Below are positions 1 to 42,871 of a stretch of 42,871 nucleotides of DNA, piece after piece. Origin of the DNA: Spirochaetaceae bacterium (GTDB taxonomy: Bacteria; Spirochaetota; Spirochaetia; SZUA-6; DRHE01). Made by a program: the position numbers and the translations under genes. Location: the NCBI GenBank assembly GCA_020353535.1, contig CP070696.1, positions 4,664,138-4,707,008 on the forward strand. The letters are read 5' to 3'. Below the pieces are notes generated by a model that was given only the letters and a program-made list of their open reading frames with translations, was not told the DNA's origin and ran no database searches. Within the stretch, counting starts at the first letter, position 1. Each line of letters begins with the position of its first letter.

Positions 1-159
1 GGAGTTTCCGCCGTTCCCATGGCCGCCCGGGTGGTACAAAAGGTCGGTCAGAAGGCCAATCCTTCGAACTTCCTGCTGATGAACGCCATGGGTCCGAACG
101 TGGCCGGGGTGCTCGGCTCGGCGATAGCCGCAGGAGTGCTCCTAGCCCTGGCCGGCTAG
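1..159 (+). CDS. oadB: Na+-translocating decarboxylase beta subunit (OadB/GcdB family), 3' end only
   Basis: Frame 1 reads [52 protein letters not shown], the characteristic OadB C-terminus ([10 protein letters not shown], [12 protein letters not shown]). TAG at 157-159; 5'-truncated by the window. Confidence 0.92.
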
Positions 160-231
160 ATGCCCCAATTGCAGGGATCTTCAGAGCCGGAACCACTATA
201 ATAGATGACAAGATCTTAAGAAGGAGTGTCT

Positions 232-1113
232 ATGGGTGGGTTCAGCTATCAGCTGGTTGAAGAGGTGGCCAAGGAGATCTACATCCGGGCATTGAAACAG
301 CTACCCCCGGATGTTGTCACAGCCCTGCAGCATGCTCACAACTCCGAAAGCGACGAAACGGCCAGGGGTATCTTGCAGACCATCCTTCAGAATATCGACA
401 TCGCCCGCGACCGGAATCTGTTGCTCTGCCAGGATACCGGACTGCCGGTCTACCTGGTTAAAATCGGCAGCGGATTCGCTGCAGACGGGGCCAGGATCGC
501 AGCGGCTCTGCATTCAGGTGCCAAGAGAGCCACTTTGGAACATCCCTTCCGCGGCAGCTCAACCCATCCGCTAACCCGCGTGAATCCGCAGAACAGTGTG
601 GGCCGGGGATTGCCCGTCATCCATTGGGAATTCGATCAGGACGCCGACACCCTGGATATTCTGATTATCCCCAAAGGCTCGGGTTCTGAAAATATGAGCG
701 CCATGAAGATGTTCATCCCGGCCGACGGGGTTAAAGCCTTGAAGAAATTTGTATTGGATACCGTGGTGGATTCGGGCGGCAATCCCTGTCCGCCCGGGAT
801 AATTGGCGTGGGGATCGGTGGAACGGCGGACCTGGTGGGGGTGCTGGCAAAAAAGGCACTGGCCCGTGCGGTCGGTTCCACCAATCCGGATCCGCAGTTG
901 GCCCAAATGGAAAATGATCTGCTGCTGGCGATCAACGGTACCGGGATCGGGCCCATGGGGTTGGGAGGAGATACAACGGCACTTGCTGTGCACATAGAGA
1001 GCGCCTATACCCACATGACCCTGAATCCGGTGGCTGTAAACACCCAATGCTGGGCGGCGCGCCGGAGCAGGGCTGTCATCCACCGCAATGGCCAGGTTGA
1101 CTACGGCTACTGA
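232..1113 (+). CDS. Fe-S hydro-lyase alpha subunit (L-tartrate dehydratase / class I fumarate hydratase family)
   Basis: CQDTG, KGSGSEN, GNPCPP and QCWAAR motifs. AAGGAG at 221-226 favours ATG 232 over GTG 226. Confidence 0.9.
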   Translation: MGGFSYQLVEEVAKEIYIRALKQLPPDVVTALQHAHNSESDETARGILQTILQNIDIARDRNLLLCQDTGLPVYLVKIGSGFAADGARIAAALHSGAKRATLEHPFRGSSTHPLTRVNPQNSVGRGLPVIHWEFDQDADTLDILIIPKGSGSENMSAMKMFIPADGVKALKKFVLDTVVDSGGNPCPPGIIGVGIGGTADLVGVLAKKALARAVGSTNPDPQLAQMENDLLLAINGTGIGPMGLGGDTTALAVHIESAYTHMTLNPVAVNTQCWAARRSRAVIHRNGQVDYGY

Positions 1114-1128
1114 GAGGGGAGGAGAACC

Positions 1129-1716
1129 ATGGAGCACATTCTGACATCGCCGTTTAGGGAGCCGGATGTCCGCAAGTTGAAAGTCAACGATACGGTTTTT
1201 CTGAACGGTACCCTTTTCGGAATCCGCGACGCCACTCAGATTCGGATCTTTGATGAGAAACAGACCCCACCGGTGGATTTGACGGACTCCGCCTGTATCC
1301 ACACGGCACCCAGCTTGAAGAAGGTTGGAAAACGTTGGGAGAAGATATCCATCGGCACCACCACCAGCACACGGATGGATCGCTTCTCCCCCGGTTTAAT
1401 CAGAGACTACGGTGTGCGGATCATTATCGGAAAGTCGGGCCTGCTGGAGGGCAGCCGACGGGCGATGCAGGAGTACGGCGCCTGTTATCTGGCCATCGTG
1501 GGGGGAGCCGCAGCCCTGGAAACTACACAGATCGAGGAGATCGAAGCTGTCTATTGGGAGGACCTCCATCCAGAGGCCATCTATCAATTCAGGATAAAGG
1601 CGTTCGGTCCCCTCATTGTAGCCATGGATTCATTCGGCAATCATCTGTACTTCGATGTAAAGAAAAGGGCAAAGGAAAGGCTGCCGGATCTATATCGCCA
1701 GTTGGGCGTCGGCTAG
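1129..1716 (+). CDS. Fe-S hydro-lyase beta subunit (tartrate dehydratase / fumarate hydratase C-terminal domain)
   Basis: RDA, GTTTSTRMD, IIGK, GGAAAL and FGPLIVAMDS motifs. GGAGGAG RBS; directly follows the alpha subunit. Confidence 0.9.
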   Translation: MEHILTSPFREPDVRKLKVNDTVFLNGTLFGIRDATQIRIFDEKQTPPVDLTDSACIHTAPSLKKVGKRWEKISIGTTTSTRMDRFSPGLIRDYGVRIIIGKSGLLEGSRRAMQEYGACYLAIVGGAAALETTQIEEIEAVYWEDLHPEAIYQFRIKAFGPLIVAMDSFGNHLYFDVKKRAKERLPDLYRQLGVG

Positions 1717-1768
1717 GCGATCTTTGAGCCGGCACGCAGTGCTTTGATGAGCGGAAACTCCTAAGTCC

Positions 1769-2617
1769 CTACGCCCCGAAAAGGATCTTCAAGAAAGCCA
1801 GCCCCTGCCGGGCCAGCTCGACATTGGAGGCTGAGGTTTTGCGCCGTACCGCCGCAGCGTAGGAGATATCCGGCACGTCCGGGTGGAAGGCTTCCAGAAC
1901 GATCGCCTGATTGTAGCCGATGTAGCCCAGGGCATCCCGGAATCCCTTCCAGTCAAAGGTGCCGCTTCCCGGAGCGCCACGGTGGTTGTCCGCCGCGTGG
2001 ACGTGGTACAACCGCTCCCCCCCCTGAATGATCGCTATTGCTGGATTGGTCTCTTCGGTGTTCATGTGGAAGGTGTCCAGGTGGATCCCGAGCTGGGGGT
2101 GGGACACCATCTCGATCAGCTCCAACGCTTCCCCGCAGGTGTTGATCAGATCCGTCTCGAAACGGATCAGAGGTTCTACGGCCAGCCGCACGCCTTTGTC
2201 CGCCCCATAATCACAGAGCTGGTGCAGATGAGCAGCCACTGTCTTGAGCTGCTCCCGCCGCTGGTCGTAGGTGGTCGGGTCGGTCCTGCCAACTCGGGAG
2301 TACAGGGGCCCGCTCAGAAGCCCGCACTCCAGCTCCGCGCAGGTATCGATACAGCTGCGGATGAAGGTCCGAGCGCCCTCCTGCTCTTCCGTAGTACCTC
2401 GCAAATCTCTGCCGGGGCCGAACAGGCCGCAGAGGGCGCAGCATTCCAGCTCCTGCTGCCGCAGCGCCTTTCTCACCCGCTTGGGATCGAAATCCCCTGG
2501 TCCATTGAAGCTCAACTCCACGGCCTCGAAGCCGATCTCACGGATAGTCCGAAAGACGTGGGTGCTCCTATCGGTGAAGGGGAAGGTGAATAGAAAGCTG
2601 TGGGCGCCAAAGATCAT
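1769..2617 (-). CDS. Sugar phosphate isomerase/epimerase TIM barrel (D-psicose/D-tagatose 3-epimerase-like)
   Basis: Metal-binding motifs EPLIRFE, LDTFHMN, HVHAADNHRGAPG and LEAF. Start moved to ATG 2617, which overlaps the upstream stop (ATGA). Confidence 0.85.
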   Translation of the reverse strand: MIFGAHSFLFTFPFTDRSTHVFRTIREIGFEAVELSFNGPGDFDPKRVRKALRQQELECCALCGLFGPGRDLRGTTEEQEGARTFIRSCIDTCAELECGLLSGPLYSRVGRTDPTTYDQRREQLKTVAAHLHQLCDYGADKGVRLAVEPLIRFETDLINTCGEALELIEMVSHPQLGIHLDTFHMNTEETNPAIAIIQGGERLYHVHAADNHRGAPGSGTFDWKGFRDALGYIGYNQAIVLEAFHPDVPDISYAAAVRRKTSASNVELARQGLAFLKILFGA

Positions 2618-3816
2618 GAGAGGGGCTGACAGCAAGATTTGAGGATCTCCACAACGTCCTCCTGGGAGAGACCGACCAGATTGCCAACAGGGCGTCCCAG
2701 ATCTTTGAAGGTTTTCGCCGTGATCTCTTTGAGCTTCCCTTCCGGAATGTCCACCCCGGTCAGCTCCTGCAGGGTTTTCGGCGCGCCGATTGCTTGAAGC
2801 CACTGGATGTACTGCTCGACCCCCTGTATCGCCGCTTTCCTGTCATCGACAGCCTGGATGCCCAACACGTTGCGGGCGAAACGGGAGAAGATCTCCGTGG
2901 ACTTTGGATTCTTGTTGACCACGAAGCGCATCCAGCGGGGTGTGATCACCCCCAGGGTGGCGCCGTGGTGGGTGTCGTAGAAGGGCACGAAGCCCTCTGC
3001 CATGTCGTGGCAGGCCATGTCCGGACCGCCGCGACCGAGGAAAGTCAGGCCGCCCCAGGCCATTACCGAGCTCCACCAGATTTCGCCGCGGGCGCGCAGG
3101 TCCTTGGGATTCTTGACAAGTATGTCAACGCATTCCGTTACCGAATGAATTATTGCCTCAGAAAATCGGTTTTGAAAGATCGAGCGGTGGTAGCCGTTGA
3201 AGTAGAACTCGAAGGTGTGGCTGAGCATGTCCATGGCGCCCCAGATGGTGAGCCGGATCGGCACGGTGGCGTGGATCTCCGGATCGGCGATGGTCAGGTC
3301 GGGATACATGCACTCGGCGGTGACCGGCATCTTCCAGATAGCCTCTTTGTCCATGATCACCGCCCAGGGATTGATATCCGTTCCGGTGGCTGCCAGGGTG
3401 GGGATCATCACGGTGTCCAGGCTGTCGTTGAAGGGCTTCTTGTGTCCCCAGAGATGCTCCCAGGGATCGTCCTCGGATCTGCTGGCCGCGGCGATTACCT
3501 TTGTCGAATCCATGGTCGAGCCACCGCCCAGGGCAACGACGCACTCGATACTATTCTTCTTGCAGGTCTCTACGCCCTCCCGCACGCTGGTGATTCGTGG
3601 ATTGGAGTCGATATCGCCGATGTTGTAAATATCGATTCCTTCCGCCTTGATCGAGCCGGCGATCTCGTCGTACAGACCATTTTCCCGGAACGGACCCTTG
3701 GCCACCACGATCAGTGCCCGCTTGAACCCCCGTTTTTTCAGCTCCGATCCCACGCGTTTTCGCTCTCCAGGACCGAAGAGAATTCGGTCAGGATTGTAGT
3801 GTTCGAAATTTTCCAT
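2614..3816 (-). CDS. Iron-containing alcohol dehydrogenase (butanol dehydrogenase-like)
   Basis: GGGSTMD, PTLAATG, and metal ligands DMLSH...CHD...HHG. AGGAG RBS. Confidence 0.9.
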   Translation of the reverse strand: MENFEHYNPDRILFGPGERKRVGSELKKRGFKRALIVVAKGPFRENGLYDEIAGSIKAEGIDIYNIGDIDSNPRITSVREGVETCKKNSIECVVALGGGSTMDSTKVIAAASRSEDDPWEHLWGHKKPFNDSLDTVMIPTLAATGTDINPWAVIMDKEAIWKMPVTAECMYPDLTIADPEIHATVPIRLTIWGAMDMLSHTFEFYFNGYHRSIFQNRFSEAIIHSVTECVDILVKNPKDLRARGEIWWSSVMAWGGLTFLGRGGPDMACHDMAEGFVPFYDTHHGATLGVITPRWMRFVVNKNPKSTEIFSRFARNVLGIQAVDDRKAAIQGVEQYIQWLQAIGAPKTLQELTGVDIPEGKLKEITAKTFKDLGRPVGNLVGLSQEDVVEILKSCCQPLS

Positions 3817-3854
3817 ATAAAAACAACTCCTCTTAGTAAATTCGCGCCTGCTCT

Positions 3855-4844
3855 TTATCGTTCCCGCGTGCTTCTGGAGTAGACCACCAGCAGGACTATC
3901 AATATTGCCCCGAACAATGCCTTTCGCAGCGATTCGTCCATATTGACGGTTACCAGGAAGGAGAGCAGGAAGGTGTAAACCAGGGCCCCACCGAAAGTGC
4001 CTACATAACTACCGGATCCCCCGGCCAGGGAAATGCCGCCGATGGCGCAAGCCACTACCGATGGGAACATGTACTGGTTGCCCACATCTAGGAATACGGT
4101 ATGCACATAACCCAGAAGGATGGCGCCAAACAGCGAGGATATCATGCTGGACAGGCCGTAGACCCAGAAGCGGAAGAAGGGGACATTCACTCCGGAGAGG
4201 GTGGCCGCCGTCTCATTGGTGCCGACCCCCAGGAGTTTTTGTCCGGTCCGGGTGCGTCGTAAAATTAGCTCCGCAACAAGAGTCAGAGCCAGCCAGATGA
4301 GGATGATGAGGTGAAAGCCGCCGATTTTCCCGTTGGCGATCGTTTCCAGGGCGGGGGAGGCCGTGCCCAGCAGCTTCCGTCCCTGGGCGAAGGCGATGAT
4401 GATCCCCACCACCACGTAGCTCATGGCCAGGGTCATGATCAGGGGATGGATGCGCAGGTAGGCGATCATGTAACCGTTGACCATCCCCAATACCAGACCC
4501 ATGAGGGCAATCACGACCAGGGCGAGCAGGGTAGATCGCTCGCCGCCGTGCATGATGGTGGCGCTGAACAGTGCGCCCATGGAGGCCATAGTGCCGACAG
4601 ACACATCGATGCCGCCGCCACCGGACAGTATTACCGTGGTCTGGGCAATGGCCAGGATGCCGACAAACGAAGCCACTTTGATCATTATCAACAGGTGTCC
4701 GATCTCGGCGAACCCGGAGCTGGCGATCTGCCCGGCGATCAGGATCAGTCCGGCTATGGCAAAAGGGGTGATGCTCTTGCCGTTATCCCGCCAGAACTCG
4801 AGGAACCCGGTCCTGAAGGGAAGTGATTTCGTCTGATCGCTCAT
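3855..4844 (-). CDS. Sugar ABC transporter permease (RbsC-like)
   Basis: Hydrophobic; GGIDVSVG, G.NETAATLSGV (EAA loop) and IGGISLAGG motifs. Confidence 0.92.
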   Translation of the reverse strand: MSDQTKSLPFRTGFLEFWRDNGKSITPFAIAGLILIAGQIASSGFAEIGHLLIMIKVASFVGILAIAQTTVILSGGGGIDVSVGTMASMGALFSATIMHGGERSTLLALVVIALMGLVLGMVNGYMIAYLRIHPLIMTLAMSYVVVGIIIAFAQGRKLLGTASPALETIANGKIGGFHLIILIWLALTLVAELILRRTRTGQKLLGVGTNETAATLSGVNVPFFRFWVYGLSSMISSLFGAILLGYVHTVFLDVGNQYMFPSVVACAIGGISLAGGSGSYVGTFGGALVYTFLLSFLVTVNMDESLRKALFGAILIVLLVVYSRSTRER

Positions 4845-4857
4845 ATCGATTTTCCTC

Positions 4858-5820
4858 TTAATCGTATTTCCGTTTGTAGAAAACGGTGGCTCCGATAGCC
4901 AGGATGATGATCACTCCCCGCACGAACACCTGCCAGGAGGTGGGTATCCCCGCGAAGTAGATGATGTTCATGATGATGCTCAGACTGATCGCCCCCATTG
5001 CCGCGCCCACGGGATTTCCCCTGCCCCCGCCCATCACGATGCCGCCTATCACCGCAGCAGCGATGGAGTTCAGGGCGAAGGGCTCCCCCAGTCGGGCATC
5101 CCCCGCCCGGGTCTGGGCGGTGAGAGCCAGGGTGCCCAGATATACAAACACCCAGCCGATGGCAAAGGCCAGCAGGGTGATCCCTTTGACGTTGATGCCG
5201 TTGCGATAGGCCGCTTCCATATTGGACCCGGTGGCGTAGATATAGCGGCCGATCCGATAGCGCCGGAGAATGTGCCAGGCGATGAGCGCTATTACGATAC
5301 TCAAGAATATGAGGTTGAACGGTCCGACGTGAGCCTTGAAGAAGGTGGTGAAGTTTCTGGGCACGGCTCCCCCGGGCACGGGCCGCACCATGATGGCCAC
5401 ACCCAGCCAGACGAAGGAACTGGCGAAGGTTCCGATGAAAGAGGGCACTTTGAGGTAGCCTACCAGGATGCCGTTGGCGATGCCCATGGCAATCGCGGCA
5501 GCCAGGGCGAGTACCATCACCAGGGCATTGCGAAAGGGATCCGCCGGATCCACCACCATATAGGTTGCCAGGATGCAGTTGATCAGAGAAACCCCGTAAC
5601 CCACCGAGAGGTCGAGATTGCCGCTGATCATGATGATCGCTTGCCCGGCGGCAACCAGGATCAAGGGCGAAAAGGTGAGGATGTTGATGCGGAACACCGC
5701 TGCTCTGAACAGGTTCGGCTGCAGGATCCAGTTGATGACCACCAGGGCGAGCAGGAGCACGGCGGGCAGAAAAACAGGGTTCTTCAATGCCGAGGCCCAC
5801 GCAGTTCGCAGTTTGTTCAT
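4858..5820 (-). CDS. Sugar ABC transporter permease (RbsC-like)
   Basis: GNLDLSVG, GSNMEAAYRNGI and IAAAVIGG motifs. Start overlaps the ATPase stop. Confidence 0.92.
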   Translation of the reverse strand: MNKLRTAWASALKNPVFLPAVLLLALVVINWILQPNLFRAAVFRINILTFSPLILVAAGQAIIMISGNLDLSVGYGVSLINCILATYMVVDPADPFRNALVMVLALAAAIAMGIANGILVGYLKVPSFIGTFASSFVWLGVAIMVRPVPGGAVPRNFTTFFKAHVGPFNLIFLSIVIALIAWHILRRYRIGRYIYATGSNMEAAYRNGINVKGITLLAFAIGWVFVYLGTLALTAQTRAGDARLGEPFALNSIAAAVIGGIVMGGGRGNPVGAAMGAISLSIIMNIIYFAGIPTSWQVFVRGVIIILAIGATVFYKRKYD

Positions 5821-7373
5821 GCCTTTTCATCTCCCTGGGCTGCCGCCTTGTATTCCTGGCTGACTCCCTGGTGCTGCATGCATCTGATCATTAGTGTTTC
5901 CTCGTCGAGTTGCTCCGAGTTGGTGAGTTCGTCCACGATCCTGCCCTCGTACATGATCAGGATCCTGTCACAGATGTGCAACAGCTCGTTCAAATCCGAA
6001 GCGTAGAGGAAAATCGAGGTGCCTCCCATCGCGATATCCCCGACCAGTTTGTACAAGTCCGCTTTGGACTGTACATCGATCCCTTTGGCCGGATCGCTGA
6101 GCAACAGCACCTTTGGCTCGATGGGAAGCCACTTGGCTACGACCACCTTCTGTGCGTTTCCGCCGGAGAGGGCGGTCACAGGATTGCTGAGGGAGTCGGT
6201 CTTGAGGGTCAGATCTCTGGCCAGTTTCGAGGCGATGGCGGCCTGCTTCTTCTGCCCCAGGATCCAGGGTTGTCCCTTTGTGAGATTTTTGGGGAAGGTG
6301 GTGTTATGCATGACCGATAGTCCCATGAACAGCCCTTGAGTCTGCCTGTTTCCGGGAACCAGGGGCATACCTACGGCGATTGCGTTCTTCGGGTGCTTCA
6401 GGCGCAGGGCCTTATCATACATGTTCAGGCTGCCGTGTCGGATGTGGTTGTAGCCTGCCAGAGTCAGCATCAGTTCCTCCTGGCCCTGTCCCTGGAGGCC
6501 GGCCAATCCCACGATCTCCCCCCTGCTGATTTGAAAGCTGACTTCCTTGACTTTGTCGCCGTCGCCGATCGATTCCGCTCTCAGAATCACCTCCCCCAAT
6601 TTCCGGTCGATTGCCAGCCGTCTGTGGGCCTCCACGGCCCGCTGCCCGGTGATCAGGCGCACGATCTCGTCATAGTCGACATTTTCCGGATCGGATAGAT
6701 CAACGGTCCCGGCTGTCTTGCCGTTGCGAAGCACCACCACGTAGTCGCAGATCTCCTCCACCTCGTGCATGCGGTGAGAGATGAATACCATGGAAATCCC
6801 GAAGGCTTTGAGGTCTTTCATCAGCTTGAACAGGATCTCCACCTCTTCCCGTTCCAGAGCAGCGGTCGGCTCGTCGAGGATGAGAAACTCCGGTTTTCGG
6901 GAAAGGGCTTTGGAGATCTCCACCAGCTGCTGCTCGGAAGCCAGGAGCTTGCGTACCTCCCGGTTCATATCCAGCCAGGGACAGAGCCGATCAAGGTACT
7001 GTCGGGCCAGCACCCTGATCTGCTTGTTGTCCAGCATGCCCAGGGAGCCCCGCGGCTCGTTTCCAAGAAGAAGATTCTCCCACACGGTCAGATCGGGCAC
7101 CAGGCTGAAGTTCTGGTGGACCATGGCGATGCCGGCATCTTCAGCTTCTCTGGGGGAGGAAAAACGGACCTTCTGTCCCTTGAAGAGCAGTTCACCGTCG
7201 GTGGCCGCATAGTTGCCCATGATGATGTTGGACAGGGTGGTTTTACCCGAGCCGTTTTCTCCCAGCAGCCCGACGATCTGTCCTCCGGGACACAGGAACT
7301 CGGCCCCGTTGAGGGCGACCACGCCTCCGAACAACTTGCGGATGTTCCGTGCCTCGATTATGTATTCGCTCAT
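5817..7373 (-). CDS. Sugar ABC transporter ATP-binding protein (RbsA-like, two ABC domains)
   Basis: Walker A GENGSGKT, ILDEPT, ISHRM and LSGGNAQK motifs. Confidence 0.95.
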   Translation of the reverse strand: MSEYIIEARNIRKLFGGVVALNGAEFLCPGGQIVGLLGENGSGKTTLSNIIMGNYAATDGELLFKGQKVRFSSPREAEDAGIAMVHQNFSLVPDLTVWENLLLGNEPRGSLGMLDNKQIRVLARQYLDRLCPWLDMNREVRKLLASEQQLVEISKALSRKPEFLILDEPTAALEREEVEILFKLMKDLKAFGISMVFISHRMHEVEEICDYVVVLRNGKTAGTVDLSDPENVDYDEIVRLITGQRAVEAHRRLAIDRKLGEVILRAESIGDGDKVKEVSFQISRGEIVGLAGLQGQGQEELMLTLAGYNHIRHGSLNMYDKALRLKHPKNAIAVGMPLVPGNRQTQGLFMGLSVMHNTTFPKNLTKGQPWILGQKKQAAIASKLARDLTLKTDSLSNPVTALSGGNAQKVVVAKWLPIEPKVLLLSDPAKGIDVQSKADLYKLVGDIAMGGTSIFLYASDLNELLHICDRILIMYEGRIVDELTNSEQLDEETLMIRCMQHQGVSQEYKAAAQGDEKA

Positions 7374-7422
7374 ATACCCCTACAGAATCGGATTTCCCGC
7401 GCACATGTCAATAGAAATGGCG

Positions 7423-7473
7423 GAAAAAAAAGAAGGAGCTGATGGAGGAGCTGTAGCTCCGCCATCAAGCTCC
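7423..7473 (-). terminator. Stem-loop plus U-tract between the binding-protein and ATPase genes
   Basis: Minus strand reads GGAGCTTGATGGCGGAGC-TACA-GCTCCTCCATCAGCTCC followed by TTCTTTTTTTT. Confidence 0.75.
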
Positions 7474-7491
7474 GTACATGTGCGGATTCGC

Positions 7492-8550
7492 TTATTTGAA
7501 AAGCTTTCGAACCTCTTCGTCGCTGGCGAACTCTGAGATCCAGGTTGCAGGGTCCTGACCCGCGTATTCTTTGAGGTAGTCATCGAGATTGTCATTCGTG
7601 ACCAGAGTCTTGACCGGGTAGAAATAGGTGTTGTCCTTGAGAACACCGTCCTTGAACTCGTATCCGTGCAGCATGTATACGCCAATGGCCAGAGCGGTTC
7701 CGCCGATTCCCGGAGGATTGGCCGGAGCGGCGAAGATGAACTCTTTGCCGGCTTTGCGCTGTTCATCGCAGAAGAGCATGAACTCGACGGTGGGATCACC
7801 GGTGATAGCCGGAAGCGGACGGCCCGCATTTTGAAAAGCCCGCAGAGCGCCCATACCCATAGAACCGACGGTGATCACAGCGTCGATCTTGGGATAGGCC
7901 GCCACAACGTCGTTCATGACCGCTTCTGCGGTTGCCTGGTTCCACTCGCCGTAGACGGTGGTGAGGACCTTGACACCGGGGAACTCTTTCAGTGCGCCTT
8001 TGACACCTTCATGCCGCTTCTGGGTGGGCTGATAAGCGGCGTTGCCGAGCATGACAACCACATCGCCCTTTCCGCCCATCTTCTGCAGTACATATTTTGT
8101 GGCGCCGTACATCTCCACGTATTTATCCGAGGCAACACTCAAAGCCAGTTTGCGGTCCTCCCCGACCAGCTCGGCGTCGAATACGATGCTGGGGATGCCC
8201 ACATCCTTGGCCTCTTCGATCACACCGGTGAGACCCGATGCGGAAGCCGGGTTGATCGTTATCAGATCGACACCCTGGTTGATCATGTTGCGGATCTGCT
8301 GGATCTGAGTTTGCACATCCGGTCCGGACTGCTGCACCACCGTGTCTTTGAGCCAGCCTTTCTTAATGTAAAAATCCGCGACCGTGGCCATGTCTTCCAG
8401 CATCTTTTCCCGCCAGAGGTTTCCGTAGAGGCTGTTGCTGATGCCGATGAGGAAGTCACCCTCTGCTGTTTTTCCTGCCGTGCCGCCGGCAAAGGCAAAG
8501 AATGAGCAGACCACCACGAGAATGAGAGTGAGGAACAGGATTTTCTTCAT
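7492..8550 (-). CDS. Sugar ABC transporter substrate-binding protein (RbsB-like, periplasmic binding protein type I)
   Basis: Signal peptide MKKILFLTLILVVVCSFFAFAGG, QIQQIRNMINQGVD, GEWNQ. GGAGAGG RBS supports ATG 8550. Confidence 0.92.
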   Translation of the reverse strand: MKKILFLTLILVVVCSFFAFAGGTAGKTAEGDFLIGISNSLYGNLWREKMLEDMATVADFYIKKGWLKDTVVQQSGPDVQTQIQQIRNMINQGVDLITINPASASGLTGVIEEAKDVGIPSIVFDAELVGEDRKLALSVASDKYVEMYGATKYVLQKMGGKGDVVVMLGNAAYQPTQKRHEGVKGALKEFPGVKVLTTVYGEWNQATAEAVMNDVVAAYPKIDAVITVGSMGMGALRAFQNAGRPLPAITGDPTVEFMLFCDEQRKAGKEFIFAAPANPPGIGGTALAIGVYMLHGYEFKDGVLKDNTYFYPVKTLVTNDNLDDYLKEYAGQDPATWISEFASDEEVRKLFK

Positions 8551-8634
8551 CTTTTCCTCTCCTTTTTGAGGTTTTTTGGGATGGTTCCGACGGGCTGCAA
8601 TGAACCATTGCAGTTCCTCCCGCCAACGAGTCAT

Positions 8635-8663
8635 ATCTTGAGGGATGTGCTTCCAATTGTCAA
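8635..8663 (-). promoter_or_regulatory. Putative sigma70 promoter of the leftward ABC operon
   Basis: TTGACA (8663-8658), 17-nt spacer, weak -10 CAAGAT (8640-8635), with an AT-rich upstream region. Confidence 0.5.
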
Positions 8664-8695
8664 GTATTATTATTATAATTTATTATGAAAGTATT

Positions 8696-8708
8696 AATAT
8701 CAGACAAA
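8696..8708. promoter_or_regulatory. Putative FadR-family operator, copy 1
   Basis: AATATCAGACAAA, a variant of the pseudo-palindrome ATTGTCAGACAAT; lies in the divergent intergenic region. Confidence 0.55.
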
Positions 8709-8793
8709 AAAATGATTGCAATTCCGGGAATTTGTGCCATAATGGTTGCAGTGCAATTGCGGTTCGAATACAGTCCTGTAAAATGGGTGGTGC

Positions 8794-9525
8794 ATGAATA
8801 ACGAACTCCAGCTCGACAAGATCAAACAGAAGACCGTTGTTGAACAGGTCATGGACAAGATACGGGAGTTGATCAGCTCGGGACAATTCCAGGCCGGGGA
8901 TAAGATCCCGACGGAGAGCGAGCTGGCCGAGATGTTCGGCATCGGGCGCTCCTCGATCCGGGAGGCGATCAAGGTTTTCAACTATCTCGGTGTGTTGCAG
9001 TCCCGCACGGCCAAGGGGACCTACGTCTGTGAGCGTTCCAACATCTCCGACGAAGCCCTGACCTGGTCCATCTTGCTTGGCAGGGACGATTACTACCACC
9101 TGATCGACATGCGCGGGGCCATTGAGCTGTGGAGCATGATGTCTCTGGCCGATCGCTACGGCACGGACCCCGAAAGCGTTCGGGAGTGCCTGTCCCGTCT
9201 GGAGGTGCTGCTGGAGAGGATGCGCCAGGCGATTGCGGCTTCCGACTCTGAGCAGCTGGCCACCGCGGACTACGACTTTCACAGCACCGTGATCGGGGGC
9301 AGCGACAACAAGGTCTTCACCGCCATCTACCAGGTGCTGCGCTCATTCATGTACGAGGAGATCGAGAAGTCCCATCAGGATTTCACGGATATCACCACAA
9401 TCATCCAGGAGCATCGGGAGTTCATCGATGCCATCCGTACGGGCAAGGCTGGGATAGCCGAGGAGATCGTGCGCAAGCATATCGCCAGCATCAAGCGCAG
9501 GCTGGCCAACGTTCTGAAGAAATGA
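8794..9525 (+). CDS. FadR/GntR family transcriptional regulator
   Basis: wHTH KIPTESELAEMFGIGRSSIREA...KGTYV, plus an FCD domain (DYDFH, SDN, EH, HI). Confidence 0.95.
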   Translation: MNNELQLDKIKQKTVVEQVMDKIRELISSGQFQAGDKIPTESELAEMFGIGRSSIREAIKVFNYLGVLQSRTAKGTYVCERSNISDEALTWSILLGRDDYYHLIDMRGAIELWSMMSLADRYGTDPESVRECLSRLEVLLERMRQAIAASDSEQLATADYDFHSTVIGGSDNKVFTAIYQVLRSFMYEEIEKSHQDFTDITTIIQEHREFIDAIRTGKAGIAEEIVRKHIASIKRRLANVLKK

Positions 9526-9531
9526 GATATT

Positions 9532-9544
9532 ATTGTCTGATGAT
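9532..9544. promoter_or_regulatory. Putative FadR-family operator, copy 2
   Basis: ATTGTCTGATGAT (reverse complement ATCATCAGACAAT), upstream of the GRE promoter. Confidence 0.6.
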
Positions 9545-9612
9545 CGGTGATTCCGCTTGTTAGAATATAACATTATAATATAAATTTATATATATAATTA
9601 TTTTTAAATATA

Positions 9613-9641
9613 TTGACAGCAGAATTATCAGGCAATATTAT
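9613..9641 (+). promoter_or_regulatory. Sigma70 promoter of the GRE operon with an embedded operator (copy 3)
   Basis: TTGACA (9613-9618), 17 nt, TATTAT (9636-9641). ATTATCAGGCAAT at 9624-9636 occupies the spacer; AT-rich UP-like tract upstream. Confidence 0.8.
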
Positions 9642-9687
9642 ATAAACAGTCATATTTATGCATTTCGCAGCAATGGAGGTCGTTTCT

Positions 9688-11967
9688 ATGGAAGCGCGCT
9701 TGGAACGAATCAAACAGCGGCTGTTTGAGGAGTACTATCGGAAAAAGGAGTGGTGGGGCGACGAACTGAGCATCTTTGACGACGATCCCGCGGCCGGAGA
9801 GAAACCCCTGGTCGTGCGCAAGGCTCTGGCCATACAAAAGGTCTGCCGGGAGATTCCGATAGAGGTAAAATGCGACGAGCTGGTCGTGGGCATGTGCACC
9901 ATGTCCTCAGTGGGATTCGGCCATACCTTTCCCCGCTACGAAACCGATGAAGAGGCCGAAGCCTCTGCCAAGGTCTGCTTGAACAGGAAATCCGTCTGGG
10001 GACACCACAATCCCTACTATCCTGATATCCTCAAGCATGGACTGGAGGGCATCATTGCAAAAGCCCGCAACTACAAGGATAAGCTCAGCGCCGAGGATGT
10101 AGAGACCCGCAACTGGTACGAGGCGGTCATGCTGGCGCTTCAGGGCGCGGAGATTCTGGCCAAGAGGTACGCCGATTTGAGCGAGTACCTTGCCGGAGAG
10201 GCTGAGAGCGAAGAGCGCAAAGCCGAGCTGATGGAAATCGCCCGTATCTGCTGCAAGGTGCCGATGAAACCCGCCGAAAGTTTTCACGAGGCACTGCAGA
10301 GCGTCTGGCTGGTGCACGCCATCCTGCAGAGCACCCTGAACTACACCTCGATCGGCCGGGTCGATCAGTACCTGTTTCCGTATTACAAGCAAGACATCGA
10401 CAGCGGCAAGATTACAAAAAGCCAGGCCCGGGAACTGCTGGGCTCCTTTCTGGTCAAGTTCAATGAACGGGTGCAGCTCAACAATGATCACATCGAGGAT
10501 CACTTCACCTTCGGTGACTGGTCCCAGGGGGGAGATCCGGATCTGGAGACCACCCACCTGAAGATGTCCAACGACATGGACTATACCTACGGCCAGTCCT
10601 CCAATCACTGGCTGCAGAACTGCGTGGTAAGCGGCCTCACACCGGAGGGCAAGGACGGCACCAACGATCTGTCCTACCTTGTAATCGATCTGGTCAATGA
10701 GCTCGAGCTGATCGATCCGCTGGTTTCGGTTCGCCTGCATAAGGATTCTCCGGAAGGCATCGTAGAGATCACCGCCAAGTACCTGGCCAAGGGCGGCGCC
10801 CAGCCCACGGTGTTCAACGACGACACGGTGATCCCGGGAATGGTGCAGTATCAGGGAGTGAGCCTGGAAGATGCCCGGGACTACAGCAACGACGGCTGCT
10901 GGGAGACCATCCCCTACGGCCGAACCGAGTTCGGCTACGGGCATATCGAGATTCTCTTGAGCCTGGAGAGCCTGCTGAACCGAGGCAAGTCCCTGCTCAA
11001 CGGAAATCCCATCGGGCCGGATCTGGGATCTCTGTCCGAGTTCGACACCTTCGACAAGCTCTTCGAGGCCTTCACGCGCCAGGTCAAGGATCGCATCGAT
11101 ATTGCCGTGGACAACAAGCTGCGCTACTACGATGAGGTACACAAGATCGCACCGGTGCCCTTTCTCTCCGGTATTACCAAAGATTGTCTGGAAAAGGGCA
11201 AGGACATGACCCAGCGGGGTGCCCGCTATCGGCTGTACGCTCCCTTGATCACCGGTTTCTCCCACTGCATCGACAGCCTGGCGGCTATCAAAAAGGTCGT
11301 CTATGAGGAGAAGAAAGTAATCCTGGAGCAGTTGGTCGATGCCTTGCGGAGCAACTGGGATGGGCAGGAGCAGCTGCGCCAATACGTGCTCAACCGGGTG
11401 CCCAAATACGGCAATGACGACGACTACGTGGATGCCATCGGTACACGTTTTCTCACCTGGTACTGCGAATACTTCGACCAGTGGAACAGGAAGGTCGATT
11501 GGCTCACCTTTGCTCCGGGTGTTGGAACCTTCGAGAATTATCCCCGTCTGGGATATGTGTGCGGTGCCTCGGCGGACGGACGTCTGGCTCAAGCGCCCCT
11601 GGCTTCCAACTACTCTCCCTCCCTCGGATTGGATGTGAATGGACCGACCGCCGTCCTGAAATCGGCCACCAAGTTCGACCTGGGTCGTCTCAACGACGGC
11701 TGTCCCGTAGATATGCGCATGAACTTCAGCGATACCAACGGCGAGGGCAGGAAGATCCTCAAGGATTTCATCAGGAGCTTCGTCAGGCTCGGCGGCAATA
11801 TCCTGACCATCAGCAAGGTCAGCACAGAGACGCTGAGAGCGGCGCAGAGGGAGCCGGAGAAGTACGCCTCCTTGAGGGTCCGCCTGGGCGGATTGACCGC
11901 CTACTTCGTTCAGCTGTGTGAAACCCAGCAGAACGAGTTCATCCGGCGCACGGAACACAGCTTCTAG
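9688..11967 (+). CDS. Glycyl radical enzyme (PFL2/dehydratase-like superfamily), function unknown
   Basis: GRE landmarks SIGRVDQYLFPYY, PKYGNDDDYVD and GASADGR. Cys loop SNDGCWET (Cys404) and Gly loop LRVRLGGLTAYF (Gly735). GGAGG RBS supports ATG 9688. Confidence 0.93.
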   Translation: MEARLERIKQRLFEEYYRKKEWWGDELSIFDDDPAAGEKPLVVRKALAIQKVCREIPIEVKCDELVVGMCTMSSVGFGHTFPRYETDEEAEASAKVCLNRKSVWGHHNPYYPDILKHGLEGIIAKARNYKDKLSAEDVETRNWYEAVMLALQGAEILAKRYADLSEYLAGEAESEERKAELMEIARICCKVPMKPAESFHEALQSVWLVHAILQSTLNYTSIGRVDQYLFPYYKQDIDSGKITKSQARELLGSFLVKFNERVQLNNDHIEDHFTFGDWSQGGDPDLETTHLKMSNDMDYTYGQSSNHWLQNCVVSGLTPEGKDGTNDLSYLVIDLVNELELIDPLVSVRLHKDSPEGIVEITAKYLAKGGAQPTVFNDDTVIPGMVQYQGVSLEDARDYSNDGCWETIPYGRTEFGYGHIEILLSLESLLNRGKSLLNGNPIGPDLGSLSEFDTFDKLFEAFTRQVKDRIDIAVDNKLRYYDEVHKIAPVPFLSGITKDCLEKGKDMTQRGARYRLYAPLITGFSHCIDSLAAIKKVVYEEKKVILEQLVDALRSNWDGQEQLRQYVLNRVPKYGNDDDYVDAIGTRFLTWYCEYFDQWNRKVDWLTFAPGVGTFENYPRLGYVCGASADGRLAQAPLASNYSPSLGLDVNGPTAVLKSATKFDLGRLNDGCPVDMRMNFSDTNGEGRKILKDFIRSFVRLGGNILTISKVSTETLRAAQREPEKYASLRVRLGGLTAYFVQLCETQQNEFIRRTEHSF

Positions 11968-11968
11968 G

Positions 11969-12880
11969 GTGCGGAGCGATTTGCAGGGCTTAGTCTTCGA
12001 CATTCAACGCTTCTCGATCCACGACGGTCCGGGAATCCGAACACTGGTGTTCATGAAGGGCTGTCCGCTGCGCTGTTCCTGGTGCAGCAACCCGGAGAGT
12101 CAGCAGGCTAAACCGGAGATCATGTACTTCGAGGAGAAGTGCATCCACTGCGGCGCCTGCCTGGAGGCCTGCCCGTACGGGGAGGTGCTGGAGGAGAACT
12201 GGCCCGTGGCAACGGAGCTCTGTTACGGCTGCGGCAGCTGCGTGGAGGTTTGTTATGCCGAGGCTCGAAAGCTGGTAGGCCGCTGGTATACGGTAGAGCA
12301 GGTGTCCGATATCGTAGAGAGGGACAGGGTGTTCTATGAAGAGTCGGGAGGCGGTATGACCGTCGGCGGAGGAGAGCCAATGTTTCAGGCTGCCTTTGTC
12401 GCCGGCCTCCTGCAGACCTGCCGCCGGCGGGGCATCCACACGGCCATAGAGACCTGCGGCTTCACCCCGTGGAAAACCATGAGCAAGGTACTCGAACATA
12501 CGGATCTGCTCCTAATGGATATCAAGCACATGGACAGCCAGACGCACAAGAAACATACCGGCGTGGGGAATGAACGCATCCTGGAAAATGCCCGCAAGGC
12601 GGCTGATGTGGTGGGAGAGATGGTGGTGCGTCTACCCCTGATTCCCGATTTCAACGATGGGCATGAGAACATCCGTGCCCTCGGGAGGTTCGTGGCTGAG
12701 CAGCTGCCGGCGGTGCAGCGGATCGACGTGCTTCCCTACCACTCCACGGGGGAGTCGAAGAGCAAAAGGCTGGGCAGACCCTATACCCTCCCCGGACTCA
12801 AGCCCCAATCCCGTGAAAAAGTGGATGCCGTAGAGCAAATTTTGCAGTCCTATGGAATAAAGATTAGAATAGGTGGTTGA
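11969..12880 (+). CDS. Glycyl-radical enzyme activating enzyme (radical SAM) with 2x[4Fe-4S] ferredoxin insert
   Basis: FSIHDGPGIRT, KGCPLRCSWCSNPE (CX3CX2C), insert CIHCGACLEACP / CYGCGSCVEVC, GGGEP, LPYH. Start GTG 11969 (TTG 11981 is an alternative). Confidence 0.94.
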   Translation: MRSDLQGLVFDIQRFSIHDGPGIRTLVFMKGCPLRCSWCSNPESQQAKPEIMYFEEKCIHCGACLEACPYGEVLEENWPVATELCYGCGSCVEVCYAEARKLVGRWYTVEQVSDIVERDRVFYEESGGGMTVGGGEPMFQAAFVAGLLQTCRRRGIHTAIETCGFTPWKTMSKVLEHTDLLLMDIKHMDSQTHKKHTGVGNERILENARKAADVVGEMVVRLPLIPDFNDGHENIRALGRFVAEQLPAVQRIDVLPYHSTGESKSKRLGRPYTLPGLKPQSREKVDAVEQILQSYGIKIRIGG

Positions 12881-12897
12881 TTTTTTTTCAAATTTAT

Positions 12898-12910
12898 ATT
12901 ATCAGACAAT
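12898..12910. promoter_or_regulatory. Putative FadR-family operator, copy 4
   Basis: ATTATCAGACAAT, one mismatch from ATTGTCAGACAAT, in the AT-rich gap between the activase and dehydrogenase genes. Confidence 0.62.
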
Positions 12911-12951
12911 CTGAATTAAAGAGTGAACGTCTGTGCCGAAGGAGGGTGATC

Positions 12952-14142
12952 ATGAACGCAATCAGAGTTGGTGTAATCGGGGGCGGATTCATCGGCAAGA
13001 TCCACATCGAAGCGCTGCGGCGCCTCGGCTACGTCGAGGTCGCCGCCATCGTTTCCAGAAAGCAGGAAACCGCCGAGGCTCAGGCCAAAGAGCTTTCGAT
13101 TCCAAAAGCCTACAGCAAGTACGAAGACCTGTTCAACGACAAAGATATCGATGTAGTACACCTGACTACGGTCAACAGCCTTCACTACCCCTTGGCCAAG
13201 CAAGCCATGCAGAAGGGAAAGCATGTATTGTGCGAAAAACCCTTGGCCATGAACAGCAAGGAAGCGGTGGAACTGCTCAAGATCGCCCGACAGCAGAAGA
13301 TCGTGCACGCCATCTGCCACAACATGCGCTACTATCCCCTGGTCAAACAGGCCCGGGCCATGGTGCGTGCCGGAGAAGCCGGAGAGGTCCGCTTGATCCA
13401 CGGGCACTACCTGCAGGATTGGTTGTTTCTGGCCACCGATTACAACTGGCGCCTTATCTCCAGCTTGAGCGGCGGTTCCCGGGCCGTGGCCGATATCGGC
13501 ACCCACTGGCTGGATATGGTCCAGCACATCACCGGACAGAAAGTAACCGCGGTCAGCGCAGATCTGACCACCTTCATCCCGGTGCGCAAGAAGCCAAAGG
13601 TGGAGGCGGCTACCTACGTCGTACAGGAGCTGAAGCCCGAGGACTATGAAGATGCAAAAATCGACACCGAAGACCACGGCACGGTGGTGTTGAAATTTTC
13701 AGGCGGAGCCAAGGGCGTCCTGGTTGTCTGTCAGGTCTGTGCGGGCCGTAAGAACTACATCCACTTCGAGATCAACGGTTCCAAGAAAACCCTCGATTGG
13801 AACGGGCAGGAGCCGAATACGATGTGGGTCGGACAGCGGGGAGAGCTGAACGGCGAGTTTATCAAGGATCCGGCGATGTTCCATCCCGATGCAGCCCGCT
13901 ACGCCGGTGCCCCCTGCGGTCTGGGCGAGGGTTATCTGGACACCTTTAAGAATATCTTCTCGGATTTCTATTCCTGGATCCGGGAGGGCAAAGCCATGAA
14001 CGAGGAGAAGGTTGCCTTTCCGACCTTTGTGACCGGGCTGCAGGAATTGCTGCTGGTGGACGCCATTTTGGAAAGCAACGCCAAGAAAGGGCAGTGGGTC
14101 GAGGTGAGCTATCGGGATGGAGCCGAAGCGGAGTACCGCTAG
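12952..14142 (+). CDS. Gfo/Idh/MocA family NAD(P)-dependent oxidoreductase
   Basis: GVIGGGFIG, HVLCEKPLA and ADIGTHWLD motifs. AAGGAGG RBS before ATG 12952. Confidence 0.92.
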   Translation: MNAIRVGVIGGGFIGKIHIEALRRLGYVEVAAIVSRKQETAEAQAKELSIPKAYSKYEDLFNDKDIDVVHLTTVNSLHYPLAKQAMQKGKHVLCEKPLAMNSKEAVELLKIARQQKIVHAICHNMRYYPLVKQARAMVRAGEAGEVRLIHGHYLQDWLFLATDYNWRLISSLSGGSRAVADIGTHWLDMVQHITGQKVTAVSADLTTFIPVRKKPKVEAATYVVQELKPEDYEDAKIDTEDHGTVVLKFSGGAKGVLVVCQVCAGRKNYIHFEINGSKKTLDWNGQEPNTMWVGQRGELNGEFIKDPAMFHPDAARYAGAPCGLGEGYLDTFKNIFSDFYSWIREGKAMNEEKVAFPTFVTGLQELLLVDAILESNAKKGQWVEVSYRDGAEAEYR

Positions 14143-14226
14143 AGGCTCTGCGGTTTGTTCGGCTTTTGCTCGAGCTTTTGCTCAAACATACGCCTGACGG
14201 TTGAAATATCTGCATAGGAGGAACAG

Positions 14227-16077
14227 ATGAAAGCAAAAGGATATTTTGGGAAAATTCTACGGGTCGATTTGTCGAGCGGAGAAATCCGAACCGACGAGCT
14301 GGATGAACAGGCGGCGGAGACCTTCATCGGCGGCAATGGTCTGGGCACGAAGATTCTTTTCGAAGAAACAGCGGCGGACACCGATCCCCTGGGGCCAGAG
14401 AATCCGCTGATCTTTGCAGTCGGACCGCTGACCGGCACCAAGCTGTTCAATTCCGATCGTTTTGACGTAGTAGCAAAATCTCCGCTGACCGGGATCTATG
14501 GGGAAGCGAGCGCCGGTGGCTACTGGGGTGCCAAGTTCAAACGCTGCGGCTTCGACGCCCTGGTTGTGAAAGGAAAAGCGGATAAGCCCGTATACCTGTA
14601 TATAGAAAACGACAAGGCCGAGCTCCGGGACGCCGGGCATCTCTGGGGCAAAGAGACCTTTGAGACCATAGACAGACTTCAAGACGAACACGGAGAGACC
14701 GTGAAGGCCGTGATCATCGGTCCGGCCGGGGAAAATCAGGTGCGGGTGGCCAATATGATCACAGACGGATACCACGGGCGCGCGGTAGGCCGCTGCGGAT
14801 TTGGGGCTGTCATGGGCTCGAAGAACCTGAAGGCCGTGGCCGTGAACGGCAGCAGGGAGGTCCCCGTCGCTGATCCTGAAAGCTTCAAGGCCCTGCAGAA
14901 GAGGCTGGGACCGATCATGCGGGAAGGTCCCCAGGCCCTGCGAGAAGGCGGAACCAGCGTCGGTACCGAGTTCTGCAATGAGATCGGCAACATGCCCGTA
15001 AAGAACTGGAAACAGGGATCCTTCGCCGAGGGGGCCAAGAAGCTCACCGGCATGACTCTGGTCGAAACCCTGTTGAAGGATCGCTATCACTGCGGCAGCT
15101 GCGTGATCAACTGCGGCCGGGTCGTGGAAGCGGCGGACGGGCCCTACAAGGGCAAGCTCACCGCCGGTACGGAATACGAGACCGTGGGCCTGATGGGTAC
15201 GAACCTGTTGGTTGGGGACCTGCCCACCGTGCTCAAAGCCAATCAGCTCTGCAACCGCTACGGTTTGGACACCATTTCCACGGGAAGCGTGATTGGTTTC
15301 GCCATGGAAGCCTGGGAGCGGGGATTGATCGGTGCCAAGGACACAGGCGGTGTAGAGCTGACCTGGGGCAGCGGTCCGGCTTTGCTGAAAATGATCGAGC
15401 AGATCGCCTTCAAAAAGGATATCGGAGCCGTGTTAGAGGGAGGGGTTAAACGAGCCGCGGCCAAGATCGGCGGAGAGGCCAGGGACTTCGCCTTGGAAGT
15501 GAAGGGTCTGGAGCCGCCGGCCCACGATCCCCGGGCCAAGATGACCATAGCCGTGGGCTACGCCACCTCCAACCGGGGCGCCTGCCATTTGGCGGCCTTC
15601 ACCCACGATTTCGAGGAAGGGGCCTCTATAGATGATCTGGGGCTGCCCGTGCTCAAAGATCGCTTCAATACCGAGGGCAAGGCGGAGAACGTCGTGGTAA
15701 TGCAGCATCTGATGACCATGTTCGACAGCCTGGTCTGCTGCAAGTTCGGACTGTTCGGAGGGCTGACCGTGGATCCGTTGATCGAAGCGCTGAACGCCGT
15801 GACGGGCTGGAGCTTCGACAGGAAGCGTTTCTTCAAGACAGGAGAACGGATCTTCAACCTCAAGAGGCTGTACAACAACAGGTTGGGAATCGGAGCCAAA
15901 GACGACGTTCTGCCTAAGCGCATGCGTCACGAAATCAAGGGCGGAGGTACGGAGGATCATCTGCCGCCTCTGGAGGCGATGATGAAGGAGTACTACAAGC
16001 TGCGGAGCTGGAATCCGGCTACCGGAGTGCCGGAAAAGAGGAAGATCGAGGAGCTGGGACTGACCGCCTACGCCTGA
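14227..16077 (+). CDS. aor: Aldehyde:ferredoxin oxidoreductase (AOR family, probably W-pterin)
   Basis: KSPLTG, GRCGFGAVMGSKNLKA, CGSCVINC, EYET, GLDTISTG, HDPR and NRGACH motifs. Confidence 0.93.
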   Translation: MKAKGYFGKILRVDLSSGEIRTDELDEQAAETFIGGNGLGTKILFEETAADTDPLGPENPLIFAVGPLTGTKLFNSDRFDVVAKSPLTGIYGEASAGGYWGAKFKRCGFDALVVKGKADKPVYLYIENDKAELRDAGHLWGKETFETIDRLQDEHGETVKAVIIGPAGENQVRVANMITDGYHGRAVGRCGFGAVMGSKNLKAVAVNGSREVPVADPESFKALQKRLGPIMREGPQALREGGTSVGTEFCNEIGNMPVKNWKQGSFAEGAKKLTGMTLVETLLKDRYHCGSCVINCGRVVEAADGPYKGKLTAGTEYETVGLMGTNLLVGDLPTVLKANQLCNRYGLDTISTGSVIGFAMEAWERGLIGAKDTGGVELTWGSGPALLKMIEQIAFKKDIGAVLEGGVKRAAAKIGGEARDFALEVKGLEPPAHDPRAKMTIAVGYATSNRGACHLAAFTHDFEEGASIDDLGLPVLKDRFNTEGKAENVVVMQHLMTMFDSLVCCKFGLFGGLTVDPLIEALNAVTGWSFDRKRFFKTGERIFNLKRLYNNRLGIGAKDDVLPKRMRHEIKGGGTEDHLPPLEAMMKEYYKLRSWNPATGVPEKRKIEELGLTAYA

Positions 16078-16120
16078 AGCGTTTCCTCCTCTACAGCCGC
16101 AGAAAAAAGGTAGTCGATTT

Positions 16121-16393
16121 ATGGCCAGAGTGTTCATTGCCGAGCCGTTTCGCCGCCTGGCCGGAGGGCGGGAATGGCAGGACGTCGCGGGCAGCACCCT
16201 CATGGAGGTCCTGACCCGATTGACGGTGGAGAATCCCGGCTTGAGGGACAAGTTGCTCCTGCCGGATGGCAATCCGAGGGCCCACTTTCTGATCTATCTG
16301 AATGACAGGGTAATCCGCAGAGAGAATTTGAAGGAGACCCCCGTCCAGGCGAATTCGGAGGTGAAGATATTCACGGTGCTGGCAGGTGGATAG
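16121..16393 (+). CDS. moaD: MoaD/ThiS ubiquitin-like sulfur carrier
   Basis: 90 aa with C-terminal LAGG, directly downstream of aor (a typical aor-moaD pairing). Confidence 0.85.
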   Translation: MARVFIAEPFRRLAGGREWQDVAGSTLMEVLTRLTVENPGLRDKLLLPDGNPRAHFLIYLNDRVIRRENLKETPVQANSEVKIFTVLAGG

Positions 16394-16421
16394 AGACTCA
16401 CAGTATAAGAAGGGATAACCT

Positions 16422-18086
16422 ATGCCGAAGATGACCGGGGCACAGTACATCGCAGCGACGCTTGAAGCCTACGGTATAACCCACGTGTTCTACGTGGAAG
16501 CGATACTGCGCAGAACCCTCGTGGAAATGGAAAAGCTGGGCATCAAGAGGATCCTGGCCCACTCAGAGAAGGCCGCCGCCTACATGGCGGACGGATTCGC
16601 CAGAGCGGGACTGCGGCCTGCGGTGTGCATGGCCCAATCCGTGGGCGCGGCCAACCTGGCCGCCGGGCTCCAGGACGCCCGCCTGGGACATGCCCCGATC
16701 CTGGCCTTTACAGGACGCAAACCCCCGCTGTTCCAGTACCGCAATGCCTACCAGGAGATCCTGCACAACACCATGTTCGAAGCGGTAACCAAGTACAATG
16801 CGGAGGTCCACACCCTCGAGCAGGTTCCCCACCTGTTGGCCCAGGCCTTCCGAGAGGCCACGACCGGTACGCCGGCTCCGGTGCATCTGGATTTTCTCGG
16901 TTATGAGGGAAACTTCACGGATGAGGCGGAGGCGGAGCTCAACGTTCTCTGTGAGCCCGAGTACACCCGCATCCCGGCCAGGCGGCCGCACCCGGATCCC
17001 CGGGAGATCGAGACGGCCGCTCAAAGCCTGCGCAAAGCGGAGCGTCCGGTTCTGGTGGTGGGCCGGGGCGCGGTGGTCTCCGCAGCCGGAGCGGAGGTTC
17101 GCAAGCTCGCTGAAACCTTGAGCATTCCCGTGGCCTTCTCCATGGACGGGAAGGGCCTGATTCCCGACGATCATCCGCTTTCGGTAGGAGCCGTAGGAAC
17201 CTACTGCCGTCCCTGCGCCAACAGGACCGTGGCTGAAGCGGATCTGGTGTTCTTCATAGGCTGTGGCACAGGGGATCAGGTCACCAAGAACTGGACCTTA
17301 CCCGCGGCAGGAACAGCGGTGATTCAGCTGGACATCAATGCGGCGGAGATCGGACGCAACTATCCGGGGACGATCGGGATTCTCGGGGACGCCCGGATCG
17401 CCTTGGAACAGCTCAATCAGGCGATCTCCGCCAGGGTGAACAAGGAATCCTGGAGCCGTACGGTGCAGGGTTACGTAAGGGAATACCTCGAAAAGATCGA
17501 ATCCCTCTGCGGCTCCGCCGCCTCCCCCATACGGACCGAGTGTCTGTGCCGGCGGATCAGCGAAGCCCTGCCCGACAATGCCGTGGTGGTAGCCGACACC
17601 GGCTACTCCGCCATCTGGGCCGGGACCCTGATCGACATCACTAAATCGGAGCAGAAATACCTAAGAGCCTCCGGCTCCCTCGGGTGGGCCTTTCCCGCCG
17701 CCTTGGGCGCCAAGTGCGCGCTGCCTGAGCAGCCGGTGATCTGCTTCTCTGGTGACGGGGCTTTCTGGTATCACCTCTGCGAGCTGGAAACCGCGGTACG
17801 GCGAAACATCCCCACGGTCACGATCATCAACAACAACAGCGTGCTTGGTCAGAGCCAGCTGGGTATCCGCCGGGCTTATCGTGATGATGAAGGGCGGGAA
17901 CAGGAGCAGTACCGCTTCCAGGATACCGACTTTGCCAGGCTGGCCGAGGATCTCGGCGCCTTGGGAATCCGGGTGGAAAAGGCCGAAGAGATCGCACCGG
18001 CTGTCCGTCGGGCCATAGAGGAGAACCGGCCAGCGGTGGTGGACGTGGCTACAGAAGCGGAATGCCACCCGCTGTTGACCTGGTAA
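16422..18086 (+). CDS. ThDP-dependent enzyme, acetolactate synthase/decarboxylase-like family
   Basis: HSEKAAAYMADG (catalytic Glu), GSLGW, and the ThDP motif SGDGAF...INNN. Confidence 0.88.
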   Translation: MPKMTGAQYIAATLEAYGITHVFYVEAILRRTLVEMEKLGIKRILAHSEKAAAYMADGFARAGLRPAVCMAQSVGAANLAAGLQDARLGHAPILAFTGRKPPLFQYRNAYQEILHNTMFEAVTKYNAEVHTLEQVPHLLAQAFREATTGTPAPVHLDFLGYEGNFTDEAEAELNVLCEPEYTRIPARRPHPDPREIETAAQSLRKAERPVLVVGRGAVVSAAGAEVRKLAETLSIPVAFSMDGKGLIPDDHPLSVGAVGTYCRPCANRTVAEADLVFFIGCGTGDQVTKNWTLPAAGTAVIQLDINAAEIGRNYPGTIGILGDARIALEQLNQAISARVNKESWSRTVQGYVREYLEKIESLCGSAASPIRTECLCRRISEALPDNAVVVADTGYSAIWAGTLIDITKSEQKYLRASGSLGWAFPAALGAKCALPEQPVICFSGDGAFWYHLCELETAVRRNIPTVTIINNNSVLGQSQLGIRRAYRDDEGREQEQYRFQDTDFARLAEDLGALGIRVEKAEEIAPAVRRAIEENRPAVVDVATEAECHPLLTW

Positions 18087-18105
18087 CGTCGAGGAGCACA
18101 GGGCG

Positions 18106-18873
18106 ATGGACTATAAGAAGATATTCGATTTGACGGGAAGAGCGGCAGTCGTGACCGGGGCGAGCAGCGGCATCGGCAGGGCGATCGCCCTGGGCCTGGC
18201 CGCTCACGGCGCGGACGTTCTGGTGGCCGGACGGAATCCGCAGCGTACCGCGGAAACCGCCGAACAGGTGGCGGCTTTGGGCAGGAGGTCTATCGCCTTC
18301 GAGCTCGAGGTATCCAGCAGGGACAGTGCCCAGGCCATGGCGGTTCGGGCAATATCAGAGTTCGGGCATATCGATATCCTGGTCAACAGCGCAGGCATGA
18401 ACATCCGCAAGCTTATTCTTGAGATCCATGACGAGGACTGGGATCCCGTGCTCACGGTAAACCTGAAGGGGACCCTATACTGCTGTCAGGCAGTGGGGCG
18501 CTACATGGTCGAGCAGAAACACGGCAAGATACTGAACGTGGCCTCGATCTCCTCGAAGCTGGGGCACCCCGCCCGGGGAGCCTACGCTTCCAGCAAGGGT
18601 GGATTGATACAGCTGACCAAGGTAATGGCTACCGAATGGGCTCCCTATAACGTCTGCGTCAACGCCATTTCTCCGGCCGCTGTAGATACCCCGTTCATCA
18701 GCGGCTTGAAGAAGGATCGCCAGCGGTTGGACAGGGAACTGGAGCGCATTCCCCTGGGCAGAATTGCCACGCCGGATGATGTGGTCGGAGCGGCTGTATT
18801 TCTTGTTTCTGCGGCCTCGGACTTCATTACCGGGCACAACCTGATCATCGACGGCGGGCGCACCGTAGACTGA
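18106..18873 (+). CDS. SDR oxidoreductase (gluconate 5-dehydrogenase/KduD-like)
   Basis: TGASSGIG, VNSAG, YASSK and ITGHNLIIDGG motifs. Confidence 0.9.
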   Translation: MDYKKIFDLTGRAAVVTGASSGIGRAIALGLAAHGADVLVAGRNPQRTAETAEQVAALGRRSIAFELEVSSRDSAQAMAVRAISEFGHIDILVNSAGMNIRKLILEIHDEDWDPVLTVNLKGTLYCCQAVGRYMVEQKHGKILNVASISSKLGHPARGAYASSKGGLIQLTKVMATEWAPYNVCVNAISPAAVDTPFISGLKKDRQRLDRELERIPLGRIATPDDVVGAAVFLVSAASDFITGHNLIIDGGRTVD

Positions 18874-18888
18874 GGGAGGGAAGGTCTC

Positions 18889-20055
18889 ATGAACGAGTTT
18901 CAGTGCCGGGTGCCCAAAGTGCTGTTTGGAAGCGGGCGCATAGAGTCTCTCGGTGTGCTGGCTTCCGAATTGGGCCATAAGGCCTTTCTGGCCGTGGACC
19001 CGTATATCGACAGCTCGGATCTGGCGGATCGTCTGGTCCGGGGTCTGGACCGCGCCTCTGTTACGACGACCCGCTACTCGAAGATCGAACCGGACCCGGA
19101 CTGCTTTGCCGTTGACGAGGCGGCGGAAATCACCCGTAAAAACGCCTGCACCTCCGTGATCGCCGTCGGCGGGGGAAGCGCCATCGACTTCGGCAAGGGA
19201 GTAGCCGTGGTTGCCGCGAACCCTGGAACCTGTTGGCAGTACACCCGCCGTACGGACCATACGCCGAAGATCCCCGGCCCCGACACGCTGCCCGTGATCG
19301 CCGTTCCGACCACGGCCGGAACCGGCTCGGAGGCGACCCACTTCGCGGTCTTTACGAATCCAAAAATCAGGGAGAAAAGCACGATCGTGAGCGATCGCAT
19401 CATGCCCAGAATCGCGTTGGTGGATCCGGAGCTCACCTTTTCCTGTCCCCGCCAGCTCACCGCTCTCACGGGAGTCGATGTATTAGCCCATTCGTTGGAG
19501 GCTTTCATCAACATCAAGGCCTCTCCGTTCGCCAAGATGGTCGCGATCGAGGCGATCCATCTGGTGGGCAGGTACCTTGTTCGGACCGTGAAAGATGGAG
19601 AGGACCGGGAGGCCCGGGAAAACATGGCCTGGGCCAGTACGCTGGCTGGGATCGCCATTGCCCATTCCAATCCCACCCTGCCCCATGCGCTGGGGCAGGC
19701 TGCAGGTGGATTTATCCATGTCCCCCACGGTGCCAGCGTGGCCGCCTGCCTGCCCCACATCGTCCGCTTGAGTTACGATGCGGATCCGGCTTCCTTTGCC
19801 GAGCTGGCGGCGGCACTGGATCCTGCAGCACGGGATCTGCCGCTGAATCAGAGGGCCGAACGCTCGGCGGACCTGCTCGAGCAGCTGTTCAGAGATATCG
19901 ATTTGAAGGTGCGCTTCTCCGACTTCGGGCTCAAGGAGGAGCATATCCCCCGGATCACTCAGATTGCGCTGACCGGATACTCCACCGGCATCAGCTTACA
20001 TCCCAAGCAGTTGGACGGCGCCGGGATCGAAGAGATATACAGAGCTTGTCTGTAA
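18889..20055 (+). CDS. Iron-containing alcohol dehydrogenase
   Basis: GGGSAID, PTTAGTGSE, and DVLAH...PHA...PHG ligands. Confidence 0.92.
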   Translation: MNEFQCRVPKVLFGSGRIESLGVLASELGHKAFLAVDPYIDSSDLADRLVRGLDRASVTTTRYSKIEPDPDCFAVDEAAEITRKNACTSVIAVGGGSAIDFGKGVAVVAANPGTCWQYTRRTDHTPKIPGPDTLPVIAVPTTAGTGSEATHFAVFTNPKIREKSTIVSDRIMPRIALVDPELTFSCPRQLTALTGVDVLAHSLEAFINIKASPFAKMVAIEAIHLVGRYLVRTVKDGEDREARENMAWASTLAGIAIAHSNPTLPHALGQAAGGFIHVPHGASVAACLPHIVRLSYDADPASFAELAAALDPAARDLPLNQRAERSADLLEQLFRDIDLKVRFSDFGLKEEHIPRITQIALTGYSTGISLHPKQLDGAGIEEIYRACL

Positions 20056-20065
20056 CGGAGCAGCC

Positions 20066-21763
20066 ATGATCCCCAAACTGATCGAAATCGACGCAACCAC
20101 AGGAACAATCACGAGTGCTGAGGTACCGAGGGAACTGCGACTTGTCGGCGGCCGGGCCTTGAGCTCCGCCGTAGTCTGTGCCGAGGTGCCGCCCACCTGC
20201 CATCCGCTATCGGCGGAAAATGTGCTGGTGATTGCTCCCGGGCTGCTGGCGGGAACGGCGCTTTCCAGCGCCAACCGGCTGTCCGCCGGTGCCAAGAGCC
20301 CCCTGACGGGGGGGATAAAGGAGAGCAACAGCGGGGGTGTGGTAGCATATAAACTGGCCAGGCTCGGCGTGAAGGCGCTCAAGATCAAGGGCAAGCGGAA
20401 CGTGGATGAGCCCCTGCTCGGTATCCATATTACCCGCCAGGGCACCTCCATCCTGGAGCTGGACCATTTGCGTAGCAAGGGAACCTACGAATCAGCCCGG
20501 TTGCTGCAGGAGCAGTTCGGCAGCAAGGCGGGGCTGATGCTCATCGGCCCGGCCGGAGAGCTGCGCCTGGCCACCGCCTGCATAAACATCACCGATCCCG
20601 AAGGAGAGCCCTGCCGCAACCTCGGCCGGGGTGGACTGGGGGCGGTGATGGGTAGCAAGGGGATCAAGGCGATCATCGTGGATGACCGGGGTGTGACCGT
20701 TTCTCCGACCCCTGAGGCTAGAGGGGTGATCAGGAAGTTTTCAACCGCCTTGAAGGAGCATCCGGTAACCGGAGAGAAGTTCGCCAAGTACGGCACCGTT
20801 ATGACCCTCCTCAACGTCAACGGACTTGGCGGTCTGCCCACGCGCAACTTCAGCCGGGGAAGCTTCGAGAAGGCCGAGGCTATCGGTGCGGACACCCTGC
20901 ACGACACGCTGGAGAGCCGAGGCGGTATGGTTTCCCACGGCTGCATGCCCGGGTGCGTGATCCGCTGCTCCAACAAGTATGTGGACCAGCAAGGTGAGCC
21001 GATCGTCGGATCCCTGGACTATGAAACGGTTTGCCTGTTGGGCTCCAACATCGGGATCGACAACCTGGACGCGGTCGCAGCTCTCAACCGGTTGTGCAAT
21101 GACATCGGCATCGACACGATGGAGACCGGAGCCGCCCTGGGTGTATTGGCCGAGGCGGGGGTGTGGGACTTCGGAGACGCTGACCGTGCCCGGTCCTTGA
21201 TCGATGAGATAGGGGCGGGTGCGCCGTTGGGCCGCCTGATCGCTTCCGGATGCGTGGCCTGCGGCCGCGCCTACGGGGTCGAGAGGATCCCGGCGGTCAA
21301 GGATCAGGGAATGGCCGCCTACGATCCTCGGGCCATCAAAGGAATGGGACTCACCTACGCGCTGTCTCCCATGGGAGCGGATCACACAGCGGGGAATGCG
21401 ATAGTCCTCTCCGTGGATCACCTGGACCCCAACGCCCAACTCGGGCCGGTCCGGGATCTGCACTTGAAAACCGCGGTTTTGGATTCGTTGGGCCTTTGCC
21501 TGTTCACCGGCAGGGTCTCCCTGGATCAGACCGAACTGGTCGAGGAGATCTGCTCTGCGTTGCTCGGATGGAAGGTGGGCTTTGCCGACCTGCTGAAGCT
21601 CGCTCAAGGCTGGCTGCTCCAGGAGCGGGAGTTCAACAGGCAAGCCGGTTTCACAGCGGCTCAGGATCGGCTTCCCCCATTCATGTATGCGGAGAAGCTT
21701 GCACCCAACGACTCGGTATTCGACGTGCCCGAGGGGCATTTGGGGGAATTCTATAGCTTCTAG
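20066..21763 (+). CDS. aor: Second aldehyde:ferredoxin oxidoreductase family protein
   Basis: KSPLTGGIKESN, GRGGLGAVMGSKGIKA, CMPGCVIRC, DYET, GIDTME, YDPR and MGADHTAG motifs. Confidence 0.9.
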   Translation: MIPKLIEIDATTGTITSAEVPRELRLVGGRALSSAVVCAEVPPTCHPLSAENVLVIAPGLLAGTALSSANRLSAGAKSPLTGGIKESNSGGVVAYKLARLGVKALKIKGKRNVDEPLLGIHITRQGTSILELDHLRSKGTYESARLLQEQFGSKAGLMLIGPAGELRLATACINITDPEGEPCRNLGRGGLGAVMGSKGIKAIIVDDRGVTVSPTPEARGVIRKFSTALKEHPVTGEKFAKYGTVMTLLNVNGLGGLPTRNFSRGSFEKAEAIGADTLHDTLESRGGMVSHGCMPGCVIRCSNKYVDQQGEPIVGSLDYETVCLLGSNIGIDNLDAVAALNRLCNDIGIDTMETGAALGVLAEAGVWDFGDADRARSLIDEIGAGAPLGRLIASGCVACGRAYGVERIPAVKDQGMAAYDPRAIKGMGLTYALSPMGADHTAGNAIVLSVDHLDPNAQLGPVRDLHLKTAVLDSLGLCLFTGRVSLDQTELVEEICSALLGWKVGFADLLKLAQGWLLQEREFNRQAGFTAAQDRLPPFMYAEKLAPNDSVFDVPEGHLGEFYSF

Positions 21764-21801
21764 TTCTTGTGAGGGTATATTAGGTCCGGCAGCATAGACC
21801 G

Positions 21802-22239
21802 CTATTCGATTATTTCTATGCTTTTTTCAAGCTCCGTACCCTCGAGAGTTCTTGCCAGAGAACCGTCGAAGGTTGCCAGTGTGCCTCCATGGTGATGCGC
21901 CAAGGTAGCAAGATAGAAATCTGTGATCTGCCCGTGTCCCATCAGTCTCTTCTTGGCTGGATCACCGAGAGCAACGAGCAGCGAGATCGCATCCGTCCAG
22001 AATACATGGCCACTGCTGGTGCAGAATCTTTCGAGGTGGTCCATTGCCTCCGTCGGTGTAGCCATTACGGTAAGGTAGGCGGGATTCGAGATCACCCGCA
22101 GGAAACCGTTTTCGGTAACGGGGCAGGTAGCCCACGACACTATACCGCTGCGGGCAAACCAATCGTGACTCGCCTCGTGGTTGACATGCTGTCGATCAAA
22201 CAGGGCGACCAGAAGGTTGACATCAAGCAGATAGGTCAT
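21802..22239 (-). CDS. vapC: VapC PIN-domain toxin
   Basis: YLLDVNLLVAL, TCPVTENGF, TDFYL and LATFD PIN motifs; ATG at 22239. Confidence 0.9.
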   Translation of the reverse strand: MTYLLDVNLLVALFDRQHVNHEASHDWFARSGIVSWATCPVTENGFLRVISNPAYLTVMATPTEAMDHLERFCTSSGHVFWTDAISLLVALGDPAKKRLMGHGQITDFYLATLAHHHGGTLATFDGSLARTLEGTELEKSIEIIE

Positions 22240-22243
22240 GGCT

Positions 22244-22459
22244 TTAATCTCGCAGCCGGTTGACCAGTTCCAGATCGGGCGGAGGACCTTCTCTTGAGGG
22301 AAAAATAGGAACACCGTTTCTCACTGAGGGAGTTTTTTGCGGGCTCAGGGCTTTGCGAATCAGCTCAGAGACCACCGTGCCGAGAGACACGCCCCTCTGT
22401 TTGGCGAGGATACGAACCTTGGTCAGCACCTCGGGATCGAGGTTCAATGTAGTTCTCAT
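22244..22459 (-). CDS. vapB: VapB antitoxin (CopG/RHH-like)
   Basis: MRTTLNLD...SLGTVVSELIRKAL...RNGVP; 71 aa, immediately upstream of the PIN gene. Confidence 0.85.
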   Translation of the reverse strand: MRTTLNLDPEVLTKVRILAKQRGVSLGTVVSELIRKALSPQKTPSVRNGVPIFPSREGPPPDLELVNRLRD

Positions 22460-22465
22460 AGGTAG

Positions 22466-22501
22466 AGAATAATCGCATCACGCATCAGGTGTCAAGCATC
22501 A
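22466..22501 (-). promoter_or_regulatory. vapBC promoter with three TGATGC repeats
   Basis: TTGACA (22495-22490), 18 nt, TATTCT (22471-22466). GCATCA on the + strand at 22475, 22482 and 22496. Confidence 0.65.
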
Positions 22502-22520
22502 ATTGGTGTGTTCTCGGTGT

Positions 22521-24299
22521 CTACACCTCCGCCATCGCTTCGGCCTGCTCCACGAATCCCTCGATCATGCTCAAGCCCTTGTCCCAGAACTTCGGGTCCT
22601 TCAGGTCCACACCGAGGGGCCGTACCAGCTCCTCCGGCCAGTTGGAGCCCCCTGCGGCCAGAAGATCCCGGTAGGCAGCGGGGAAGCCCTCCGGGCTGTC
22701 CTGATAGCGGGAGTAGAGGGCCAGAACGAGCAGCTCGCCGAAGGCGTAGGCATAGACGTAGCCCGGTGAGTGGATGAAGTGGGGGATGTAACTCCACCAG
22801 ATGCCGTAGTTGTCCGTCAGGGTTACGCTTTCCTCGAACATCTTGTTTTGGGTCTTCATCCACAGCTCGCTGAAGCGCTCCGCGGTCAGCTCGCCGTCGC
22901 TGCGCCGTGCGGTGTGGATGGCTTCCTCAAAGCGGTTCATAGCGGTCTGACGAAACACCGTGGCAAAAGTATCTTCGATCTTCTGCACCAGCATGGACAG
23001 GCGGATCCGGGGATCTTTCTCCTCAGCGATCAGCTTCTGGAATACGAGCATCTCTCCGAACACCGACGCCGTCTCGGCTGTAGTCAGAGGCGTATCGGAA
23101 AGCAGGATCCCCTGATCCCGGGAGAGGTACTGATGCACTCCGTGACCCATCTCGTGGGCCAGGGTCATCACGTCGCGGGGAGTTCCCTCGAAGTTCATGA
23201 AAATGTAGGGGTGAACCGAGGGGACAGCCCCGTGGCTATAGGCTCCCCCCCGCTTGCCGGGCTGAACCGCGGCGTCAATCCAGTTGTTGGAGAAGAAGGA
23301 CTCGGCGATCCTGCCCATCTCCTGGTGAAAGCCGGCGTAAGAGTCCAGGACTGTCTGCATGGCCTCCTGCCACGGGTAGCGGCGGTTGGCGCTCGGCAGG
23401 GGCGCGTAGCGGTCGTAGTCGAGCAGCTCATCCAGACCGAGCAGCTTCTTTTTCAGCGTGTAGTAACGGGCAACGATACCGTAGCGGTCCGTCACGGCCT
23501 TCACCAAAGCCTCCACCGTGGCGTCATCGATCTGGTTGGCCAGGTTGCGGGAGCTGATCCAGCTCGGGTAACTTCGCAGCCTGTCGTCGGAAGCCTTATC
23601 GGCGAGCAGGTTGTTGAACACGTAGGTGTTGACCCGCCTCATATTCTGCAGCCCCGTCGTAAACGCCTCTGCCGCCCGCTTTCGCTGAACACGGTCCGGA
23701 TCGTAGAGTTTTGTCAAAACCGACTGCTGGGGAAGCTGCTGGTTATCCAGGGTGTAGCGGGCGCCGCCGTGAACCTCGTCGAAGAAGCGGATCCAGGCGC
23801 TGCGGCCGGTAACCGATTTCTCCGCCAGGATCTTCTCCTCCGCCTCGCTGCGGAGGTGCGGGCGGTAGCGCCGGGCCAGGGTAAGCCAGAAGCTGTAGTG
23901 GGCCAGCGCTTCATCGGCCATCAGCTCCTGGGCACGCTTGTCCTCAACGTGGGCCCATTCGAGCTCGAAAAACAGGAGTTGCTGCTGAAGCTGGGAGGAA
24001 TGCTCCTGAAGGCGCTGCAGCAGCGCTCCCCGGGCCGGGTCTTCCGTGTTGGTGGACCAGTTGAGGTAGGTGAAGGTTCCGGCCTTCCCCGACAGTTCGA
24101 GGATCTCCTCGTATTCCCCCAGCAGCCGGGCCAGCGCCGCAGCATCCATCTCTCCGATCCGGCCTCGATAGCTGGAAGCGAAGCTCTGGGCCCGTTGTTG
24201 GGATTCGGACAGGTCCTTTTCAATCTGGGGATCGTCACCCCCGCTGTACAGATCACTGAGGTCCCAGAGAACCTCTTCGGCGCCGGATACACCATTCAT
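22521..24299 (-). CDS. pepF: Oligoendopeptidase F (M3B)
   Basis: WDLSDLY, GKRGGAYS, zinc motif TLAHEMGH, AETASVF and HF...YVYAYAFG. GAGGAG RBS. Confidence 0.93.
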   Translation of the reverse strand: MNGVSGAEEVLWDLSDLYSGGDDPQIEKDLSESQQRAQSFASSYRGRIGEMDAAALARLLGEYEEILELSGKAGTFTYLNWSTNTEDPARGALLQRLQEHSSQLQQQLLFFELEWAHVEDKRAQELMADEALAHYSFWLTLARRYRPHLRSEAEEKILAEKSVTGRSAWIRFFDEVHGGARYTLDNQQLPQQSVLTKLYDPDRVQRKRAAEAFTTGLQNMRRVNTYVFNNLLADKASDDRLRSYPSWISSRNLANQIDDATVEALVKAVTDRYGIVARYYTLKKKLLGLDELLDYDRYAPLPSANRRYPWQEAMQTVLDSYAGFHQEMGRIAESFFSNNWIDAAVQPGKRGGAYSHGAVPSVHPYIFMNFEGTPRDVMTLAHEMGHGVHQYLSRDQGILLSDTPLTTAETASVFGEMLVFQKLIAEEKDPRIRLSMLVQKIEDTFATVFRQTAMNRFEEAIHTARRSDGELTAERFSELWMKTQNKMFEESVTLTDNYGIWWSYIPHFIHSPGYVYAYAFGELLVLALYSRYQDSPEGFPAAYRDLLAAGGSNWPEELVRPLGVDLKDPKFWDKGLSMIEGFVEQAEAMAEV

Positions 24300-24448
24300 A
24301 ACATCGTCTCCTCGCTTAAGGTATGCGATATCAATATAATGAAGCCCGCTGATCTTATCAAACAGCTCCCAATCGGACCATAATGGTGCAGGTAGCCAGA
24401 GGGATGCGAGCAAGCTACGAATGCGGATAGGGCGGATCAGCCGGATGT

Positions 24449-25645
24449 TCAGTAAAGATTTGCCCTGAGAGTTTTTTCCTGTAGAAGTCGGGCGAGAACC
24501 TCTGGCGGTCTCTCGACCTTGCTCAAGAGCATCATGGCGGCGATGATGTAGGGCTTGTAGCCCGCCTGGCGATAGGTGGCCAGACGGAAGCGCTCGAACA
24601 CCGAAGCGGCCACCTCACCCCGTTCGCAGCTCACAGCGGAGATGTCCGCCGGCAGGCAGTGCAGGTATAGAGCCTCGTTTGTGCGATCCATCAGCTCCTC
24701 GCTGCACTCCCAATCGATATATTGCCTGTTGATCTTCAGGCACTCTGCCTCCAGCTCATCAAGTCCACGGGAATCACCGGCTTTTAATAAAGCGGTGCGG
24801 CGCTGCATCACCTCGTACGGCGCCCAGCTCTTGGGATAGACGACATCCGCACCGCTGAAGGCTTCAACCATGGAGTGGAACCTGTGAAAGCTTCCACCGG
24901 CGGCGCGGCTGTTGTTTTCGGCTGTCTCTTCAATCTCCGGAATCAGGGAATAGCCCTCGGGGTAAGCCAGGTTCACCTTCATGCCGAAGCGGCTCATCAG
25001 GGCGATCACTCCCTGAGGAACGGAGAGGGGTTTGCCGTAGGAGGGCGAGTAGGCCCAGGTCATGGCGATCGTTTTGTCTCTCAGGGCTTCGAGGCTCCCG
25101 AAGTGATGGATCAGATGCAGGATATCCGAGAGCGACTGGGTGGGGTGGTCCCGGTCACACTGCAGGTTGACCAGCGTGGGGATCTGGGGCAGCACCCCCT
25201 CCCGGTGTCCCTCCCGTACCGCTTCGGAAACCTCCGTCATGTAGGTGTGACCGTAGCCCAGGAACATGTCGTCCCGAATGCCGATGACCTCGGTGAGGAA
25301 GGAGATCATGTTGGCGGTTTCCCGGACCGTCTCCCCATGGGCGATCTGGGTCTTGGTTTCATCCAGGTCCTGAGCGGCCAACCCCAGCAGGTTGGCTGCG
25401 CTCATGAAGCTGAAGCGCGTGCGGGTCGACTTATCCCGGAAGATGGCCACAGCCAGACCGGAATCGAAGATGCGGGGAGCGATGTTTTCCTTCCGCATCA
25501 TTTTCAGGATCTCAGCCACAATGAGCACAGCCCGAAGCTCATCCTCGGTCTTGTCCCAGGTCAGCAGGAAGTCGTCTTGATACATTTTTCCGGTCTTCAG
25601 GGAGGAGAGGGTTTCTATTTTCGTGTGGATCTCTCTGTGTTTCAT
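24449..25645 (-). CDS. ygeW: Knotted carbamoyltransferase YgeW
   Basis: FRDKSTRTRFS, HGETVRETANMISF, NLQCDRDHPTQ, WAYSPSYGKPLSVPQG and YLHCLPADI motifs. Confidence 0.9.
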   Translation of the reverse strand: MKHREIHTKIETLSSLKTGKMYQDDFLLTWDKTEDELRAVLIVAEILKMMRKENIAPRIFDSGLAVAIFRDKSTRTRFSFMSAANLLGLAAQDLDETKTQIAHGETVRETANMISFLTEVIGIRDDMFLGYGHTYMTEVSEAVREGHREGVLPQIPTLVNLQCDRDHPTQSLSDILHLIHHFGSLEALRDKTIAMTWAYSPSYGKPLSVPQGVIALMSRFGMKVNLAYPEGYSLIPEIEETAENNSRAAGGSFHRFHSMVEAFSGADVVYPKSWAPYEVMQRRTALLKAGDSRGLDELEAECLKINRQYIDWECSEELMDRTNEALYLHCLPADISAVSCERGEVAASVFERFRLATYRQAGYKPYIIAAMMLLSKVERPPEVLARLLQEKTLRANLY

Positions 25646-25651
25646 GGCCTC

Positions 25652-25681
25652 ATTATACGGTGGGGAACCCTCTCGATCCAA
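25652..25681 (-). promoter_or_regulatory. Putative promoter for a leaderless ygeW transcript
   Basis: TTGGAT, 18 nt, perfect TATAAT (25657-25652), then only 6 nt to ATG 25645. Confidence 0.55.
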
Positions 25682-25696
25682 GTCTCAGTCGCTTAG

Positions 25697-26014
25697 AGCT
25701 TCGCCAATGCCTCTTCCAGCGACCGGCCCGACAGCACGCGGATCATCTCCATCAACTATGAGATCAGCGAGGAGGATCTGCAACAGGACAACCTGATGAT
25801 TTCCTTCGGCTTCATCTAGAAGGCGGACGCCGGTATTTCCTCGATGCTGGACTGCCGCTTTTCCCGCAGCTCCTTCGATCCGGACTGGGGCAAGGATTTC
25901 TGGACATCCCAAGGATTAAAGAACGACGATTTTCAGGGAAACCTGATCTTCAACGAGTTCGATTTTCACTACCGCGTGTACATCTTGGGCAGCTGCCGGC
26001 CGGATCACAAGTAG
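25697..26014 (+). pseudogene. Start-less gene remnant with an internal amber stop
   Basis: One frame reads SFANASSSDRPDSTRIISINYEISEEDLQQDNLMISFGFI*KADAGISSMLDCRFSRSSFDPDWGKDFWTSQGLKNDDFQGNLIFNEFDFHYRVYILGSCRPDHK* with C/G-ending codon bias. TAG at 25817 and 26012. Confidence 0.5.
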
Positions 26015-26089
26015 GAGGGTGGGCGTTCACTTTGATTAGACTCCCGTGTTGAATAGACTCTCGAGTGCACCGGCAAAATGAGGGTCTTA

Positions 26090-26572
26090 CTAGTAAGCTA
26101 GCAGCACGTTAAGTTTCCTTTTGTGTTTGTACTCTTCATCGATGATGGCCTGGAGATCCTGAAGAACTCCGGCATCGGAACTCTGCGCCTTTATCCTCTC
26201 ATAGAGGTCGATTGTTTTCTGTTCCAGGCGTACACCAAGCTGGAGGGCCTGCTTGTTCTTGCCGAGTTCTCTTGAGCTCAAGACTTTTTCCATGGGTTTC
26301 ACGAACTCCTGATCCAACCAGCTTCTCAGCTTTCCGCTCAACTCAGCCAAAGCCTCAATCCCCCGCAACTTCAGCCGCTCTTGAAAAAAGGCTTTGTGCT
26401 TCGCCTCGTCGTCCCTTAAAGAGATCACCTCATTCTTGACTTGAGGATTCTCACTCCGCTCGATGATCTGTGAGTAGAAATCGTATCCTCCCTGCTCGAT
26501 ATGCACGGCGATCTGATACATATCCACATCACTGTGGTCACCGAGTCCCAAATCGGAAACCGTATTTGCCAT
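26090..26572 (-). CDS. Ferritin-like / rubrerythrin diiron-domain protein
   Basis: IEQGGYDFY, DEAKH, LEQKTIDLY and EEYKH paired E..ExxH ligands. GGAGGAGG RBS. Confidence 0.85.
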   Translation of the reverse strand: MANTVSDLGLGDHSDVDMYQIAVHIEQGGYDFYSQIIERSENPQVKNEVISLRDDEAKHKAFFQERLKLRGIEALAELSGKLRSWLDQEFVKPMEKVLSSRELGKNKQALQLGVRLEQKTIDLYERIKAQSSDAGVLQDLQAIIDEEYKHKRKLNVLLAY

Positions 26573-26674
26573 CTTGGCCTCCTCCCTAATAGTTTCATGA
26601 TATTGCGGGTCTCCCCCGCATGGCTTCCCAGGCCCGGTCAAGGCTCCTGCAGTATTCGCTGTAAACGGATTCGC

Positions 26675-26711
26675 ATTCTAAGTCAGAAATAGTCATTTGT
26701 CAAGTAGAATT
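26675..26711 (-). promoter_or_regulatory. Sigma70 promoter of the ferritin-like gene with the 19-bp shared motif
   Basis: TTGACA (26703-26698), 17 nt, TAGAAT (26680-26675). Motif AATTCTACTTGACAAATGA at 26711-26693. Confidence 0.75.
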
Positions 26712-26783
26712 ACATTTCAAATATCAAAATTATTGAATCCCTAGATTCAAGGGACATGGTGAACAGGCCTGCCGGAGCAGGTT

Positions 26784-28289
26784 TCATGCCCATGCCTCGG
26801 CCAGGGCTCGCAGGTATTTCTGATATCTGACGTATTTGTCGGCATACAACTTGGTGTAGTCCGACCGCGGCTCAACGGTCTGGGACACGCACACCATTCG
26901 GTCCACCGCTTCCTCGAAGGAGGCAAACACTCCGACCCCCACACCGGCGCAGATAGCCGCCCCCATCGCGCCCAGCTCTTCGTTGGAGGTAAGCTCTATG
27001 GGGATTCCAAGCACATCGGCGAACATCTGTACCCATATCGGTGATTTGGCTGCGCCTCCGGCCATCCGTGCAACCTTGGGAGTATCCCGGTAGGTCAGGA
27101 GGCGGTCGACATGGGTTTTGTGCGAGAAGACCACTCCTTCGAACACCGCGCGCAGCAGATGTTCCTTGCGATGCCAGCCGTGCAAGCCCAGAAAGCAGGA
27201 AGCGGCATTGGGCCCCACATTGCTGCCATAGAGAAAAGGCAGGAATACGATGTCGGAGTCCGCAGGGTGCACCGATGCCGCCAGCTCGCCGCAGGTGTTG
27301 TAGATGCTCTGGCCACCCGCCCCGAGCGATTCCCCGCCCATCAACTCCGATACCACCCATTCCAGGTTGCTCGCGGAGGTGGCGCTGCCCTCCATGGTCA
27401 GCCAATGGCCGGGCAGGCAGTACGCGGAGGTCATGAACAGGTCTTTCGCCTCCACCGGGGATGTGCTGATGTACTCGTTGATGCTCCAGGAGCCGGCGAT
27501 CAGGCACAGCTGAGCCGGATCGATGATGCCGGAGGCGATGGCGCAGGCACTGATATCGAACAGCCCTCCGGCAACAGGTGTCCCTTCCAATAGGCCGGTC
27601 TCCTCCGCTGCCTTCCGGGAGATGCGGCCGCAGATCTCCGCCGAGCGACGGAGGGATGGGAGCTTTTCCCGACAGAAGCCGATGCCGAAACTTTCCAGCA
27701 ATTCGAGATCGTAGTCCAGGGTGCGGACGTTCAGCAGACTGGTGCCAGAGTAGTCTGTGAGCTCGGCCAAGGCCTCACCGGTGAGCCGGTAGCGGATGAA
27801 GTCCTTGCACATGAACACCCACCGGGTTCGTTCCAACACCTCCGGCTCTCGATCCTGAAACCAGGCCAGCAAGGCAACCGGCTGACCCGGCCAGATGGAC
27901 TGACAGGTGCGGGTCAGCAGGCGATCGTGGGTTCCGTCGGCGTACCACTTCTGCACGTAATCGCTCGCGCGGGTGTCTGCGGAGTTGATGCCGTTGTAAA
28001 CCGACCGGCCCTTTCCGTCGACTAGGTACATGCCGTTGCCGTGGCCGGTTACCGCGATTCCCGCGACCTGAGCAGCGCCGATCCCGGCTTTCTCCAAGAC
28101 CTCCCGGATAACGTGCACGTTGGCCGCCCAAAGAGCCTCCGTGTCTTTTTCCGCATGCCCCGGCCGGGGAAACACGATCGCGCTCTTAATCCCCGCCACT
28201 GCCTTCTCGTTGCCGGATGTATCGTAAACCGCAGCCTTGGTTACGGTGCCGCCATTGTCGATTCCCAGCAGGTAGTCGGCCGGCATCAT
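26784..28289 (-). CDS. FGGY carbohydrate kinase (L-xylulose/3-keto-L-gulonate kinase-like)
   Basis: GIDNGGTVTKA, VTGHGNGMYL, CKDFIRYRLTG, GGLFD, FLPFLYG and GGAAKS motifs. Confidence 0.88.
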   Translation of the reverse strand: MMPADYLLGIDNGGTVTKAAVYDTSGNEKAVAGIKSAIVFPRPGHAEKDTEALWAANVHVIREVLEKAGIGAAQVAGIAVTGHGNGMYLVDGKGRSVYNGINSADTRASDYVQKWYADGTHDRLLTRTCQSIWPGQPVALLAWFQDREPEVLERTRWVFMCKDFIRYRLTGEALAELTDYSGTSLLNVRTLDYDLELLESFGIGFCREKLPSLRRSAEICGRISRKAAEETGLLEGTPVAGGLFDISACAIASGIIDPAQLCLIAGSWSINEYISTSPVEAKDLFMTSAYCLPGHWLTMEGSATSASNLEWVVSELMGGESLGAGGQSIYNTCGELAASVHPADSDIVFLPFLYGSNVGPNAASCFLGLHGWHRKEHLLRAVFEGVVFSHKTHVDRLLTYRDTPKVARMAGGAAKSPIWVQMFADVLGIPIELTSNEELGAMGAAICAGVGVGVFASFEEAVDRMVCVSQTVEPRSDYTKLYADKYVRYQKYLRALAEAWA

Positions 28290-28439
28290 GAGGAGACCAA
28301 CAGATGGGTAAGATTCGGCACAGAATAGTTTCCACTCGCATCGATTTGGCTCACTGGCTTCTCCTCTTGTGGTCGATTGTCACCTGGATCATACCGCACC
28401 CGCCCCGTAGAGGCCAGTCCAGGGAGGAAAGCGGACGCG

Positions 28440-28468
28440 TTGACAGCAAATTGGAAAGCCAGTATCGT
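28440..28468 (+). promoter_or_regulatory. Putative sigma70 promoter of the E1/E2 genes
   Basis: TTGACA, 17 nt, TATCGT. Confidence 0.55.
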
Positions 28469-28530
28469 GGGCGGGGTCGATGTTCCAGCGATCATGCAGC
28501 CGAGACGCACTCTGCTGCAGGAGGTATCCA

Positions 28531-29493
28531 ATGGTTTCCAAAGAGCTCCTCATGACGATGTACAGGCAGATCTTTCTGATTCGCACTTTTGAGACGCGCT
28601 GTATAAAACTTTACAGGAGCGGTGCAATTAAGGGGTACTTCCATCCCTACCTTGGTGAGGAAGCAATCGCGGTGGGGGTGTGTGCCACCCTGCGCAAAGA
28701 GGACTATATCGTCAGCACCCACCGCGGGCACGGGCACTGTATCGCCAAGGGCGCTGCGGTGGATTGCATGGTAGCCGAATTGTTGGGCAAAGAGACCGGC
28801 TACTGCCGGGGAAGGGGCGGATCGATGCACATTGCTGATGTGGCCACAGGCAATCTGGGCGCCAACGGCATCGTAGGCGGAGGTATCGCCATGGGCGTGG
28901 GAGCGGCACTCGGGGCCGACATCCGAGGAGAGAACAGGGTTACCGCGGTTTTTTTCTCCGACGGCGCGACCGCTAACGGCGTTTTCTGCGAAAGTCTCAA
29001 CCTGGCTGCAATCTGGAATCTGCCTGTTATCTTCGTAATCGAAAACAATGAGTATGCGGCCTCCACCCCCCTTGAGCTATCGACCCGGGACTGCGACCTG
29101 TACAAACGTGCGGCCGCCTACTGCGTGACCGCTACCCAGATCGACGGCAACGATGTGCTGGTCGTTTACGAGGAAGCGAGAAAAGCGGTCAAGCAATGCC
29201 GGAGCGGAAAAGGTCCGGTTGTCATTGAGTGCAAAACCTACCGTCACCAGGGGCATCATGTAAACGATCCCGGTGCCTACATGCCAGCCGAAAAGCTGGA
29301 GTACTTCAAGAACCAGCACGATCCGGTGGACATCGCTCGAAGGTACCTTCTGGAAAAGACTGACGAAGCGACGGTCAAGGCGGTCGAGGAAGCGGTGCAA
29401 AAGGAAATGGAGGAAGCGGTTGCTTTTGCGGAGGCCAGCCCGGAACCCAATGCGCAGGATTTTTTGGAAGAGGTCGTTTGCAAATACGGTTAG
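28531..29493 (+). CDS. ThDP-dependent dehydrogenase E1 alpha (acetoin/pyruvate dehydrogenase-like)
   Basis: THRGHGH, GRGGSMH, SDGA...ENNEY and TYRHQGH motifs. AGGAGG RBS before ATG 28531. Confidence 0.92.
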   Translation: MVSKELLMTMYRQIFLIRTFETRCIKLYRSGAIKGYFHPYLGEEAIAVGVCATLRKEDYIVSTHRGHGHCIAKGAAVDCMVAELLGKETGYCRGRGGSMHIADVATGNLGANGIVGGGIAMGVGAALGADIRGENRVTAVFFSDGATANGVFCESLNLAAIWNLPVIFVIENNEYAASTPLELSTRDCDLYKRAAAYCVTATQIDGNDVLVVYEEARKAVKQCRSGKGPVVIECKTYRHQGHHVNDPGAYMPAEKLEYFKNQHDPVDIARRYLLEKTDEATVKAVEEAVQKEMEEAVAFAEASPEPNAQDFLEEVVCKYG

Positions 29494-29535
29494 AGAACAG
29501 TCGGCTGGAGAACGGTCGAACTCGAGGAGAAGCGG

Positions 29536-30546
29536 ATGAGCACAACCACAGTCGCCAAGGCGCGAACCATCATGTACCGGGAGGCGTTGAACGAAGCGCT
29601 CAAAGAGGAGATGCGCCGCGACGCGACCGTTATTGCCTTTGGCTTGCAGGTGGCGGCACGGGGCGGTTCGCACAAGGTAACCAAGGATATCCTGGAGGAG
29701 TTCGGGCCCAAGCGGATTTTCGATACCCCGATCGCCGAGGCCAGCTTCACCGGCATGGGCGTGGGCGCCGCCATCACCGGTATGCGTCCTGTAGTGGAAA
29801 TCATGTTTCTGGATTTCAGCATGCTCATTCTCGACCAGATCATCAACCAGGCGGCCAAGTACGAGTTCATGACCGGCGGGCATGGCAAGGTGCCCATGGT
29901 ACTGCGCTCCCCAGGTGGATTGGGCAATGGACTGGCCGCACAGCATTCCCAGAGCCTGGAAGCCCTGTTCTACCATATTCCCGGTCTTAAGCTGGTCATG
30001 CCTTCGACTCCCTATGATGCCAAAGGACTGCTCAAGAGCGCCATTCGGGATAACGATCCTGTGATCTTCCTGGAGCACAAGCAGCTGTACATGACCAAGG
30101 GAGAAGTACCTCAAGGGGAATACCTCGTACCGCTGGGCAAAGCCGACATCAAACGTTCCGGGCGCCACGCCACGGTGATCGCCTGGTCGAACATGGTCCC
30201 ACGCGCTCTGGCGGCGGCCGACAGGTTGGCGCAGGAGGGGATCGACGTTGAGGTCCTGGATCCACGTTCTCTGGTGCCCCTTGACAAGGAGTTGATCCTG
30301 GAGTCGGTGTGCAAAACCGAGCATGTGCTCATCGTGCAGGAGGCGGTTCGACGCGGCGGAGTGGCCTCCGACATCTGCTCGCTGATCATGGAGGAAGCCT
30401 TCGACTACCTGGACGCCCCGGTGCGCATAATCGCCGGTGTCAATACTCCCATCCCTTTCAATCTCAATTTGGAACGACACTGCGTACCCCAGGAGCAAGA
30501 CATCGTCGGCGCTGTAAAACAGCTGCTGAAAGGGTTCCAAGCATGA
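29536..30546 (+). CDS. ThDP-dependent dehydrogenase E1 beta
   Basis: DTPIAEA, RPVVEIMF, AAQHSQ, DPVIFLEHK and LDAPV motifs. Confidence 0.93.
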   Translation: MSTTTVAKARTIMYREALNEALKEEMRRDATVIAFGLQVAARGGSHKVTKDILEEFGPKRIFDTPIAEASFTGMGVGAAITGMRPVVEIMFLDFSMLILDQIINQAAKYEFMTGGHGKVPMVLRSPGGLGNGLAAQHSQSLEALFYHIPGLKLVMPSTPYDAKGLLKSAIRDNDPVIFLEHKQLYMTKGEVPQGEYLVPLGKADIKRSGRHATVIAWSNMVPRALAAADRLAQEGIDVEVLDPRSLVPLDKELILESVCKTEHVLIVQEAVRRGGVASDICSLIMEEAFDYLDAPVRIIAGVNTPIPFNLNLERHCVPQEQDIVGAVKQLLKGFQA

Positions 30547-31763
30547 CACCTGTAATCATGCCCCAGATCGGGCAGGACGTGGTAACCGGGATCATCACCA
30601 GCTGGTACAAAAAGGTTGGAGATACGGTGCAGAGCGGAGAGGTGATCGCCACAGTGGAAGGCGAAAAAGCATCGTTCGACATCGAGGCCGATGACTCCGG
30701 TGTGCTGTTGCAGATTGTCGTGGAGCAAGGGGAGGAGGGAACCGTGCTGGAGCCGATAGGCTATATCGGCGAACCGGGTGAAATACCGGTTGAGTATTCC
30801 TCCCCTGTGGTGCAGCCGGCTGGCGCTCCGACATCCAAAGTTCCGGCACGGCCAGCGGAGCCGATGCGCCGGGACAAGGTGTTTGTCTCGCCCTCCGCAC
30901 GGAGGATGGCGCAGATCCTGGGGGTGGATCTGAACGGACTGAAGGGCAGCGGCCCGGGAGGCCGAATCATAAAGAATGACGTACTGGCTGTGGCCAAAAT
31001 GCAGGAAGCCCCCGTCACCTCGGAGATCGTGTCAGCCGCCACAGCCGTGACAAGGGCTCCAGCACCCCCTTCTAAACGCATTACCTCGGATACGGTTATC
31101 CCCTTCTCCCGGATGCGTCAGACCATCGCCGAGCGTCTCACGTTGAGCAGTACTACGATCCCTCACTTCTACCTCTTCCAGGACATCGACATGGAGAATC
31201 CGCTACGGTGGCGGGAGCATTACAACCGGGTGAACGCCGTTCATATCACAGTCACCTCCATGGTCGTGCTGGCCACGGCGCTGACCCTGCGGGAGTTCCC
31301 CGGCCTGAACGCCCACGTGGAAAAAGGCAGATTGGTGCTCAAGGCGAGGATCAACATCGGTGTGGCCACCGCCACCGACGAAGGACTGCTGGTGCCGGTG
31401 ATTCCAGATGCGGATGGCAAAGACGAAAAAACGCTCTCACTGGAGATCAAGGCCAGGACAACGGCAGCCCGGCAGGGGCGGCTGGATGCCGGCCTGCGGA
31501 GTAGCTTCACGGTAACCTCGCTGGGCATGTACGGTATCCAGAGCTTCCTGCCCATCATCAATCCTCCCGAAGCGGCCATTCTGGGAGTGGGCGTGGCAGA
31601 GCCCCGACCGGTGGCGGTGAACGGACTGCTCGGCGTGCGCCGGGTTATGACCGTGGTGCTGGCCAGCGACCATAGAGCTGTCGACGGTGCCGAAGCAGCC
31701 CGTTTCCTGCAGAGCCTGAAAGACATCTTCGCGACTCGCTTCCCGCTCTTGCCGACGACCTGA
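30543..31763 (+). CDS. Dihydrolipoamide acyltransferase E2
   Basis: Lipoyl domain with EGEKAS, E3-binding domain SPSARR...GSGPGGRI, PIINPP and catalytic DHRAVDG. ATGA overlap with E1 beta. Confidence 0.92.
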   Translation: MTPVIMPQIGQDVVTGIITSWYKKVGDTVQSGEVIATVEGEKASFDIEADDSGVLLQIVVEQGEEGTVLEPIGYIGEPGEIPVEYSSPVVQPAGAPTSKVPARPAEPMRRDKVFVSPSARRMAQILGVDLNGLKGSGPGGRIIKNDVLAVAKMQEAPVTSEIVSAATAVTRAPAPPSKRITSDTVIPFSRMRQTIAERLTLSSTTIPHFYLFQDIDMENPLRWREHYNRVNAVHITVTSMVVLATALTLREFPGLNAHVEKGRLVLKARINIGVATATDEGLLVPVIPDADGKDEKTLSLEIKARTTAARQGRLDAGLRSSFTVTSLGMYGIQSFLPIINPPEAAILGVGVAEPRPVAVNGLLGVRRVMTVVLASDHRAVDGAEAARFLQSLKDIFATRFPLLPTT

Positions 31764-31870
31764 AGCCGGTCGTAGCTGTTCCATATCAAGAATCCCGCCG
31801 TCCCTGCGAAGTACAAGTATTCGTCCAACCGGTGTAGAATTTCAGCAAATTCTATTCTAAATGGAAAATT

Positions 31871-31903
31871 TCATTTGACAAGTAGAATTTGATATGTCAT
31901 AAT
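31871..31903 (+). promoter_or_regulatory. Sigma70 promoter with the 19-bp shared motif
   Basis: TTGACA (31875-31880), 17 nt, TGn-CATAAT (31898-31903). TCATTTGACAAGTAGAATT at 31871-31889. Confidence 0.75.
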
Positions 31904-31957
31904 ACCATTTCATGTGTAGATAAAGGGATCACAACTTAATTATACGGAGGTTTTATC

Positions 31958-32467
31958 ATGAAAGAGATTACCGTCAAAAAGCTCAGTACTGAGAGTTTCG
32001 CCAAGTACGGAACCTACGCGAACATGATCAATCCGGTCGCGCCGAAGATCGGGGCGGAGCCCATAGAGTTTTACCGGGACATGGTACAGTCCCAGCTGGG
32101 CATGTCTTCGGTGGTTTCCTTCGGAGTCTGCCGGGTGGTCAAGAGACCGTTCGTGATGGATGTATCGGAGTACCACGACAGTTGCTGCGAGGTGGTTATG
32201 CCGCTGGATGGGGATATAGTCATGCACGTGGCGCCTGCCGTTCCGGAAAAGGAGTTTCCCTTCGAGCAGGCGGAAGTGTTTCTGGTGCCTAAGGGGACCC
32301 TGTGCTGCCTGCGGCCGGGTGTTTGGCATCACGGCCCGTACGCTATCCGGGCTGAGGTCGTAAACTGCCTGATTGCCCTGCCGGAGCGAACGTATGTGAA
32401 TGACTGTAAGTTCTATTCCTTTCCACCGGACAGACACATGAAGATAGTGGGTGAAGGTGTAAATTAA
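31958..32467 (+). CDS. Ureidoglycolate lyase (AllA)-like cupin, function uncertain
   Basis: LSTESFAKYG N-terminus, EYH..C.E and PGVWHHGP motifs. GGAGG RBS. Confidence 0.7.
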   Translation: MKEITVKKLSTESFAKYGTYANMINPVAPKIGAEPIEFYRDMVQSQLGMSSVVSFGVCRVVKRPFVMDVSEYHDSCCEVVMPLDGDIVMHVAPAVPEKEFPFEQAEVFLVPKGTLCCLRPGVWHHGPYAIRAEVVNCLIALPERTYVNDCKFYSFPPDRHMKIVGEGVN

Positions 32468-32571
32468 TAAAAAAATGCAATTTTTTTTGTAAAATAAACA
32501 GGTTTTTTCCATGCAATTTGATAGCAATTACTTTATATATAATAAATTAAAATATTTGTTATTTAAAATTA

Positions 32572-32608
32572 AATTCTGCTTGACAAATGAAGCATTATGG
32601 GCTAAAAT
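32572..32608 (+). promoter_or_regulatory. Sigma70 promoter of the second ABC operon with the 19-bp shared motif
   Basis: TTGACA (32580-32585), 17 nt, TAAAAT (32603-32608). AATTCTGCTTGACAAATGA at 32572-32590; very AT-rich upstream region. Confidence 0.8.
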
Positions 32609-32805
32609 CCCATACTTAGTAGCATGAAATCGCAGGCAGGAAAAGGACAACAGAGGGGCATTCGGATAATTATCCTGTCGGGACGTAATTGAGAGAAGGA
32701 GGTGATCAGGGAAAGAAGAGTTGAAAACAGGATCGGGCAACGAATAATAAAAAAGTCAGTGGAGAGTTCGCAAAAACAAATCTGTATCGAGGAGGAGAAG
32801 AGAAA

Positions 32806-33837
32806 ATGAAAAGACTGGTTTTGTTGATCGTGGTGGTGGCGCTGATCGCCCCGCTGGCCTTCGCCGGAGCCACCAAAGAGAAGCCGATGAAGATCGCCTT
32901 CTTTGTTTCGGACCTGGGCAACGTCTTCCACCAGGCGCAGTTTACCGAGGCGAAAAAGTACGCCATGGAGAAGTACGGCGCCGAAGTGTTCGCCTTTGAC
33001 GGCAAATCGGACTCGGCTGTCATGACCCAGAACATCGACCAGGTCGTGGCTCAGGGCATGGATGCCGCCACCCTGCACATCTGGGACCAGGAGGCGGGAA
33101 GACCGGGTGTGCTCGCGGCTTTAGACAAGGACATCATCATGACCGCCTTCTTCAGCCCGTGTCTCGGCCCCGGCTTCGACACCGGCATCCCGACCGCCCG
33201 CAGCGATGAGGCGGGGGTGTCCTTCGCCATGGGCGCGGAGATGGCCAAGCAGTGGAAGGCCGCCCATCCGGACAAACCGATCGTGATGGTCCAAGTCGGC
33301 TGGCCGAACCACACCGAGGTGAAGTCCGGACGTACCGATCCCTTCGTCAAGGGGGTTCTGTCCGTGGATCCTAAGGCAACCGACCTCGGCTGCTTGTCTG
33401 GCGAAAAAGGACCTGATGCGGCCAAGCAGATCATCCTGGACCTGGTCACCCAGCGTCCCGATGTCAACCTGATCTACTCAGAGGCCTCCAACCTGACAGT
33501 TGGCACCATGGCCGCCTTGACGCAGGCCGGTAGAGGAAAGATGGACAACGGCAAGCCCCTGACCGAGATCGTCTGCAGCGTGGACTTCGACGAGGTGGAG
33601 TTGAAGGGCGTGTACGATCCCAACAGCTCGCTGAAGCTGTCCATGGGTCTGCCGCCCAAGGAGACCGCCCGCGGCCGCATCGACCTGATCATGGACATAA
33701 AGAGCGGTAAGGTTGCCAAGACCTCGCCGAAATCCCAGGAGTTCTTCTACAAGGCGTACAACATCTCCTACTGGACCATGAGCCGCGGCGACGCTGTGGC
33801 CTGGCTGAACGATCAGTTCGGTACCGATCTGAAATGA
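32806..33837 (+). CDS. Sugar ABC transporter substrate-binding protein
   Basis: Signal peptide MKRLVLLIVVVALIAPLAFAG, type I PBP features (GNVFH, FDGKSD), heads the ABC operon. Confidence 0.9.
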   Translation: MKRLVLLIVVVALIAPLAFAGATKEKPMKIAFFVSDLGNVFHQAQFTEAKKYAMEKYGAEVFAFDGKSDSAVMTQNIDQVVAQGMDAATLHIWDQEAGRPGVLAALDKDIIMTAFFSPCLGPGFDTGIPTARSDEAGVSFAMGAEMAKQWKAAHPDKPIVMVQVGWPNHTEVKSGRTDPFVKGVLSVDPKATDLGCLSGEKGPDAAKQIILDLVTQRPDVNLIYSEASNLTVGTMAALTQAGRGKMDNGKPLTEIVCSVDFDEVELKGVYDPNSSLKLSMGLPPKETARGRIDLIMDIKSGKVAKTSPKSQEFFYKAYNISYWTMSRGDAVAWLNDQFGTDLK

Positions 33838-33867
33838 TCGGTTGAGTCGGAGTGTAGGAAACCAGAC

Positions 33868-33902
33868 AACGGGAGGAAGGCCCGATGCCATCCTCCCGTT
33901 TT
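33868..33902 (+). terminator. Stem-loop after the binding-protein gene
   Basis: AACGGGAGGA...TCCTCCCGTT followed by TT. Confidence 0.65.
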
Positions 33903-33928
33903 CAGATCGTTGGAAGGGGAGCTGAGGC

Positions 33929-35419
33929 ATGAAACCTTCGGAAAATGTATTGGAAATCCGGAACCTGGTAAAAGATTTTTCCAGCGTGCGCGCGGTTAAT
34001 GATGTCAGTTTCGATATCAAGCGCAATACCGTCCACTGCCTTGTCGGAGAAAACGGGGCGGGCAAGTCTACGTTGATCAAGATCCTCACCGGCGCGTATG
34101 CAAGGACAAGCGGCACGATCCTGCTGAACGGGGAAGAGTACAACCCCCATAACCCGCGGGATGCAAAGCAGAAGGGTATCAGCACTTTGTTCCAGGAGCT
34201 CAATGTGGTCGATCAACTGACCGTCGAGGAGAATCTTACGCTGGGGATGGAGGACACGACATTCGGATTTCTGCGGAAGACGCACAAGATAAACAAGATG
34301 GTCGACGTGATGAAGAACCTCGAGCCCACCATCTACCCGGGACAGCCGGTCTCCTCCCTGAGTGTGGCCAAGAAGCAGATCGTGGAGATTGCCAAGGCGG
34401 TGGCCGCAGAGGCTGACATCATCATCATGGACGAGCCCACCGCCTCGATATCCGAAGGGGAAATCGCCCGTTTGTTCAAGATCGTCAAGGGACTGCGGGA
34501 GAAAAACGTAACCGTTATCTATATCTCCCACAGGCTGGACGAGGTCTTCGAGCTCGGCGACTACGTTACGGTCATGCGGGACGGCAGGCACATCTGCACC
34601 GAGCCGGTGGCGGAGGTCAAAGACAGGTCGGAACTGATCAAGATGATGATCGGGAAGACGGTTTTCGAAGAGTACACGCCCAGTAACGGAGGCGGTCGGG
34701 AGCCGATCCTCCAGGTGAAAGACCTCCATAACCACAAGCTCAAGAACATCTCCTTCGAGGTGCACAAGGGCGAGATTGTGGGTTTTTACGGTCTGGTGGG
34801 TGCGGGAAAAACGGAGCTGGCCCGGGCCATTTACGGTATCGATGGATACCGGGGGGAAATCACCTACAAAGGAAAAAAACTGCCCACGAAACCCGACAAG
34901 GTGATCGACGCGGGCATCGCCCTGGTGCCGGAGGAAAGACGGACTCAGGGATTGTTCACCGTGCTGACCATCCGGGGCAACGTTCCGGTCATGAATATGG
35001 CGAAAGTATCCAGGAACGGTTTCATCAGCTCGGCTCAGGAGAGGAAAGTAACCCTGGAATACATCGACCGCCTGCGGATCGCCACCAACAGCACCGAAAA
35101 GGAAGCGGCAAAGCTCTCCGGAGGCAATCAGCAGAAGGTGGTCTTCTCCAAGTGTCTGTTCGCGAATGCGGACCTGCTCATGCTCGATGAACCCACCCGG
35201 GGAATCGACGTGGGGGCGAAGAGCGAAATCTACGGCATCATCCGCCGGCTCTCGGAGGAGGGGAAATCCATCATGATTTTCTCCTCGGAGCTGCCGGAGG
35301 TGGTGAACATCTGCGACACCATCTACCTTCTGTTCGACGGGAACATGAAGGCCAGGATAGAGAACGGCCCCGATATCGACAGCGAGAAGATCCTTCATAT
35401 CGTCACGGGGGGAGAATGA
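33929..35419 (+). CDS. Sugar ABC transporter ATP-binding protein
   Basis: GENGAGKST, MDEPT, LSGGNQQK and LDEPTRGIDVGAK motifs. Confidence 0.95.
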   Translation: MKPSENVLEIRNLVKDFSSVRAVNDVSFDIKRNTVHCLVGENGAGKSTLIKILTGAYARTSGTILLNGEEYNPHNPRDAKQKGISTLFQELNVVDQLTVEENLTLGMEDTTFGFLRKTHKINKMVDVMKNLEPTIYPGQPVSSLSVAKKQIVEIAKAVAAEADIIIMDEPTASISEGEIARLFKIVKGLREKNVTVIYISHRLDEVFELGDYVTVMRDGRHICTEPVAEVKDRSELIKMMIGKTVFEEYTPSNGGGREPILQVKDLHNHKLKNISFEVHKGEIVGFYGLVGAGKTELARAIYGIDGYRGEITYKGKKLPTKPDKVIDAGIALVPEERRTQGLFTVLTIRGNVPVMNMAKVSRNGFISSAQERKVTLEYIDRLRIATNSTEKEAAKLSGGNQQKVVFSKCLFANADLLMLDEPTRGIDVGAKSEIYGIIRRLSEEGKSIMIFSSELPEVVNICDTIYLLFDGNMKARIENGPDIDSEKILHIVTGGE

Positions 35420-36444
35420 ATATGGACACGAATCAGGTTGGTAAGCCGGTGATCGGAAGCAGGATGAGCAATGAATCTTTCATCACCATGATTATGATGG
35501 GTGTGCTGTTTTTGCTGTTCGGCATCGCCTGCATAGTGGTGCCCAACTTTTATAAACCCCGGAACATGCTCAACCTGCTAACGAACAACTGGTATCTCAT
35601 TATCATAGGGATCGGAGTCTCCTTTCTCCTGATCACGGGAAACTTCGATATGTCGGTAGGCGGGAACATCGCCATGACAGGCGTGCTTTCCGTCTATTTC
35701 TGTCAGGCGGCCAACGTGTCGGAGAATGTGCTGGCCAACGGCCTGGGATTGCCATACGCCGTGGCCGTTCTGATGGCCTTGCTGTGCGCTATGGGTATAG
35801 GAGGCATCAACGCCTTTTTCGTAGCCAGATTAAAAGTTCCCTCCATTATCATAACCCTGGGCACGATGATGCTCGGGCGCGGGATCGCCCAGGTCGTTAC
35901 CAGGGGCGCACAGCGTAACACCAGTCTGCCGGACGTCTTTGGTGTCATCGGCAACATTTCCATTAAAGGTACGCCTATCAAGGTATCCGTGGTGATCATG
36001 GTCTGTCTTGTTATCGCGGCCTTCATCTTCGAAAAAAATACCGTGCCCGGTCGGCGCACCTACCTCATCGGAGCCAATAAAGAGGCCGCCCGGCTCTCGG
36101 GAATCAAGGTGGTGAGGCATCTCACCTTTCTGTACCTGACCAGCGCTCTTCTGGCAGGGGTCACGGGAATCCTTTTGGCCTCCGAGTTCAAGGCGGGGGT
36201 GTCCAGCCGCGCGACCGGATACGAGTTCGACGCCCTGGTGATCTCCCTTCTCGGGGGGGTGAGCATTGCAGGGGGATTCGGGTCCGTTCTGGGGATGTTT
36301 GTCGGCGCCATCATTCTTTCAGTCATGACCTCGTCGGCCACCGGACTTCTCCTGTCGCCGAACTGGCAGTTCACCCTCAAGGGTGTGGCCACGCTGATCG
36401 CGATTCTCGCCCAGCGCTTCGCTTTGGATAGGAGGAGGGGATAG
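35416..36444 (+). CDS. Sugar ABC transporter permease
   Basis: GNFDMSVG, GANKEAARLSGI and LLGGVSIAGG motifs. Confidence 0.92.
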   Translation: MNMDTNQVGKPVIGSRMSNESFITMIMMGVLFLLFGIACIVVPNFYKPRNMLNLLTNNWYLIIIGIGVSFLLITGNFDMSVGGNIAMTGVLSVYFCQAANVSENVLANGLGLPYAVAVLMALLCAMGIGGINAFFVARLKVPSIIITLGTMMLGRGIAQVVTRGAQRNTSLPDVFGVIGNISIKGTPIKVSVVIMVCLVIAAFIFEKNTVPGRRTYLIGANKEAARLSGIKVVRHLTFLYLTSALLAGVTGILLASEFKAGVSSRATGYEFDALVISLLGGVSIAGGFGSVLGMFVGAIILSVMTSSATGLLLSPNWQFTLKGVATLIAILAQRFALDRRRG

Positions 36445-36515
36445 CTTTGGCTTTTTTGAAAACCGTGCTGTCAATAGGAAACGGGATAGGGATACCCGGA
36501 TTGGAGAAAAGGGAA

Positions 36516-37553
36516 ATGAAAACTTCTGGAGACGACTTAGTGCAGGCACCGCTGGATCGAGCCAGTGCGGTGCGGGCGAACATCAAGAAGTTCTACATCT
36601 ACGTGGTGCTTCTCGTTATCGTGATCATCTTCAGCGTAGTGAAGCTGGGACAGGTCCAGATGTTCGGGCGGGGACACTTCTTGAGCCCCGACAGCATCAT
36701 CGTTCTGTTGCGTGCCGCCGTACCCATTCTTACGCTGAGCGGGGCCTTTACACTCCTGATGATCTCCGGCCATATCGACCTGTCCGTCGGCAGCGCCATG
36801 AGTTTGACTGCCGTGGTGTTCGCTCTCATGGTCCGCGAGGGCTTTTCCCTGCTGCCCGCCCTGGTCCTGGCCCTGATTGTGGGGATTGCCATGGGCTTTC
36901 TCAATGGCCTGCTGGTTGTGAAAATGCGGATCACCCCTGTGATCGGGACACTCGTCACCTTGAACCTGTTCAAGGGAATAGCGCTGCTCATCGTACCGGC
37001 CGGGCTGTCGGCCATTAAAAGTAGTGTCGAGAAGCCGATGCCGGCCTGGATCAACAACTACGCCCGCAAGGATGTGTTCCTGGGCCTGCCCTGGGCCTTT
37101 TACGTTGCCCTGGCCGTGATCGCGATGCTGATCATCCTGCAGAGAAAGACGATCCTGGGGAAATATGCAGCTGCAATCGGTGGTAACCGCACAGCGGCGG
37201 AGCTCTCCGGGATCAACGTCGTGAAGATGGCCTGGATTCTTTACATCATTGTAGGATTTTTCGCCGCTGCGGCGGGAATAGCTCGAGCCAGCTACATGTC
37301 GCTGGGAGATCCGCTTTCCGGCGACGGCATGGAGCTGGACAATATCATCGCCGTGCTGTTGGGAGGCACGGCCTTCGCCGGAGGCGAAGGATCGGTGCCG
37401 AAGACGATCGTCGGCGCGCTCATCATCATATGCGTAACCACGGGCCTGATGACCGTTATACCGGCGTTCTGGCAGACCGTTGCCAAGGGCGGCGTGCTCC
37501 TGTTCGCCGTCGTGCTCAACCACGTGCTCGTCAGAGAGAAGGTTCGCTTTTAG
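36516..37553 (+). CDS. Sugar ABC transporter permease
   Basis: GHIDLSVG, GGNRTAAELSGI and LLGGTAFAGG motifs. Start uncertain (ATG 36516 or TTG 36447). Confidence 0.9.
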   Translation: MKTSGDDLVQAPLDRASAVRANIKKFYIYVVLLVIVIIFSVVKLGQVQMFGRGHFLSPDSIIVLLRAAVPILTLSGAFTLLMISGHIDLSVGSAMSLTAVVFALMVREGFSLLPALVLALIVGIAMGFLNGLLVVKMRITPVIGTLVTLNLFKGIALLIVPAGLSAIKSSVEKPMPAWINNYARKDVFLGLPWAFYVALAVIAMLIILQRKTILGKYAAAIGGNRTAAELSGINVVKMAWILYIIVGFFAAAAGIARASYMSLGDPLSGDGMELDNIIAVLLGGTAFAGGEGSVPKTIVGALIIICVTTGLMTVIPAFWQTVAKGGVLLFAVVLNHVLVREKVRF

Positions 37554-37600
37554 AGGATTTTCTTGCCCCGAACGATGAAGATGCTGAAGAGGTGATTGAA

Positions 37601-38860
37601 ATGACGGGTAGAGAACGTATACGGACAGCTCTGGCTCACAGACAGCCCGACCGGGTGCCCCTCGATTTCGGAGGATGCAACCAGACCACCGTGCACGTGG
37701 GGGTGATCGCGCAGCTCCGCGACCACTTCGGTCTGGACAAACGGCCGGTGAAGGTTGAGGAACCCTACACCATGATGGGCCGCCTGGATGAAGACCTGAA
37801 GGCCGCCATGGAAGTGGATGTGGATGCCTTGCTGGGGCTGTCCACCTTTTTCGGTGTGACCCGGGATGAGTGGAAAGACTATACCATGGAGGACGGCTTG
37901 CAGGTATTGGTGCCCAAACAGTTCAACGTCACCCGTGATAGGGAAGGAAAGATCTATGCCTACCCGGAAGGAGACACCTCCGCACCTCCCAGCGGCGTCA
38001 TGCCCAAGAGGGGTTACTACTTCGATGCCATAATCCGCCAGGATCCCCTGCCGGCCAGCGATGACGACCTGAAATTGGAGGACAACCTGGAGGAGTTCAC
38101 CGAGATCCCCGAGGTGGAGCTTCAGTTCATGGCCTCTCAGTTGGCTGAAAACCGCAAGAGCCGCCGCGCCCTGTTTGGGGTCGTACCCGGAGCCGGACTG
38201 GGAGATATTGCCTGTGTACCCGCACCCTGGATGAAACACCCCAGGGGCATCAGGGACATCACCGAATGGTATATCTCCACCGCAACCCGCCGGGAATTCC
38301 TGCACCGGCTGTTCGACCGCCAGACCGACATTGTAATTCACAATCTCGAGAAGATCCGCACGGTAATCGGTGACGAAATGGACGTGGCCTGGGTCTGCGG
38401 CACGGACTTCGGAACCCAGAGTTCAACCTTCTGTTCCCCGGAAACCTACACGGAGCTCTACCAGCCCTACTATCTGAAAGTCAACAACTGGATCCACAAA
38501 CACACCAGATGGAAGACCTTCAAGCACTGCTGCGGTTCGATTACGACCCTAATGGAAGGATTCATCGCCTCGGGTTTCGACATCATCAACCCGGTTCAGT
38601 GGACCGCGGCCAACATGGACATGAAGATGCTCAAAGAGCGCTTCGGAAAACGCATCGTTTTTTGGGGCGGAGGGGTGGACACTCAGAAGACTCTACCCTT
38701 CGGCACACCCGAGCAGGTGCGGGAGGAGGTTTTGAGGGCTTGTGAAGTCTTCGCTCCCGGTGGAGGCTTCGTGTTCAATACTGTCCACAATATTCAGGCA
38801 AAAACTCCGATTGAAAACGTGATCGCCATGCTCGAGGCTGTCGCAGAGTTCAACGGATAA
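37601..38860 (+). CDS. Uroporphyrinogen decarboxylase / MtaA-CmuA-like (URO-D fold) protein
   Basis: MTGRERI..AL.H..PDRVP, TDFGTQ, KHCCGS, FWGGGVDTQ..LPFGTPE and GGFVFNTVHNIQ motifs. ATG 37601 follows GAGGTG. Confidence 0.85.
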   Translation: MTGRERIRTALAHRQPDRVPLDFGGCNQTTVHVGVIAQLRDHFGLDKRPVKVEEPYTMMGRLDEDLKAAMEVDVDALLGLSTFFGVTRDEWKDYTMEDGLQVLVPKQFNVTRDREGKIYAYPEGDTSAPPSGVMPKRGYYFDAIIRQDPLPASDDDLKLEDNLEEFTEIPEVELQFMASQLAENRKSRRALFGVVPGAGLGDIACVPAPWMKHPRGIRDITEWYISTATRREFLHRLFDRQTDIVIHNLEKIRTVIGDEMDVAWVCGTDFGTQSSTFCSPETYTELYQPYYLKVNNWIHKHTRWKTFKHCCGSITTLMEGFIASGFDIINPVQWTAANMDMKMLKERFGKRIVFWGGGVDTQKTLPFGTPEQVREEVLRACEVFAPGGGFVFNTVHNIQAKTPIENVIAMLEAVAEFNG

Positions 38861-38909
38861 AACACAGAGAAAACGAGACAAGGAAATACACTAAGGGAGA
38901 AGAAAACAA

Positions 38910-40076
38910 ATGATCAAGGACTTTATGTACTACAATCCGGTCAAGCTGGTCTTCGGAGAAGGAAAACTTGAGGAAGCGGGCAAATGGGCCAAGGAGTACG
39001 GCAAGAAGGCGGTCATCGTCACCACCGGAACGCTGTTCAAGGAAAGTGGGCTGGTGGATCGCCTGCAGAAGATCCTGAAAGACAGCGGGGTGGACTCGAT
39101 TTATTACCCCGACGTCGATGCCAATCCGTTGAACACCCAGATCGACAAAGGTGCCGAGACCGCCCGAGCCAAGGGCTGCGACCTGGTCATCGGTTTGGGA
39201 GGCGGCAGCGCCATCGACGCGGCCAAGGGAATGGCGATCGTGCTGGGGCACAAACGCCCGATCTGGGATTTCTGCATCGGAGCCGATGCTGCAGCCATTA
39301 CTGTCAAGACCTACCCGATCATCGCCATAACCACCACCTCCGGTACGGGCAGCGAGTGCACCCAGTGGTCGGTGATCACCAATCCCGACACTGAGGAGAA
39401 ACCCGGAATCGGTTCCGACTACACCTTCGCCAAAGTGGCGATCGTGGATCCCGAGCTGATGGTATCCATGCCCCCGAAGATCACAGCCTCCACCGGCTTC
39501 GATACACTGGCCCACTCCATCGAGGCTTACACCGCAGATCTGGCCACTCCCATAACGGACATGGGCTGCGAGCAGGCCATCCGCCTGGTGGGCCGCTACC
39601 TGCGGCGTGTGGTGAAGAATGGGGAAGACCGGGAGGCGCGCAATGCCATGGCTTATGCCAATTCCCTGGCGGGCATTGGCATCTCTGTCGGTATCGTGAC
39701 CGTTTGCCACGGCCTGGCGCATTCGATCGGCGGCCTGACCGGATCGACACACGGCGAGACTCTGGCGGCCATGACTCCGCACACCATGCGCTTTTCCATG
39801 AAGGCCTTCCCGGATAAGTTTCGAAAAATCGCCATGTTTCTGCGCGACGAGTGCGGGCTGCCCGAGAACTACTCATTGGAGGACAGCATCAAGGAAGTCG
39901 AGGATCTTATCCGAGATATCGGGCTGGGAGCGCCGCTGTCCCAGCAGGGGCTGAAGGAAAAGGATATCGAGCGGGCTGCGGACGGCGTGATCCGCTATAT
40001 GGGTGGTTCGATCACCAACGATCCGGCCACGCCGTCCCGGGAAGACCTGATAGGGATCATCCGCAAAGCGTTCTGA
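38910..40076 (+). CDS. Iron-containing alcohol dehydrogenase
   Basis: GGGSAIDAAK, TTSGTGSE, and DTLAH...CHGLAH...THG ligands. Confidence 0.92.
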   Translation: MIKDFMYYNPVKLVFGEGKLEEAGKWAKEYGKKAVIVTTGTLFKESGLVDRLQKILKDSGVDSIYYPDVDANPLNTQIDKGAETARAKGCDLVIGLGGGSAIDAAKGMAIVLGHKRPIWDFCIGADAAAITVKTYPIIAITTTSGTGSECTQWSVITNPDTEEKPGIGSDYTFAKVAIVDPELMVSMPPKITASTGFDTLAHSIEAYTADLATPITDMGCEQAIRLVGRYLRRVVKNGEDREARNAMAYANSLAGIGISVGIVTVCHGLAHSIGGLTGSTHGETLAAMTPHTMRFSMKAFPDKFRKIAMFLRDECGLPENYSLEDSIKEVEDLIRDIGLGAPLSQQGLKEKDIERAADGVIRYMGGSITNDPATPSREDLIGIIRKAF

Positions 40077-40158
40077 ACCAAGAGGTAACGGGCGTAGTGA
40101 ATGGCGAGCACCGGAACGCGCCATGCAAGAGCCACAGTTTCGTCGTGAGGGGGATTGA

Positions 40159-40929
40159 ATGGGCGACACCAAATACGATTTCACGGGAAAAACCGCGATC
40201 ATAACCGGAGCCACCAAGGGAATCGGCCGAGACATTGCCTCGAGCTTCGCTCGAGCTGGCTGCGCCCTGGGAATTACAGGCCGCAGTGAGAAGGATCTTC
40301 GGGAACTCGCCGACGAAGCCCGGGGTACAGGCGTGCGCTGTGAAACCTACAAAGCGGATCTTTCCATAGCCGAGGAATGCATTGCCATGGCCGAGCACTT
40401 CGTTTCGTTGTTCCCGGTGATCGATATTCTCGTGAACGATGCAGGCCTGAGCTTCCCGGAGAAACTGATCGATCTGGATGTCGCACACTGGGATACGACC
40501 CTGGCCGTCAATCTTCGAGCCCCGGCTCTTATAAGCAAGGTCATCGCTAAGAAGATGATCGCCCGGGGACATGGTGCGATCATCAACGTCTCCAGCAATG
40601 CCAGCCTGGCCGGGATAGAGGAACACGCCGCCTACTGCGCCAGCAAGTTCGGACTGGATGGTCTGACTAAGGTCATGGCCGTGGAGCTGGGACCCTGCGG
40701 CATCCGGGTGAACGCCATTGCCCCCACGGTGGTCCTCACCCCAATGGGCGCTCAGGTCTGGGGGGACCCGAAGAAGGCTGATCCGGTCAAGGCCAAGATC
40801 CCGCTGGGGCGCTTCGCCCAGCCGTCGGAAGTCACCGCGGCGGCTTTTTTCCTGGCTTCAGAGGGAGCCGGCATGATCCACGGTGAAACCCTTGTCATAG
40901 ACGGAGGGGTGAATGCCAAACTCTATTGA
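40159..40929 (+). CDS. SDR oxidoreductase (L-xylulose reductase / threitol dehydrogenase-like)
   Basis: TGATKGIG, EHAAYCASK and RVNAIAPTVVLTPMG, a motif typical of small-polyol/ketose SDRs. Confidence 0.85.
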   Translation: MGDTKYDFTGKTAIITGATKGIGRDIASSFARAGCALGITGRSEKDLRELADEARGTGVRCETYKADLSIAEECIAMAEHFVSLFPVIDILVNDAGLSFPEKLIDLDVAHWDTTLAVNLRAPALISKVIAKKMIARGHGAIINVSSNASLAGIEEHAAYCASKFGLDGLTKVMAVELGPCGIRVNAIAPTVVLTPMGAQVWGDPKKADPVKAKIPLGRFAQPSEVTAAAFFLASEGAGMIHGETLVIDGGVNAKLY

Positions 40930-41659
40930 AGGTAAGGTGGCCATGGTAACCGGAGCGGCCGGAGCCATGGGTCGTGCGGTCGTCCACGCGCTACATCAGG
41001 AGGGAGCCACGCTGGTTATGGTCGACTTGGCCCGGCAGCAGCTCCAGGAACTGGCCTCCGGATTCGGAAAACGAGCGGTGCCGGTGGTTCTGGATGTAAC
41101 CGATCCCCCGGCCATCGAGAGAGAGCTGGAGCGCCTGCGGGATGCTGTGGGCAGCGTCGACATCCTGGTGAACAACGCCGGGATTCTATCCAAAAACAAG
41201 TCCCAGACTACCTCACCGGAGGAATGGCGTAGGGTGGTGGAGATCAACCTGAACGGCATGTTCTATCTCTCCCGGGCGATCATTCCCGGCATGAAAGAGA
41301 AGGGGTGGGGACGGATCGTGAACGTCTCCTCGCTGGCCGCCCAAACCGGCGGCTTGACCGCGGGTACTGCCTACTCCACCTCCAAGGGGGGAGTGATCTC
41401 ATTGACTCGGTCCCTGGCAGCGGAGACCGCACCCTTTGGAATCACGGCCAACGCCATCGCCCCGGCCTACGTGAAGACCCCCATGGTCACCGAACAGCTG
41501 ACCGAGGAGGAACGCCGGGGAATACTCGGGAAGATCCCCGTGGGGCGCTTCTGCGAACCGGAAGAGTTCGCGTACGTCGTGCTCTTCCTGGTCAGCCCTT
41601 TAGCGGGATTTATAACCGGGGATGTGATCAATCTCAACGGGGGATTGTACTTTAATTAG
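40913..41659 (+). CDS. SDR oxidoreductase (FabG-like)
   Basis: TGAAGAMG, NNAG and YSTSKGG motifs; overlaps the upstream SDR by 17 nt. Confidence 0.88.
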   Translation: MPNSIEGKVAMVTGAAGAMGRAVVHALHQEGATLVMVDLARQQLQELASGFGKRAVPVVLDVTDPPAIERELERLRDAVGSVDILVNNAGILSKNKSQTTSPEEWRRVVEINLNGMFYLSRAIIPGMKEKGWGRIVNVSSLAAQTGGLTAGTAYSTSKGGVISLTRSLAAETAPFGITANAIAPAYVKTPMVTEQLTEEERRGILGKIPVGRFCEPEEFAYVVLFLVSPLAGFITGDVINLNGGLYFN

Positions 41660-41693
41660 GGAGATTTATATTTGCAGGCGAGTCCCCCGTCCC

Positions 41694-41767
41694 GCAGATC
41701 CAACAGACGCAGGTCCGGCAGAGCAGGTCCGGCAGAGCAGGTCCAGCATAAACGCGGGTCCGGCATA
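41694..41767 (+). repeat. Degenerate 14-bp tandem repeat (about 5 units, GCAGGTCCGGCAGA)
   Basis: Units at 41694 (GCAGATCCAACAGA), 41709, 41723 (both exact), 41737 (GCAGGTCCAGCATA) and 41754 (GCGGGTCCGGCATA). Confidence 0.85.
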
Positions 41768-41772
41768 CGAAC

Positions 41773-42639
41773 ATGGAAGGTAGTAATAGCAAAACGATGA
41801 CAACGCAACAGAGCAACGGAAAAAAACTCAGCCGCAACTACACCGCTCCGGCGGTGGATCGTGCCCTGGACATTCTCGAGTACATGGCCGATCATCCTCG
41901 TCCCTTCGGCGCAACCGAGCTGTCAAGGATCCTGGGCATCCCGCTGAACTCGGTATTCCGCATCCTCAAGCGCCTGACCGAGCGGGAGTACACGGTCCAG
42001 GATCCGGTATCCGATGGTTATCAGTTGAGTACCCGCGTATTTTCGCTGGGCATGAGTCTGTACACCCGCTTCGAGCTGAGGCAACGGGCCAGGTCTCACC
42101 TGGAGTGGCTCTGCCGGGAGACAGAGGAGACGGTACAGCTGCAGATTCCCCATGGGGAGAAGGTTCTCGTGCTGGACACCGTAAGCCCCGAGGTCTCCTT
42201 CTACCTGCGGGTGGTCCCCGGTAGCCACGTGTACTACCACCCGAATGCCTTCGGCAAGGCCATGCTGGCCTTCATGAGCGAAGAGGAGATCAAGGCGATC
42301 CTGCCCGCCAAGCTGCCCGCCTTGACGCCCCACACCGTGACCTTGCTGCGGCAGCTGCTACTACAGCTGGAAGAAACCCGGCGTACAGGCTTGGCCTACG
42401 ACAACGAGGAATACACAAGCGGCATCGTCTGTATCGGGGCTCCCGTATTCGACGTGCAGGGCAAGGTCGCTGCAGGCTTAGGCATCACCGCCATTGCCAG
42501 CCTGCTCAAACCGAAGCAGCACAGCGCTTTCGAACAGCTGGTCCTGGAATGCGCCGCCAGGGTATCGAAATCCATTGGCTATTCCGGAGATTTCTTCGTC
42601 GACAAGCTCGTTGTCAAGGGATTGGACGGAGAGGCATGA
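41773..42639 (+). CDS. IclR family transcriptional regulator
   Basis: APAVDRALDILE HTH, AFGKAML and G.AYDNEE...CIGAPVFD motifs. Start may be ATG 41797. Confidence 0.93.
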   Translation: MEGSNSKTMTTQQSNGKKLSRNYTAPAVDRALDILEYMADHPRPFGATELSRILGIPLNSVFRILKRLTEREYTVQDPVSDGYQLSTRVFSLGMSLYTRFELRQRARSHLEWLCRETEETVQLQIPHGEKVLVLDTVSPEVSFYLRVVPGSHVYYHPNAFGKAMLAFMSEEEIKAILPAKLPALTPHTVTLLRQLLLQLEETRRTGLAYDNEEYTSGIVCIGAPVFDVQGKVAAGLGITAIASLLKPKQHSAFEQLVLECAARVSKSIGYSGDFFVDKLVVKGLDGEA

Positions 42640-42725
42640 ACGCGCGCACGGAATTGGTGCCATGATGTGTACGGACTGATTGTTAACTATGCTAGCCACC
42701 GACAAAATATTAAAGGAGAGGAACG

Positions 42726-42871
42726 ATGAAGAGTGCGGAAGCAACTGTTAAATCAGCCTATAAGAGCCCGCTTCACCAGATGACCCAGACCACCCCGACC
42801 TGTCTTTGGAACGACAGCGCCTCGGTGCAGGAACTGACCTACGCCATAGAGCACGGAGCGGTGGGTGCCAC
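42726..42871 (+). CDS. Transaldolase family protein, 5' end only
   Basis: MKSAEATVKSAYKSPLHQMTQTTPTCLWNDSASVQELTYAIEHGAVGAT; WNDS...GAVGAT precedes the expected T/C-NP motif. AAGGAGAGG RBS; runs off the window. Confidence 0.75.
   Translation, partial: MKSAEATVKSAYKSPLHQMTQTTPTCLWNDSASVQELTYAIEHGAVGA

Follow-up and report, generated by a model that had tools for sequence, protein, structure and literature searches.

A glycyl radical enzyme with DGCWE and RLGGL loops encoded among sugar-uptake and aldehyde-processing genes of a Spirochaetaceae bacterium

The window analysed here, a 42,871-nucleotide stretch of a Spirochaetaceae bacterium contig (CP070696.1), encodes a glycyl radical enzyme (GRE), P0001, whose active-site loops read DGCWE and RLGGL. 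We propose, in what we consider an even call, that P0001 is a CXE-type radical enzyme that cleaves a C-O bond of an unphosphorylated sugar-derived polyol, either as a dehydratase or as a ring-opening isomerase. Since an unstudied branch of the GREs is found here in a sugar-uptake and aldehyde-processing operon, it probably carries out an undescribed step of anaerobic sugar or polyol breakdown. GREs perform chemically hard anaerobic reactions and each new assignment has opened an unrecognised pathway, including those from choline to TMA and for hydroxyproline, sulfonates and anhydroglycolysis, and entire GRE clades are still without experimental validation (2026 GRE review). The clade described here is a well-defined target, with a conserved operon, a cognate activase, a transporter and a regulator to steer substrate discovery.

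P0001 starts at an ATG (9688) with GGAGG 9 nt upstream, and matches the PFL-like (PF02901, E 2.8e-140) and Gly_radical (PF01228, E 7.6e-13; 49.4 bits, cut-off 22.2) Pfam families. An AF2 model of the protein (pLDDT 86.6, pTM 0.90) gives Foldseek TM values of 0.80-0.85 against all solved PFL-like GREs. The barrel domain, the C-terminal radical Gly, the Cys-loop Cys and the adjacent radical SAM activase that mark the PFL-like division (IPR004184) are all present, and P0001 is a genuine member of it. The fingerprint quoted for GREs, RVxG[FWY] (PMC11528403), is absent, as P0001 has R-L-G-G-L at these positions; RVxG[FWY] is a pattern for recognition that the mechanism does not demand. The GRE is translationally coupled to its activase, the likely start of which (GTG, 11969) lies 2 nt past the end of the GRE stop codon and whose translation includes a CX3CX2C motif. 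Coordinates are collected in Table 1.

Table 1. Features of the P0001 locus, with positions in the window and the basis of each assignment.
Feature	Position	Strand	Basis or remark
GRE P0001, DGCWE clade	9688..11967	+	Stop-free translation, 759 aa
Promoter-like TTGACA-17-TATTAT, sigma-70-like, 5' of GRE	9613..9641	+	11/12 consensus positions; consensus match only
W104-G105-H106-H107	9997..10008	+	H106 at conserved Gly-His position of CXE-type GREs
Clade-specific active-site loop, residues 268-309	10489..10614	+	Supplants short canonical 'AG[FY]P' loop
Cys loop D402-G403-C404-W405-E406	10891..10905	+	C404, putative thiyl radical; E406, CXE Glu
Clade-specific polar barrel strand T614-F615-E616-N617-Y618	11527..11541	+	GRE alignment
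Strand N704-ILTIS-K710	11797..11817	+	GRE alignment; canonical counterpart H-I-Q-F-N
Gly loop R732-L733-G734-G735-L736	11881..11895	+	G735, putative radical Gly
GRE-activating radical SAM enzyme	11969..12880	+	TIGR02494, 371.9 bits (cut-off 174.35); Radical_SAM and Fer4
GntR/FCD transcription regulator	8794..9525	+	GntR 3.4e-22, FCD 1.7e-19; 68% in G019, upstream of GRE
Gfo/Idh/MocA NAD(P) oxidoreductase	12952..14142	+	Pfam; likely start ATG 12952
Aldehyde:ferredoxin oxidoreductase AOR1	14227..16077	+	AFOR_N 2.9e-83, AFOR_C 1.5e-126; missing from G019 operon
ThDP enzyme, acetolactate-synthase-like	16422..18086	+	TPP_enzyme N, M, C; 70% in G019 operon
Short-chain dehydrogenase/reductase SDR	18106..18873	+	75% orthologue in G019
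Iron-containing alcohol dehydrogenase Fe-ADH	18889..20055	+	64% orthologue in G019
Second aldehyde:ferredoxin oxidoreductase AOR2	20066..21763	+	AFOR_N 2.6e-55, AFOR_C 4.9e-67; 64% in G019
Divergent unit, possibly associated	1769..8634	-	CUT2-type sugar ABC, Fe-ADH and ketose-epimerase-like TIM barrel
CUT2-type ABC binding protein, mature start probably near 8550	7492..8634	-	
CUT2-type ABC ATPase	5817..7373	-	
CUT2-type ABC permeases	4841..5830, 3855..4844	-	
Divergent-unit Fe-ADH	2614..3816	-	
Ketose-epimerase-like TIM barrel	1769..2803	-	

The Cys loop contains one predicted catalytic Cys, C404, which aligns with YbiW C441 and PflB C420 (ORF numbering), and E406 aligns with YbiW E443; the YbiW residue numbers in our alignment match those in the 2026 GRE review. 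A single active-site Cys had been noted by the first-pass annotation in SNDGCWET at 10891-10905, of which DGCWE stands, the interval spanning those five residues alone and not the full SNDGCWET. The same annotation took Cys-x-Glu to suggest eliminase or isomerase chemistry, and this agrees with C404-W405-E406, a C-x-E loop that has only one catalytic Cys; the review describes CXE as kept by all GRE 1,2-eliminases and isomerases, with the Glu hydrogen-bonding the substrate hydroxyl. The adjacent Cys-Cys pair of PFL is absent, with G403-C404 in P0001 and C-C in PflB. Residues were compared in an alignment of 106 GREs with 40 clade and 65 non-clade rows, in which H106 is His in 40/40 and 65/65, respectively, and Arg in PflB; H107 is present in 38/40 clade rows and is I, L or T elsewhere. 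His164 of glycerol dehydratase (GD) is named as the proton donor in the 2026 GRE review.

Among 102 full-length sequences within the best 120 homologues, DGCWE is found in 101 and DGCHE in the remaining one, and DGCWE is present in 18/18 genome loci with at least 40% identity and in 0/63 GRE ORFs with 37% or less. The Trp following the Cys, previously noted as matching no characterised GRE, is nonetheless not peculiar to this protein or its clade, as GCWE occurs in 35 of the best 150 50%-identity cluster representatives and is spread over a wider uncharacterised radiation, many members of which have W or F after the Gly. The Gly loops of the 35 representatives include GG-W (10), W-G-F (4) and GG-F (2), with GG-L in only 4. 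Because GCWE relatives carry varied Gly loops, the Trp after the Cys and the aliphatic residue after the Gly are separable, and only the latter marks the branch. A 'volume swap', with the Trp after the Cys offsetting the lost aromatic residue after the Gly, was set aside, since relatives pair DGCWE with GG-W or GG-F; P0116 (W after Cys, F after Gly) goes against it and only P0090 (H and F) fits.

The radical Gly that had been recognised in RLGGL is borne out by the alignment of G735 with the radical Gly of YbiW (G786) and PflB (G735 in ORF numbering, corresponding to G734 of the mature protein). The loop reads RLGGL in 85 of the 102 full-length homologues, RLGGV in 9, RMGGL in 4, RLGGF in 2 and RLGGI in 1, with a scrambled C-terminus in one more. 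Non-clade rows have R-V (65/65)-[ATS]-G-Y (64/65), whereas clade rows have L or M for V, and L for Y in 38/40. The ILTISKV reported in place of HIQFNV is likewise a true difference: the canonical Gln (65/65 non-clade rows) is Thr in 39/40 clade rows and the canonical Asn (64/65) is Thr or Ser in 38/40. DGCWE, RLGGL, the altered strand and the extra loop are features of the clade and not errors, to judge by the homologue counts and the tree. The radical-domain substitutions are V to L/M, A to G, Y to L, Q to T and N to T/S, and remodelling this strong could mean that radical storage is altered beyond what the standard mechanism foresees.

We regard it as very improbable that the clade consists of catalytically dead or repurposed GRE homologues, as might be argued from the failure of RLGGL to match RVxG[FWY] (PMC11528403) and from the modest Gly_radical score of 49.4 bits. 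Gly735, Cys404 and Glu406 are invariant in 23/23 aligned members with 45-85% identity, the variant loop is itself kept, an aliphatic residue (L, V or I) following the Gly in 99/102 full-length homologues, and an activase lies next to the GRE in 17/18 clade loci, the contig ending in the eighteenth. Aminoacyl radical enzymes, which have Ala, Ser or Thr for the radical Gly and whose function is not known, likewise break RVxG[FWY] and show that the site tolerates harsher change (2026 GRE review; PMC11528403); in P0001, by contrast, Gly735 is kept and its surroundings are changed (V to L, A to G, Y to L). RVxG[FWY], and likewise Gln and Asn in HIQFN, are therefore replaceable with Gly, Cys and activase retained, which matters both for finding GREs by motif and for the question of what stabilises the radical.

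The long acidic and His-rich segment described earlier is a clade insertion: residues 277-306 occupy 30 alignment columns, of which 28 are gapped throughout the 65 non-clade rows and the final pair in 64 and 63 of these. Within the larger loop (268-309), H272, G281, G302 and N306 are present in 40/40 clade rows, E270 in 39, and W308 and L309 in 38 each, and the AF2 confidence for the inserted loop is low to moderate (pLDDT 54-77). In the TFENY strand, T, F and E are invariant over the 40 clade rows and N and Y occur in 37 and 39 of them, where non-clade rows have [STP][VWT][SNT][AYC][HNW]. S215, E616, N617, Y618, H107, H419 and the inserted loop are all clade-conserved at positions where relatives are mostly hydrophobic or smaller, and these residues point to an active-site pocket that is remodelled and polar.

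The clade is monophyletic in the tree (40/40 rows, support 100, stem length 0.67). As first suggested, no characterised GRE matches P0001, which lies apart in the tree, has at most 29% identity to solved structures and scores far below the cut-off of all NCBIfam equivalogs: CutC (TIGR04394, 405 bits/cut-off 1050), HypD (402/1100), HpsG (382/1000), HpfG (381/1000), PflD-type (356/1109), IAD (268/1100), HPAD (235/1150) and PFL (64.5/994). No enzyme of the DGCWE/RLGGL kind is named in the available part of the 2026 GRE review; in a literature text search RLGGL or RMGGL appears nowhere among the matches listed, and the GCWE or DGCWE matches listed are all unrelated. ESM Atlas gives generic names alone, such as 'pyruvate formate lyase family protein'. 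By these comparisons P0001 represents a new, uncharacterised subfamily within the CXE group, and may be a new GRE class in the sense of a new reaction type. The earlier interpretation holds as to a GRE with C-x-E and no characterised match, and fails as to Trp after the Cys as a distinguishing residue.

The genes downstream of the activase recur in other members of the clade. In a locus from another genus (G019), the order GntR / GRE-activase-Gfo/Idh/MocA-ThDP-SDR-Fe-ADH-AOR is kept with 59-78% identity beside sugar ABC transporters; this locus is without the CUT2 divergent unit and has a CUT1-type sugar ABC system. There is no sugar kinase in the operon of either the window or G019. Orthologues of the Gfo/Idh/MocA protein (70-71% identity) follow GRE and activase in L001, L085 and L094. 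The best NCBIfam match of this protein is levoglucosan dehydrogenase (189.2 bits, cut-off 650), and the best for the ThDP enzyme reaches 342 bits against 673; as these two and the SDR are below every curated cut-off, the roles assigned to them are guesses. The divergent CUT2 unit is possibly tied to the GRE, by adjacency and by the sugar ABC genes that recur near clade members.

Across the 18 clade loci and the window, a sugar ABC permease is found in at least 10 of 19, the ATPase in at least 7, Fe-ADH, AOR and SDR in at least 6 each, GntR/FCD in at least 5 in addition to that of the window, ALDH in at least 4 and a split transketolase in at least 3, all of which are lower bounds because many loci are on short contigs. 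In L007, one side of the GRE has an AOR, a PBP-type anion ABC importer (likely for tungstate or molybdate) and Moco-synthesis genes (two MoeA and a ThiF/MoeB-like gene), with a radical SAM gene further downstream, and the opposite side has a sugar ABC transporter. The neighbourhood varies within the clade, however: L002, with a 74% orthologue, has genes for MFS transporters, PfkB, BtpA, ADP-ribosylglycohydrolase and MTTB, and no ABC, AOR or ADH genes. A literature search for GREs together with aldehyde:ferredoxin oxidoreductase found nothing relevant, and a link of GREs to AOR with Moco genes or a tungstate/molybdate importer is absent from the available part of the 2026 GRE review. One homologue, P0051 (60% identity), has 'Clostridium sp. 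E02' as its source, an isolate-like name.

A plausible mechanism is that the co-translated activase puts the radical on G735, from which it would move to C404, and that the C404 thiyl radical would then take a hydrogen from a hydroxyl-bearing carbon. E406 would deprotonate the hydroxyl, and H106, possibly with H107, would aid departure of the neighbouring C-O group, the net reaction being either a 1,2-elimination (dehydration) or a ring- or ether-opening isomerisation. The substrate is presumably a neutral, unphosphorylated sugar-derived polyol, with a sugar alcohol, an anhydro- or deoxy-sugar and a cyclitol as candidates. Uptake would be through the neighbouring ABC system, and the Gfo/Idh/MocA and SDR dehydrogenases would adjust the molecule. 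In the presumed order of steps, the carbonyl product would be split by the ThDP enzyme, and the aldehydes would then be oxidised by the two AORs or reduced by the Fe-ADH.

A GntR/FCD regulator is usually a sensor of carboxylates, and the presence of one here is equally compatible with a sugar acid and a neutral polyol. We therefore weighed a different GRE chemistry (C-C cleavage, decarboxylation, or C-N or C-S elimination), perhaps on a sugar acid or carboxylate sensed by the regulator, and think it unlikely. A regulator of this family adjoins the GRE not only in the window but also in G019 and 5 other loci, the active-site strands and radical domain are unlike those of every characterised class, and a ThDP enzyme or split transketolase co-occurs, so that C-C chemistry is present in the pathway. 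Nevertheless, there is a single Cys and no PFL Cys-Cys pair, the two characterised decarboxylase families with NCBIfam models give only 235-268 bits against cut-offs of 1100-1150, no small-subunit gene was identified between GRE and activase, and CXE with a conserved His is the eliminase/isomerase signature (2026 GRE review). C-S lyases hold the sulfonate by two Arg and a Gln (same source).

Two known routes were considered for the sugar-derived substrate and set aside. The Gfo/Idh/MocA score (189 bits against 650) speaks against a levoglucosan route, and the levoglucosan pathway is not known to require a GRE. For a cyclitol route of the IolG/IolE/IolD type, no IolD model is found for the ThDP enzyme in the best 25 of 52 families, and the radical-free nature of IolE-type dehydration also goes against the analogy; a cyclitol stays one of the substrate candidates. 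A literature search for glycyl radical with inositol gave none relevant among the matches listed, and one for anhydroglucitol in GRE chemistry gave the 2026 GRE review and a clinical paper alone.

More tentatively, and with rather more doubt than belief, we suggest that the DGCWE/RLGGL clade as a whole has an undescribed GRE reaction, in which an unphosphorylated sugar, anhydro-sugar or cyclitol is dehydrated or has its ring opened by radical chemistry. This reaction would begin an anaerobic route that needs no kinase and has a ThDP lyase and W/Mo-dependent AORs where known GRE pathways have aldolase and CoA-acylating steps. If this is true, the remodelled radical domain (L/M, G, L, T and T/S for V, A, Y, Q and N) would be a second arrangement capable of holding a stored glycyl radical.

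Of the known systems, CutC (PDB 5FAU, 9F3X, 5A0U) is the best match in both sequence and fold (phmmer 4.2e-115; Foldseek E 1.5e-48, TM 0.83), and shares with P0001 a single Cys in a CXE loop and a dedicated activase. Identity is only 28-29%, however, the CutC loops read GCVEP and RVAGY, and CutC Asp216 is at the position of P0001 His106, as read from the phmmer match. The loop around CutC Phe395 lies where P0001 has its polar insertion. Among the annotated window genes there are none for choline utilisation or microcompartments. The tree puts the HypD clade, identified through L025 (1550 bits to NF043068), among the two clades nearest to that of P0001, with weak support (82-90 SH-like), and the HypD structure 6VXC has 25% identity to P0001.

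The glycerol and 1,2-propanediol dehydratases (PDB 1R8W/1R9D, 5I2G) resemble P0001 in their CXE loop, in the His at the proton-donor position, in fold (TM 0.85) and in a gene neighbourhood with aldehyde handling. Known diol dehydratase pathways combine a GRE, an aldehyde-oxidising enzyme and an alcohol dehydrogenase, a logic that the operon here shares. P0001 could thus be a very divergent isofunctional dehydratase of a small diol (glycerol, 1,2-propanediol or ethylene glycol), the aldehyde being disproportionated by AOR and Fe-ADH, but we consider this quite improbable. P0001 has 26-27% identity to the structures and 457.7 bits to TIGR01774 (PFL2/glycerol dehydratase subfamily; cut-off 678.2), with 418.2 and 414.8 bits for the clade members L007 and L004. 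Its pocket strands differ, with TFENY in the barrel, an insertion of at least 30 residues has replaced the canonical active-site loop, and the protein is about 50-70 N-terminal residues shorter (alignment, by eye). Sugar transporters and sugar-type dehydrogenases lie alongside, and microcompartment shell genes are absent among the annotated genes.

For C-O cleavage of a sugar-derived polyol, there is a parallel in chemistry with YbiW and PflD, the only characterised sugar-acting GREs, in which CXE chemistry breaks a ring C-O bond (2026 GRE review). Their substrates, 1,5-anhydroglucitol-6-P and 1,5-anhydromannitol-6-P, undergo ring opening, and both share with the P0001 operon a sugar association and a C-C-cleaving enzyme downstream. 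They have 25-26% identity to P0001, fall in separate tree clades and have other loops (GCIE and RVAGY in YbiW, GCVE and RVAGY in PflD). In the YbiW/PflD route of E. coli, import is by PTS, the substrates are phosphorylated and an aldolase takes part, whereas the route proposed for P0001 would use ABC import, a kinase-free operon, a ThDP enzyme and AORs.

The glycyl radical enzyme (GRE) reading frame is stop-free and encodes 759 residues, with GGAGG 9 nt upstream of its ATG, and the AT-rich spacer upstream contains a TTGACA-17-TATTAT sequence agreeing with the consensus at 11 of 12 positions. Pfam assigns two domains, one PFL-like (E 2.8e-140) and the other of the glycine-radical type (E 7.6e-13; 49.4 bits vs a cut-off of 22.2). 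The DGCWE and RLGGL motifs lie where the first-pass annotation had placed them, and two further departures that it described, ILTISKV for HIQFNV and a long acidic/His-rich segment, are borne out by an alignment of 106 GREs, 40 rows of which make up the DGCWE clade of the window protein (the clade). The window protein reads N-I-L-T-I-S where its relatives have H-I-Q-F-N; the Gln and Asn of this strand occur in 65/65 and 64/65 non-clade rows, and the clade has Thr (39/40) and then Thr or Ser (38/40). In the latter segment, residues 277-306 occupy 30 columns; every one of the 65 non-clade rows has a gap in 28 of them, and 64 and 63 rows do so in the final two. As read by eye, some 50-70 residues present in relatives after about residue 85 are missing from the clade.

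Features of the window
Feature	Coordinates	Strand	Remarks
Split class-I fumarate hydratase genes	226-1716	+	Fumerase N-terminal then C-terminal part
TTGACA-17-TATTAT	9613-9641		
GRE	9688-11967	+	ATG 9688
DGCWE	10891-10905		
RLGGL	11881-11895		
GRE activase	from 11969		GTG, likeliest start, 2 nt past last base of GRE stop; passes NCBIfam cut-off
Gfo/Idh/MocA oxidoreductase (Gfo)	12952-14142		
Aldehyde:ferredoxin oxidoreductase AOR1	14227-16077		
AOR1-ThDP gap	16078-16421		345 nt
Aldehyde:ferredoxin oxidoreductase AOR2	20066-21763		
VapC/PIN-family toxin gene	21802-22314	-	TIGR00028, 107.6 bits (cut-off 73.6)
Carbamoyltransferase-like gene	24449-25681	-	
FGGY kinase	26784-28289	-	
E1-alpha/E1-beta/E2 of 2-oxoacid or acetoin dehydrogenase complex	28480-31763		
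Second CUT2 sugar ABC system	32806-37553		
Third Fe-ADH	38910-40076		

The unusual motifs are a property of a clade and not of a single gene. A word-indexed search gave 922 matches, the best 120 of which are 45-100% identical; in the 102 of these 120 that are full length, the Cys loop is DGCWE in 101 and DGCHE in one, and the residue after the radical Gly is Leu in 89, Val in nine, Phe in two and Ile in one, with a scrambled C-terminus in the other. Species-representative genomes contain 18 loci whose product is a 40-78% identical relative; DGCWE is present at every one of them and 17 match R[LM]GG[LV], the C-terminus at locus L014 being the exception. Sixty-three further GRE ORFs kept from other loci in the scan, all at ≤37% identity, include none with GCWE and 60 with RV[ATS]G[YF]. 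A FastTree phylogeny of 106 rows, rooted on E. coli PflB, was built from all 81 GRE ORFs of loci L001-L080 (L060, a fragment with no ORF of sufficient length, is absent), 22 proteins from the best-120 list and three E. coli references; in it, a branch of length 0.67 with SH-like support of 100 separates all 40 DGCWE rows from the rest. Two clades lie nearest, with weak support (82-90 SH-like): the HypD clade, so named because L025 reaches 1550 bits against the HypD equivalog, and a clade of Chloroflexota and Actinomycetota that has PVGCLENT/RVTGYNAYF loops and is uncharacterised. This second uncharacterised clade, with a [PV]VGCLENT Cys loop, is found at L019 (L019:3833-6340), L020 and 11 further loci, and its TIGR01774 scores of 536.9 and 597.7 bits likewise miss the cut-off of 678.2.

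When 1.84 billion cluster representatives were searched exhaustively with HMMER, 1983 GRE-like proteins were recovered at E ≤ 1e-30, and GCWE is present in 35, and DGCWE in 26, of the best 150. The Gly loops of the 35 are GG-W (10), GG-L (4), W-G-F (4), GG-F (2) and three singletons; in 12 the loop is unmatched or the protein fragmentary. DGCWE is also paired with RVGGW or RMGGW in GREs from the window's own taxonomic family. Since GCWE occurs with varied Gly loops, the Trp that follows the Cys identifies a large, as yet uncharacterised, radiation and is not the peculiarity that the first-pass annotation took it for; the aliphatic residue after the Gly does stand as a branch marker and, together with WGHH, TFENY and GQSxNxWL, sets apart the window's branch and its sister. 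A simple compensatory swap between the Cys and Gly loops is countered by the joining of DGCWE to GG-W, GG-F, RVGGW and RMGGW. Four HMMER representatives (P0140, P0159, P0167 and P0202) join GCWE to R[VI]WGF, in which Trp precedes the radical Gly, and we know of no function for this group. At locus L096 (G012:C2:118000-137067) two neighbouring GRE-activase pairs, one GRE with DGCWE/RVGGWQAYF and the other with VSGCVEPV/RVAGYSAFF, have a Zn-ADH and an unannotated stretch between them; an AOR, a LacI regulator and a CUT2 sugar ABC system lie alongside.

The alignment places the PflB Arg, Trp, Cys, Arg and Gly at ORF positions 177, 334, 420, 436 and 735, of which 177, 334 and 436 are R176, W333 and R435 of the mature enzyme. 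Positions 420 and 735 are C419 and G734, in the mature numbering (G734, C418/C419) of a published abstract, and YbiW C441/E443 agree with the numbering given in PMC13450708; because known numbering is recovered, we consider the alignment valid. The window counterparts are H106, L309 (beside W308), C404, H419 and G735, all kept in the clade. The H106 column is His in 65/65 non-clade rows of the Cys-x-Glu (CXE) type, and CutC Asp216 matches H106 in the pairwise alignment as read here (chain index plus 46). The same review describes His164 of glycerol dehydratase (GD) as the donor protonating the leaving hydroxyl (PMC13450708), and the putative equivalence of H106 to this residue rests on the conserved Gly-His column rather than on direct alignment with GD. 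Polar residues specific to the clade are H107, S215, E260/R261, D402, H419, E616, N617 and Y618. With the inserted loop, which stands in for the short canonical 'AG[FY]P' loop and contributes E270, H272, N306 and W308, they suggest a larger pocket rich in hydrogen bonds.

The activase is followed by Gfo, AOR1, an acetolactate-synthase-like ThDP enzyme, an SDR, an Fe-ADH and AOR2, in that order; a GntR/FCD regulator lies upstream of the GRE, and a CUT2-type sugar ABC transporter, an Fe-ADH and a ketose-epimerase-like TIM barrel are divergent from it. The toxin gene lies directly past the operon end on the opposite strand, and the rest of the window (24449-40076) holds more sugar and alcohol catabolism genes. 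Across 41 related genomes, the window's own included, GRE orthologues at 78-80% identity occur in three of four genomes of another genus in the same family, and a match above 35% was found in none of the nine other genomes (completeness 73-95%) of the window's own genus. The window's own genome has two more GRE homologues (G000:C1:1815377-1816717 and G000:C1:365648-367039), each 33% identical over the C-terminal half. In one of the related genomes (G019) the order is that of the window minus AOR1: GntR (68% identity), GRE (78%), activase (59%), Gfo (71%), ThDP (70%), SDR (75%), Fe-ADH (64%) and AOR2 (64%), flanked by a second Gfo, a CUT1-type sugar ABC system and an SDR. Because AOR1 is absent from this otherwise collinear operon and is followed by a 345-nt gap, vs 1-85 nt at the remaining junctions, it may have been inserted in the window or lost in G019.

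Neighbour counts over the 18 clade loci and the window (19) are lower bounds, many contigs being short: sugar ABC permease in at least 10, sugar ABC ATPase in at least seven, Fe-ADH, AOR and SDR in at least six each, GntR/FCD in at least five plus the window's own, aldehyde dehydrogenase in at least four, split transketolase and Zn-ADH in at least three each, and Gfo in at least three plus the window and L001. At L007 the GRE is preceded by an AOR, a PBP-type anion ABC importer (likely for tungstate or molybdate), two MoeA genes and a ThiF/MoeB-like gene, and followed by a sugar ABC system and, further along, a radical SAM gene; the context at L002 deviates (MFS transporters, PfkB, BtpA and others). 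Near a sister-subclade GRE, L008:18285-21145 encodes 4-hydroxybutyryl-CoA dehydratase-family (HpaB_N/HpaB), acetyl-CoA hydrolase/transferase-family (CoA transferase) and glyoxalase-family proteins; L006 shares the dehydratase- and glyoxalase-family genes. Together these neighbours may indicate that the Bacillota concerned have a C4 route to butyrate.

Aldehyde-oxidising and aldehyde-reducing enzymes are steady neighbours, which points to a carbonyl product, and a ThDP-dependent C-C-cleaving enzyme is present both in the window (ALS-like) and in the sister subclade (split transketolase). Sugar transporters, sugar-type dehydrogenases and a conserved operon that has no kinase suggest that the substrate derives from a carbohydrate and is unphosphorylated. 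Other chemistry, acting on a carboxylate, seems rather unlikely, a divergent small-diol dehydratase quite improbable and a dead enzyme very improbable. Given the CXE motif and the conserved His, an eliminase/isomerase mechanism is the most economical: the GRE would dehydrate a vicinal diol or open a ring or ether C-O bond, to which we give about an even chance.

A June 2026 review lists six C-O, one C-N and three C-S GRE eliminases in section 5.6 and three isomerases in section 5.7 (PMC13450708); its available text states Cys loops only as CXE and no Gly loop, and therefore neither names nor excludes motifs of the DGCWE/RLGGL type. The accepted fingerprint, as worded in PMC11528403, is RVXG[FWY]. 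Among the NCBIfam profiles, the window GRE reaches the cut-off of no GRE model and misses all widely: PFL2/glycerol-dehydratase subfamily (457.7 bits vs 678.2; also failed by two other clade members), CutC (405 vs 1050), HypD (402 vs 1100), two sulfopropanediol dehydratase models (382 and 381 vs 1000) and the PflD type (356 vs 1109). It is thus no known GRE. The feature singled out by the first-pass annotation is real, an uncharacterised subfamily with remodelled radical site and pocket within a conserved AOR-linked sugar operon, although the 'new GRE class' that it proposed is not yet established; the subfamily deserves experimental follow-up. By sequence, CutC is the top solved structure (E 4.2e-115), and the AlphaFold2 model (pLDDT 86.6, pTM 0.90) matches all PFL-like GREs at TM 0.80-0.85, although with just 23-29% identity.
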